Under the pieces are notes generated by a model. It was not told the DNA's origin. It saw only the letters and a list, made by a program, of their open reading frames with translations, and searched no databases. From NCBI GenBank assembly GCA_964106645.2, contig OZ067043.1: 64,000 nucleotides of DNA; one strand, given 5' to 3'. Below are positions 1 to 64,000 of this stretch, piece after piece (the stretch's first letter is position 1; the number at the start of each line of letters is the position of its first letter). The position numbers were made by a program, and so were the translations under genes. Source of the DNA: Podarcis pityusensis. Its lineage: Eukaryota.

Positions 1-1313
1 AGGTATGTGGCAGTCTCCACAGAGATCTTGTGTAGGACCAGTGGACTTCAAGCCTATCTGTTCTGAATGTTTAAGCTGCATCTCTCCAACTCTGCTCAAC
101 TTGTACATTTGTAAACACTGTAAATGTAAATATTTTATCTCCGGTGACTTCCAAAAGAAAACTAAACCTGGGTTAGCAGCACCCCTAAAACTTCACACTA
201 CTCATTAAAGTGGAGTTTTCCCAGGATGAGGCTCATCCGTTGCACTCTGGGTGCACTGACCCCTGCAAGTTCCCCAAATATGGGAAACTTGACTGAGTAA
301 TTTATGATTAGAATAGTTTGCTGGCTTGACATTTCTACTGCACATCTTCAGCATCCCCTTTCAACTTGTCTAAAAGTTGTTTGGAGCCAATAATGGCCTC
401 CTGTGAGTATTATGTTCTGTGATAGCAGATGCTGACATAAAAGCAAATCAGATTAGAAGAGATTTGTTCCTCAGAATCACACATTTGTAAGATGAATTAA
501 AAATAATTCAGTTTATAGAGGAATCTTCTAGAGAAGGATTCTATCTTAAGCAGAAGTCCCATGATAGAAAGTGCTAGAACAGCTCATAAAAACATTTTGA
601 TGTTCATGGTATATAGTGAAGGAACTGGGTTCAGAAGTTTGCTCACTGCTGAAGTTTAATGACACTTTAGCCCACAAGTATTTCACATCATTACAGTTAG
701 TACAGAAACGCTGGCTGATTAGGAATAAGAATAACCTTTCTTCATTATTCCTAATCATCAAAGGACAGAAAGAACAATTAGGTTAATGCCATATTCATAT
801 GCAAGATTAAGTGGTTTTATTAAAAATGGATAGGCAGCTTATTCCTGTTTTGCTCCCTCTGAATAGCAGACTGGGGGTCTGTCCAATAATTGTTTGGCTA
901 CAGAAATGGTCATAGTAACAAATAATTTCCCATGGAGCCTGGGAAAGTTCCTATGGGCTGGTGCTAAAGCCGGAGCACTTGAACTCAAAATTAGAATAAT
1001 ATGGATTCACATATTACTGTAGTGTAGCAAGTATTAAGAGAGAATGGTTTTTGAAGGAAAATTATAATGTATGTGTGTGTTGTGTGATGGGCTTGCTTTT
1101 ATGTTTGTGTGTATGCTCTGAGCAGTTGTTTCATTGTTTGCTATACTAATACAGCAGGTTTGGGGTACTAATAAAAATATTTAAAATACAACTATAAGAC
1201 ATTAAAAAACAAAATATATATATAACAGCATAAAAATTCCAGCAGCAGAGAGTAAAAGCAGTATAATGTTTTGGGTTCTCTTATTTTTTAGAAGTGGTAA
1301 TGGTGCCTGAAAT

Positions 1314-1582
1314 CTGCCAACCTAGCAGTTTGAAAGCACACCAAAAAGTGCAAGTAGATAAATAGGTACCGCTCCAGCAGGAAGGTAAATGACGTTTCCG
1401 TACACTGCTCTGGTTTCGGTGTTCTGTTGCGCCAGAAGCGGCTTAGTCATGCTGGCCACATGACCCGGAAAAACTGTCTGCGGACAAATGCCGGCTCTCT
1501 CGGCCAGTAAAGCAAGATGAGCACGCAAACCCCAGAGTCATCTGCAACTGGACTTAACTCTCAGGGGTCCTTTACCTTTACC
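1314..1582 (+). mobile_element. Sauria SINE (Squam1), 5'-truncated
   Basis: Characteristic body CTGCCAACCTAGCAGTT.GAAAGCAC...GCTTAGTCATGCTGGCCACATGACCCGGAA and (CCTTTA)n tail; closely similar to the copy at ~4835-5207. Confidence 0.85.
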
Positions 1583-2218
1583 TTTTTAAGAATATAAGAA
1601 TAACTTGTTGGACCAACCCAGTGGTCCGTCCAGTCCAGCCTTCTGTTTTCACAGTGGCCAACTAGATGCCAATCAGAAGCCCACAAGCAGGATCTGAGGA
1701 TCTGAGGTACTCTCTCCTGCTGCAGTTTCCAGCAAGTTGTATTCAGAAGTATACTGCCCCCAACAGTGGAATTAGAACATAGCAAGTGGGTTATCAGCAT
1801 ACTCATCCACTATCAGCAGCCTTGGATCAGAAAAGGTTAAGTTGAGAATGGAAAATGACTCCTCCATCGCTTGAGCATTCATATTGGTGTAAAAGCAGGT
1901 TTCTGAGTTCAACTTCCAATCTTGATATATGCCATTTAATTGTCTGATAGCTGGATAGGGACTTAGTGTACTCAGAACCATCCCTGTATTGATGTACCTT
2001 CAAACCATCACTAACCTCAGTTTCTTTGCTGATAGGTCTTATCTGTGGGGCTACAGTCAGAATTTCTGTCTCCACCATCCTGACCTGTGTACCAGTTATG
2101 GCATTCAAATCCAAAACTTCCTTTTCCAGTGTGTTAATTCTGCTAAAGATTCCCTTTGCTGTTTGTCTAGACAGGAGACATTGGTCGCGTAAAAGTTCCC
2201 ATAGTGAATACGTTTCAG

Positions 2219-2387
2219 CAGTGGCGTAGCGTGGGGGGTGCAGGGGGGGCCGGGCGCACCGGGCGCAACATCTGGGGGTTAGGGTTAGGGGGTGCAAATC
2301 CACGGGTTAGGGGGCGCAAATCCATGGGTTAGGGGGCACAAATTACTTGCCTTGCCCCGGGTGCTGACAACCCACGCTACGCCACTG
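2219..2387. mobile_element. hAT-type MITE with 8-bp TSD and internal TTAGGG repeats
   Basis: TIRs CAGTGGCGTAGCGTGGG / CCCACGCTACGCCACTG; flanks cgtttcag (2211-2218) and agtttcag (2388-2395). Confidence 0.85.
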
Positions 2388-2636
2388 AGTTTCAGTCTGT
2401 GTTGTGGCTGAGTCTATCACACCAAGATTGCTATTACACCTAGCTGAAGTTTCATTATATGGAAGAAGATAAGATTGCCTTGGAGCATATCTATCAGTGC
2501 CTAACATGTCCAGTTGAATTGGCCAGTTAGCTAAGCTTTCATTAGAGGAATATGTAGCAAAACCTCTCACTTCGGTTAAGGCTTTTCCAGGCCCATTACT
2601 TGCACTCTCACAATGTAAAGAACCAGGCTTGTCCAT

Positions 2637-3119
2637 GTTGTTGTTGTTGTTTAGTCGTTTAGTCGTGTCTGACTCTTCGTGACCCCGTGTACCAGAGTAC
2701 GCCAGGCACTCCTGTCTTCCACTGCCTCCCGCAGTTTGGTCAAACTCATGCTGGTAGCTTCGAGAACACTGTCCAACCATCTCGTCCTCTGTTGTCCCCT
2801 TCTCCTTGTGCCCTCCAACATCAGGCTCTTCTCATGAGGTGGCCAAAGTATTGGAGCCTCAGCTTCAGGATCTGTCCTTTCAGTGAGCACTCAGGGCTGA
2901 TTTCCTTAAGAATGGATAGGATCTTCTTGCAGTCCTCTTGAGTCTCCTCCAGCACCATAATTCAAAAGCATCAATTCTTCGGCGATCAGCCTTCTTGATG
3001 GCCAGCTCTCACTTCCATACATCACTACTGGGAAAACCATGGCTTTAACTATATGGACCTTTGTTGGCAAGGTGATGTCTCTGCTTTTTAAGATGCTGTC
3101 TAGGTTTGTCATTGCTTTT
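2637..3119 (-). mobile_element. Bov-B (RTE clade) LINE, 5'-truncated 3' fragment
   Basis: Peptides MTNLDSILKSRDITLPTKVHIVKAMVFPVVMYGSESW and RRRGQQRTRWLDSVLEAT..WRTLVHGVTKSQTRLND are typical of the Bov-B ORF C-terminus; (CAA)n tail. Confidence 0.92.
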
Positions 3120-3393
3120 ACCTCTGCCTCCCTTGCCGAGTCACAATAGTCCAGCATAGATTTTTGGACTAAATTTGGAAATGGAGTTCTGAAGTACTGC
3201 AGGTCTGTGCTCTTGTAATAACCATGTTAAGAACTGTTAGATGTGCTGAGTATCCTTTGGTCGATATGGTCTTCTAAGTGTTTCTTATCAGTTAAAAACA
3301 CTGAGCCAAAACAGCTGCTCTTCCAGCTCCTGTCCTCCAGTGAAAATATATGGCTTTTAAGCCCACATAGAAGTAAAACAGATAAAACAGATA

Positions 3394-3621
3394 CAGTGGT
3401 ACCTCTGGTTACGAACTTAATTCGTTCCAGAGGTCCGTTCTTAACCTGAAACCATTCTTAACCTGAGGTACCACTTTAGTTAAAGGGGCCTCCCACAGCC
3501 ACACGATTTCTGTTCTCATCCTGAGGTAAAGTTCTTAACCCGAGATACTACTTCCGGGTCAGTGGAGTCTGTAACCCGAAATGTTTGTAACCCGAGGTGT
3601 TTGTAACCCAAAGTACCACTG
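3394..3621. mobile_element. Tc1/mariner (Tigger-like) MITE
   Basis: TA-CAGTGGTACCT...AGTACCACTG-TA: terminal inverted repeats with TA TSD. Confidence 0.85.
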
Positions 3622-4834
3622 TATGCACCTTGCCTACATGAAACAATTAGCATTAATTGCTGAGCCAACTGACTTTAAACATTTAAAACTGTTCAAGAGA
3701 AAAACAAATTAAACTAGAACAGACCACAACACTCAAGGGCAAGCAGTCTTATTTGTCACCATCTTCACTCAGAAGTCAAAGCGTGAAATCACTTCTTTTA
3801 TTCAAAGCACATAAGCTGTCACCTGACCAGAAGGGGCAGGGAACCCAAAACAGACTAGCCTGCTCTGCTTTCTTTAAAAGCATCTTGCTCTGTGGAAATC
3901 AACAGAAGAAAGATAAGCTGGCTCTCATTTTCAGTGTGGCTAAGCCAGGATTTCACATTGTGAAAGGCAATGTATTTGACACTTGGTTTTGTGCGTGTGC
4001 GTATTTTGTCAAACCCTGTTTACTGTTACCAGTGACCCCCATGACACATCAACCCCTCAACCAGAGGTAGCTTAGACTTGTGTACATATGAGGTGCCTGT
4101 CAAAATGAAATAGAATGGAAAGATAGCAGTGTGGCAGCAGAAACCATTATCTAAAGACCCCACCACCTTTCCTGATGGACTTACCTTTGGTGCAAGCAAA
4201 TTGTAGTGATCTGTAGGCACATTTAGAGATTTATTGCTACTTCCCAGCCATCTGGGTTAGGCTTTTCTAAATGAGAATGAAATTCCTTTCCCATTGATGC
4301 TGTCTGTATTCCTGATGAAATTTATCAGCCATAGACTAAAAAAAATAGCAACATATTAGAAGGCTCAAACAGAAAAATAGTTGGTATATCCCGACTGAGA
4401 GTAGAACACCACCTGGTGGATAGATGTCATATCTAAGATCATTGCAATTACTTCCGATCTCATTTAATCCTTCCATTTGCTGTACAGTTTCTCTTTAAGG
4501 TAATGTTAATATCATTTGACAATAAACTAGCAGGATAAAAACTCCTGTGCAGGAGTAAGGAATGCTGGCATTTCTTGGCAAGAGCTTATTATCAACTAAC
4601 TCTGCTCTAGCTCTTCTCTAGAATGTGGTTGCCAACTCTTTCTGGCAGGGCTCCTATGCCATTAATATATGCATAAAAAGCAGGAATTCAACAGGTAAAG
4701 CTTTTTTTAGCATGCAGGTGCAGTGATAGAGAGAGTGAAAAGTTGCCACATCCTTGCCCAAAGGTTGTGCTCATATTTTATTGTGTGTACTCTGAGGAAG
4801 GGGGTGGAAGGCAATAGCACCCCTCTTCTGTACA

Positions 4835-5207
4835 CAGCAGATGGCGCAGTGGTCTAAACCACTGAGCCTCTTGGGTTCACCAATCGGAAGGTCGGCGATT
4901 CGAATCCCCGCGACAGGGTGAGCTCCCATTGCTCTGTCCCAGCTTCTGCCAACCTAGCAGTTCAAAAGCATACTAGTGCAAGTAAATAAATGGGTACCAC
5001 TGTGGCAGGAAGGTAAACAGTGTTTCTGTGCACTCTGGTCACAGTGTCCCGTTGCACCAAAAGTGGTTTAGTCATGCTGGCCACATGACCCGGAAAGCTG
5101 TCTGTGGACAAATGCTGGCTCCCTCAGCCTGAAAAGCAGATGAGCACCACACCCCATAGTCACCTTTGCCTGGTCTTAATTGTCCATGGGTCCTTGACCT
5201 TGACCTT
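4835..5207 (+). mobile_element. Sauria SINE, near full length
   Basis: tRNA-like head (TGGCGCAGTGG A-box-like, GATTCGAATCC B-box-like), Sauria body, (CCTTGA)n tail. Confidence 0.88.
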
Positions 5208-6279
5208 ATAAACATAATCTGCACAAACCCTCTGGGTGGTATGCTGCCATTCCATTCATGTAGCAGACATCCATTTGCACAACAGAACAACCCTCTCTTC
5301 TTCTCTGCACCCCCTATTCACCCTTCCAAATCTACTCCAGAACACTGAGGGACCCTGCAGAGCAGATTTGAGCCCCACTACAGAAACATAACTCTGCTCA
5401 CAGTGGCAGATAAAAACTTGTCTATGTACAAACTGTCCATATATAGGCTTGTCCACATCATGATCTGAAAAGCGCACTCTGCTGAGCTTACTTCTGTATG
5501 GGAGCTCTCCAGCTATGAGAAAAGTAAATGGGATGATGGACTGTAGGAAGACAAGACATGGGCGAGGGAGGATGGTGGTCATGTGCTCTACTTCTTTTTT
5601 GAAAGACTTTTACTCCTTCAATTCTGTTTTAAAGAGCCACAAGAAGGACTCCTGAGAAGTCCTTGAAATTGCCCATCAACATTAGCACCTGAACAAGAGA
5701 CTGAGCAGGCACACAGGTCACTTGGTCGCAGTCTTCCCCTCCATGTTGAGATTTCTGTTTCAATTACTGTAACTATCTAAGCTTGCATCTATAGCTATAC
5801 ATAAACCTATGCAAATTTCACAGAAAAATCTGTTCTCTTTTTTGCATTTCCTCTTTTCCACTGATGCGTACATGGCCACTCTATTCTTCATATATATATA
5901 AGCCTATTTTGCTTTTTAAAACCACATCCTTTGCCACCCTTATTTCTATATTGTGAGGGTCAGGTGGTGGTTCCTGATTAAACACACAGAACTGCAGCCA
6001 CTACAGCCAGACCGGTCCAGACTGTCAGCTGCTGATTGATTGTGAACCTTCATCACTGCAGGTATGTTTCCTAAAAAGTCCAGCTGACTGACTTGTTTTG
6101 CAGCTGATAAAGACATAGGAATTACCACAGAAAGAGTTGTTGACCCTGCTTGGAGCTGGTTGAGTTTGAATGCCAAAGTTTGACCCACATTCGAGGATGA
6201 CACTACATGTTAACACAGGCTAGATCTCCCAAAGTTTTTATTTTCACTTAAAAGTAGTTGCAGGAGGAAAATACTGAGT

Positions 6280-6470
6280 GGACCAAAGCTCAGTGGCAGA
6301 GCACCTGTTTTGTCTTCAAAAAGTCTGAGATTTAATCTCTGGCATTTTCAGCCCTGGTAGGATTGGGAAAGATCCCTGTCTGAAACTCTGGAGAGCTTTT
6401 GCCCATCAGTATAAATACTACTGATCTAGATGAGCCAATGGTCTGCCATGGTGTAGGGCAGCTTCCTATG
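6280..6470 (+). mobile_element. tRNA-derived SINE (Squam3-like), diverged
   Basis: AGCTCAGTGGCAGAGCAC head and GGCAGCTTCCTATG tail; similar to 34821-34999. Confidence 0.6.
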
Positions 6471-9400
6471 ATGAGAGCAGGAGGGACTTAACCCTTTCCA
6501 GCAACACCATTTCCCACTATCTGAACATCTCCCCTCACTCCTTAGGCTGCTATTTGCCTTGCAGGGAATCTACATAGGTTCAAAAGTGGCAAATAGCAAC
6601 TGGGGGTGGGATTTAGATCAGGAAAATGGCACTGGGGGGAATGTTCACCTCTCTTCCCCCATTCCACTGCTCTCATGCAGTTCAGACCACCACCACCCCA
6701 TACCCTGCAGCTGTTTTTTTAGCACTGCAAAACACTGAGAGAGCTTATCTCCTCCTACATAATGTGTGCAGTTTGACTCTAAGCAGGAAATGTGGATTGG
6801 ACAACTGCTGATAAGTCAGGATTCTTTATCGCATGGGTCATGTTAATAATAATAAATCTGGCCTCTAGCACGGTTTGCACTGATAGATCCTGAAGCTTAG
6901 AGACGTGAGATTCTAAAAATAACAAGTCTACTTCCAAGCCCTCCACCCCCTTCTTTCTGAGCCTTCCTTAACCTTGCACACCCTTGGTTAAGACAGAAAT
7001 CTATTCTTGCCTCACCTCGGGCCTTGTGAAAAATAGCATTACTGTCATATGCATATAAATGGCTTTCTTTGCTGCTGTGTTTCATGCTGTAAAGTATTTG
7101 TTTTCACAACTGGCATCACTTTTAGCAACAAAAATGAGGCTATGAGCTTGCAACCATTGCATCACCCAGCAGCTACATTTTAAAGTCCCGCTGATTTCAG
7201 TGGAAGAGATTTGTAATGGAAGATATTTTAAGCACACGCTTACCATTCCTGTTGAACTAAATGAGACTTTAACTGAGCAATCCTATACACCATTTTGGGG
7301 GGCAGGGAGACACTGCTGCTGCACCTACACAAACATTTGTGAAAGCCCACTATTGCCCAGTTCAGGAGGAGGTGAGACCACACGAAGTCCTATCATAACC
7401 AACACTTCAACACAGTGATATAAGCTGGGTGGCTGGCAGGTTGGAGAGGGTTTCATGGTTTTTGGGTGTTTTTCCTGCCTTGCATAAACAGACGTGTTTT
7501 CTATTACCACAAAACTGCCATTGAATTCAACCTAATAGTTATTAGACATGCACAGTCCAGCTCAATCTGATCCAGACTGTATTTTAACATAGTCATTACC
7601 AGGGGCCCTGGTCACTTCACATGCATATTTTTCCAGTGAGCTACTGTAACAATCCCAGCAACTCAGGTTTCTTTTATGCCAACCTCGGTGCAACATGGGA
7701 TCTGTCTTGCTGTCCTGAAATCAACAGCAACTTCTCCATGGAGCTGTATGCACTTCACCACTTTCCTTTGGGGGACATCACTGATGATTCCACTCAGGCC
7801 CTCAATGAGCCGCTCTCCAATACTGAGGGTGTTGATCGGGTTGCCAGCTGGCCAGATAAAACAGCTTTGCTTGCTCATGTGCTTTCGACAGCCACTTGAT
7901 CTGCAGAAATCAGCAGGAAAGGCTTTCACTGGGAGAAAGAAATCAATAGTACCTGCTGCTATCTGCACATCAAACTGCTCTCAAAGGAGGGATGGGGAAC
8001 CTGTGGCCCTGTGGATGTTGTTGGACTCCAACTTCCTTCAGCCCCAGCCATCATAGTTACCAGGAATGCCGAGGGCTGATGGGAGTTGGGCCATAGGTGG
8101 CCCGTCCCTGTGTTAGGGAGACAGCAGCCCATCAAAGAAGCTGGCAAACATGAAAGCTGAATCTTGGGGATCTGTGATTCCAGTTATGAAATTGTCATCT
8201 ACTGAGCCCTCTGCATCCCTGTTGTTGGCCAATGCCCGGGTCATCATCATATTACCAAAACTGAGAATTTTGTTTAACATTTAAGCACCGGCTGCAATCA
8301 GAACAACAAACAGTGGTGCAAAACACTACTGCTGCTTGATTGTCTGCCAGCAATGCACTCAGTTAACCTGCCTCCCTTCTTATCCTTGTTGACAAGATTA
8401 ATATCGGGCATTTTGTCTGAAATGGAGCCTCAGTTCAGGCCCATTTATCCTCTTTCCCATTAGCAAGACATTCTGTGAGCTCTTTATCAGGAGCTGGCAG
8501 ATGGGGGCTGTATTTATCATGGCTGCCCAGAAACTCAGTCAGCTTTGGGGGAAATAGCAGAGCCTGTCAGATTCAGCCTAACTACAGGTGTGCTCGGTTT
8601 CTTCTCCTAGAAAAGTAAAATGCACACACATGCAAGAAAAGAAAAGAAAACCCCATAGTGGTACTTGAGTCAACCAAGCACCCAAAGTCAAACATTTGGT
8701 GAGTAGGCTGAACAAATGATCAGTGGGAGCAAGCAACTGGCACTGAGCCTGACTTGGGGTGGGGTGTTAGGCTCTTCCCAACGCAGCAAGCATAGGGCTG
8801 GCAACACCCCTTGCGCAGTGATTCCCAAACACCCAACATCCCACCCATCAACCATGTGATGCCATAATGACACCATGCAACTGACAGATGAGTTGTTAAC
8901 CTGTCCTGCTCGAAGCCAAACAGTTCCCCCACCTCTTTGTAAGAGGGTAGGGCAGTGGGCCTGAACCCCAGGTCTATATATATATAACTTTGCTTACACT
9001 AAAGCACAGTACTCATCATCTTCATTTGCCCGGTAGTGTCTATACATATAAATTAACACGTGAATGTTGTTTTTTAAAAAAATGTGTCTTGGGCCTGTGC
9101 CCCAAGTCCTTTAAGTAGCTTCTAGCAATGCCCCTGGAGCCAGGGCCCTATCCCTGGAAGGAAGAGGAGCCCAAGGCTGTGCATGCAGCAGAGTGAGATG
9201 GCAGAGTAGACTGTGCAGCGTGAATGCAGAATGTCCTCCAGTTGCCCCTCTTCTGTCTGGGTAGCTGCCTTTTTCCGATCCCTTCTTTGGTGGAAATCCC
9301 ATGGCCCTATCATCTCAATTTTTAGGAAGAAACTAACTGCATTCCCTCCCCACTTCTTACTTATTTAGGAATACAGCAGCTGATGCCCAACATAGGCATC

Positions 9401-9856
9401 ACATATCAAACACCTACACAAGTTAGATATATATATATATATATGCATACACCCCTGCGTTGTTATTATTTTTACACCCAATAACTTAACGATGATGCAA
9501 AAAATGATACCTTTTGAGACAAAGAAACTGGCATGCAATGTATTTTTTTAAAGGTACTTGCTGATTTCCCCACCCGCACCCTAAACTTTCCTCCCCTGAG
9601 CATGCATCTCTGTGTACATATAATTTATGGAGCTGAATGTGCAGCTGGCTTTTTTTCTGACTCACCAAGAGAGGTGGGGCAGGGAGCTGTATGCTATTCG
9701 GAATAGGATACAGCACAGCTCCTGCTATGTCTCTGCCTGTGTCTACATGTGAAGAGCAGTAAGGAAACTGATAGGAATGTTGTTGGAGGGGTAGACTACT
9801 CCTGCAAAGGGAGGCTCTGTTGATAAGCTTATGCTGCAAGCAAAGAGATGTGAGAG

Positions 9857-9857
<1 letters not shown>

Positions 9858-9899
<42 letters not shown>
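9858..9899. repeat. (TG)n microsatellite
   Basis: About 21 perfect TG units. Confidence 0.97.
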
Positions 9900-9901
<2 letters not shown>

Positions 9902-10682
9902 ATGCCAGTTATGCACACACACATGCACAGGAAACAGCTGTAAATAAATAAATAAATGGGTAAGTGTCTTTCATGGAGTCCATAGGCTTCCCATGAAAAG
10001 GATTTGAGTCCTGTTGTTGAAGCAATGTCTCCAGGGAGACAAACTTCCATTAATACTGCCTATGTACAACACATATGCACTGCTGTCTCTGCAATGTCAA
10101 TCTGCATTTTGCAGCGAACAGGCACAGTCAGCCCCAACACTGTGGTTGTCCTGCGTATGGAGAGACAACAGAATTACGGTAACTTCATCCATTCCGTTCA
10201 CAAAGGGCAATCTTCCGCAGTGAACTATGTACCAAACCAAGATCAGACTTGAATGGTCACAGCCACAAGATGTCACTGTTGCCTTACCTGTGTGCATCCA
10301 CTTGGGCTTGAAGCACAATTACCTGCTTGGTGGGCTTCATCCTATGCCACTCCAGGGCCATTTTGAAGTAGAATTTGGAACCAGGTGGGCAGGCCCATTG
10401 GGACACCTTAGCATTCAAAAACAGCCATCTTCCCAAGCTATAGTAATTCTGAATTGGGCTTTATTCAATCCACACTAAAGGAAAGAGCAGTTTACATTTG
10501 TCATGGATGTAACATTGAAAACAGCCTCTCTGAAGAGATTGCTTGCCAGCCAAGCCAACCATATCTTTCAGATGTACAGCTTATAAGTATTGAGGCTGTC
10601 ACATTGTGAGTTTCCCACACTGTCCATCGTAGCCACAAGACAAATCTTTTGCATCATCCTTCAGAAAACAGAACTGACTTGT

Positions 10683-10747
10683 TACAGATAGGTAGCCGTG
10701 TTGGTCTGCCATAGTCAAAATAAAAAAAATCCTTCCAGTAGCACCTT
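10683..10747. mobile_element. Short insertion resembling a Penelope-like element terminus, 13-bp TSD
   Basis: Direct repeat agaactgacttgt at 10670-10682 and 10748-10760 around GGTAGCCGTGTTGGTCTGCC...CCAGTAGCACCTTAG; family assignment from recall. Confidence 0.55.
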
Positions 10748-12942
10748 AGAACTGACTTGTGTTAGCTTGATATTGATGGCATGGATTATTATTTTTAAAC
10801 TTACTCCCTAATGGAAAGCACTAATGAGTCCTTGCTTTGAAACATTAATATGTTTTAAATTAATAATCTCTTACCGCAATGGATTGCACAATTGCTTTCA
10901 TTTCATTTTCAAATGATCTAAGGCAGGGGTGGAAACCTGTGGGCCATTTATTACCCCCCTCCCCCAGTACTTTTTTTACCTCCAAGATTCCCAACCGCAA
11001 ATGACTTCCTCCAAAGAATTCTAGAAACTGTAGTTTACGCCTCACAGAGCTACAATTCGCAGCACCCTTGAACTACGATTCCCAGGACTCTTTTGGGGAG
11101 GAAGGGGAGAGATGTGCTTCAAATTATTGCTGCCATAAAAAATAAAAATAAAAATTATTGTTGCCAACAAAAGGTCAAAGGGGCAGGAGACTTCCAAGGT
11201 GCCCTGAGGATAATTTCTGGATTAAGACAGTGAGCCCTACAAAAAAACTCTGGGGCACAATTTTGAGCAATCTGTTTAGCAATGATACAAGTGTAAAAAG
11301 AGTACGTTTAAAACTCCAGTTCACGTGTACGTGTCTACCTTCAACGTGACTTTTCTCATTTGTAAGCACCCAATGGGGCTGTGTTGGGTAACGCCTTAAC
11401 TGCCTGGAGTGTGTGCACCATTAATGCCAAGTACCGTTCAGTCGAGTAGCATTTCAGATTGCTTGATGCATTCACCTGAAGATGTGTTCATGTCACTTGA
11501 TGAGGAGTACAGTATCTCTCCATCTTGAGGTTTGGCATTTTCTCTTGATTTGCTTTGCCGGTGCCTGAAATTGATTACCTCAGCTAAACCCACATACGTC
11601 GCAGTACATAATGTGCAAGGTTTTGAACTCCTTTGATCTGAGATTATGTTTTATATCAACCAATATAAAATGGAACTGCTTTGTTTATGCTGAACAAATA
11701 CGAAAACATAGGGATGAGCCCGGAGAGCATACCCAGATCATAGCGAAAACTAGTAACAGGGGAGCTAGAATGATAACAGGTATTTGCTGAGGAATACAAG
11801 TAGGGAGGAGATACCTAGAGTTGGGGTTACAAGGCTCTAGGAAATCACAAAACAGTGGGGAAACAGTGGCAATTTTCAGGCTTTGCTTCTGTTTTGTATT
11901 TTGCATTGTAACAGATTTCTTCTGCGTGTGACCTACAGAAAATGAATTGACTTGACATCTGCTTAATCAGATTGCATTAAGTAGATGTATTTGACTTTAA
12001 GCCAATTTACCCATTCCATGGGAGCTGTAAATATCTGAAAACTTGCGGGCACTCTGAGATGTTCTTATAAGAGGTAGAAACCCCACCACACAGTTGAACA
12101 GTTGTAAAAGTTAGAACCATGGCTGCTCTCCCTATAGCCAGGCAATCCCCAATCCTAAATCTGTTATTTAACTACAGGAGGGAATGACAAGGGAAAGGCT
12201 CTAGAATATTTCAGAGAGCGCTCTTCCACATATGAGCTCCATCACCTATTAAGATGATCAGGAAAGCCCCCCTGCCCCCCGTGTATCCTATGCTCAACAG
12301 GACTGCCGTGGAATGGAGCAGGGGCTTCTTAGCAGTGGCCCTGAGGCTTTTGAATTGTCTCCAAATTCACCTCCATAAATAATAAAGGAGTCGTGCATCT
12401 GTTCAGGCCTTTGGTAGCTAGGAAGAGAGGAGTTTGAGTCTGCTGTTTTTGATGTTTCAGTCAAAATGAACTGTCTTGGTTTTTCAACTTCCATTCGTAA
12501 AGGTCAGCCCACAGTGCTGCCACCACATATTGACATCTTCTCGGTTGGGTGATAGCCAGAAGCACAAAACAATCACTGCAGCATTTGCTGCTTCATTTGT
12601 GGTACTGTTAGGTTAGAGCCTTCAGCTGCTTCACTGCAGTTGCTTGCCCAGTCTGAGCATAACCCTCCATGCCCTCTGGAAATTAAAGATTAGCTCAGTT
12701 TCCTTTCAGGCCGCTCACTTCCAACACTGGTTTTGTTAGGAGACTGAGGTGCAGTGAGTTATGGCTAGCAATGAAGAAGTTTTCAGTTCTTCCATGATCT
12801 TCTAGATGCAGAACCCAACTCAAGAAAATAGGAGGCCTTGCAGGGCCCATACCTTGAGCAAGGGAACGAGTGGTTAGTATTATCAGCAACCTTTAAGAAC
12901 ATGTGAAGCAGGTCTGTTTGTTGGACATGAATTTACTGGGAG

Positions 12943-15900
12943 TCATGTACTTTCAAAATCTGAGACAGGCGAGGATGATGGGAACACAACATTTTCAATA
13001 ACAGGCTGCTCTTCTAGCTCAAAAGGGGGTGGTGAAACAGCCCCACCTGGCTCTTCCTCTGGATTGGGAGGAGTTGGAAACATAACCCCTTCTTGGTCAG
13101 GATTCTCAAAAGTGAGAGAAGGCAACAGGGGAGAATCATCTTTTTCAGCATTCTCCAAAGTGGGAGAAGGCAACAGGGGAGAGTGATCTTTTTCAGCATT
13201 CTCCAAAGTGGGAGAAGGCAAGAGGGGAGAGTCATCTTTTTCAGCATTCTCCAAAGTGGGAGAAGGCAAGAGGGGAGAGTCATCTTTTGGGGAGTCCGGA
13301 ACAGCAAGGACTGTGACTTCTTTTTCCTGCTTGGTCTTGCCATCGCCTTTAGGAAAAGAATCCTGTTTCTTCTTCCTTCTACGACGGAAGTACCAGCAGC
13401 AGCTGCACAGAGACAGGGAATCTTTATTACCATAAGGCATGTGGATCTTAGTAGGCACCCCTCCCATACAGCTCTGGTTGCCCAGAACCCCACAAGCAAA
13501 ATACAGGGAGGGACACATATAAGGAATATGGAAGCCAGATTCATAGGAAAGTGGTAACATCCCCCTTGCCCAAGAACTCTGTTGGGTTAGGGCAGGGGTA
13601 GGCAACCTAAGGCCCATGGGCTGGATGCGGCCCAATCGCCTCCTCAATCCGGCCCGCGGATGGTCCGGGAATCAGCGTTTTTTTCCATGAGTAGAATGTG
13701 TCCTTTTATTTAAATGCATCCCTGGGTTATTTGTGGGGCCTGCCTGGTGTTTTTACATGAGTGGAATGTGTGCTTTTATTTAAAATGCATCTCTGGGTTA
13801 TTTGTGGGGCATAGGAATTCATTCATTACTATTTTTTTCAAAATATAGTCCGGCCCACCACATGGTCTGAGGGACGGTGGACCGGCCCATGGCTGAAAAA
13901 GGTTGCTGACCCCTGGGTTAGAGTGTGCTGGTTAGGGTATCTTGGCCAGGATCAGGTGGTGGTTACTGAAAACAGTGATAATAATCAAATTGTAGAAAGG
14001 CATGTGGGGAAACTATGCAAGGGGGCTGTATTCAGAGGAAGGGCAAAGGTGGAATGAAAGCAATACCTGTTTGGTGCACTCTAGTCCCAGAAGCCAGGAA
14101 AGTAGAGAACTGGTGGTGCAGATATATGATCCCGTAGTGGAGGCATTCCCTGGGCACCCCCACCCCCAATTATCTGTGATAAGTGGTTGCACAGCCACTG
14201 TCATTTCTTGGGACCCTGCACTCACTTAATGACCAGCCACACATCTCTTTGGCCCACTAAATTTTACAGATGTGGGCTTAGACAGGAAAGAAGAAAACCC
14301 AGAACTCACAGCACAATGATACAGAAGCAAGTAAGCAGCAGGACGACAAAGATCACCAACAGAGCAGGAAACCCATGTGTTGGAGGGACTGCGTGGAAAG
14401 AGACACAGATTACTCAAGAGTGCCAGTTCTCCTCAGCACCCAGAGCCAAGCTGCCTATCCAGCAGCAGCACCCGCCTCTATTACCGTATTTTTCACCCTA
14501 TAGGACGCACTTCTTCCCCTCCAAAAATGAAGGGGAAATGTGTGTGCATCCTATGGGGCGAATGCAGGCTTTCGCTGAAGCCTGGAGAGCGAGAGGGGTC
14601 GGTGCAGACCGACCCCTCTCGCTCTCCAGGCTTCAGGAAGCTATCCGCAAGCTGTGGGAGAGCTGCATGACTTCGCGCAGTTCTCCCACGGCTAGCGGAG
14701 AGCTTGCCTGCACCCAGAAGCTTGGGGCGCGCTGAGCTCAGCACGCCCCAGGCTTCCAGCTTCGCGCAGCTCTCCGCTAGCCGTGGGAGAGCTGCGCGAA
14801 GCCCCACACCTGGGGGGGGGATAAAAAAAAATTCTTTATTTCCCCCCCCCAAAAAAACTAGGTGCATCCTATGGGCCGGTGCGTCCTATGGGGCGAAAAA
14901 TACGGTAATTTCAGGAACTCGAAAGTTAAACAGGAGGTGAGCTTAAGTATCACAGTGGAAAGAAAGGCCAAAGGGAAATAGGCAGCCAGTATAAACAAAC
15001 ACTGTTTGGACCAAATTCACACATGCACAGAACTGTTCCCTCACTAGATGCTCGTATATATGGTTGCAGTCTAGGAGCGCTGTTTCTTAGGTACCTAGGA
15101 ACACAAGAAAAGCCTTGCTAGCTCAGGCCAAAGGACCACCTCCTTCAGCATCTTGTTCTCACTGAGGTCTGCAGGACATGAGTGCAACAGTACTCACCTG
15201 TAATTCTGAGTAACTGGTATTCAGAGGCATACTGCCTCCAATAGTGGAGGTGGAACATAGCCATCTGAAGATAAATCTGTCTTTGGATTTAACATACAGG
15301 TTTGAGGGGACATTAAGTATACAGAGCATCACCTTAGGGGAGATGGATAATTAACACGATCACAGGAGGTGAAATTTAACTCTCCTGTTCTGAGTCTTGT
15401 GGTAAGAATTTACTTCTACATCACTCTGTCTGTTACCCAGATGAGGGGCCACCTTTTAAATAAAACACAGAATGAAGGAAACTAATTCAAGCCCAGCATC
15501 CAGGACTGAAGTAAATCCCTCCTCTGGAGCTAGTATTTCCATTGGGAAGAAATTCCCCATTGCGGCAAATCTTCCCAACTTCAGAGGAGAGATTTTTCTC
15601 AGGACTGCGGCAAGGAAAGAGTTAAAATCCCTCCCTTCACCCCCCTACAATCATGATACTTATCAGCCGCAGCCACACAGCTGATGCTATGTGCATTTTT
15701 TAAAACCTTGAACATATTTCATGTTGTGTCTAGCTTGACTCTCAGTATGCTAAGTCCAAGAACCAGTGCTGGAAAATCCAGAGAGGTCTCTCAGGAAGCC
15801 CTTCCTCATGTCACCCACCTGATACATACCTTCTGGGCTCATGCATTCCGCAGCTGTTCTGGCAGCAGGGTGCAAGGTTGACCCGTTGTGGTAGCACTGA

Positions 15901-18900
15901 ATGCACACAGTTGTCCCATAGCGCAGACTATATGTTCCGTTTGGGCAGGGAACACAATTTCCAGCTGCAGCCACACTATATGTTCCAGGAGGGCACGCAG
16001 CTGTCAAGCAAAATGGCAGATAAAGGCATGGAGGGGGGAGCGAAAGGAGCAGAGCCTGAAATACAGACAGCACACAGGTTTCATTCCTCCATCAGCTAAG
16101 CTGGAGGGGTGGGGAGGGATTAGGGAGAGAGGGATTTCAAGCTGGCCGCATACCATGTGAACCCTACCCAAGGGGCATCCTTTTTCAATCATCCTCCTCA
16201 AAGGAGTTGTGGAGAGGGTGTCTCTTCCTGGAGTTGAGGGAGTCATGCTTAGCGCAATGTGCTAAACAGGTGGACAAAATAGCTCTGACTGAATGGAATT
16301 AAAGAACGGATCCAAGGGCTGTGTACACACCATGCATTTAAAGCATGTGACTTCCCCCCCCCAAAAAAATTGGGAACTGTAGTTTATTAAGGGTGCTGAG
16401 AAATATAGCTCCACGAGGGGTGAAAACTAAAGTGTACACAGCCCAAGGGCACCTGGCAGAGCTACAGTGAAACTCTAGAACAGTCTTTCCCAACCTTGGG
16501 TCTCCAGCTGTTTTCAGACGACAGTTCCCATCATCCCTGACCACTGGTCTTGCTAGCTAAGGATGATGGGAGTTGTAGTCCAAAAACAGCTGGAGACCCA
16601 AGGTTGGGAAACACTGCTCTAGAGGAAGGGAAGGTAGAGAGAAGAGAGCCATTACAAACCCAGTGCTCTCCAGATGTTTTGGGGCTGGTGGTAGTTGTGT
16701 TCCAAAACATCTGGAAGGCACTGGGTTTGCAAAGGCTGGGGTGACAGCTAAGAACAAATGTGGCGAGAGGCTTCCCAGTGACGTGAACAAACACTGCAGC
16801 CTATGGGACCAGAGGCAGCGTCTGAGGAGGGATGAGGCAGCAGCTCATGGATCACCTGCTCCACTCACTACAGCAGTCGGGACAGCGTGCCTGTAGCTCC
16901 GAGGTCTGTCCATAACCTTCCAGGCATGTTCCACCCTCCAGGAAGTTGACAAAGGTGTTGACGAAGGAGGTGCGGGAGGTGGGCGCCTCTCCCAAGGGGA
17001 AACGTTTGTTGTTCTCCATGAATATGGTTATTGCTTCCTCGGCCTGTAGGGAGATGCATAGGGTGGTTCAAGAGTGGGGGAAGGAAGACTGGGAGGTCTG
17101 CTTTTTGTTATTGATCTGTTTTTCTGAAAAAGGAAGGAAAACAGGATTGCAGGGAAAACAGAGAAGGATAAGAATCTGATGACAGGGTCATCACAAGAGT
17201 GAGTGAACAAAATGTGGCAGTTCCATAGTAAATACCTAGAATGCAAGTATCCATCCTTTCTTTGAAATATGCATAACCATGGGGTTCTTGCTTTTATTGC
17301 CTCAAAGTAAATAGCCCCAGCCATTCCATGTGCAGCAATGCACATTAGCCTTGTTCCAGAAGATAAAAGACATGGTTGCCCTTTGCAGCTCAACAACATA
17401 TGTAGGTACAAAACCCCAGCAAACTTATTTCCTGGTAGGGGAGAGATGAAGTTTGGTGACGTACCTGCTGCAGATTGCTCAAGACAGCTCCATTATAACA
17501 ATCAAATTCCAGTGCATCAGCCTTGGGGGAGCAGAACTTATCCCAGCCCTTCCCAAAAGGAGATACTAGAAAACAATGACAAATATGTTACGGTCCCTTT
17601 GCCAATAGGCTCGCTCTTCCATCAGTGCACACAGAGTCCAAACCCTCATTCCAGGATATGGCAAAATAGATCCAATATAATGCTTGCCTGAATGCAGTTA
17701 AGTAAATTATGTTAATTCAACTTAGCGCAACCCTCCAGATCATGATACATATCCATTGCCACCCTTGCTGCTTAAGAAATGTTCCTCCGGCAATCCAAGG
17801 GAATGTACCTTTACCCAAAATCTGTCTGTTCTCAGCAAAGACACACACTGAGGCTACACTTACTTCTGGTGTTTTCAATAAGCAGTCCTAGCTGGTGAAA
17901 TCCTGCCTTTCTGCACGAGCCTCTCCTGCTCCAAACTTCACTTCCTCCCCAAACTGTGACTGAACCCAGCCAACCTGAGTTCCTCTGCCATCCTCTAGAA
18001 ACACCCTGAATTTCTTGGCTCTGACCTTCAAGCTCTACCTGGAAGTTGAACTCATCCAAAGGTTTCTCCATGGTGGGGAAGCAGCTGATGGCGCCAAGCA
18101 GAAGTTCACAGTGGAGGTGGTGCACCACCTCGCTCAGATGCTCTCGCAGGGTCTTCAGGAACCCATGCGTCAATTCCTCATCGCAAGAGTTGCACTGAAA
18201 AAGGAGTAGGACGTGCAGCTCTGCACGTATGTGGTAGCCTGGGGAAAGAGGCAGAGGAAGGGGAATCTGGAAGGCAACTTCTCCTACAAAAACAGGAGCT
18301 CAAAAGACAGCAAAAGTCACATCTTCCACTTCATGTCCACTATGAAGAAGTTCAAGAAGACGGAAAGAAATTGCAAACACCTAAGAAAGACTGTGGATCC
18401 TCAGGAGAACAGAGAGAAACTACCTATGTTTGGCCACAGCGTCTGGCCACAGGCCAAAACTTCTCCCACATTTCTCCCAATATATGTCCGTCCGTCCCCC
18501 ACCACTAGCTTCCTCTTGGTTCCAGCCAATCACCCATCTAGTCAAATAGTTCAGTCCCCTTTGTTTCACTATCCTTCAAGACATCTGGAATCCACTCACC
18601 CACCACTGTGTGATAGAAAGTTTTAGTATGGAGCTGGCCATCCGTGGTGTAGGAGACTGTGCAGACATACAGTCCACTGTCATCAGTATGAAAATCATGC
18701 AGAGTCAGGGAAGCATCACCACTGAGGGGATGGGTTCCTGAAAGTAGAGGGCAGAATCAGCCTAAGAAGAACAATGTTCTGTTACAACCAGCTTAGGCAC
18801 CAATACTGAGGGGTCAAGAGAAACCCCCGGTCCTTTAATACTTCTATAGCTTCATGTGGCTCTCGGCTCATAGGTACATGGATGCATCGAGAGAGTCTAA

Positions 18901-21540
18901 TTATTTTCTGCTGACCTTATGCCATGAATGCCCATACACAATACCTTTCTTGAATCCCGACATTCTACACCATATTTTCTTATTATAGGAACCATGCACT
19001 GGGTAGCTGAGATTGGCAGGTACAGTTAGTCAATATTTTGTGACATGCTGATACTATTTTACAACCAGGTTTTGGGTTGGGAAAAGCAAGTTGTCTCACA
19101 GCTTGCTTCAGTTATAACTTTTAAGTAACAGGAACCTTTAAAAGCTGAGCTCTGAGTCTATTTCACTTCCAGTAGTTCTGATGTTTTTGCCAATATGCCT
19201 GTTGTGAAGAATAATCTGTTGAACTCTCCAGACTTTAATTTGGGCAGGCAATTTCAGGCCAACTTGGTTTTACACCTGGGAAGCTTAACAGATGCATCAA
19301 TGTGTTTGCGAGTTACCTTTTCATGCATCTTCAGGCCTCACCCCAAGCAGTGATTGAACTGGTATAAGAAGTAAAGATGGGCTCCTTAATGAAATCCACA
19401 GGGCCCAATCCCCACTCACTCCAATTTTAGCCACATAATGGCCTCTCTGTAGCATTAGGAGGAGGAGTGACATAACATGGGCTCTTGCCCAAGGCACAAG
19501 GACACAGAGGGCATAGACAAGACTAAACTAATTCTCAACATAAAATGCTTGGGAAATATTATCTTGGGTGCTAAAGTTCAAATCAGTCTGAGGTGCAAAA
19601 AAATCTCTGTTGCTGATCATTCTAGAAAAAACATTGGCAGTCCTGGGACACCAACAGGTGCCTTTTCCCAAGTAATCCAAACTCTTCTTTTCCTCACACA
19701 TCTGTCCCTGACATCTACTGAAAGATCCTAGAGTCCCAAGCAATAAGGCCTAACCTTCATTTTCCAGGCTCCAGTTGTAGGTGGGATTCATACCAATCAC
19801 AACATCCATCTCTGAAGACTTGCAGGGGATAGTAAATTCCTTGGCACCAATGTGGACAAAGATGGTGTCTGAAAAAACAGGCAGGTATTGTGGTTAGCAT
19901 GTCTGACTAGAACCAGGAAGACCCGGGTTCAAATCCTCCCTTGGCCATGAAGCTCCCTAGATGACCTTGAGCAGCCACTACCTCTCAGCCTAATCTACCT
20001 CATAGGGTTGCTGTGAAGATAAATGGAAGGTGGAAGAGCTGTGTACTCTGGCTTGGGCTTTCTGGAGGAAAGACAGGGTTTAAATTTAGTAAAAAATGAA
20101 TAAATCAGAAGAATCAATTTGGCATTGGTGACAGGGCAATGGGAAAACTAGGTTCTTGGTTGGGCTTTGTGTTAATGGGCACAAATCATCTAATGATCAT
20201 CTATCGCTTGGCTAGCTCAGGTGGCCAGATTGAAGTGCCAAGGCCATGGATTCAAGGCACAGATCAGATGGCCACTGAAGATGGATGAAACGAGGCCGCA
20301 GTGATGATGTCCCCATTTATTGCTTGTTTATTTTACTTAATGCAGTGTCAGCTAAATGGAACTGATCTTTGTTACAGTCTCACCCAGCTCTCCAGCTGTC
20401 TTTCTAACACGTGCCAGTCCTGCAGGAGTTCCACTGTCAGACAAGTCAAGGTGAAGTCCACAGCCTGAAAAGGAGCAAAGACCTCCTTCTGTAAAGTATC
20501 ATACTGTAAAGTATCATTACAGACTTAACTGCTGTATCTGTGTGTACTCAGCAATAAAGCAATGGTTCCCAGCTTCATGGTACATTGTGCAGTCTGAAAC
20601 TCACCCCGGAGCTCCCATGTTTTGACCAGGGAGAGTCGGAGGTTAAATTGGGATATACTGGCAAATCCCCAGATGACACAGTATTTCCACAACAGCAAGT
20701 AAAACTGATATATATCTGCCATTGCTGACTTTGTAGAAATCACTTATTTCTCAGCCTCAGTGTTCCTCAGCTGGAAGGTAGGCAGCAATCTTACCACCAT
20801 ACCCAAAAGGAAGCCCTATTAAATTCAACAGGACTTCCTTCCGAGTACACATGGGATTGCATTATTGGCTGCCGCTGGCCAGTTTTAGAGTTCTGTGTTA
20901 AAATCCCTAAACTGCAGTAACTCAGATGTTGAATTATTAATTATATATTTATTTTTTGATGTAGTTATTGTTACATTTTCATTTGTGTATGTAGTTTATT
21001 CCAGTGTATGGTTTGTGGGGTGGAACAGGTAATTCTTCCTGCTGAACCACCCTTTTCCATGGGGTGCCAATCCTGTTCCCACCGCCACCTTTGTACAATG
21101 TGGCTCTGTACTGTCCACCCACCCCAGCCAGGATCTTGCTCCTGACACCATTTGGTAGACCTCAGGATGACAGCAATATACAAAGCCGGTTTCAAAAGTC
21201 TCAAATTGAACTTCACTCCAGCTCTCTAGCTCCATGCAAGGAGCCATTTCGGTCCAGAATATTGTGTTTTTGAGCTGCCTGCGAGGCGATTCCATCCGTT
21301 TTTGTGGACAGATTCGAATGTTAATTGAATTAATAAACTCGTGTAACAGGCAGGCGTTTAGGAGACCGTGCTCTTGGCTCTTTCCACAAGCAACTGCAGC
21401 TCTGATGTGCTACCACCACATCCTCGAGGAGACACCCGGCTGCAGCCGAGCCCCTCGATAGCACCCTTCTCCGTACCGGGCCCATCGCACAGCAATAGGA
21501 CTAGGATCCCCAAAGCGACGCCGGCCGACCAGCAAGACAT
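12943..21540 (-). CDS. ZPBP/sp38-family (zona pellucida-binding protein-like) type-I transmembrane protein, 10 exons, 531 aa
   Basis: Exons 21477-21540, 20384-20464, 19755-19868, 18600-18737, 18026-18238, 17465-17565, 16869-17043, 15830-16000, 14310-14388, 12943-13402. All introns GT..AG with matching phases; 1596 nt, no internal stop. Signal peptide MSCWSAGVALGILVLLLC; Ig domain (IPC..PTYNW..LTLHDFHTDDSGLYVC); sp38-like region (CNSC..FLKTLREHLSEVVHHLHCEL; TCLEGYG..RCPDCCTACPPGTYS); TM FPALLVIFVVLLLTCFCIIVL followed by CCWYFRRRRKKK. Confidence 0.88.
13101..13290 (-). repeat. Coding minisatellite, 48-nt unit x ~4 (DDSPLLPSPTLENAEK)
   Basis: Unit ggcaa(c/g)aggggagagtcatctttttcagcattctccaaagtgggagaa repeated in the last coding exon of the ZPBP-like gene. 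Confidence 0.95.
13593..13915. mobile_element. hAT-type MITE
   Basis: CAGGGGTAGGCAACCT...AGGTTGCTGACCCCTG; 8-bp TSD ggttaggg/ggttagag; same family as 41372-41622. Confidence 0.85.
14484..14905. mobile_element. Tc1/mariner-type MITE (CCGTATTTTTC TIR)
   Basis: TA-CCGTATTTTTCACCCTATAGGACGCAC...GTGCGTCCTATGGGGCGAAAAATACGG-TA; GC-rich palindromic interior. Confidence 0.85.
16481..16616. mobile_element. Near-perfect hairpin hAT MITE
   Basis: CAGTCTTTCCCAACCTTGGGTCTCCAGCTGTTTT...AAAACAGCTGGAGACCCAAGGTTGGGAAACACTG; TSD ctctagaa/ctctagag. Confidence 0.85.
19882..20090 (+). mobile_element. MIR-like/CORE-type tRNA SINE
   Basis: TGGTTAGCATGTCTGACTAG..CCGGGTTCAAATCC B-box; CTACCTCATAGGGTTGCTGTGAAGATAAA core. 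Confidence 0.65.
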
Positions 21541-22010
21541 GTAGCCAGACTTAAGGGCGATCTGTCCTATTCTAGAGCCCCCCGTGAGAACGGAGAGGTC
21601 TCCGGAATCCCTGCAAGAGCCATGCGGTTGCTACGCAACCTAGAGCTCCTTCGTGACGTCGAGGCGTTCTAGAACCCATCTCCGCCACAGTCCCAGCGGA
21701 AGACGCTGCTAAGGTTGCTTACGCCTCTGATTATTTCTGGTCCTCGGCAGCCCCCGTCCGCGCGTTTTTTACGTCATCCGATTGCGACAACCTGGAAGCA
21801 ACGGTTTTTCGGAAACTAGGCGGCGTTGTGTTCGAGGTGAGGACTACCGGAAGGTAACGAGCAGCGTTGTGTCGCCTTAGAAGCCAGGAAGGGGTGGCTA
21901 GAGGTGAGGGGCTAAAGAGAATAGGTGCTGGGCGGGTGGCAATTGACACCCTTGGGCGTGTTTTCTCCTCCTAGGTTCTTAGCTTTTTATTGTTTTCTCT
22001 TCTCAGCGCC
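21541..22010. promoter_or_regulatory. CpG-island bidirectional promoter, ZPBP-like / SNAPC2
   Basis: CpG-rich, 470 bp between divergent ATGs; X-box-like GTTGCTACGCAAC (21627-21639); CRE-like TGACGTCG (21654) and TTACGTCA (21769); ETS-type CCGGAAG. Confidence 0.75.
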
Positions 22011-24595
22011 ATGAAGCCGCCCTCCAGGCAGCGTTCAGCCCCTGCTCGCTACAGGACGGCCCCCACGAGCCAGGCTTGGACGGACCCAGAAAAGCGACGC
22101 CTTCTTCGGGCCCTGAGAGCTCACGGCCAGGGTCCGCTGCGGCCCGAGCTGTTGAAGAAGTACCTGCCTTCGAGGGATGAAGAAGAGGTGGGTGGCCACG
22201 TGGTGGAGGGCAGGATTCGAACTTGGCCGGGCTGTGAGCTTCCTAACAACCCCACGAGTTGGCGGACTGATGGCCAGCATGCAGGGTTTGGAGACGAGGA
22301 CTCCATCTCTGGTCAGCCACGAGAGCTAGGTGGCCTTGGCAGATAAATCGTAAGGGACGACTTGGGAGGATGAATTGGGAGAGACTCCTTTTTTAATCCT
22401 TCTACACATTCATACTGGCAAATCCTAGTTAAAGGGGAGTAATTGCAAACTTTCTGCCTTGAAGAAATACTCCATTTTTATGTCTTCAGAAAGTAGAATA
22501 CTGTCTTTCCCAAAACATTCCATGTATGTCCCCTAAGTTGTGCTGCTCTTGCAGATCATGGCATTTGTGGAGCACCTGAAAGAGCGTGTGGCAAAGGAAG
22601 CAGTCAAGGAACAATATCAGTATCGCCAGCGTAAACAGAAGGATGCTCCTGTTCCAGCACCTATTGAGGTATGAGAGTTTTAAAAGTGTAGGTAATGTGA
22701 TATGGCACAACATAAGCTAAGGGCTATTCACACAACTGACACTTCCTTTTTTTTTTTTTTTTAAGATATGGACAGAGTTAGCTGAGAAATTGACAGGTCC
22801 CCTTGAGGATGCTGTTGCAACTGCTTTTTCCCAGGTAACCTTTTCCATGATCTTAATAAGATAGATATTGTTCTTGGTGTAGTAATTTAAGATATCTGTA
22901 TGTCTCCATCTGACAAAATGTCTCTGAGATACATGGCTCTGTCCTGGTTCTTTTGGTTCTTTTCTAACTTTTCAGACAGATTTAATGCTGGGAAATGTAT
23001 TTGGTTTACTAGAGAATCCCTGACTGCTTGGCATACAAAGTCCATACTTGATTGTGACTTTTTCTCTACTCATTAGGTTTGGACAATTGCATCTACTGAG
23101 CCACTCACCTTGCTCCATTCCGTGCCTCCAAAGTCAGTGGTGATAAAGAATTCTCAATGTTCATCCCAAAATCTTCATAGTGAGAGTAGGAAATCCAACG
23201 AAGAATCTCATGAACCAACTGTATCATCAGATGTAGAGGAAATAGCCCCTGCAGAAAACAGTAGCTTCCATGTGGACTTTGAAAAGATCTACAAGTACCT
23301 TTCTGTGATCTCACGTGGCTGTAAGGCACCTGAACTCCCACCAGGTGGTAAGTTGGTGTTTGTGTTGGACCAAGATGAATTTAAATAACAGGCAGCTACT
23401 AGAAGAAATGTTTCTGCACTGGAATGTGACTCCAGGTAACCAAGACATCTACTACAGCATGCCTACTGTATTCTTGGTGCCAGGCAAAAACATTTCTCCT
23501 TATTGAAGCTGCCTTATTGAGTTTTATCTGCAATCATTCCATCCCTTCCTTTTTATTCTGTTGCTTTTTCTGTATTGTGCCATTTTTTCATCTGCTGTGG
23601 AGTTCTATTTCAGCTGAAGGGCTGGACACTAAATCTTTAAAATGCTTCCCATAAATGGAGCATCCCCTAGGACTGGAAACACTATGTGTCCTGCCAAAAA
23701 CTGTACTCCTTCTGCCAAAACTTCCAACATATTTAGTGCTACTAAAAGCAACAACTACCTTGCTGGGCATAGTTGGGTAACCTTTGAGGTTACTGTTGTG
23801 GATGATGGGTGGGATTTGGGGGACTAAGGAAAACATTTCAGAAGGGAATTGCTTGTTTCTCCCCACTCCCCAGTGAAAATATGAGTGGCCCATGAGCGTG
23901 GAGACAGGGAGAGTTTTCCTAGGTGAGAGGAAGCAGCAACCTGTCATATAATGTAAAACAGATAAAAGGTTCTCATCAGATTTCCAGTCTTTAAAATAAA
24001 ATTTCTTATATAGAAAGTTATCCTTAACCTCTAAGACGTAATTTTTAAAAATCTAAAATAGCTTAGCTGTTAATGTGAGAAAATTTACTACTTCATTTGT
24101 TACACATGTTGGAGGCAGGGTGAAGTTTCAGAATCTGTAACTGGGGAGCAGGAGATAAAAAAATCCTACCTATGTTTCTGCCAAAGTGAGTGTAGCCACT
24201 CTCCTCATACATTTTGCTTGCTTTCTGCAGAGTCAGCTGTGGTCCTAGATTTGCTACTGTCACTGCCAGAAGAGCTGGGCTTTCTAGACTTCAAGAAGCT
24301 GAAGAGTCACATGCACAAATGTTACACAGAGTTGAACACCCACTACACAGGTGAAAGAAGCAGAATGAAAGAGGGCAACCAGCCTGGAAGCAATAATGGG
24401 GAGCTATTTCCACATGTGCAGCCAGCTACTACTGGCTTACCACAACAGGAGGAGAGTAGTAGTTCTCCTACCACTTCCAAAGATGATGCAAGTTCTGCCT
24501 CTGCCATGGACTGGAAGACTCTGGGTATCTGCCCTTTGAATCCATTCTTGTTTCCTTTAGCTATCCTTGCACGTAAAGAAGAAAGCTTTGACTGA
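22011..24595 (+). CDS. SNAPC2: snRNA-activating protein complex subunit 2 (SNAP45), 5 coding exons, 331 aa
   Basis: Exons 22011-22187, 22555-22668, 22766-22834, 23077-23347, 24231-24595. Motifs MKPPSRQRSAPARY, PAPIEIWTELAEKLTGPLE, AFSQVWTIASTEP, VDFEKIYKYLS, ESAVVLDLLLSLPEEL, GICPLNPF. Confidence 0.95.
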
Positions 24596-26144
24596 GGGAA
24601 CTGGATTCTGTGCTGCCCAGTAATGAACTATGTCCTCTCATAAATGTGAGGGAAGACTAAACAAGCTTGCTGAGCTTTCCTTAGCCATGATCCCCCTCAT
24701 CGTAGCATGGGGGTTAAAGCAGCCTGACCTGCTCTTTTACACCTTGGCTCATGAGTATACTTGTTTTGTATTAATATATGTACACTGAAGTCTGGTCTTA
24801 CTACTCCATGACAGCTGCTAGATCTTATTTGGCCAGTTGCTGTGTAGCAGCTCAGAGATGGCCTTGAGTGTTAATCTTGACCTTGGTCTACAGATCATTG
24901 TGGTTAGTATAATAAGTGATGTTGGATATCATTCCTGAGTCACAGAGTAGTCAAATTATTTTGTAATAACCGTTTTTTTAAAAAAAATATGAAAAATATC
25001 AGTTGCAAAGCTGTAATAATCTCATATTACTTGCCAAGTGCCTTTTGCCTTCTACCTGTAACATGCTCACCAGGGGTTACCTTTAATACATTTTGAGGAG
25101 CTATAGAAGCCATGAAGGCTTTAACTGAAATAAACTAGGCAAAGTTAACTTATAACATGCTTAGGAATGTTACTGTTAAGCAATGCTTGGTGATGCAGTA
25201 TATCTTCTTGGAAGAAATGCCCCCCATCTACCACTAACACAATACTGAACTGTTATAGTGGTAGGCACTGAAGAATGCAAAGATGAAGTTACTATGTTAT
25301 GGCATAGAAGCATAAATGCTACAGCAGTCTGTGTCAAAACCTAAACCCTCCATGTAGCATTAGTACTTCTTTTATTAAGGAGATATTAGCATGGATATAC
25401 TTGGACTCATAACAGCTCATAGCAGTATTTGCCATAAACTGGTGGAACTGGGGAAAGAAACATAACATAACTAGCACCTTAAGTAATTATTACTTCAAAC
25501 ATAGACTCAATGCACTTCTCAAAATCTGAATTTTAACTGAACCATGTTAACTTGGGAAGGAGTTTTTAGCTCCTAAATTGGCAACATGCATATATAGTTT
25601 AACAAATTATTACAATTTAGCATCTTTGCTTTATTTTATTTGAAGAGGCCTCCTGTAGAGAATGTAAGTAACAGGCAGGTCCTAGAAGACTAGTGTGCCA
25701 TCTTTGTAAACTCAGACTCTTGGCATGTCGTACACCCATTATGTGCTGCACTGAGAGCAACAATTTCGTTCACTTTTATGTCCTTTAAAAATAAAGTGCA
25801 TTCTTTATTATTCAGTGTGTCAAACTCTTGCCATAGGTACAATACTGTCAATGCAGATGTTTGAATTAAAAGACTTACTGAAGGTATGATAGCAGAACAT
25901 CTTACTGCCATTCTAATAACAATTTTTGGTAAAAAAAAATGACTTTTAGGTTCATCTCTTGAACTATGATAGTCTATGGAAAATGTTTCCAGGATGTTGT
26001 TCTACTGCTAGAAAACAGAATGATTCTGGAAGTATCAGGAGCTGCAGTGCAGAAAATCCATGAGCTGATTCTCCATGGAAGAAGTTTCCCACTTAGTGGT
26101 GTAGATTCAATAAAAGTACAAGGAGCAATAAAAGTATGTCAAGT

Positions 26145-29100
26145 TCAGGCAGCCTCTTCATTTTCTTTATTAGCTTGAATAGAGGAGTGCAGCAAAGCCT
26201 AAAGAACAAAAGTAACAAGTTATACACAGCTACTCACACTTTGTATGATCCCCCAGGGGTGGAGGAAGAAGGGGTGTGTGGTGGGGGTGGGCCGCCCCAG
26301 GTGTCGCCACTGAGGGGGGGTGACAAAAAGCAGGGCGGCACTCACCGCGGGGCCCGCATCGCGCCTGAGCCATGCGTCTCTCCTGGGAGTAACACGATGG
26401 CTTGGGTGCCAGCAGGCTCCACACTGCCCCAAACGATCCACCCGACGCCTCTCCCTCAGCTGTAGGGCGGCTGAGTGGGAGGAGGCAGGCAGACTCCTCG
26501 GAGGCCCCACAGAGCGTCCTGCCCCGGCTTGGGTGGCCCCGCCCCTGGGCACAGGGCATGTGTGCCTCCCCAGGTGCCCAATCAGCTTGCTCCGCCACTG
26601 TGATCCGGGGGGGGGGGACATTTCTGCCATATGGAAGGAAGGGGCAAGGATTCACTATGATCTTCCACTACTTTTTTCTTTAATAAAGTATGGGCTTGTA
26701 ACAGTATATTCTTCTTCGGAGAGGGAAATGTAGGGAAGATACATTTTGCAATTAGGGCTGCAGACAGATTAGGGCTGCTGACTCAAGAGCATTGTGTCTA
26801 TTTCAGGGTTACAGAGGAATGGTGGCCAGATATCCCTAATTCACAATGCCCTTAGTCACCTGTGGCCCTTGTTCCAGGCTCCTATATTGCCCTTTCTCCC
26901 ACCCTCCTCCCTTTGCAGTTTATACAACACAAAATCAGAATATCTACGTTGCAGATGGTTATGGTAGCCTAGTGGCAGATTATCACTTTACCTGGGTTAG
27001 AAATTTGTCTCTCTTCAAGTGTCTGTAGAACTGCAACACGTATGGATTGGCTCTCACTACCTTGGAATCAAAATCCAGAACACGAAGACCTGCAAGGCTA
27101 CGTGCTCGAGAAAGTGCTACATAAGCCTGGCCAAATTCAAAAACACGAGCCAAGGAAATCTCAACGCAGTCCAGAGACATACCCTAGTAAAAGAGAAAAA
27201 GTCAGGAAGCAGATACTCCCTAGTCTGATAAGTATGTGCACCCCCAGTACAGTAAAGTACCTATATATTTTATGTATGATGTTTGATTCCACAAAATGGG
27301 TACCAGGCAAATAGGAAGAATTAACACTGCTGAACAACATTTCCACAGTTCCCTCACCCTTTATAATTTTGTTTGCAGGGTGGTGTGATTTTCGATTTTC
27401 GAGATTTTCGATTTTCTAGAACAGCCACATGTTGCAAGGAAAACAGCTTGAATTTGATTGGTGTACAGGATTGGTCTGCCTAGATTCCACTGACTTATAA
27501 TTAATTGGGGCAAACGAAGACAAATAAGCAGATTCTTACAGATTCTGCATAGATGTGGGGTCCAACTGGTAACATCCAACATTTGGTGGGAGCTTTAGTA
27601 CAGATAAACCTAGATAAACACAAGTTCCTTAAAGACGTCCCATTATGGACCATTTTTACTGTCTTGAGTTCTTGTACAGAATATCACACAATGTATCACT
27701 AACCTGGCTCTTGTGGATGGAAATGGCCCAGGCAAGTTTCAGCGGCAGCTGCTGGCGACTCAGATAAATTCCTGCTGGTCCCTTAAAAACCCATCGTTCC
27801 AACCCAACAACATTAGTGACACCACACAGAAATCTCACTTTCGGTAGCCCTGTAGAAAGAGAGCCAAGTCAGAACTTTGATCTCCTATGCCCAGGAGTCA
27901 GGGGCAGGTAACCTCCCAAATATCTATTGTCTTTAAGGAGATACTGCAAGGCAGCCTAGAACTCATCCACTTGAGTTCTTGCAAATGGGACGCCAATAGA
28001 ATAGCAGCTCATGTACAAAAAACTGGATGGCAAAGAACAGCAACTATGTCTCAAAAAATCCTCCACCTCTGGCACAGTGCAGAGGCACCCACCAAAGTTT
28101 CATTGTGAATCTAGAAGAGTTCAGACACAGTCCGAAGAACACCCAGTCATGGGTGATAAGTGCATCTGTCAGAAACTAACCTTTTCCTTCTGTTTCAAAT
28201 CCAATCACAACTCCACGAGCCCCATTCACAAGACCTTGGGACACATCAAGATTCTTAGTAAGCATCACCTAGTGAAAGAATGTAAAAATTACTAATGAAG
28301 AAAAACACCCTAGCTTTCACCTGTCCAGTCAGTCGACTTTATTGTACATAGTCAGCATTAACAGTAGAGTCTCAAGAACTGCCACTGAAAACAAGCAAGA
28401 ATGTCCCCACCCTGTTCCTCGGGTAGGGAAAGCCTCATACTTGTTTGGATGTTATTCATTGTATACACTTACCCTGCTTTTCAAGAAGGCAGCACACAAG
28501 GTAGATAACCAAACAAACAGTCAAATATTAAATACATACATATGAGGCCAGAAAAAACCCAGTAATCCATCTAATAAAGTGAATAATGTGTTGAAAATGG
28601 TAACTGGTCTCAGTTAAACTTTAATATTACAATACAATCACAGTTAAACAGCATCACAGATTTGCCACCCATATTTAATAGCTGGGTGCAGCTCTTAAAA
28701 GTCAAGGGCTCTGTGGCATTTGGCATGGCCTGACTTCCCAGTTTTAAGGTTTAAAAGTTATCGAAAGCAGTGCACAACCAGCTCAAATAAAGCAAATGGT
28801 AGCCACTAGGGTCCATAAGAGTATCATTTCACTCAGCTGATACTCTAGGTTCTGTCATGTAAAGATCTGTCCAACCTAGCCATGGCAGTGCAGGTAACAA
28901 TTCCTGAGAAGCTATAATCAGTGCTAGCCAGTCACGCATTTGTAAGAGAGAAATCAGTATTAATAGAATGCAAGGAGTAATTGAATTGCTCAGCAGGTGA
29001 AATACTGAGCACATATAAATAGTTTGCAGATGTGTCCAAGCCTATAGCTCTGACATTCCAAGCTACAGTCAACAATTACCTGTAAGTGCCACCATGACTC

Positions 29101-32100
29101 CCTCAAACTATATAATAGATATTTGTTATAGAAACCATTCATTTTACAATTACTCTGCTTGCCTGCTCCTGTAAGATCCAGCCAGCATTTGCCTGTAACA
29201 CTTTATGCTGTCATATTCTGCATCAAGAGGACTCCAGTATCCTAGGGTTGGGGACCCCTTTTGTGAGACCCCATGGGAAAGGTGAAGAATACAGGACTGT
29301 GGCGCTAGTGTGAGAAGCAGATAACATAAAAACCTTTCCCCCCCACAAAAAAAGCAAAATTCCATTGCCTACTAAAGAACCGCCTCTCGCTTGGGCAATG
29401 CTCACCTGGGCACCTTGCTTAAGTTCAATGTTGCTGCTTACTGGACACTGTGCATCAAGAGTTTTCACCAGTACAGGGTCACTATCCACTGCCTTGAAGG
29501 ACCTTCGTTCTCCTAGAAGACAGACAAGATGTAAAAAACTTGCATCCCTCCTGCCTGATGTGTTTTGAAAGGGTTACTCCCCAATAGCTGAGCTGCATGT
29601 AGGGGGCTCTGTTTCATCCTTCCACAGCCCCAGGTGTTGTGAGCTCCAAGTATTAGGCTCTGCACACTATTCTGAAAGCATAATTCTGTAAAATTCCAGA
29701 ATTCCATACAATACATATCATAATATGTTTCCCACTTCTGCAGATATCAGCAACAGAAGAAAATATTATAAAATAAATAAATGTGTCCTTGTATTCACCT
29801 ATCAAAAAGCAGTGGCAAGAATATCAGGACTGGAAAACTTAACTATTAGTGTCAGTAGGATGTATTGCCTAATTTTATAATGGTCTCATGTTGTTTTATT
29901 CAGAAAGAAGAGGGGCAGGGCAAGTTCCCAAGGGTTGGTTCCCAGCTCTTAGCTGAAAGTCTGTCTCTAAAAGGAAAGGGCTACTTGTCACAGTTGGAGT
30001 CATTGCAGCATTCTCACCAGGCAACTCATCCAGCCTTCTAGCATTTGTGAGCTCCACATCATCCTTGTGCGTGCACAACCGGGTAGCCAAGATTCCATCT
30101 TTCTCCACCCGATGGGTAGCTGTTAGAGTTAGCTGTCTGGTAACCTCCTCTGTGCATCTGAATGGGGACAATTAAAATTAAGAAGACATTTGTATCTGAT
30201 GAGAAACATTGAAGACCAAGAAGAACTATCAAGCTTGCTACTGCACCCATTCAAATTACTTTCCATGAGAACATGAGGCCGTAACCAGCACCAAAACATG
30301 GAGATCAACTCTGCATCGCTAGTATATGAGTGAGGATGCTTGCAGGTGAAGGAATACCCCAGCAAGCACAGTACCTCTAAATTCCCCATTCCTCCAAACC
30401 CAGTGTCTCCCAGCATTTCTCCATGGTTCCTCAAAGAGTACTTGACCCAAATTTCAAACAGTGCAATGAGTTTAAAGGAAGTATTGGAGCAGGCCAGCCA
30501 ACTTGACAGAAGCAGCTATATCATAATTCAAATGTTTGGTGATGTCTCTCTAGACATAGGACTTCCACCCCAAGAGATTAGAATCTCCCCAGCCAGATAT
30601 TCTGCTGGGGGACGATGGCATCTCACCTGCCCAGGCGGACAGTATGCAGAAGAGAAATGAAGTCCCTGTCAGTCTGCCTCCGCACCTCTGTCAGCTCCAT
30701 GTTCAGGTGGATACACTTGCGCCAGCTCTTTGCCTGTGAAGGAAACCCTTTGATCAAACTATAGCTCGTCCTGTGACAAGAGCATGCAGTGACAAAGAGC
30801 AACAGCAGCACACCTGGAAACAGAACCTGGGCTGCTCGGAGGATTTGCTGACAGGAGGCAGCTGCAAGAAGTCTCCACATACGATGAGTTGGATTCCTCC
30901 AAATGGATCCTCACATTTCCTGACCGCTCTACCAAAAGAGAATGGAGACACCTTCAGGGAGCTGATTTTATTCTGGTCCAAGAGAAAAGAAATGCAATAC
31001 CCTAGACCAAGGATGGGAAGCCTGTGGCCCTCCAGATGTTGTTCTACTGCAGTTCCCATGATGCCTGGCTGTTGGTCATGCTGCTTGGGACTGATGGAAA
31101 TTGTAATCCAATTGCATCTGGAAGATTCCCTGTTCCTGTTTCCCTTGCAACACTTACACATGCTTTGCATACGCTAAGACAGAGTAATAAATATAATTCA
31201 GTTCTGCTTCTCTCTGTGGCTGCAAACCCCCCTTCTAGGACCACATTATACTTAAGGAGTCATTTTAAAACTATTGTGCATGGACAGGAGCATGGGAAAC
31301 AGACAGGACTGAAGCACAGAGATGGCAATGCTGACTGGTGGCTCTGGGTGGACACTGGCCACAGCGTTACCAAAACTAGATGTGGGACTGAAGAGAATAC
31401 ACGGGCAAAGCTGTAAGTGTGAGACTGTTTGCTGCAGAATTGCATCAAGTGCCTGCTTAGGCAAAACTTTAGAACAACTATGCAATGTTTTGTCTTCTGC
31501 CCTATTAATACCCTCCCCAAAGGCATGTACACACAGGATTAATGCAAGTGCAGCAATATCCCCTAAAAGGGAGACTCCACCCACCTAGCTACTGCCTCCA
31601 GTTTATCAAAGAAATCCCCCTCCACCATAGAGATTTCATCTATGATCAGATGGCGGCTGTTCAGCCATTGCTGCCGAATTCCGGGTCTCTGAGCCAGCTC
31701 AATGCACTGATGTAGGGAGGCCTTTCCTGACCCGATACCTATCAAAGGAGAGGGGAAAGAGTATGTCAGCAGTAACCCATCACTAGGCTCTTTTCCGCTT
31801 CCCTCCTTCCCCAGGATCCCAGTTACCTGCAAAGGCATGGAGAGTAGTGCCACCAATCTGACATGCTGCCACCCCTGTGCTGGCTGTGGCGTAAGTGCTG
31901 TTTGGAGGCAGCGAGGCTATGATCTTTTTCAGCAGGTAGGATTTCCCAGTTCCTACAGAGAGAGCCCTTGTATTTAGAGGCACACAATCTAAATTTCAGT
32001 TTTACAATTACTTCAGCACCATTCATACTTCCCTTCAAAGCGGAACCATTTAAATGGCAAGAGGCAGATGCAAAACTTGATCAGTTTTAGAAGTGACACC

Positions 32101-33753
32101 TAGATTGTAAATCAAAGTCGACTCAATGGTATCTGCCTCTCATAAATCTCCACCTGCCCCATGCCACTACCCCAAAAAGGAGAGACATCAGAATCACCAA
32201 CTTTACATACCTTAAATCCCAGGTTTGTTCAGTGGAAGGAATGCAAGATTCCCACTATAGTAGATGAAGCCACTACAACCTCCAACCTGCAAACACATAG
32301 ACCCTCCTTGACCCTCTTCTCTCACCAGCACTGCCTGTGAAGAAAACATTCTTCCCACTCAGAACTGCATTCAACACCATTGACTGTTCCTGGGAGAGTT
32401 TTGCTCGGGAGCACATGGACCAAGTCTTCTTCACCTGCTGCTTTTCAGCCCCCTGAAAAGAGCACAGAAACCTGCCTTACGCTGAGTCAGACCAGTGGCT
32501 CATCTTGTTCAGTACTGTATCCACTGACTGGGAGCAGCTTCAGACAGGGGTGTTTTTAGCCCCACCTGGAGATTATGTGGGTTGAGCCTATGACATTCTG
32601 CCTGCATAACAGAATCCCCAAAAGGCAAACTCCTCTGAATCCAAAGTGCTCATGAGAATTTTCCATCCCATCTCTCTTGATTACAGCAGCCAGAAAGGAG
32701 AATGCCTCTCTTATCCAGAGGGATAGTTCTTTGAATTTCAATTGGACCAAAGAAGCCTTACGTTCAAATAAAATAATAATTTGACCTTGCCCATACCACT
32801 ATGGAAGTTCTGCTCAGGTATCCGCCAGTAAGACCAGCATGCATTGGAGAAAGGGCCTACTCTGTGGTGGCCTCAGTTATGGAACTTGCTAAGTGAGTTT
32901 CTGAAGTGCTTAAGGAGGGCATGAATCTGTCACTTTGCATAACCACAACTTCAGCATATGGGATTAGCAGGTGAGTATGTCCACTTTTCAGAAACTAGCC
33001 ACCACTCTTATGCCAAGGATGGGGAACCTCCGGGTATCCTTGGACTCCAACTCCCAACAGTCCCAGCCAGCACTGCCAGACCATGGGTGATGGGGGTTTG
33101 AGTCCAACAATACCTGGACGGCCAGAGATCCTTTTGTTATGGGCAGCTCCCAGCTAGATCATGCTTCCCGGCAGAAGCCGGCTCACCTGTTTCCCATCGA
33201 TGGACTCACTTCGGATCCGCTTCCGAGACGCGCAGCGTAAGGGCTGACCTTTCCGCGGAGTGCTTGTCACGTCAGTCAGAGCCTGCCGGGCGCTCGCCTG
33301 CTGCAAGTCGCGAGTCTGCACCGGGCTCACCGTGTCGAACGTCCGCGGTAGGCCAGCGAGAAGCCGCGTTCGCTCGGCCACAGGCTTGGTCACCCTCTGG
33401 GCGGCTGCGTGCTTGATGCGCAGCGTGTGGACGAAGCGGCGCAGCCGATCCGGAGGACAATTAGAGAGCAGCAGCTGCACGTGATTGTGGTTTGCACCGA
33501 GCTGCACCGAGCTCTTCCCCTCCTTCACGAAGCGTGTGAACAGCCGCACTTCACCCCGCCGCAGGGGGAAGTTCTGGGGGCGCCCCGGACCGCCGGCGCT
33601 GGCCACTTGCAGAACCAGCTCCTGGAACTCGTCCCGGCCCAGCGTGACCCAAGCATCGCGGAGAAGCGCACGATTCGGGGCTGCTGCAGCACCCAGGTGC
33701 TCGATCGCTACGGTGCAGCGAACCCGACCGTCCGCTTCGGAGCCTGGTTGCAT
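26145..33753 (-). CDS. PIF1: ATP-dependent 5'-3' DNA helicase PIF1, 12 coding exons, 640 aa
   Basis: Exons 33187-33753, 32326-32452, 31827-31952, 31585-31738, 30814-30928, 30627-30733, 30018-30157, 29406-29512, 28181-28268, 27704-27849, 26992-27183, 26145-26198. Walker [52 protein letters not shown]. Confidence 0.97.
26253..26600. mobile_element. GC-rich hAT-type MITE in last PIF1 intron
   Basis: CAGGGGTGGAGG...CTCCGCCACTG termini flanked by tgatcccc/tgatccgg. Confidence 0.65.
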
Positions 33754-33859
33754 CCCGTCCGACTGAAAACGAGGAGGCAACGCAGAAGTCGAGACCTGCA
33801 AAAATGTCTGTACTGAAAAAACGCCGACTTCTTACTGACTTTCCCTTTCGCGTTGATTT

Positions 33860-34166
33860 CGGCAGCCACTTATTTCTCCCATGTGCCTAAATAACTCTTC
33901 CAGCCGTGCCTTCGCTTCTGCCGCAAGCGGATTCAAACCTTTAACGGGGGTCGCAGCAGCCAATCAGCGCTGCGGGAGATTTAACTCCTCGGCCAATGAA
34001 ATAAAGAAGGGGCGCGGTCAGAATCCCGGCGCAACTTTCGGCTGCGACGTTCCGCTCGGTTGCTAGGATACGAAAAGGTGGGGAAACGCCGCCCGCAACA
34101 TACACGAAGGGCATTTCGGGGCGCTCCGGGCACGTTCTAAATAGCCTGCCACCCAGATAGCGGCAG
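33860..34166. promoter_or_regulatory. CpG-island bidirectional promoter, PIF1 / CFAP144
   Basis: CHR TTTGAA on the minus strand (33932-33937); CCAAT boxes at 33960 and 33993; RFX X-box GTTGCTAGGATAC (34059-34071). Confidence 0.78.
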
Positions 34167-37100
34167 ATGGCAGGAACCGTGCGGGTCCCAAAGGAACCAT
34201 TGGACCCAGTAAGCCAGAACAAGATCTTCTGCGAGACGGTCCGGAAGGAGCTACGATGCCAGCGCCTGCAGACGGAATACGCGATGAACCCCCTGATGAC
34301 GGGTACGGGGGTACCGGGGGGAGGGGAGAGACGTCTCCCCTTCTCATGGGCAGACGGAGCTTCCCAGTTAGGTCTATGGGAGTCCCCTGGCTCTTGACTC
34401 CAGCAGGCTCTAGTTTCCCCCCTTTCCAGGAATGAACCGTGTTTGGGTGCTGGTTGTCATAAGTTTCTAGAAGGTCAAGTCACTTGCTGCAAACTAAAAT
34501 ACTGTAAAAAAACCCCAACCACCACCAGAGAGGTTTGTGGCACTTTAAACTTAGAGTGTGATCCACAGGTTTCTGATCCACACATACATCTGTGTAAAGG
34601 ATGGAAAGTGGTAGGTTGGAAACAAGTAGCAAAGGAATGCAAAAGCAGTACTGTACTGGCAGTTGAATTAGAGCTTAAATGTACGCAGACTGACCCTCAC
34701 AGCAGCAGCAATTTGTGTTATCACATAATGTGCACTTTAAATGCCCCAGCAGAAATATGAGCTGCAATATGAGCGGTTAGATCTCCACAGGATCAGGGCG
34801 TTTAGAGGTGCAATAGCTAAAGGGAAGGGGCTGTAGCTCAGTGCCTGCAGGTCTCAGGTTCAATCCCCAGCATCTCTAGGTGAGGCTGGGAGAAAATCCT
34901 GCCTGAAATCCTGGAGAGCTGTTGCCAGCTGGTGTGGACAATGCTGTGTTACATGAACCAATAGTCTGACTCGGTATAAGGCAGCTTCCTATATTCCTAA
35001 ACCACATTCTCAGTGCCAAACTGAATTCAGGAGGGATTCATAGAATAGAGCCATTTGTTGGAAACATCTCTGCAGTTTTCTGTGTGTGTGGATTTGCAGT
35101 CCTAAAACTCAATCAATAAGACTTATGAAGTCGTTTCATAAACACATCAAAAAGCTTGTTACAATATCCATACTAAGGATATGTTCACATTACTGCTTTC
35201 TCCCCATCCAGGGCACCCACTACTTTTTGAAGCTGCATTCACACGATGTTAGCCACAATCCATACTGATCTTGACAAATACTATTGTTTGATGCATTTCC
35301 CATCCCCACCCCCCAAATTAGCTTTAATCTAGCTGGAAAACTGGATGGGGAGTAAACAGCAATGTGAACATCTGAGACAGCTATCTCACATGCCCAGATG
35401 AGCACTTTATACAGATGACAGCTTCATGAATAGGAGTTGGAAGGTGGGGATTGCAGGGGCAAGGAATTGAAAAGATGTCACATGTGGGAAGACAACCCCG
35501 CCCTGTCTCCGATGCGAACACCACTGTGCAAATGCAGCTTGAAACACCAAAGCAGGGGCAATGGCCTTGCTGCATTTTAAGCCACTAACATAAACATACC
35601 CTAACAGGCCTACCCCTCTGGAAACTGACGTATTACACAAATCTCTCTAATAGTTTTGATCCCAGGTGCCAGTCTTTTCCTCTAAAATGATGACCTGGCT
35701 TTGTAGTGTCTCCCATGCCTATCTGAGGGACCCCCAACTGTTGTCCCCCAAATATCCTTGTGGCTTTGAAAACCTGCATTTAAGAAAAAGGCCTAAATTC
35801 CTGCCAAAGACGGGTGGTGTGGGGAAAGAAGAATGATAAATTTCTAAGCTTTGTTAGTTTTCCTCTGCCCTTGCTTAAGGTTATCTAGTGATTAATTTGC
35901 CTTATTTTGCTTTTACCTTTAGTTTACACCATAACTCGAAAGCCTACCTCTTGGCATGATAACTTAGAGGAACCTGCAGATGGTAAGTACATGCTTTTAA
36001 ACAGTTACATTTAAGTTAGTGAAACAGAGAGGAGTCATTTATGAAATGTTTTCCAGCATGAATCAAAGAAGGCAAAGTATGTAGCATCATACTGAAGTCT
36101 AAACGTCAAACTTCACTCTCTTTCTCCCTCTGTAAACCAAAAAGCATTATACTATACAATCTGCAGTGGAATGTGGCAAGAGACAGCTGATAGCTCCAAT
36201 TTTTGTATTTGTTTTTGGGATCGATCTTTTATTGGATCAATTCCTTTCCAAGTATGTTGGAGTGTTGAAACTTTCAAGTTAAGAAAAAAGTCACTGCCAT
36301 TATGTTTATTTCTTAATAATGATATATTTTTGCAAATAAATATTTAAAAGCACAAGCTTCAATATTCAAAGCAACAAACCCCAACTTACCTAGCCACACA
36401 GTGATACTATCAAATTTCACTTCCAACTTAATATTATTTCACTAGATTAGTTCCCATTTCATCTTTTTAATTCTTTACCTTTCTAAGGGTTCTGAGAGAC
36501 CTAAATGGTGCTTGTTATGTTGAAATGCCTTTATCCAGGATATTGGTTTCAGGATGGACACTGGTTTGTGGCCTTTTTGTAACTTGAATTCTTGCCAGCA
36601 AATACTGTTGTAATATAGTTAAGCCTTTTGGGACAACAATGAAATTAGCTTAAGGCCAGTGACAGCTAACCTTTTTGGAAGGGTAAAATGTAGAGCAGCC
36701 AAGAGGACATGTCTTTAGGAATTGAGGTTTTCTGCAACCTCTATTAAATTATACAAAATACTGCAGTCATCCCATTTTACCAGAACAATGCAGGCCTCCT
36801 GTCTGCCTTAGAGAAGATGTGAACTTCACTGAAAATCTTTTCCAAGCCTCATTCTCCTATCATGCATCTGCAGAGTGAGAGCATGGCAGCATAGGCAAGA
36901 CAAAGCCATAACACAAGCTAAGAGTGTGTTCTTCGGAAAGATTTAGTACCTGCTTTCCCAGCCTTCACAAAGCTCATGCCCTCCAGCTGTTTTGAATGAC
37001 AACTCTTCATCAGCTCCAACCAGGACAATTGTACTGGCTGGGGCTGATGGAAGTTGTGGTCCCAAGCATCTAGAGGGCACCAGGTTGCCAAAGGGTGGGC

Positions 37101-38092
37101 TATCCTATCCTATGACTGTCATTAAATACAAAGAAAATTCAATTGCATTTTTACTAGGTTTGCCAGTGTTTTTAGATATTTGACACACACACAGAACGAA
37201 AGATACCAACTTTTTTGCAATGCTGCTCACAGAACAGGCAAAGCAGCTGTCCTTCCTCATTCACAGCAGGAACCAACAGCATGTTCAACTCCTCTAACAT
37301 TTTTGAGGGGGTAGGTGGTGGGTATTATTGGTATATGATTAATTTTGTTGTATCGTTTTGTTGTTGTTTTGATGCAAGCCAGCTTGAGAGAATTGACCAT
37401 GAAAGGCAGTATATGCATTGTGAAATAAATGAAGTATGTAAAAACTTCAGGTGCAAGCTAATAAGTTATGCAAGCAGAACAAACATTGAAATTGAAAGTG
37501 TATAAGCATTTAACAGAGCACTGTAGCATCATCACATCTAAAAATTTCAGTGCAATTTAAGTGCCTTGCACCCAGTCTACACTAAGCAAGTCTCATTGCC
37601 AATGCTTTAACCCTATAGCTAAGTTCCTGAAACTAATTCATCATGCTGCACTTGAACCAAACAAGAAATACACAGAACCACAAACAGAAAGCCAAGAAAT
37701 CGGCTGGTTTTCCACACCTTTGGTAAGTGGGTTTTTAAGGAGCTTCTGGGGAAGTGTGTGTAGTTGTCTGGCATTTTAAGAATCCAGACTTTACAGGAAA
37801 ATAATTTTAAGCTGTTATAGCTATGGAGAAAGCTTTGAAAGTTTATAGGGAGTACCTGGTTAGCTATCAGAATCTAGACATTTCATCAAATGGGGAGATA
37901 GTTTGGGGAAAATATTCAATTCCTAGCTCCTCCCTTATGCCAAATGTTCTTATACTATGGTAATATTCTCCTTCACAGATCAGTGTAAACCGGAATGACA
38001 ACAGGCTATACTTTCCAAGTCGGAGCACTGAAATCACCAGATATATGGCTGCTATGTGGCGCCTGAAAGGGATGACAAAAGATAAGCGATAA
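34167..38092 (+). CDS. CFAP144: Cilia- and flagella-associated protein 144 (FAM183A), 4 exons, 137 aa
   Basis: Exons 34167-34302, 35923-35982, 37619-37722, 37979-38092. Motifs [58 protein letters not shown]; AATAAA near 38266; adjacent to EBNA1BP2 as in human. Confidence 0.93.
34821..34999 (+). mobile_element. Squam3-like tRNA-derived SINE
   Basis: GGGAAGGGGCTGTAGCTCAGTG..CAGGTTCAATCCC..GGTATAAGGCAGCTTCCTATATTCCTA. Confidence 0.75.
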
Positions 38093-38900
38093 AGGAACAC
38101 AGCATTGCAGGACTTTAAGGGAAGGACTGTAGACATAAATTTAGGCTTCCAGACTTCCATGGTCTCCATCTTTTAATTATTGCAAAGCATAAGACAGAGG
38201 CCTGACACAGGGTGCAAGGCAGTGGGTATAGGAAAGTCCTGTGTTATGTGAACATTTAGTATTACAATAAACCTGACCTGAAACTGCCTGCTATTCTTTC
38301 TGCCACCATATTCATTTTGTCATCAGTTTTTATAGTGGGTGGATAGGACAATCTGTTTCTCAACCAGAAGTTGTGGTGTGAGCAGCAACAGTAGTTCATG
38401 TGATTATTTGCTGGTAGACCACCAGCTTCTGCTGTTGAATGGAAGAGGAGGACCCAATGCCCTTAGCAAAGAAAGTCATAAAGTGGCAGAAATACAAAAG
38501 CTGTTGCTTAGTACTCTGCATGCACCACTGCTGGGTGACAAGGGAGGAGAACACAGGCTGATGTTATGTATGGGGTACCAAAAAAATTGAAGGATTTAGT
38601 GAGACCCAATGCAAACCAGAAAGGATCTCTCCCAATCTGACACGGATGATCAAGCTATCAAGACTTTTTAATTCACAATCTTGCACAAGGAGGATCAAGA
38701 AAGACTAAATCAGTATGAAATATAGGCACCTGCTTGTTATTTATGTACGAGAAGTGCGTACACCCTGTGTCAGGCAGTACCACTTGCTGACTCTGAATGG
38801 CAGTCTGAACGGCTATGTTGTCCAGGTCAGCATCACTTCACGCCAACGTTCCGTAGGGAGTCACACTTCACGAAGAAGGAAAGATCACCCATTTTTCTCA

Positions 38901-41900
38901 TTATCGGGAACGGTTCTTCATTTTCTGCCTCACCTTCTTGCCAGGCCTCTTCTAAAATGAGATACAAGTTGGATGTTATCATTTTACTACCTTAGCTATA
39001 CTGTACAAGGGAAAGGGTGATGGCAGGGAGGGAGAGGGGGAGTTGTGTACCACAATGGGCTGGTTCACATGTAATGGCAAGCCAAGCCTTGTGGGTTGCT
39101 TTTCTGGGTCCAGGCAGGGCAGAGTGACTGAACAGTCCTGCTTGTTGCTCATTCACAGAACACCATGGTTTACTTGTTACTGTGGCTTAATGTGAGGTGT
39201 GAACCAGCTCAGCAAATGCTCTACTAGCAGCCAGATTACAGCAAGGTTTTCCCAGTTGGCAGCTGTTAGCTAATTTTTATTTACGCCAGCAGAAGACACG
39301 CTGATAAATTTTAATCATTTAATTTATGCACTTATAAATTTAATGAATTTATACCCTCCTTACAAAGCTCACTAAAAAAGAAGATAGCAATATATAAAGC
39401 AATGTAAGTAAAACTCAAACACACGCCCTCAATATAATAAACAGCAGCCATAAATAAATACTAAGAGCCCACTCTAAACCATAAGAAATGTAGCCTGATT
39501 AAAATCCCTCCAAATTATATGAATGCATTGGAAATTTATTATAAGCCACTTCTGTTTATGAACACTAAATGTCTAAATAAAAACAATTCATGGTAGGTAC
39601 TCACATTGGCACCCTTTTTCCCTGCTTTCCCAGGACCCTTGTGGTGGGCCACACTAGCACGGAAGTTGGACGTATCATTGTGACTTTCTCGAGTGTTCCA
39701 TTTTGACCCTTTCTTCTTGCCACCAAAACCAAACTTCTGATTCTTGTAGCGTCGTTTGGCACTCGGTCTGAAAGAAAAACAACCAGCTAATTACGGCTGG
39801 GTACTTAGCCATCTCTCTCCCAATAAACTGGCCGGCTCCACAGCAAACATTTTTATCTTTCTCTCCCTGCCCTCAAAAGGAATTATTCCTGATAAATTTT
39901 TATTGGTATTATACATATATACATATGAACTTATACAAAGTCCAATACTTAAATTACACATAATATATTCATTCCATAAATCATAAATACATTAATTTTA
40001 GGCTCTGCCAAGCCTTGAACTTCCTTCCACTCCTTTGGTAAGTATCAAATAGACTTTATATTCACGTATTTTATCTCTTTTGCATAATAACCTTTTACTG
40101 TTAGAGTTATTCCAATCCCACCAGTGTCGTTTAAAGTTTGATCCCAATATATATCCAATATTTAATCCAATTATCATGAAATTTCTGTTCATCTTGATCT
40201 CTTATTCTTCCTGTTATTCTAGCGAGCTCGGCATAGTTTGTTAATTTGATCTGCCAATCATTTATATTAGGTATGGCGTCCGTTTTCCAATTTTGTGCTA
40301 ACATGATTCTTGCGGCTGTTGTGGCATATAAAAATAGTACCTTATCTTCTTTTTTAATTTCTTTACCTGTCATTCCTAGCAGTTGAATTATTCCAACTTC
40401 AGTACTTTATTTTTTTAAGCAGCACCGCATACCCCATCCTGACACTTCACAACCCGCTTCCCACTTTGCCAGACACCTAATGGCAAAGACTACTCATTCA
40501 GCATCAAACAGAAACACTGGAAGCCAGTAGTCAGTTTGCTTTTTCTGTGCACCCAAACAGCAAGAGTTCTAAGGCTGTAGGTCTCAGACAGTTCATTCTT
40601 ACTAGGCTAGTTTAGCTGTAGCGATCAAGCGCTCTGAGGGCATTAGTCTTAGATGTTAGGTATGAAAGAAGTTAAATTTTTATCTTGGGCTCCAATGCTG
40701 TTGGTGTGATGGCAGTGAGATCAACTTGGGATCCAACTGGCCAGCTCAACCCCTCCCCACCTCCAAAACACCATTTTGGAGAATTTCAGTGACTGTCACC
40801 AGCAGGCACCTCACTGACAACACTTGTGCACATGCATTTGCAAATGAAAGGGGCAGTGCCACATCAGTGGAATGACATGCCACTCAGTTGCCATCTGCCA
40901 TCAGCTAGCAGGAGGCTGCTTTAGCTGAGAGAGCTGGGCAGAGGGACACCTTTGGCCAATCCAACCCCATCGCTGCCGCCTCGCTCCCCCTTCAGTGCTC
41001 TGCTAATGGATCGACTTTTGTTATTAGAAGGACTTAGAACTTAAACACGAAACAAAACAAAACTGATCCAATAAAAGACTTATTCATGGTAAAGCAAAAG
41101 AAATGCAAGTTTTAGTAGACATCCCGGCACTTCACAGGCCTTACCCTTTATTTTTATGCTGGCCTCCAGCCCCTGCCTTCTTTCCCTGAGTTGCTGGTGC
41201 TTTTTCACCTTCCAAGAAGTCCAGCTTGTCTGAAAGACCTGAATAAAAGACAGAATAAATGAGCTGCATGCCAAGCCAGAAAAGAAACTCCAGGACAAAC
41301 ACTGCAGGAAGGCTTGCTTTATCACCCAAAGGGGTATATCTATGCACAGGAATATTGTGCAGCATTTAGACCACGGGTAGGCAAACTAAGGTCCAGGGGC
41401 CGGATCCAGCCCAATCGCCTTCTAAACCTGGCCCGCAGATGGTCCGGGAATCAGCATGTTTTTACAGGAGTAGAATGTGTCCTTTTATTTAAAATGCATC
41501 TCTGGGTTATTTGTGGGGCATAGGAATTTGTTCATTTCCCCCCCAAAAAATATAGTCCGGCCCCCCACAAGTTCTGAGGGACAGTGGACCGGCCCCCTGC
41601 CAAAAAAGTTTGCTGGCCCCTGATTTGGGCTCTCAAGTACTAGATTATAATTTCTATATTTTCTATGCAGCAGTGGCTGGAGGTATCAACAAGCTTTCCC
41701 ACAAATCAAGTTCTTGCAACATGGACTACACATAAGCCTTCCTTTAGGTATTCTACTTGCATGCAAAAGCAACACAGGGACAGCAGGGCTCTGAATCATG
41801 CAGGGAGCTTCCACAGCCCAGGAAGCTCTCTGCTTCAGAAGTGTGCTCTCCCAATTTGTGGAGGGACTGTGATGGAGCTGAGCATACTTATCCCCTCTCT

Positions 41901-44900
41901 CATGTTGCTTTTACATGCAAGTGGAATGCCTAAAGCAGGCTACAATTTTCTACTGCTGTAGTACGGGTTGGGGGTGGGAGTAGTGAAGGATAAAGTGGGA
42001 GTGGAGTGCCTCACCTTTCTGGTATTTCTTGATTGCATTCAGCATTGTGGATTTCTCCTTCTGCCTCTTCTGCAGCACCTCAGTTTGGACCTACCAACAA
42101 GAAATAAAAAGTGAGCCTTTCCTTCCACAGTACCTCAGTGCTTCCCAAAATGCTCCCCTTTTTTGCACACAGATGTATCCTTCCGACACCCTAGGAGTCC
42201 TGTTCATGATGTTTCTAGATACGTCTGCCAAAGGATTCCAATGCTGAGATTGTCAATCAAAACAATGGGTGTGTCTTTCCCGCTTCCTCCATTCCAAGGG
42301 GGCTTCTATGTTTTTGACACCATTTTTCTCACCTTTTTGCCGTATTTTCTCAGGGCACGGAGCTGTTTGGCTCTTTCAGACTTTTCCATTGCTTCTTGTT
42401 TACTCTTCAGCTTATGCCGAATCTAATTGAGAGAGAGCAACCGATGTGCTTTTTATGCAATGAAGGCAGCTTCCCTGAATTTGTGATTATGAAAATCTGC
42501 TTGTTTGTGGCAATTATGCTCTTTTTTATTTCAGAAATGAAAACCAAAGCAGCTTAGAGTGTGCTGCACTCCTAAACGTGGATTTTGACAATTGCTTCAA
42601 CTGTTTAGGACTACTCAGACTCTATAACTGTTGGGCAAAAGTTGCAGTCTTTCTCCAGCAAGGTCACACAAGACAAGAAAAAGCATCATGCCAGAAACTC
42701 ATAACCCACCATTATTTGTTGGATACATAATGACCAAAGGGAGAGGTGAGAGCAGATGCACAAATTCACTATTAATACCTCAAAATGCATCCATGGCCTT
42801 AGATGCATCATTTTGTTAATACAGAAAAAAATGACAGTTCTCTAAAGAGCTTGATAAGGATGTATTGCTGCCAAAGAATTGCTACAGAATCCAAGGCTAA
42901 TTCTTTATTCTGAGGCCCAAGACAATATGCAGCAGGGATGGGAACCTCTGACCCCTAGGCCTGGCACAGGTCCCAACTGAGTCTGCAAGACCTGTTTCCC
43001 TAAACTACACATTTGCCCCATACCCAATGTTGTATGTGACAGCATTATGTTCCACACAAAATCAATCTTCATTATAGTCCCTCTTTCTTAAGAGTTCAGT
43101 ACAAACTGAAAATGCCCACAAGCAAGCTTTTTATTAACAAATTTTTAATTAACAATTCATGATCTGTAGCATTATGCACTGAGAAGAACTTTGCTAGAGC
43201 TCTTTTTCTCCATTTGCTGATGCATTACGATGAGGCACCATCAAAATACCAGACCCAATGTGCCACAATTTTGTATATGGCCAGCAACTGTTAACACATC
43301 TATTATAGCAGCCATATGAGAAAAGAAGAGGAACCATGCACCTTACCTTCTGCATCTGCTGATCAGATTTTGCCATCTCTGCAAAATAGTCATCAGGCCG
43401 CCTAGTAGGGATTTTGAACTTATGCAGCCGCGGCAAAGCTTCTAAAACAGATGCTTGTGCTTGACGATAGCTGGGAACACAGGATAATGTATTAAGATGT
43501 TATATGTAAGTAGCCATTGGGCCATTAGTAAATTGTTACTTCTTCCATTGGACAATAAAAAACTTAAACTACTAACATATTGTTCCATTGTGCATATGGC
43601 TGAAAAAAGCTAAAAGCTCAACACACCAGGCTGATAAGAAGCAGCTCTACTTCCTATACACAGACTTACAAGCTCATCTCTCTCTTGAAATCATCCTCGG
43701 GGTCAACATCATCTTTGTCAAGTGTTTGACTAGAAGCTGCATTTGTGGCACTTGTTTCCAAATGAGAGGTAACATCAAGCCTTTCAATCCAGGCCAGGTG
43801 TTTCTGGAATTCAGACAAGCACTGCTTCAATCCATCCTAGAAAAGAGCATATTAATTGTGCATTAAATGCAACCCAAAATCTTCTACATGATAACATGCC
43901 AACCAATGCAGAACTAGGAATCTCTCCTCCCCAAACAGACCATGTCCTGATACTCCCACCCCAAAAAGATGCATTGTCTTCTGCTCTCTATCAAAACAGA
44001 TGCCAGAGGTTTTTGAGCCTCAAACTCCTCCTAGTGCTTCAGTCTTAACAATGATAACACAAACAGAGGCCAATACAGAATTTCCCTTATAAATTTGAAG
44101 GAAACTGAATAGCTTAAGGGGTATTATCAGCCTGCAGAACATGGCACCACTCTTATTTTGATAGAGTGTAGTTAAATAAGTGTCAACTTTTTTTCTTGCC
44201 CCACCTCCAGCATGTCTTGATGGTCCAAATGAGTAAAGCATCAAGTTACCATGTAAGTGGTGGATGATGCCCAATCTAAAAGGTGAGATTCATCAAGCAT
44301 GCAGATAAATAAGCCCAAGCCATTCCAAAAAATGAAAAGGACTGTAGATGCCAGGAATTCAGTTTAAAGGTTTACCGTATTTTTCGCTCTATAACACGCA
44401 TCTGACCATAACACGCACGTAGTTTTTAGAGGAGGAAAACAAGAAAAAAATATTCTAAACAAAACAGTGGATGTATGATTTTTATGGTTCATGCTGTGGC
44501 CACAGACATGTGATCTGATGGTGAGTTTGGGGTAGCCCAATGCAAAAATCCTGAGGATCCATGTGGATCCGTGCTTTGTAACCACGTTTTAAGTGGGGAG
44601 GGAAGGAAAAGCACTCAAGGGACAAGGAGCACGCGTGGAGAAGGAGCTTTTCGGGGAGCTGAGCGGGGAGGAGGGAGGGAAAGAGCACTGTTGCTTTAAA
44701 GGTATACTTAAGGTATTTGCCCTGTGCCTGGGTTTTTTTCCATTTAACAGTTTGCAGCCTTTTCCTTCTGCTCCTTGTTTTGAGGCAGAATAGATTTGAG
44801 CAAGTGAGGAGGACTTGGATTGCAGGGGATTCGCCATTAGCTGTGTAAAAGCGCTCCTCCTTGCAGCCCGAGTGATAAGCAGCCACCAGCAGCAATAGAA

Positions 44901-46469
44901 TGGAGCACAAAAAAGCGATAGGGGCACTAGGACCCAGACAATGCTCGAATCTATCCTGCCTGAAAACAAGCTGCTCTGTCCCAGCCGATCAGCCCCTCTC
45001 CCTCATCCCCAGCCTTTTTTTTTACTTCCTGGTTTTCACTGCGTGGCTCAGAGCTCGAGGTTGGTTTTATTTTGCTGCTGGTTGCTTAAATTTTATCTTT
45101 CCTGCCGTCCCTCTGCAGCCTCATTGCTCTGTTTAGCGAGCGCACGGACCTTTGCTAGCGTCTGTCCCTCCTCCCGTGTAAGCGGCTGCTGCCCGCTTTG
45201 CTGCCATGGCTCTCCTTCCCTCCCTCCTCCCCGGCTCCAGGTCGCTTTAAAGCAAGCAAAGCGAGAGCCTCGTAGACCATCTAAGCGGCTCCCGCTTTGC
45301 TTGACTGACGGCAGCCATGGCTCCGATCCGTGCATTCGCTCCGTAACACGCACAGGCATTTCCCCTTACTTTCTAGGAGCAAAAAAGTGCGTGTTTTGGA
45401 GCGAAAACTACGGTAGTTCAGCAGACGGACTGAACTGAGTGGCTGAACAATTTTATTCTGGCTAAATGGTATACCCATCCAAAAGAAGCTCAATCTGCCC
45501 ACACAAATTAATCCCACAAAGGTCATGATCGTACAGCACTCACCACGTTGTTGAAAGCTTTCGGCTGTCCCTCTAGCACAACATTTAGGCCTGGCTTGAT
45601 TGAACCTTTAGAAAATGCGTCTTGGAGCTATATGGAAGAAAAGTGATAAAATCAGCAGCATCCCAGATTGCTGAAACAGAAGGATGTTAGATCACCCACC
45701 CCAAACCCTTAATAATAGAAACCTTGGAAAAAAGAAACAAAGAACACAGGAGCACAAGTGAGAGGAAACATAAATGAAGCGCTCAAATTGCAAGTGATAA
45801 GACAAAGCAGCTCTCTATCTGCCCTATGTAAGCATGCTTTGCTTTAGATGCTGAACTGACACTGCACTGTGATGTGCTCCTGTGAACAGGCATTGGTGGC
45901 TAGGAGTGTGAGCCGTTAAGATACTAACTCAAATTTCACTCTAGTCATAAACCAACTAGGCAAGCCCCCTCGGCTGCTTACTTACAATATGAACAATAAT
46001 ATAGGGCTATTACTTAAAACACCCAAAAATGTATGTGATGTATGATGAACCCATGAAATGGGTTGTGGAAGCTCCCAGCACAATTCACTATGGAGAGATG
46101 TTCAGTGTTGCCTGGAGTTACACCATCACATGAGCAGCTTTAGCTAACATGGATTAGCCCTGCTGTCCCTGTGTTGCTTCTACATGCAAGTAAAGATATT
46201 TATATAAGGAAATGCCCTATATAATTTTTGATTTTTAAGGTATTGCTATTATATAAATATAGTCCTGTCTACAACCTTTGTAAGAAATGAAGTGTAGCCC
46301 TCCACGGCAGGCTACAGAGAAATGAGCTAAACATCACCAGCCATAACAAATATCCTGCCCACACTCCAGCGCAGCATGATCACAGCACTAAACTTACCTC
46401 TCGGTCAGTGACAAGAGACTCTTCCGAATCCGATGACGAGAAGCCTTCCTCCATCTCTACGTGAGGCAT
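38901..46469 (-). CDS. EBNA1BP2: rRNA-processing protein EBP2, 9 exons, 306 aa
   Basis: Exons 46398-46469, 45544-45627, 43670-43836, 43347-43470, 42333-42422, 42015-42090, 41145-41238, 39605-39767, 38901-38951. Motifs DDFKREMSFYRQAQA, RRPDDYFAEMAKSDQQMQK, KNQKFGFGGKKKGSKWNT, KRPGKKVRQKMK. Confidence 0.96.
39890..40384 (-). mobile_element. L1-clade LINE 3' fragment
   Basis: Peptide FLYATTAARIMLAQNWK..P..NDW resembles the squamate L1 ORF2 C-terminus; AT-rich 3' UTR ending AATAAAAA; direct repeat gaattattcc at 39880-39889 and 40385-40394. Confidence 0.75.
41372..41622. mobile_element. hAT-type MITE
   Basis: High similarity to 13593-13915; flanks atttagac/atttgggc. Confidence 0.8.
44375..45413. 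mobile_element. Tc1/mariner-type non-autonomous element
   Basis: TA-CCGTATTTTTCGCTC...GAGCGAAAACTACGG-TA termini; same TIR type as 14484-14905. Confidence 0.75.
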
Positions 46470-46699
46470 TGCACACTGTGCTTTGGAGTGCCTCGAATCC
46501 ACCGAGCTACACGAAGAACGGGGGGGGGGGGGACACAGAAAGTGCGCTCCACCTTCAATTTCTCCACTGGAGAGATTGGTATTGCTTCCCCGCTTCCCCG
46601 CGGCCAGGCTGGTAAAAGACGGAGAAACGGCATACACTTAAATTCCGGGAATGCTTCACCTGTTGAACTTCCACCTGCCGCCCCAACACATTCCTAACA

Positions 46700-47054
46700 T
46701 TGCATTAAGCCGAACCTGGGGCTTCTTCCCTCCCTAGAAACCGCCTCGCGTTTTATAATCCTGCTCGGAAGGAGCCCCCGCTGTATTCAGTAGCGCTTAC
46801 TCCCACGTAAACCGTACATACGACTATAGACTTGGTCTTACCACGACTCCTCTTCTGGAGGCCCCTTCCACGACTCCAGCCAGACGCTGGTTCAGAAACC
46901 ACGCGGAACGGCACAAAGCTACTTCCGGTTTCCGTGTATTTCCTCTTCCGGTTAGAGTGCCCCACCTCCCCCGCCCGCCCGCTCGCCATGCGACCAGGAC
47001 GCCGTCTCCATAGCAACCAGCCTCGACTTCCTTTTTTCTGCTCTTTTTACCTTA

Positions 47055-47092
<38 letters not shown>

Positions 47093-47285
47093 AGGACCCC
47101 AGAGGGGAGAGAGGTCTGGGTAGTTAGGGAAGAGCAAGACCCGGGACCAGCAAGCAAAACGACTTGGCAGGTCGGGGCCCCATCCCTGGGCGCCTGTTGG
47201 GGAAGGAGCACGACAACCCCACCTGGGAAATCTTCCTGACGCTTCTTTCTCCTTTTCCAGCAAAGTTTGCTGAATCTCTGGCGCC
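46700..47285. promoter_or_regulatory. CpG-island bidirectional promoter, EBNA1BP2 / CFAP57
   Basis: Tandem ETS sites (CTTCCGGT at ~46922 and ~46946), GC box, consensus RFX X-box GTCTCCATAGCAAC (47004-47017). Confidence 0.78.
47057..47091. repeat. (GA)n microsatellite
   Basis: About 17 GA units upstream of the CFAP57 ATG. Confidence 0.95.
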
Positions 47286-50200
47286 ATGTCGGTGATTGTG
47301 GCGCAAGCCCTCCACATCTTTGGCTTCCAGTCCCGGGTAGCAAATAATATTTGCTTCTTCGATGAACAGATCATAGTGTACCCTGCGGGGAATAGCTGTG
47401 TGAAATATCACATTGAGCAGAAATGGCAGAAGTTCATCCCAGGTAAATCAGCTTCCTCCTCTTCCTCCCCCCACCCCGGTCTCCCATGTCTCCTCACTGC
47501 CAAGGCTGAAATTTAGGAAAGGAAGCGGGAAGGTGCAGCTACCCACCTAAAATATCAGTCTTCTAAATAGGCAAGGCCTCGTCTGCATTCCTAGCTGCTG
47601 ACCCTTCCCTTTCAGATTTTAGACATGATACTTGTGCTATTTCTTACTAATAAAGTAGCCACCTGGGTTTAAATAGTTGCAGTGTTAGAGATTCAGGCTC
47701 GGAACCCACATATCACATTAAAGTTGGAAAGCATGGTTGAAGCTGGTAGAAAACTCAGTTTACACTGCCTCATGGTTTCCAAAAAATAATTACAGTATTT
47801 GTTTTTATATGCTTTCACAAGAATGTCGTTTACAGATCTGACACTTGGTTGCAAAGTGGCTTCTGCCCATTGTTATGTTCTGTCTAGATTTAGGTGAAAG
47901 ATAAACATTTTCGCTTCTTGCTTATGCTGTTTTAAAATGCAGCTTCGCATTAGGTGTATATTTTAGAGATGGTTACATTCAAACATTGCTGAACAATTCA
48001 ACTGAGTATCTTTGGAATGTTTTTGTATAAACTGCTTAGTTATTTATTCTATTAAGTGGTATTAAAATGTCATAAATAAACACAACAGATGTTCAGGAAA
48101 CTATGGTTTAGCATCATGTGAATGAACCTGAGTGAGATTGTTAAGCAGAGGTTGAATGGCCACCTGTCATGTGATTCCTGCATTGCAGGGGGTTGGACTA
48201 GATGACCCTTGAGGTTCCTTCCAACTCTATGATTCCATGGGCCTTGCTCTTGCATACTTCTCTCTTCTTTAAGGTGGCTGTGCTGAGAAGATTGGAAGCG
48301 CTAGCTTATGGTACCAGTTACCTGACATTTAATTATTGTTTATTGAAACAAGCCAAGTTTGTAAACCAATGTTTGAAGCTTGGCTTGTTTTAGTAAAGGA
48401 GCAAAGTGACTACAATCCCATCTCTGAGAACCTGCATGGTCACACATTCATGCTAATACATAGATTCAACTATGCTAATACATAGTTTGGCTTAATGTTA
48501 TGTGTGAACTGAGCCAATGTCTCTACAACAAGGAAATTATTGGGATTTCAGTTTCCTAGATTATCATCTCTATAACTGTTTAATCTCAGTAATATGTAGT
48601 TATTTCCTGAAGTCTTTGAAAAAAGTTAAAGCCCACATGGGCAACCTTGATATTGGACTTGGCTCCTGAAAATGTAATGTTCCTACATGAAGCTCACATA
48701 AGCTTTTTCTCTGTGCTTTATAGGCTCAGAAAAGAGCCAAGGGATGCTAGCACTGGCAATTAGTCCAAATCGACGCTATCTGGCTATTTCAGAGATACTG
48801 CAGGATAAACCTACCATCACAATCTATGAACTGTCATCTGTCCCATGCAAGAAGCGGAAGATCTTGAACAGTTTTGATTTTGCGGTCCAAGAATTTATTA
48901 GTGTAGCTTTTTCCCCTGATTCCAAATATCTAGTGGCACAGACAGGACCTCCAGAATCAAACCTTGCCTACTGGATGTGGGAAAAGCAAAGAACAATGGC
49001 AATTATCAAGGTTGATGTCCAGAACAATCCTCTTTATCAGGTAACATAGAAGAGAAGCACCACATGCATCAGTCTAGTACTTGGGTACATGAGGTAATTA
49101 TCGCCACTTGTCATTGCCTCAAAAAGAAAGGCTCTGCCTCCACCATTGGAGACCTCAGTGAGAAAAGTTGCCATATGGAGATAAACTCAGTGTGAAATCT
49201 CAGATCTTCTGTTCACGTTCACACATTTACATATACGTCTGAGACACAGAACTTGCATGATTGAATGGGTATATAAGCATTGCAGCTCCGCAATTATACT
49301 TTTGTCTTTTTCTTGACCCTGGTGGTTAGGGTGTATGGAGTGTTAGGGGAGGGGTAGTACTTCTGGTGGGGAACATATTGTGCTCCTTCTGAGGTAGTTT
49401 GTCTACCTTTGGTCCCCACCCTGTCACCTCTGGCTCCTAGAAGCTGTCAGCATGTGATAGCAGCCACGCCCTGGGAAATGTCTTCAACTGGCTGGCTAAA
49501 CCAGGTGATGGGTCTCAAAAGCTTGGTCAGGTAGGAGCTTCCTCTGTATGTGAAGACAGGTTAGAGCAGATGAGACCAATAGTGGGTCCTACAGTCAAGA
49601 AGGTGTTTTCTGCACATGCTGTAGAGGGAAATGAGGGGCAGGTGGGGTTTGTCAACCTGGGAAAGTAGCCCATCTAGGAGATCTTAAACCTCTGCTGCCT
49701 TTTGGGTGGTATCTTTGGGTGAAGAAAAGGCTAAGGAGTAAACCCTACACAAATCCAGGGTGGAGTCTCTAAGATGGTTGTATGGCACTTTGTGCTTCTC
49801 ATTCTGGCAACTCCTTCAGCCAGGCTGGTGCCAAACGTATTGCTCTGCTTTTCTTTGAACCACATCAGTAAGGCCAAGAAGGGGATCTTGTTTGGGCAGC
49901 CCAGGACCTCCATACACACTGTCCAGGCTTGTGCCCTGGGGAGGTCACTTCGGTGCTGTTAACACAGCAGTTTGACTTCACCCCTGAAGGCGCACTCCAT
50001 TTTCTCTTGTCTCAACAAGTGGTTGAGAATTGTACTGCAGTGTAACATCCTTATTTATTTCACAAACTGTGTGTCCTAAACGTGGCTCCTAGCTAGAGTC
50101 AAGTTTCTTATTTAGGTTGCTTAGGCAGAATTGTGCAGTTACAAAGAAGGGCGGGACAAATTCCCTACTCTACTTCTTGTTTTATCATGGAGGCCTTTTT

Positions 50201-53200
50201 TCTGAAGTATTATGTTTAAATATTTATGATTTTTGTTCCTGTTTGTTTCCTTTATTTTTACACATTTTATATTGTAACACTCTGGTGACCTTTTCTCTTA
50301 ATTTTTTTACTCAATTGTTCATGTTGCTCATCAAGTAATCATTTATTTTATGTTGCTTTCCTTTCCAGGTGAGCTTCAATCCACAGGATAACACCCAAGT
50401 CTGTGTTACAGGATATGGCATTTTTAAGCTATTTAGATACACAGAAGGAACCTTAAAACAGACCAACTTCTTGCGAGGGGAACCTCAAAACTACCTGTCT
50501 CATGCCTGGCTTTCTGAAGAGAAGGTGGTTGTGGGCACTGACACAGGCAAGATCTACTTATTTGACTCCGGTGATCTTCGCTGGGAGACAAGTATTGAGC
50601 GCAAAGAGATAGTCTCTGAAGTAGATAAGGAGGAACCACAGCAGGATTCAGAGAGGTGAGACTGCCTTCAAACTATTGACACTAGAGTGGTCAATGTGCT
50701 CCAGCAGATAATGAGTTTTACTATGATCTACAAATGGTATCATGGTCATGACTGTATTGCCTCTCTGAGAAAAGTTATTGCCTCTGAGGCAGCTCTCAGG
50801 CTTGAAAAGGTTGTCCACCCGTTTTATACACACTTTCCAGAATGTGAGTCCCATTGAACGCAGTGGGACTTAACTTCTGCATAGACATGCACAGGATTGT
50901 ACCGTTTGTCCCACTGTCATATGGGACTAATCATGATCTGCCACACTTGTTGGAGGATGAATAACTGAAATTTATAAGATATTGTTTAAAAGCTTGTGTA
51001 AAGTGCTAATTAAATTTAAGAAGCATGCTTAGGATTGGAGTGTTAGGCTTTGTATACATTACTGGCTTAAAATGCAGCAAGGTCATTGCCCCTCTGCTGC
51101 GTGTTGAATTGCATAGGCATGCCCTTGTATACCTCAGTACTGTTGGATATGTTTCCAAGTCACATGCCGTCTGCCCACATGGGCAGAGGGGGGCATGGTG
51201 CATTCATGGGTGCATTCAATCCAGATTGACACTGGATTGAGGCAAGAAACATGAAAACAGAGTATTTCACAAACAACTACAGGACAGATGTCGATTGTGG
51301 CTAACATTGCATGGACATGGCTTCAGAAACCAGTAGTGAGAGTGCACTGAATGCAGAGTAAATGTGAGTGTGTGCACAGCTTTAGTATCTTCCCTAAACC
51401 CTTCAGCATGCTGACTTCGAAATGTTATACCAAGTTCAATGAGACGTATGGCCTAATATATGTGTACAAAATTTCAAATAGGGGAAACTTTATGTTGATA
51501 CTAGGACTATGTGGTGTCTCTGAAATGAAAAAAACAAGTTTAAAATGAACAACAATCATTTTTTTATGCCTCATGCAACTGACATTTGGAACTTGTTAGA
51601 CTTCTCTGTTTGTTCCTGATTGATTGATTGATGAATTTCTTTTTAAAGCCTTATTGAGTTTCCTGCTCACAATTCCCCTGAGATTTCCACTGAGGTGGTT
51701 TGTGAAACTGAAGCACAGCAGCAAGCATTTCTACCTCGGGTCTCTGCTATTGCTGCATATTCCAAGGGATTTGCTTGTTCAGCTGGTCCCGGGATTGTTC
51801 TACTGTTTGAAAAGTCAGATGAGAAGGAAGGTTACAGAGAAAGCCGAGAGATACGGGTAGGTAAGATGTCTGAGACATGGAATGCTTGATTTATCGCATA
51901 GCTCACCAACAATATAAATGTTGGAGGCAAAAGGAGGAGATTCAGCAGAACTAGAACCCACACTGCGCCAGACACCACTCAACCCCAGCCGCAGGTAGGA
52001 GACAAACACATGATGAGGCATTTGCTGATCCCCAACCAACAGACCCAGCCATATCAATGAGATCCAAGGTGGCTAAATGACAAACCCTACCCTGTGGTGC
52101 ATCACAAGTCTTGCATACAGGAGGTCTCAGGTTCAGGCTTTGGATATGATATTGTGAGGACTGCTGGAGAAAGTCCTCACACACCTACAGGTGCCAAAGC
52201 CAATCAGGGGAAGCACTCACATTCCAGTTGGCTGCTCTCACACACCCAGGTTGCTGTTTGCATCTTGCAGCCACTGTCATCCCACCTTGCTGTACTTGTT
52301 CCCGGCTCTGCTTGTTTAATTGATTGCCAGTCCTGCAGGTTATTGCCGCAGCAGACCTTGTTATTTGCCCACCCTATGCCGTCTGAATTATCATTGTAGC
52401 AGTAGTGAGCTTGTGAGCTGCAAGGAGCCTGCCCCCACCCTTCACTGGAGCTCATAGATGGAAGAGAATGTTGCTGAGTCATAGTAGCAAAAATGGAGTA
52501 CATGGTTCCAGCTAAACAGCCCATTCTCCATCCCCAGCTCCAGCCCCCTCCACCCTACAGAGGGTTCTGACGAGCTAAGAAAGAGCCTTGAATAAGAGAT
52601 TGTGTTGACTGTAGTCTTCATTAGCCCTTATGAATCATGGGGTGGGGACATCCTTGCAGCAGCTGCAGTGATGAGATCATCAGGATGACGCTAGGTGGCA
52701 GCAGTGAGGTTGGGAGAGCTCCATGGTGGAAATACCCTTGTAGGTGTACACCTATCTGCAGGGCCAATGGCACCAACCCAATGCTTCCCCAAACTCACCA
52801 CCACCACTTCATCCTGCTGCTGCTGGGAGGACATCGCTGCCCCACTATTTCTTCTGCTCCACTGCCCAGGCTGATGGTGAGAGCTGTTCAGCAGTGGAAC
52901 AGACCCCCACAAGAGGTCTCCTTCCTTGGGCATTTTTAAGCAGAGGTTGGATGGCCATCTGTCATGGATGCTTTAGCAGAGATTCTTGCATTGCAGGGGG
53001 TTGGACTAGATGACCCTTTGGTCTCTTCCAACTCTAAGATTCTATGATCCCTCAAAACAGAAGGGCTGAAGAGCGTTTGACAATGTAAGGTAGGGGTGGA
53101 TATTATGTTTGGTTCAAAATTTTCTTTTATATCCCCTATTTTACCAGCATAACATTGTGAGCACAGGGTTCAGGATTGGGGTTTGAGGGAATTTAGGTTG

Positions 53201-56200
53201 TGGACTAAGCCCTCTCTGCCCTGGAACTGCCCATTTTTGGTCGATGTGCCATTTTGGGTCTGTGCTTTTAAAGGTGAAAATCTTTATTAAGGTAATCTTG
53301 CTGCCATTGTTTATGGAATATTATCTATTACTCTGCTGCAAAACTGGACTAGAAAGTATGTATCTAGGAAAGTAGTTAACTAAGCTGCTTTATTTCATAG
53401 ATTCCACAAGACCAGTGCAGCAATGATCCAAACCAGTCGGACAAACAGGATGTTGTTTGTATTGCCTTCAGTCCTGCAGAGGAAACACTTCTGATCAGCA
53501 CAACTAAGAATCAGCTCTATCTCCTCTCCATATCAGCAGCTGAGATAAGCAAGGTGAGTTCATTAAGAGCACTGTGTTCTGAGTAACGACTTGGAAATGT
53601 GGTGTTCAAAGTAATTTTATATTCTTGTGCTGCAAAGAACAGAACGAAAACAAGAAACCAAGACAGTCTGGTAATATGACTGCATCAAATCAATTACTCA
53701 GCAACCCTAAAAAAAAGTGTTGAAAGGAGAACCAGCAACATAAAGAATACTCTCAATTGCACAGTTCTTCACCAGTCATGATATCACCACTGAATAACTC
53801 CTATAGCAACTTCACATTGAAAGCACCAGTAACCATGCAGCAATATCATGACCACACAACTCACGGCACTTAGGCCTTTCATTGGTATTTCCATCCGGAC
53901 CATAGCCAGTATCAATTTATGGATATAGAGAGTGGCAGCCTTTCCTGTTGCAACCTCCTTTGCCCTGGTGCATAGACATGTTGGTGTAATCGTCATCAAA
54001 ACAATTCAAAATGTCATGTTCTCCTGCGAGACAGCAAGGACACATTTCAGCTATCTTAAATACCTCTTGTGGAAAATCTCCCCAAGATTTGTAAGGTCTG
54101 TTCTCCAGTCAAATTTCCAGTAGTGGCTGTTTCTGTTTGGACCTCTTCAGAGTACTTTTCTATAGTCACTGGTGTACTTCTCTACAAATGCCCTATTTGT
54201 CACTACACTTTCCAGTGCTTTGATAAATTTAGTACATATCAAATGCCTCCTTTTTGCTATGGAGAGAAGTTCAGTGTTGCCTGGTGTTACACCATCACAT
54301 GAGCAGCTCTAGCTAACATGTTTGTGATATTTCACTAGGGGGAGACAGCTCACTTTGAATACCTGAACCACCCAATACATTCTGCTTCCATTACTGGCTT
54401 GGATACCTGCATTCGCAAGCCCCTCGTTGCTACCTGTTCACTGGACAAATCTGTCCGCATCTGGAATTATGAAAACAAGTAAGGGGACATGATCTGTTGC
54501 ACAGCCTTTTGATTTGACTATGTTGCACAGCCTTTTGACTATGAATTGTACTCAGACCATGAGTGAGTGGCAATTCACTACAGAGCCCCAGGCAATCATC
54601 AGGGCAAGTGTCAGTCCTATTCTGATAAATAGAAACTGCTTATATTTACAGTGGTGCCCCGCAAGACGAATGCCTCGCAAGACGAAAAACTCGCTAGATG
54701 AAAGAGTTTTCCGTTTTTTGAGTCGTTCCGCAAGACGAATTTCCCTATGGGCTTGCTTCGCAAGACGAAACGTCTTGCGAGTTCTTGCGAGTTTGTTTCC
54801 TTTTTCTTAAAGCTGCTAAGCCGCTAATAGCCGCTAAGCCGCTAATAGCCGTGCTTCGCAAGACGAAAAAACCGCAAGACGAAGAGACTCACGGAACGGT
54901 TTAATTTCATCTTGCGAGGCACCACTGTACTCAGAGAACAAAATAATATTAAGAGATGGTGGTTGCTCTAGAAATCAGTTGATAGGCAAGGTTCAGATAC
55001 ATAATTGTACTTCTTCATGGGACTCCTATGTATGTAACAGAAACATAACCCTAGTTCTAAATCCAGAAAAATCCATTAAAAACCTGGAGCTATCAAAATT
55101 AGAAAGCCTATTTCTTTTATCAACTTTAGATTTTAAAAATGGCAATTTTATTGTTAGTTCTGGTTATACGAATTGATTCTCATGTGATGCTGAATTAATT
55201 TGGTTGCCTGACAGTATGAAATGCCTGTCATGTGAAAAATTATTTTTGCTGCCCTGATGTATGCATTGAAAGGGACTGGTATATCTATGACGCTGTCAAG
55301 TTGTCTTTGTTCCCCTTTGTTCACTGTTCCCCAGCATTTGACCTTCTTGGGGGAACTGTGACCAAAAATAGCACTAGGTACAACTTAGTTGCACAGAAGC
55401 ATGGTCTGTGCTTTGATTGCCATGGTTGCTCTTGCTGCAGCACACTGGACCTGTACAAGGAATACCAAGAAGAGGCATATGCACTTTCCCTTCACCCTAG
55501 TGGACTGTATGTGTTGGTTGGTTTTGCTGACAAACTCCGACTTATGAATCTGCTTATTGATGACATCCGAACTTTCAAGGACTTCACTGTACGAGGGTGC
55601 AGAGAGGTGAGCAGTGCAGGGGAAGGAACTGGTGGAGGAGCTTGAATGGGGAACACCAGACTGGGAGGTGGCACAGGCAATTTATGACTAGTAAGTTGTG
55701 TTACCACGTTTGCTTGGAACAGGTCTCTCCCTACACATCGACAGACTATTTTTCTGTGTTCAGGAAATAACCCATACCAGAACACAATTTCTGGGGGAGA
55801 TTTTGCTCAAATATGCTAGAGGAATTTCCCCACATTCTGCTGGAATACAGAGTAGGGTGTGATTCCAGAAGGGTGATTTCCAGGTACATACAAAAAGACT
55901 ATTGCCTTCTTCCTATGGAATAAGGAGAGTCTTCGAGTTAGGTAGAATTTAGGATACTTCTTGTACAGACACCTGAAGTCTCAGGGTTCTCTGTTGCGAA
56001 TCAATTAGGCTAGGATTTGAAGAAAGATTCAACATTTAAGCATTTCAGAAGGTCTTACGCCAGTATAGAGTGGTACCTCCAGTTACGAATGGGATCCGTT
56101 CCGGAGGCCCAGCTGTATCCTGAAATCTTTGTAGCCGGAGGCTACCTTCTGCACACGCGGTGTGATTGAGCGCTTCTGCACACACATGGTGTGCAGAGCA

Positions 56201-59200
56201 CTTCTGCACATGCGCGTGCGGCGAAACCTGGAAGTATACATTTCCGGGTTTGCCGTGTTCGCAACCCTAAAGTTACGTTACCCAAAGGTATACGTCCACT
56301 GTATAGTGTGCGGACACTCCCTTTTCCATTTCAATAGAGTTCAGTGGGACCCTCAAGTAACTTTGTCCTAGTTTGGTAGGTCCTTAATAGCTCACTTTCC
56401 CAGACAAAATCTGGAGCCAAAGGAGGAGCACAAAATAGCAGAATACCACTCTCTGACAACAGATGCATCTGGTTGTGATGAAGGATGATTAGAGGCTGTT
56501 TTCTGCATGGCCTCCAAATTATGGATATCTGGTACCTTCACAAAGAGGTTACCTATGTGAAGTCTCATTGCTTCATGCTGTCTCCTGCTTCTGTCTACAG
56601 TGTGCCTTCAGTACAGGAGGTCATCTGTTTGCAGCAGTAAATGGAAATGTGATTCACATTTATTCTGCCATAAGTTTTGAAAACATCATTAACTTGAAAG
56701 GACACAATGGGAAGGTCAGTAAGTGATGCCTACAATACAAGTAAAATAGTACATTAAACTGAATATATTTGAAATGCCAAAAGAACAGGATTTCTCAAGA
56801 AGCTGGTTTTGAGGCTCTGCCTATGATTGAATTTTTTTTTTATTACAAAGGCACTAGAAACTAAAGAATAGAAGTGAAGGATTAAAAATACTCCAAGGTG
56901 CTCCTGAGTATAGTTCTCTGGCAGTGCAGATATAATTTGGATCACTTTTTACGAACAGTGGAATCAGCTTTCTCCTCTGTTATGTGCAATAGCTTAGGTT
57001 AAAAGAAAGCCAGCATTTTTACAGTACTTTGTAATCCTATACACACGTAGCTGGGAGTAAGTCCAACTGAACTCAGTGGGACTTACTACTGATTTTAATA
57101 GGAATGTGCTTAAATTTCTCTTGCTCAAATAGTAGGGCTTAAAAGTACTTTTGTTTGTCTGGGCTCGGCTTATCAAGAAAACAGATATATTATTTAATGT
57201 TTGTTTACTGAATTGCCAACAACCTGTTAGATGACTGTGGAGACTACATTCCCTCCAACCTCCCTTGCTGTAATTGGCTTCCCAAATATCAGTGCAAAAA
57301 AGACTTGAAATACTCTGAATTTAAGAACTTTGACCCAATGAATTTTAAGGAGCAAGTGGATTCCTCTGGAACTGTCATCAGCCCTGCTTTGATGCCCTAG
57401 TGATCACAAATAGGTAAATTCCAAGCTTCTGAAATGTTTTGAGATAGCTCCATAAGTTCCACCCATGATTACCTACAGCAGTTCAGTGCCCTCTTATCTC
57501 ACCATTTTGTGCTCGTGAGTCCAATTTATAGTGAAAGAAGCTGAAGCTTTGCTAAGGAAAGCAAGGGAACTATCTGGGATGGAATGAGATAAGGCTTATT
57601 AGCGATAAGGGAAAAGGTTAAACAGAATAAAGCAAGTTTGTAAACAGCCACTCTTATGTGATGAGAATTGCCTCCAGGCAACTAGGCAGATAATTTATTA
57701 TAATTTGGGAGAGTTTCATAAATAATTTTATAATTGACTCCAGTATTTATAAACATTTTTAAGTTACTACAATATACACGAGAGCAAGGTGAATGTGAAA
57801 ATGAAGCGAATACCTTTTTAATTGAGTTTTTAGAAATATGTATGGGTTCAAAAACTACAGAGCATGTTTTTTGTTATTCACATTTTATTGATTTGTCAAA
57901 AAAGGCATAGAACTTTGAGCAGGGGAGGACAAAACCTGAGGAGCAACAAGGACAGATGGTAATCTGCAGGCCTTTCCTTGCCACTGGCTATTAGCTATGA
58001 TGTGTTTGGAGACCAAATGTGTGAGCTGTTATAACTCGGAATTCAGTTCATGAACCTAATTCCTGACCCTCTTAGCCTGACCTGCTGGATTATAATGGGA
58101 ATCTTTATCTTAACTGCTTACAGGTAAACTGTGAGCACAAAGGACACAGGGTGAAAAGGGCTGTGTTCTGTGAGTTTCTTATGTAAAATGTTTGATGCAG
58201 TGACACCAGGTAAACAGGCAGAGTACCAAGCAGCAACCTGTCTCTTGTGCCTAAGTAAGGATTGCCTGAGCATTCTATATATATTCTCACTCGCCCCTCC
58301 AGGTACGCGCAGTGGCGTGGAGCATGGATGACTATAAACTGGTCTCCTGTGGCACAGATGGGGCAGTATATGAATGGAACCTCCAGAATGGCAAGAGAGA
58401 ATCCGAGTGTGTGCTCAAGTCCTGCAGCTACAATGGAGTGGCAATATCACCCGATGCAAAAGTCATATTTGCTGTCGGATCTGATCATAGCATCAAGGAG
58501 ATCTGTGATTCTGCGGTGAGCTCATGTGCAGACACTTATGGAGCTGATCAAAGTGCAGCAAACAATGCAGAAGAAAGTGAAGCTCAGTGAACCCAGTGCT
58601 GTAGCCAGTGGCAGAGCTTCATACTCCAGCAACGGGGGGCGGAGAGCAGGCGGGGTGCCCAGCGGGGGCGGGGGGGCAGCCGCAATGGCACCCTACTGGG
58701 ATTGCGCTGCCAGGGGTTGTGGCTTGCCCTCCAGCTTTTAACACCAGTGGTTGCCTATGCCATGTAGTGACAGTTGTGTTCATAGTTTCCTCCTTCTTCT
58801 CTATAAGCGTATAGATCGATAAAAGCAACATATAATTTTTGCTTCAAGTTATGGATGTATTTACATAGCAGAAAGTTCAGCACAAAGCACTGGTCCAGTG
58901 TGGATTTCCCTCTTTGGAAACCTGCCTGGACTTCAGATATCACCTTATTTGTATCTGCCCATTCTTCTAGTCTCCCAAGAAGGAGCCTGGCATATAGTTT
59001 GGAGGCTACATCTAACAAACTAATGGGTCTATAATTGGCAGGGTTTTTCTTATCGCCCTTTTTATATATTGGGGCAATTATGCTCAACTTCCACCCTTCA
59101 GGTATACGACCTGAGCTGTTAATGTATGAAAACAATTTTGCAAATATGGGTGACCAGAAATCAGGTCTTATTTTATAGATCTCCATTGGGATCATGTCTT

Positions 59201-62200
59201 CTCCTGGAGCTTTATTAGCTAGTTGGCTTGCGATTAGCCTCTTAATTTGATTGGGCGTGACGTCTGGCCATTCTGGCAGTTCTGATAACTGAGTATAGTA
59301 AACTTGTGGGGATAGGTCAGGACAGGGGCCGTATATTTCTGTAAAATATGTCACCCAATCCTTTCCTTGGACAGATGCTTCTAACGAGTAGCCCAGCCCA
59401 TTTGTGCCTTGGGCAACCAGATGCCAAAATTTCCGTGAGTCCTTCTGAAGTGCTGCATCTCCCAATTCTTTCCACTGTTGTTCATAATATATTTGTTTCT
59501 TGCTTTTAAGTAATAATTTATAGTTGTTTCGTAACTGGGCTACCTCAGCTTGTAGGGCAAGATTGTGCTTATCCTGTTTTAACTTCAATTTTCTAAGTAC
59601 CCTAGCTAGGCATTTTTTGCTATTCTGACATTCCTTATCAAACCAAGTCTGTCTCTTAAACTTTTTGTTTTTTATCACACTAGCTGTGGTCATCAGTGGG
59701 CGCATTCGGTTGATTATGTTCTCATAAAGTCCAATTACATTTCCTGTTTCTAACAACATTTTCCCCTTTAATAAAGCAAATTCATGGGAATCCAGGATCT
59801 GAATCATTTTTTCTTGGACCTGTGCATTCCATTTTAACCTTCTATTTCCAAGTATCAGATATTCTGTTTCATCCAATAATTTAGGAAAGGCAGGAGAAAA
59901 GAATAATGTCAGAGATAACTCAAGTGGAAAGTGGTCACTTTCAGCTCTGGGAATTATCCTGAAGGTATCTCGGTTAACTGGCACATTATTAGATGTTAGG
60001 ATATAATCTATGGTGCTAGTAAATCCTCTGGGGGAGGTAAAAGTAAAATAACCCTCTTGATCCCCTTGACCGTGCCCATTGCATAACAAAAGGTTATGCT
60101 TTATTATAAGTTCACAAAGATGTTTCCCAGCGCGATTAGAGGTGGTGTCCATTGCTGCCCTCTGACAGATTTCAGGTTCGTCCTCCAAGTTTAGACCAGA
60201 TAATATTGTATTTTGTGGGGAAACAAGGCCGATCCGGGCATTGAAGTCACCTCCCAAGATAAACCGAGGGTTAGGTGACAGAGAGTCAATACTTTCGAGT
60301 AGTTGGTCAAGTTTATCCCAATATGATCTCAGTTCCCCACAAGACTTTACTGGAGGTATATACACACATATGCAATAAGTATTTCTCAGGAGACTATCAG
60401 AAAGAGACAACACTAAAAAATTAGGGGTGGTCAGCAAGGGACACTGTTGAATTGATACATCAAGAGAGGTTGACACCAGCACCGCCAGCCCCCCACTAGG
60501 CCTTCCATACTTTACAGTTTTAAGAGCTGGTTGAGTGTAACTTGTAAAACCCTGTAATTCAACCATAGTGCCCTCTTTTGCCCAGGTTTCTTGAAGAAAG
60601 ATGATATCATGTGTTTGTAGGTAAGAACAGAAATCACTGTCTTGGATCTTGTTCGTCCACCCTGTTACATTCCATGAGAGAAGTTTAATTGTTTTACAGT
60701 GATTTACTCTTAGTCAATTGTTGGCCGATGTGCTCTCGGAGTTTACCAGTTTTTGAGGCAGGTTATTGCTAATGCTTGTGGAATAATCCAGATGTTCGAT
60801 TATTTCAGTCGTCGTACATAAAGTACTCACATTTGTAATCACTGGGCCTTTTCTTTGCAAATTGTTTGCCAATGGGGATTTCTTGGGTGTATTTCCTGAC
60901 TCCTCCTCTTCTAAATATCTCATCTTTGTCCAATACTCCGGTGGTTCTATAGTTATCATTCTGTTGTGGCCATTGGATCTATTATCAATCTCTGCCTCCG
61001 GTTCCTTAATCTCTTTCAGTGTCTGGCTCATAAGATCAAGCCTCTTGATAACTCTTTGTTGCTCTTCCTGAGGGAGATTCCTAAAGGAGCTGAGAAAATC
61101 CTCTTCCAAGGGATTTACAGAGTGCTCAGATTCCTGAAGATGATTGTCTAGAGGAATCGGCTGTTCCTTTTGGCTCACCTGGTTATTTTGATGTTGGGCA
61201 TGATCCTGCGGATTCAACTCAGGCATGTCTGTTTCCTCCCCACCTGCCAAGTCTTTTTGTGATGTCATTACTTCCATTGGGGATCCAGGCTTTGGTTTTG
61301 TGGGCCCCTCTGAAGCAGCAGTCCTCATCTTACATAAGGGTGCAACAATAGAATTGCAAAATACCCGGGTTGGGAAAACTCCTCTACTTGACAATCTGAA
61401 TTTCAGCTTGTGAATTAGTGAGGGCAGTCTAGTAGAGTAAAAAGTTAACATAATTTTTTGGCTTTGATTTGTGGTACTCAAGAGTTCAGTCCTAACGAGG
61501 TCGATCTCTGTAAGTCCAATGCCAAGTAAGTTTGATAAATGTCGTTTGGAACGCTGGGCACCTTTCCAGCTAGGAGTTTGATCTGGCCTTCCACAAATTG
61601 TCATGCAGATCTTTTTTGGTTGGAAGATTAAACAAGAAGAGTTTGTTTTAAGAGCCTCTGCACATTCTATGTTGAGCTTAGGGGTCTGCTCTTGTTGTCG
61701 CCAATTTCCTTTGGTATTATGGTGTTCTGTTGATGCCTGCTTGTTATTAACTGATAAACTGTGGACCTCTTTGGATAACTGGGTTATTTGAGAGGCAAGA
61801 CCTCTAATTTGCTGGAAGATATGCTCAACCGTTCTTGCAATTAGAGTTAATTGGGAGCTCTCCCTCCTTGTTATTTCTTCCTCTCTGAGGAGCACAGGAT
61901 CAGCTTGCCCCATTGCTGGATCCAGTTCCACGCTCTCACCTTGAATACTCTCCCCACACTCACAATCATCTTCAAGAGGATAAAACCGGTTTTTTGTTGG
62001 AACTGTAAAAGCAGATTTGTTAAAAAAGTCCTCTATTTTAGATTGTTTGGAAGCCGGTGAGAGAGCTACATCCTCTGGGTCCCTGTGGCGTTTACTAGCA
62101 GGCATAGCGTCACCGTAGGGAGTAAACAAGGAGAGGTTTCCCCAACCAAAAAAGAGAGAAAAGAATAGAAAGTGCTCAGTTTGTTCTCTGTGTGGAGACT

Positions 62201-63673
62201 GCCAGGGGTTTCAGGGACAAAGTATAGGAGGGAGTTGGCAGTTAATAGCTCTATAAGCGTATAGCCATCTATGGAATCTATACCTTGCCTTGGTTGCCAA
62301 AAATTGTGGGTTTCTTCCCAGTTATGAAGTTGAGAGGGAAATTCATGACTCTTGAGGCGTTGAGAGGATAACAGGACGTTCACAGTGGAGAGAATGAATG
62401 ATGGATTTGTGTACCCTCTGCCACTTTCCAGTGCAAATTTAATCCTTGCTGAGTGACTTGCTAAAAGCATGGTGGGTGTCCTTTCTTTCAGATACTGCGA
62501 GAAGTGCCCACTTTTGAAGTTGCCTACACTTTCATAGTGGTATCTCATTCTGGACGCATGGTGTTTGCCGGAACCTCTGCAGGGACCATTCGGTCCATGA
62601 AATACCCACTACCTGTGCACAAGGAATACAATGAATACCAAGCCCATGCTGGTCCAGTCACCAAGGTAAAGGCCAAGTCAGTCTCCAGGTCAACTTAATT
62701 GCCATAGCCTTTATTTATCCCTTCTTTTTCTGAGTCTGCAGCAACAAATAATGAAGGGAGGCACATCTTATATCACGCAATGAGCCACAAATGGGCATAT
62801 CTAAATATGATATATTTATTGTGTATCAAAGTAGCTTAATAAGAATGACAATAGACAACAGAGTCTCTAATCACAGTAATGGGGAAAATAATGAGAATGA
62901 GTTCTACCTAAACAGTACACCCATCAGCCTCATTCTCTTCCAAGCTGAGTGTATGTAGCTGGGAGAGTGTAGGGGAAATCTCTCTGGGTTGCTAACTTCT
63001 CAGACGCTGGAGTGCAACATTTACAACATTGTTGCTGTACAGTACTATTTTTAAAATGTTATTTCATCCAGAAGGCTTGTTTATCACTTATACTTTCACC
63101 ATAGGTTCCAGTAATGTTGAGAGCAAGGGTGTAGAGGGTGACTGTGCTTCTTGGTGTCATGTTTAAAATCAGTCTACTACTGTGCCTCATTAAAAAGATA
63201 AGACTGAGATTGATAATGAGAGCGAATGGAAAAGCCACTGAAAACAAGGAGAAGTTGTTAATTAAATGGATTCTGAGGAATGGACAGCAGCCTGACAAAT
63301 GGCAAGGGGAATGCTTGGAGCATAATGGGGAAAGTAGAGAAGAAGAGAAGAGATATCACTAGAGGCAAAGAGATGGATATATTTTAAAAATAATTGATCC
63401 TTATTAATCCAACCGGAGCATCTTCTTCTGATTCTGCCAACTGCCCTTTCTTTTCTCTGACTCTCCAATTGTGTTTTATTGGAGTTCAGTATGCCTTTCT
63501 TTTCTCCACAGATGTCCATAACAGCTGATGATCAGTTCTTACTAACATCTGCAGAGGATGGCTGTATATTTATCTGGAAAGTTTATGACAAAGAAGGGCG
63601 GGGGTTGAAAAGGGAGAGAGATGTGCCATACTCTGATGAAGTATTGATCACTAGAACAGACATGGAAGAGAAG
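47286..63673 (+). CDS. CFAP57: Cilia- and flagella-associated protein 57 (WDR65), first 11 coding exons; gene continues beyond the window
   Basis: Exons 47286-47442, 48724-49040, 50369-50655, 51649-51856, 53401-53553, 54339-54478, 55441-55606, 56601-56714, 58303-58515, 62492-62665, 63512-63673; phases consistent. WD40 repeats; N-terminus [36 protein letters not shown]; head-to-head with EBNA1BP2 as in human. Confidence 0.95.
48141..48239 (+). mobile_element. CR1 LINE 3' end
   Basis: GCAGGGGGTTGGACTAGATGACCCTTGAGGTTCCTTCCAACTCTATGATTCCATG, a typical CR1 terminus. Confidence 0.8.
52870..53049 (+). mobile_element. CR1 LINE 3' end
   Basis: GAGAGCTGTTCAGCAGTGGAAC...GGTTGGACTAGATGACC..CAACTCTAAGATTCTATGAT. 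Confidence 0.8.
54649..54927. mobile_element. Tc1/mariner (Tigger-like) MITE
   Basis: TA-CAGTGGTGCCCCGCAAGACG...CTTGCGAGGCACCACTG-TA with internal CGCAAGACGAA repeats. Confidence 0.85.
56067..56301. mobile_element. Tc1/mariner (Tigger-like) MITE, diverged
   Basis: GAGTGGTACCTCCAGTTACGAA...CCACTG-TA; related to 3394-3621. Confidence 0.65.
58815..60713 (-). CDS. LINE ORF2: APE endonuclease plus truncated reverse transcriptase
   Basis: EN motifs [47 protein letters not shown]; RT motifs [38 protein letters not shown]. Breaks off at the TSD before the YADD region. Confidence 0.9.
60714..62105 (-). CDS. LINE ORF1 protein (463 aa from MPASKRHR)
   Basis: Uninterrupted ORF directly upstream of the endonuclease; coiled-coil-like segment ([22 protein letters not shown]) and an NRFYPL motif seen in LINE ORF1/linker regions. 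Confidence 0.8.
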   Translation of the reverse strand: MPASKRHRDPEDVALSPASKQSKIEDFFNKSAFTVPTKNRFYPLEDDCECGESIQGESVELDPAMGQADPVLLREEEITRRESSQLTLIARTVEHIFQQIRGLASQITQLSKEVHSLSVNNKQASTEHHNTKGNWRQQEQTPKLNIECAEALKTNSSCLIFQPKKICMTICGRPDQTPSWKGAQRSKRHLSNLLGIGLTEIDLVRTELLSTTNQSQKIMLTFYSTRLPSLIHKLKFRLSSRGVFPTRVFCNSIVAPLCKMRTAASEGPTKPKPGSPMEVMTSQKDLAGGEETDMPELNPQDHAQHQNNQVSQKEQPIPLDNHLQESEHSVNPLEEDFLSSFRNLPQEEQQRVIKRLDLMSQTLKEIKEPEAEIDNRSNGHNRMITIEPPEYWTKMRYLEEEESGNTPKKSPLANNLQRKGPVITNVSTLCTTTEIIEHLDYSTSISNNLPQKLVNSESTSANN

Positions 63674-64000
63674 GTCAGTATGGATGAGTTTTGAAGTGGG
63701 AAGAGAACACAACAGAAGACTTTGTATCAACTAACCCAAATGTGCTTTATCTCCATGGGGGCAGCACTTACCCAGTACATATCATGACCCTAGTAGAGAT
63801 GTGACAGCAGGTTGAATTAGCCTTATAATACAAGAATCAAACATTGTACACTTAAAATGTAGCTCATGAGCTACATTGCTCCCTGTCCTGAAACCTACTT
63901 CACATGTTATAGGAAATGCATATATATGGCCAGATACAATATATGCTGTCTTTATATATGATAGTTTTTCAGATAAACGTGAAGGGCAGGATTCACCTGG

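What the first reader, a model, noticed from the sequence alone, without database searches (positions are those of the whole stretch)
12943..21540. Intact hidden gene for a membrane-anchored ZPBP/sp38-family protein (candidate reptile sperm-egg receptor)
Seen: ten minus-strand exons with canonical GT-AG sites and matching phases splice to a stop-free 531-aa protein: signal peptide, Ig domain, sp38-like region, Cys-rich module, TM helix, acidic/Pro tail. Established: mammalian ZPBP1/ZPBP2 are acrosomal proteins with an Ig domain and a C.PGYG..CP.CC..C.PG.Y C-terminus, and they end there with no TM or cytoplasmic tail. Here the same Cys spacing (TCLEGYG..RCPDCCTACPPGTYS) continues into a TM and a ~150-aa tail. 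Inference: a divergent third ZPBP lineage acting as a type-I receptor on the acrosomal or sperm membrane, with no counterpart I recognise in human.
Basis: partly seen in the sequence, partly recalled or inferred. Interest (0 to 1): 0.92.

Follow-up and report, generated by a model that had tools for sequence, protein, structure and literature searches.

The report
Membrane-anchored third ZPBP gene of sauropsids
Reptiles and birds carry a real, expressed third relative of the sperm acrosome proteins ZPBP1/2 that, unlike them, is anchored in a membrane; databases already list it as "ZPBP2-like", I found no study of it, and its role in fertilisation is untested.

Summary
The gene is real: ten GT-AG exons give a stop-free 531-aa type-I membrane protein, and RNA-type contigs from related animals join exons 4 to 10, including the TM and tail exons. 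It is not hidden: RefSeq/GenBank list it as "ZPBP2-like" in Podarcis (window about 99% identical to P. lilfordi), and single orthologues with the same intron positions occur in snakes, other lizards, turtles, alligator and about 45 birds including chicken. No mammal, amphibian or fish hit was found, with limited search sensitivity. Architecture: signal peptide, Ig, ferredoxin/SEA-like domain, Sp38 C-terminal Cys module running into a full Ephrin_rec_like repeat, TM, fast-drifting acidic/Pro tail. Pfam and Atlas place it in the ZPBP family as a cluster separate from ZPBP1/2; birds keep both canonical genes, so it is most likely a third paralogue (no tree with ZPBP1/2 was possible). Conserved alternative splicing also predicts TM-less forms. 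Most likely role, inferred: membrane anchor of the acrosomal matrix. A sperm-egg receptor role and testis expression are untested. No paper found. The scan had not noted it on other DNA.

The parts
21477..21540 (-). Exon 1 (coding part): start codon and signal peptide, aa 1-21
   Evidence: aligned with N-termini of orthologues; intron position shared
20384..20464 (-). Exon 2: end of signal peptide and variable linker, aa 22-48
   Evidence: present in P. raffonei/muralis/lilfordi models; counterpart in viper, alligator, birds
19755..19868 (-). Exon 3: first half of Ig domain (Cys64, Trp81)
18600..18737 (-). Exon 4: second half of Ig domain (DSGxYxC, Cys112)
   Evidence: Pfam V-set E 3.9e-6, Sp38 E 0.005; RNA joint to exon 5
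18026..18238 (-). Exon 5: first part of ferredoxin/SEA-like middle domain
   Evidence: RNA joints
17465..17565 (-). Exon 6: Cys215-Cys226 loop and long helix of middle domain
16869..17043 (-). Exon 7: end of middle domain and start of the Sp38 C-terminal Cys module (CxxGYG...CPDCC)
   Evidence: EGF_Sp38_C 28.8-29.8 bits against cut-off 24 in near-identical Podarcis proteins
16856..16868 (-). 13-nt extension of exon 7 to an alternative donor at 16855; frameshift, stop in exon 8, 307-aa TM-less form
   Evidence: contig record 21 of run X7; translation; same C-terminus in Pogona X4 and Varanus models
15830..16000 (-). Exon 8: complete Ephrin_rec_like (GCC2/GCC3) Cys-rich repeat
   Evidence: Pfam E 2.1e-10, profile 1-48 of 48
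14310..14388 (-). Exon 9: transmembrane helix; cassette exon, skipped in some transcripts (frameshift, 481 aa)
   Evidence: included in X1, X5, X14; skipped in X7 record 21; isoform X3
12943..13402 (-). Exon 10 (coding part): Cys-Cys and basic juxtamembrane run, acidic/Pro cytoplasmic tail, stop
13097..13288 (-). Four 48-nt in-frame tandem repeats in the tail (each with DDSPLL-type motif); copy number varies among lacertids
21541..22010 (.). CpG-rich head-to-head promoter region shared with SNAPC2 (ATG near 22011, + strand)
   Evidence: CpG o/e 0.75 in 21001-22000; SNAPC2 Pfam; same arrangement in viper and P. lilfordi

Best explanation
A functional, single-copy sauropsid gene encoding a type-I membrane member of the ZPBP/sp38 family, separate from ZPBP1 and ZPBP2. 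Shown: gene structure, splicing, family membership, TM and tail, conservation from lizards to birds. Predicted: Ig domain, then a ferredoxin/SEA-like domain without the autocleavage motif, then a Cys-rich module next to the membrane. Inferred mechanism: it is made in spermatids, travels ER-Golgi-proacrosomal vesicle like ZPBP1/2, and sits in the acrosomal membrane with its ectodomain in the lumen, where it ties the soluble matrix (ZPBP1/2, proacrosin) to the membrane during acrosome compaction; after the acrosome reaction the ectodomain would be exposed and could add secondary adhesion to the egg coat. The tail is a disordered, nearly neutrally evolving spacer or trafficking handle, not a signalling domain. 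Confidence in the identity part is about 0.9; in the acrosomal anchor role about 0.5.
For: Exons and ORF; RNA joints in 4 studies; orthologues in squamates, turtles, alligator, birds with all nine introns shared and a gene tree that largely follows the species tree; ectodomain dN/dS 0.30-0.56, tail 0.75-1.7; 14 of 16 ectodomain cysteines (aa 49-352) invariant in 24 sequences; EGF_Sp38_C in 48 and Sp38 in 39 of 54 members; Atlas features 0.86/0.85 to ZPBP1/ZPBP2 clusters and own cluster 0.95; shape match TM 0.53 over model residues 1-283 to a 330-aa ZPBP cluster; TM in 102 of 117 stored family sequences, isoforms included; mammalian ZPBP1 lies on acrosomal membranes and matrix and its knockout fails at acrosome compaction (PMC7827414; PMC10483240); no tyrosine in the tail.
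Against: No tissue information: run metadata were coded and none is on record as RNA. No paper or proteome entry found. In squamates it shares a CpG-island promoter with housekeeping SNAPC2, which could allow broad expression. No tree with ZPBP1/2 could be built because no tool returned those sequences. Family resemblance does not fix function. The fold match to SEA domains is only Z 8.9, tied with ribosomal S6.
Confidence: 0.5

Rival explanations
1. It is a sperm-side receptor or adhesion protein that binds the egg's perivitelline layer or plasma membrane directly, working like IZUMO1/SPACA6/TMEM81.
For: Type-I topology with N-terminal Ig; the Ig model matches IZUMO1 (Z 10.1, rmsd 2.3, 86 aligned) and SPACA6 (Z 9.1); weak Izumo-Ig Pfam hit in Pogona, E 0.0026; fast evolution of the middle domain in birds (dN/dS 0.58-0.93); ZPBP1 is described as a secondary zona-binding protein.
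Against: The IZUMO1 match is among dozens of unrelated Ig domains with similar Z (IL-1RAcP is higher, 11.2); no four-helix bundle or hinge in the model, and the Ig is membrane-distal, whereas in IZUMO1/SPACA6/TMEM81 it follows the N-terminal module; ectodomain acidic (pI about 5); the basic zona-binding motif that I recall for porcine sp38 has no counterpart in the alignment (memory, not tested); no dN/dS above 1 in the ectodomain.
Confidence: 0.2
2. It is a somatic or broadly expressed surface/endolysosomal glycoprotein unrelated to fertilisation, using the Ig-SEA-Cys-rich module for adhesion or cargo sorting as SCUBE or ELAPOR1-like proteins do.
For: Shape matches to SCUBE1 (TM 0.55) and thyroglobulin; ELAPOR1 among weak profile hits of the Cys-rich part; shared CpG promoter with SNAPC2 in squamates; contigs in 18 RNA-like runs of 6 studies of unknown tissue; dileucine-like motifs in lacertid tails.
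Against: Nearest relatives ZPBP1/2 are acrosomal in mammals and birds; relaxed dN/dS and apparent loss in mammals fit a reproductive gene; dileucine motifs are absent in snakes, turtles and most birds; the SNAPC2 linkage is not seen in archosaurs or turtle.
Confidence: 0.22
3. It is simply the sauropsid ZPBP2 (or ZPBP1) orthologue with a longer C-terminus, as the database names suggest.
For: Most database names read ZPBP2 or ZPBP2-like; the chicken copy is on a 5.23-Mb record that by accession order I take to be chromosome 27, the chromosome of ZPBP2 (chromosome number from memory).
Against: Chicken ZPBP2 is listed between IKZF3 and GSDMA, while the chicken, quail, guineafowl, kakapo, turtle and alligator loci show no called neighbour and no C2H2 pattern within 10 kb; three profile or sequence searches that reached 33% identity members never returned a canonical ZPBP1/2; the Atlas holds it as its own cluster beside ZPBP1 and ZPBP2 clusters.
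Confidence: 0.05

Closest known systems
ZPBP1 (sp38/IAM38) and ZPBP2; Pfam Sp38 PF07354 + EGF_Sp38_C PF20626
   Same: Signal peptide, N-terminal Ig, middle domain and C-terminal Cys module in the same order; Pfam hits; shape match over residues 1-283 of the ectodomain model.
   Different: The Cys module continues into a complete Ephrin_rec_like repeat, a TM helix and an 80-300 aa tail; separate locus and Atlas cluster; found only in sauropsids here; lizard Ig scores below the Sp38 cut-off (16 against 23.1 bits).
Database entries 'zona pellucida-binding protein 2-like' (Podarcis LOC114599148 / LOC128415914, CAI5777382; chicken XP_430256; alligator KYO46517)
   Same: The same gene and its orthologues.
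   Different: Automatic names only; the P. lilfordi model has exon 7 mis-spliced relative to this model and to other Podarcis models; no paper names these entries.
IZUMO1 / SPACA6 / TMEM81 (IST superfamily)
   Same: Type-I membrane proteins with one Ig domain of similar shape.
   Different: No four-helix bundle or hinge disulfides; Ig is membrane-distal and followed by SEA-like and Cys-rich modules.
SEA-domain and Ephrin_rec_like surface proteins (GPR126 SEA, MUC16 SEA, Trop2, SCUBE1, thyroglobulin, ELAPOR1/inceptor)
   Same: Ferredoxin-like extracellular domain (Z 7.2-8.9) followed by Cys-rich repeats; inceptor is a single-pass protein needed for acrosome formation.
   Different: No sequence-level relationship beyond the Cys-rich repeat; no GSVVV-type autocleavage motif in 24 sequences; no CUB, EGF array or M6PR domain.

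Membership tests
ZPBP/sp38 family (broad) | Pfam EGF_Sp38_C above curated cut-off | tested here: met
   28.8 and 29.8 bits against 24 in Podarcis proteins 98-99% identical in the ectodomain; single window exons do not hit because the domain spans the exon 7/8 junction
ZPBP/sp38 family (broad) | Pfam Sp38 N-terminal Ig above curated cut-off | tested here: inconclusive
   Lizard 16-17 bits against 23.1; kea orthologue 28.7; 39 of 54 members at E<=0.001
ZPBP/sp38 family (broad) | Same three-domain ectodomain (Ig, middle domain, Cys module) | tested here: met
   Atlas shape match TM 0.53/0.50, 222 aligned, model residues 1-283; features 0.86 and 0.85 (the two Atlas routes are both predictions)
ZPBP1/ZPBP2 proper | Soluble protein ending after the Cys module, no TM | tested here: not met
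   TM and tail exons are spliced on and conserved; only alternative isoforms lack them. That ZPBP1/2 lack a TM is from established knowledge and cluster lengths of 278-349 aa
ZPBP1/ZPBP2 proper | Locus beside IKZF3/GSDMA (ZPBP2) or IKZF1 (ZPBP1, from memory) | tested here: not met
   Window neighbours SNAPC2, PIF1, EBNA1BP2, WD40 gene; bird, turtle and alligator loci show no C2H2 pattern within 10 kb; for chicken ZPBP2
ZPBP1/ZPBP2 proper | Phylogenetic grouping inside ZPBP1 or ZPBP2 | not testable with these tools
   No tool returned canonical ZPBP1/2 sequences; tree has no outgroup
ZPBP/sp38 family (broad) | Spermatid expression, acrosomal location, zona binding | not testable with these tools
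   Run tissues are coded; no literature found
IST superfamily (IZUMO1/SPACA6/TMEM95/TMEM81) | N-terminal four-helix bundle or three-stranded sheet linked by hinge disulfides to a membrane-proximal Ig | tested here: not met
   Model has Ig first, then alpha/beta domain; definition from PMC11052572
SEA domain | Ferredoxin-like beta-alpha-beta-beta-alpha-beta extracellular fold | tested here: inconclusive
   Topology met (pLDDT 84); best match GPR126 SEA region Z 8.9, rmsd 3.1, 102 aligned, tied with ribosomal S6; no Pfam SEA hit
SEA domain | GSVVV-type autoproteolysis motif (cleaved subgroup) | tested here: not met
   Absent in 24 sequences

The most novel reading that the evidence does not exclude
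The membrane-anchored Ig-SEA-Cys-TM form is the ancestral ZPBP architecture, from which soluble ZPBP1/2 arose by truncation inside the Cys-rich repeat; sauropsids kept it as a sperm-side receptor for the perivitelline layer and mammals lost it. The overlap of the EGF_Sp38_C profile with a complete Ephrin_rec_like repeat (model residues 233-284 and 257-304) and the conserved splice variant that yields a ZPBP-length soluble form fit this, but nothing here shows it.
Probability: 0.15. Interest if true: 0.8.

Novelty: new variant of a known kind. Interest (0 to 1): 0.5.

Why it matters
The ZPBP family is treated as two soluble acrosomal proteins. A third, membrane-anchored paralogue kept from lizards to chicken, mislabelled ZPBP2 in many bird annotations, gives a concrete candidate for how the acrosomal matrix is held on the membrane, or for sperm-egg coat adhesion in birds and reptiles, where sperm-side factors are poorly known. 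The chicken and quail orthologues make it directly testable. The mislabelling also means that published 'ZPBP2' signals in sauropsid selection scans or proteomes may sometimes refer to this gene (not checked). The model also suggests a SEA-like fold for the unannotated ZPBP middle domain.

Tried and rejected
Artefact or pseudogene: rejected. Hidden gene: rejected. SNAPC2 synteny outside squamates: not seen within 10 kb in alligator, turtle, birds; wider synteny could not be read. Exon 7 alone gave nothing in Pfam, PDB sequences or the Atlas. Three homologue searches and one exhaustive search with exon 5 returned only sauropsids; the word-seeded searches also missed known sauropsid groups (no gecko or tuatara hit), so absence in mammals, amphibians and fish is not shown. 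Lobster, mite-like and repeat-protein hits (P0010, P0011, P0013) are repeat artefacts and were ignored. Foldseek on the middle domain gave no match at E<=0.001. Literature searches by name, LOC id and accession found no study; Lin et al. 2007 was not held; the core sperm proteome supplement was cut and did not list this protein. Dileucine sorting array as a family feature: rejected, lineage-limited. As the operators required, the joined spliced model was never sent to a search tool: exons were searched by reference, and public proteins returned by the tools (mainly P0046, 98.7% identical in the ectodomain) stood in for whole-protein scans and folding.

Full report
Observation. The ten minus-strand exons exist at the stated place. 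Spliced locally they give 1596 nt and 531 aa with no internal stop, all introns GT-AG with matching phases. The N-terminus is hydrophobic, a TM helix peaks at aa 362-380, a basic run follows, and the tail is acidic, Pro-rich and tyrosine-free with four 16-aa repeats. There is one copy in the window. The gene is head-to-head with SNAPC2 across a CpG-rich stretch, followed by PIF1, EBNA1BP2 and a WD40 gene that I read as CFAP57. The window is 97.5-99.2% identical to Podarcis lilfordi chromosome OX395131.1, so it is a wall lizard.

Expression. Eighteen RNA-like runs from six studies of related organisms hold part of the region (kind is guessed and tissue is coded). Laying four of them on 12850-18800 gave CT..AC joints at exons 4/5, 5/6, 6/7, 8/9 and 9/10, and one contig carrying exons 6-7-8, 80 further letters, then exon 10. 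Two variants also appear: exon 9 (TM) skipping, which frameshifts exon 10 (481 aa, as in RefSeq isoform X3), and a second donor 13 nt into intron 7, which gives a 307-aa TM-less product whose C-terminus matches Pogona and Varanus models. Its stop lies 146 nt before the next junction, so it may be a decay target.

Not hidden. Exon 5 searched against 1.84 billion representatives hit 100% identical Podarcis models named 'zona pellucida-binding protein 2-like', then snakes, Pogona, alligator and kea. Further searches extended the family to many squamates, several turtles, alligator and about 45 birds including chicken XP_430256. No mammal, amphibian or fish was returned, but these searches need shared exact words and also missed geckos, so the range is a lower bound. 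All nine intron positions are shared with viper, alligator and four birds. The ectodomain tree separates squamates, turtles and birds with full support and largely follows the species tree (the alligator-turtle-bird order is not resolved as expected, and there is no outgroup). Of 117 stored sequences with the CxDCC motif, 102 have a downstream TM-like segment (isoforms and near-duplicates included). Ectodomain dN/dS is 0.30-0.56 and the tail is near or above 1 on poor alignments: a real protein under loose constraint.

Family. Pfam gives EGF_Sp38_C above its cut-off in the Podarcis proteins, and Sp38 below the cut-off in lizards but above it in kea; across 54 members 48 hit EGF_Sp38_C, 39 Sp38 and 49 Ephrin_rec_like. 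The Atlas puts the protein in its own cluster (0.95) next to ZPBP1 (0.86) and ZPBP2 (0.85) clusters, and the predicted ectodomain aligns to a 330-aa ZPBP cluster over residues 1-283 (TM 0.53). Birds have ZPBP and ZPBP2 (PMC7647744), and chicken ZPBP2 is listed between IKZF3 and GSDMA on chromosome 27 (PMC6813082, PMC7786134). The bird, turtle and alligator loci of the present gene show no called neighbour and no C2H2 pattern within 10 kb. It is therefore most likely a third paralogue. I could not build the deciding tree because no tool returned ZPBP1/2 sequences. The SNAPC2-PIF1 context holds in viper and Podarcis but not in archosaurs or turtle, so the neighbourhood changed in one lineage. 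The chicken copy lies at about 1.93 Mb on a 5.23-Mb record that I take from memory to be chromosome 27; if so a local duplication from ZPBP2 is one possible origin.

Structure. AlphaFold on the near-identical P. raffonei ectodomain (pLDDT 82) shows an Ig domain, a beta-alpha-beta-beta-alpha-beta middle domain and a Cys-rich module. The Ig resembles many Ig domains, IZUMO1 and SPACA6 among them but not above the rest, and the IST N-terminal module is absent. The middle domain folded alone (pLDDT 84) best matches the GPR126 SEA region (Z 8.9), tied with ribosomal S6, with Trop2 and MUC16 SEA lower: SEA-like by topology and extracellular context, not shown to be homologous, and without the autocleavage motif. 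The EGF_Sp38_C profile overlaps the first half of a complete Ephrin_rec_like repeat, which suggests that ZPBP1/2 end in a shortened version of this repeat; the same SEA-like plus Cys-rich order is echoed by SCUBE1 and thyroglobulin matches.

Mechanism. Shown: gene, splicing, topology by sequence, conservation. Inferred: function. Mammalian ZPBP1 lies on the acrosomal membranes and matrix, binds zona secondarily, and its loss causes failed acrosome compaction (PMC7827414, PMC10483240). A membrane-anchored paralogue with a lumenal ZPBP-type ectodomain and a tail with no conserved signalling motif is best read as an anchor that holds the matrix on the acrosomal membrane, with possible secondary adhesion after exocytosis (about 0.5). 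A direct egg receptor (0.2) and a somatic surface or sorting protein (0.22) remain open, since tissue is unknown; plain ZPBP2 orthology is unlikely (0.05).

Novelty. The sequence is in databases under automatic names, and I found no paper on it by name, locus id or accession; subscription literature is mostly outside the library. It is a new variant of a known family: a TM-anchored ZPBP clade of sauropsids. The scan's notes hold no other ZPBP finding. A note on this window about dileucine motifs in the tail holds for lacertids and Rhineura only, with scattered unrelated matches elsewhere.

Method note. The joined model was used only in local scripts.

Noticed in passing
window 16856-16868 (-): Alternative 5' splice site 13 nt into intron 7, seen in RNA contigs and matching Pogona and Varanus models; yields a ZPBP-length soluble form or a decay target.
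   Followed up: partly
window 14310-14388 (-): TM exon is a cassette; skipping shifts exon 10 into a second open frame (129 new residues, Leu/Cys/Trp-rich repeats), annotated as isoform X3 in two Podarcis species.
   Followed up: partly
window 21568-21570 (-): ATA where P. muralis and P. raffonei models have an upstream in-frame ATG ten codons before the start used here.
   Followed up: partly
window 21975-34000: SNAPC2 (+) and PIF1 (-) tail to tail, next to EBNA1BP2 and a CFAP57-like WD40 gene; from memory these lie on three different human chromosomes, so this block looks like a squamate arrangement. Same order in viper for SNAPC2-PIF1.
   Followed up: partly
window 8384-8608: About 230 nt conserved with viper (76%) downstream of the gene, with no shared open frame; possibly a conserved non-coding element or UTR of a neighbour.
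   Followed up: partly
window 1313-1524 and 4883-5148: Two segments similar to each other and to one segment of the viper locus (L006:27724-27970); local duplication or old repeat.
   Followed up: no
window 14480-14909, 13630-13910, 16473-16737: Intronic short interspersed or MITE-like repeats with inverted arms; very high contig depth in RNA runs, so high-copy repeats.
   Followed up: no
window 58758-62210 (-): LINE element with long ORF1 (498 aa) and ORF2 (652 aa) stretches.
   Followed up: no
L001:21526-21952, L003:20938-21362, L002:15426-15566, L005:15999-16227: Non-coding element conserved downstream of the gene in alligator, turtle and birds but not found in the lizard window.
   Followed up: partly
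P0002 (P. lilfordi CAI5777382): The public model appears mis-spliced in exon 7 (frame switch that removes the CPDCC region) compared with other Podarcis models and this window.
   Followed up: partly

Follow-up and report, generated by a model that had tools for sequence, protein, structure and literature searches.

A probable UGA readthrough site between ORF1 and ORF2 of an RTEX-like LINE in a lizard genome

The translation of ORF2 in LINEs is a long-standing and partly solved problem, and the cases covered in reviews are either reinitiation (L1, SART1) or 2A skipping. In mammalian L1 a 63-nt spacer precedes the AUG of ORF2, and in silkworm SART1 the stop and start codons overlap (UAAUG); both are described as reinitiation. 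Readthrough of UGA has been described from other systems. UGA-CUA by itself gave 1.5 % readthrough in HEK-293T cells (PMC4132726), CUAG is a stronger context than CUAA, and the residues reported for UGA readthrough are Trp, Arg and Cys. Spacers of 8-9 nt are given for MuLV, VEEV and Drosophila kelch (PMC3159437). Traces of the RTEX clade, which includes RTEX-2_NV and the human fossils L4 and L5, are known from amniotes.

When a 64,000-nt stretch of lizard DNA (hereafter the window) was analyzed, a 3'-truncated copy of what appears to be an RTEX-like LINE was found on the minus strand. The RTEX placement comes from a by-eye comparison with eight passages in the supplement of PMC3708506, in which the N-terminal part of the RT was nearer to RTEX-2_NV than to RTE-1, Proto2 or Daphne/Crack. 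The copy consists of the following parts.

62249..62264, no strand: 16-bp perfect direct repeat, 5' copy, likely target-site duplication (repeat search)
62106..62248, minus strand: 143-nt leader, from the repeat to the ORF1 ATG, putative 5' UTR, possibly incomplete (sequence)
60714..62105, minus strand: ORF1, 463 aa, from ATG 62105 to TGA 60716-60714 (ORF list, Pfam, model; similarity to a Podarcis lilfordi protein)
58815..60713, minus strand: ORF2 frame with endonuclease, linker and start of the RT, cut about 80 residues into the RT profile (ORF list; Pfam RVT_1, positions 3-76 of 205)
58799..58814, no strand: 16-bp direct repeat, 3' copy, right at the RT break; poly(A) and 3' UTR absent

The repeats enclose ORF1 together with its leader and with 633 codons from the start of ORF2, so that the insert lies between perfect 16-bp repeats as in the target-site duplication of APE-type non-LTR elements. 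The break falls inside the RT, whose frame is carried on by the first bases of the repeat (58799-58830, minus strand), and the missing 3' half was not present elsewhere in the window. Since the copy is 3'-truncated within the RT, has a perfect 16-bp duplication and lacks poly(A), its structure suggests that reverse transcription was primed within the RNA; this reverses the common pattern, in which the 5' end is truncated. Such a copy would have been dead on arrival, yet it is undamaged and is therefore probably young. The element has two named relatives, the Podarcis lilfordi protein (93 % over 146 aa) and a Podarcis muralis protein, P0001 (71 %), and these make a lacertid the most probable host.

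Other features were observed in the window. A 180-codon open frame (62066-62608, minus strand) runs over the 5' duplication into the element, and its upstream 119 codons gave no Pfam match. An exon of the host gene LRR1 lies at 33154-33831 on the minus strand (PH_LRR1, E 4.4e-14). A 48-nt unit is repeated four times with 95 % matches at 13097-13288, inside a 242-codon minus-strand open frame (12943-13671) for which no Pfam match was obtained. In addition, a short element at about 56060-56305 appears to be bounded by inverted repeats and contains a 28-nt tandem repeat; it resembles a Mariner-type MITE.

The original prediction placed the end of ORF1 at TGA 60716-60714, followed in the same frame by CTA AGA and by 49 sense codons (60713-60569) without an ATG before the first Met at 60566. 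Re-reading of the minus strand confirmed all of this. The TGA is the sole stop among 1097 in-frame codons between 62105 and the 3' break, and the frame downstream of it is open for 652 codons. The features around this junction are listed below.

60711..60716, minus strand: TGA-CTA, sole in-frame stop in a leaky type II context (sequence; context from literature)
60687..60689, minus strand: ATT, the only in-frame near-cognate codon between the stop and motif I, candidate reinitiation site (sequence)
60669..60671, minus strand: Asn codon of endonuclease motif I (alignment)
60588..60590, minus strand: Glu codon of endonuclease motif II (alignment)
60564..60566, minus strand: first in-frame ATG of ORF2, 3' of both motifs (sequence)
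59901..60698, minus strand: complete APE-type endonuclease domain (PF03372, E 1.5e-19; model; L1 endonuclease structures, E 6e-24)

A UGA followed by CUA or CGG, with the downstream ORF in frame, is the arrangement of type II readthrough. The UGA-CUA named in the original prediction is present; the vertebrate-type CUAG is not, as the sequence here reads UGA-CUA-A, which is identical to that of Sindbis virus (PMC13517186). No AUG lies at or overlaps the ORF1 stop as in SART1, the nearest ATGs (60675 and 60670) being out of frame and the first in-frame one being that at 60566. The 2A signature D(V/I)ExNPGP (motif as given in PMC3708506) was also absent from the translated junction ahead of the APE domain.

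The downstream frame encodes an APE endonuclease upstream of an RT (PF03372, PF00078). Its PF03372 match begins at residue 12, and L1 endonuclease structures were the top matches. Across a 56-row alignment, hardly any variation is seen at the motif-I Asn and the motif-II Glu, which align to the Asn and Glu of the human L1 endonuclease, in agreement with the claim that essential APE motifs lie within the 49 codons. The corresponding human residues are N14 and E43. A model with a mean pLDDT of 84.6 has the start of its first endonuclease strand six residues past the stop. A protein starting at Met 60566 would, as predicted, lack the catalytic residues, and according to the model it would also lose two strands and two helices; it would not be expected to work as an endonuclease.

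The ORF1 model contains a long helix (70-123, 54 residues), an RRM-like domain (157-253), a helical hairpin (332-367), and disordered linkers and tail. RRM domains were on top in the structure search (best Z 7.5, below Z 8), and the central domain of L1 ORF1p (2w7a) matched the model with Z 7.1 and an rmsd of 3.2 over 82 aligned residues. No match was obtained for ORF1 in the Pfam scan, with Foldseek at E 0.001, or in the Atlas at a threshold of at least 0.9. An N-terminal basic motif, a predicted coiled coil, the RRM-like domain and the hairpin, which is conserved, characterize the ORF1 family (alignment A1); the RRM-like domain is lacking in the relatives P0012 and P0083 and partly lacking in P0059 and P0049. 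Some ORF1s of the RTEX clade carry an esterase, which was absent here from both the Pfam scan and the model. The esterase is not universal in that clade.

Relatives were collected with ORF1 and the endonuclease start as the query against 1.84 billion representatives. This gave 441 matches, of which the best 150 were analyzed, and 47 of these were assigned to the ORF1 side by the stretch that they matched. Word-indexed searches gave one match among 4412 candidates with ORF1 alone and three among 7996 with a 34-row ORF1 profile, and the junction query gave one uninformative match among 11 short proteins. When genome contigs were scanned, one of 38 candidate stretches passed (L001 1388-1756). It belongs to an unrelated bacterial region, presumably encoding a RidA-like small protein near a release-factor-like GTPase, and was rejected as spurious.

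An N-[GN]-[CS]-[VI] motif was found in 16 of the 47 ORF1-side matches (among the best 150 of 441). Ten of its carriers end exactly 16 residues past the motif, one ends 15 residues past it, and five run on.

Motif carriers ending 15-16 residues past the motif: P0003, P0008, P0009, P0013, P0017, P0018, P0052, P0056, P0059, P0064, P0083

These 11 proteins are mutually only 16-38 % identical (55 pairs), and the fixed end point of ORF1 is thus likely to be old. The motif-profile scores of the ten proteins ending at 16 residues are circular, as the profile was built from them. In the window, ORF1 has a degenerate form of the motif (about 60786-60850) followed by about 23 extra residues. The tails of the 11 relatives are otherwise unalignable, and the motif has low confidence in both models.

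Among the five motif carriers that run on, two (P0016 and P0098) have Trp at the exact stop position (binomial p 0.0007-0.003). In P0016, motif I follows this Trp by five residues, in frame and without a Met. Seven relatives span the junction; they are listed with the residue at the stop position and the next residue.

P0016: Trp then Gln
P0098: Trp then Leu
P0033: Trp then Leu (Trp on the stop in the local alignment)
P0041: Trp then Leu (Trp on the stop in the local alignment)
P0082: Trp then Leu (Trp inside a gapped stretch, less exact; ORF1 segment upstream, E 5.8e-5)
P0021: Arg then Leu (Arg just outside the aligned block, less exact)
P0001, Podarcis muralis: Leu then Leu (closest spanning relative)

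The stop position is accordingly occupied by Trp in five, Arg in one and Leu in one. TGA is the sole stop codon that is one base away from Trp, Arg and Leu codons alike. The next residue is Leu in six of the seven, which is what CTA would give. As the relatives were compared as predicted proteins, their TGA and CTA codons are read back from amino acids. The spanning records probably come from mutated dead copies or from a gene caller that takes TGA as Trp. Trp-Leu was found in 3 of 15 linkers vs none in 739 residues further upstream (p 0.016), and Trp alone was not enriched in the linkers (6 of 15 vs 4.5 expected, p 0.29). P0019 also spans the junction, with a linker that looks frameshifted, and is outside the seven; the end of P0012 matched that of the window in a forced C-terminal alignment and not locally, and was not counted. 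Taken together, a stop at the ORF1/endonuclease junction looks like a trait of the family, and at the protein level this stop is most likely a TGA, usually followed by Leu and in frame with the endonuclease.

The annotated starts of 29 close endonucleases were also compared. An ATG upstream of the SWNV motif had been named in the original prediction as evidence against it, and in 11 of the 29 a Met is indeed annotated at a distance of 3-30 residues ahead of motif I; the extension is longer in 12, one starts at motif I, and five start past it. An annotated Met may stand for ATG, GTG or TTG, and if many of them are ATG, readthrough would not be universal in the lineage. Families with an out-of-frame ORF2 are invisible in this comparison, because junction-spanning proteins are in frame by construction. 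The upstream extensions of three more distant endonucleases (P0070, P0077 and P0089) look like a C-terminal domain of an ORF1 joined in frame, hinting at in-frame or fused ORF1-ORF2 arrangements in other lineages. A tree of the endonuclease N-terminus (76 rows, 108 columns, quick method) was poorly resolved and placed P0016 and P0021 nearest to the window with weak support. In the Atlas, P0029 matched EN-RT clusters.

Folding of the region 3' of the stop had been suggested in the original prediction as a check for a stimulatory stem-loop, and a helix was predicted there.

60706..60713, minus strand: 8-nt spacer from the stop codon to the helix
60696..60705, minus strand: 5' arm of a 10-bp Watson-Crick helix (predicted); first position +12, counting from the stop's U
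60631..60640, minus strand: 3' arm of the predicted helix, with a 55-nt loop

A perfect 10-bp helix follows after 8 nt, but it is not stable in longer folds: its bases pair with a probability of 0.81-1.0 when 100 nt are folded, of about 0.65 for 151 nt, and of 0.1-0.5 for windows of 160-220 nt. The helix is A/U-rich, and the 151-nt region folds no better than its shuffles (z +1.29). Out of 2000 synonymous-codon shuffles, 23 also gave 10 bp, as did 8 of the element's 1021 pseudo-stop positions, some of these 8 representing this same helix. A role of the helix as a readthrough stimulator is suggestive only. Nor can it separate readthrough from reinitiation, because reinitiation in SART1 needs downstream structure too.

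Taken as a whole, the conserved in-frame stop seen at the protein level and a helix at viral-type spacing support the reading given in the original prediction, and we consider it probable that this LINE family uses programmed UGA readthrough between ORF1 and ORF2. Three other explanations were weighed against it. The first is that ribosomes terminate at the UGA and reinitiate a few codons on independently of AUG, for example at ATT 60689, to give a free ORF2p. This ATT is in frame, has an A at -3 and lies just before the first endonuclease strand, and many of the endonuclease matches begin 3-10 residues before motif I. Reinitiation has precedents in L1 and SART1 (PMC5972666, PMC5009743, PMC2881922, PMC3708506); initiation of mammalian L1 ORF2 is described as AUG-independent (PMC5009743), and SART1 combines a stop-start overlap with its downstream structure. 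However, reinitiation needs neither an in-frame stop, nor a TGA, nor a following Leu, and all of these seem to recur in distant relatives. In P0016, moreover, motif I is only five residues away from the stop position. Reinitiation, the main rival, is unlikely, though it deserves to be kept in mind.

The second explanation is a family with a single long ORF1-EN-RT protein, in which this dead copy has acquired the TGA as a private nonsense change. The original prediction stated that a sense codon at this site in other copies would speak against readthrough, and one copy, P0001, does have Leu there. The copy in the window is itself 3'-truncated and dead on arrival, hence under no selection, and among the 12 endonucleases with an upstream extension of more than 30 residues, seven show no Trp-Leu or motif-Trp junction. 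On the other side, P0001 leaves the endonuclease frame 12 codons past the site, its tail matching another frame of the window, and it looks like a decayed copy because of this loss. P0069 (46 % identical) stops, in the alignment, opposite the last ORF1 residue of the window, in line with the 11 distant ORF1s that end at a fixed point. No full-length fusion was found among 49 ORF1-profile matches (best 150 of 441), the largest of which has 617 aa; the three with an endonuclease start are fragments of 129-302 aa. In addition, of the 496 single-base changes that could create a stop in the element, only 10 (2 %) fall in the 38-codon linker, and TGACTA accounts for 22 of the 6026 stop triplets when both strands of the window are counted (0.4 %). 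We therefore regard a private nonsense change as very unlikely.

Finally, it is likewise very unlikely that the stop is removed in the RNA (by A-to-I editing that turns UGA into a codon read as Trp, or by a small splice) or read as selenocysteine: editing would also yield the Trp that is commonest at the site, but so would an A-to-G change in dead copies or a gene caller with TGA as Trp, the predicted folds leave the stop unpaired, and no Rfam match, SECIS included, was obtained at E up to 1 in 57500-64000, the 3' UTR of the element being missing.

Support for programmed readthrough is indirect. The frame, the context, the position of the catalytic residues and the conserved end point of ORF1 were observed, and a TGA in the relatives, the helix, the decoding event and a role of the fusion are deduced. 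ORF1 and ORF2 would form one reading frame broken by one programmed UGA. Most ribosomes would end there and release ORF1p with its predicted coiled coil and RRM-like domain. A few percent would instead read the UGA with a near-cognate tRNA, inserting Trp, Arg or Cys, a step favored by the following CUA and perhaps also by the helix that begins 8 nt further on. The product would be an ORF1-EN-RT fusion made at a high ORF1p:ORF2p ratio, and the fusion could place the enzyme inside an ORF1p multimer on its own RNA.

A broader proposal is that a whole old and diverse RTEX-like lineage makes its endonuclease and RT in this way, as a protease-free Gag-Pol-like fusion, and that the motif 16 residues before the stop is a nascent-peptide or docking signal; this is about as likely as not. 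In the open full-text literature, as far as its text could be searched, no report was found of a stop codon being read through between the two ORFs of a non-LTR element; subscription papers, Repbase and Dfam lie outside this scope, and a database note may exist. If true, readthrough would add a third way of making ORF2p to the known reinitiation and 2A skipping, and would represent convergence with the control of retroviral gag-pol and the alphavirus polymerase in an element that has no protease. An ORF1-ORF2 fusion would then be the active enzyme, and the signal would be compact and directly testable. Automatic annotation of such elements would then truncate or miss the endonuclease.

Compared with other LINEs, the element resembles mammalian L1 and silkworm SART1 in being bicistronic, in having an ORF1 with a predicted coiled coil and RRM-like domain, and in an ORF2 output that would depend on ORF1 translation. 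Unlike in both, a spacer is lacking and no AUG precedes the catalytic residues. With the 2A elements (L1Tc, Ingi, CR1, L2 and Crack) it would share translational recoding in a single frame, ahead of the APE domain (PMC3708506); however, their products are separated without a stop, whereas in the lizard LINE a stop would be bypassed to join the products. The alphavirus nsP3/nsP4 junction (Sindbis, VEEV) is similar in its helix of about 10 bp, 8-nt spacer and long loop and in having the polymerase past a leaky stop. It differs in that the lizard element is a non-LTR retrotransposon with an A/U-rich predicted helix and no protease to cut the fusion. In the case of MuLV gag-pol, an RNA-binding structural protein is likewise in frame with an RT-containing enzyme through one stop, and the spacer is also 8 nt, but MuLV uses UAG-G, a pseudoknot and a protease, whereas the LINE has UGA-CUA, a simple predicted helix and an APE endonuclease. 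By analogy, the element would work like type II alphavirus readthrough and gammaretroviral gag-pol, yet it belongs to neither group.
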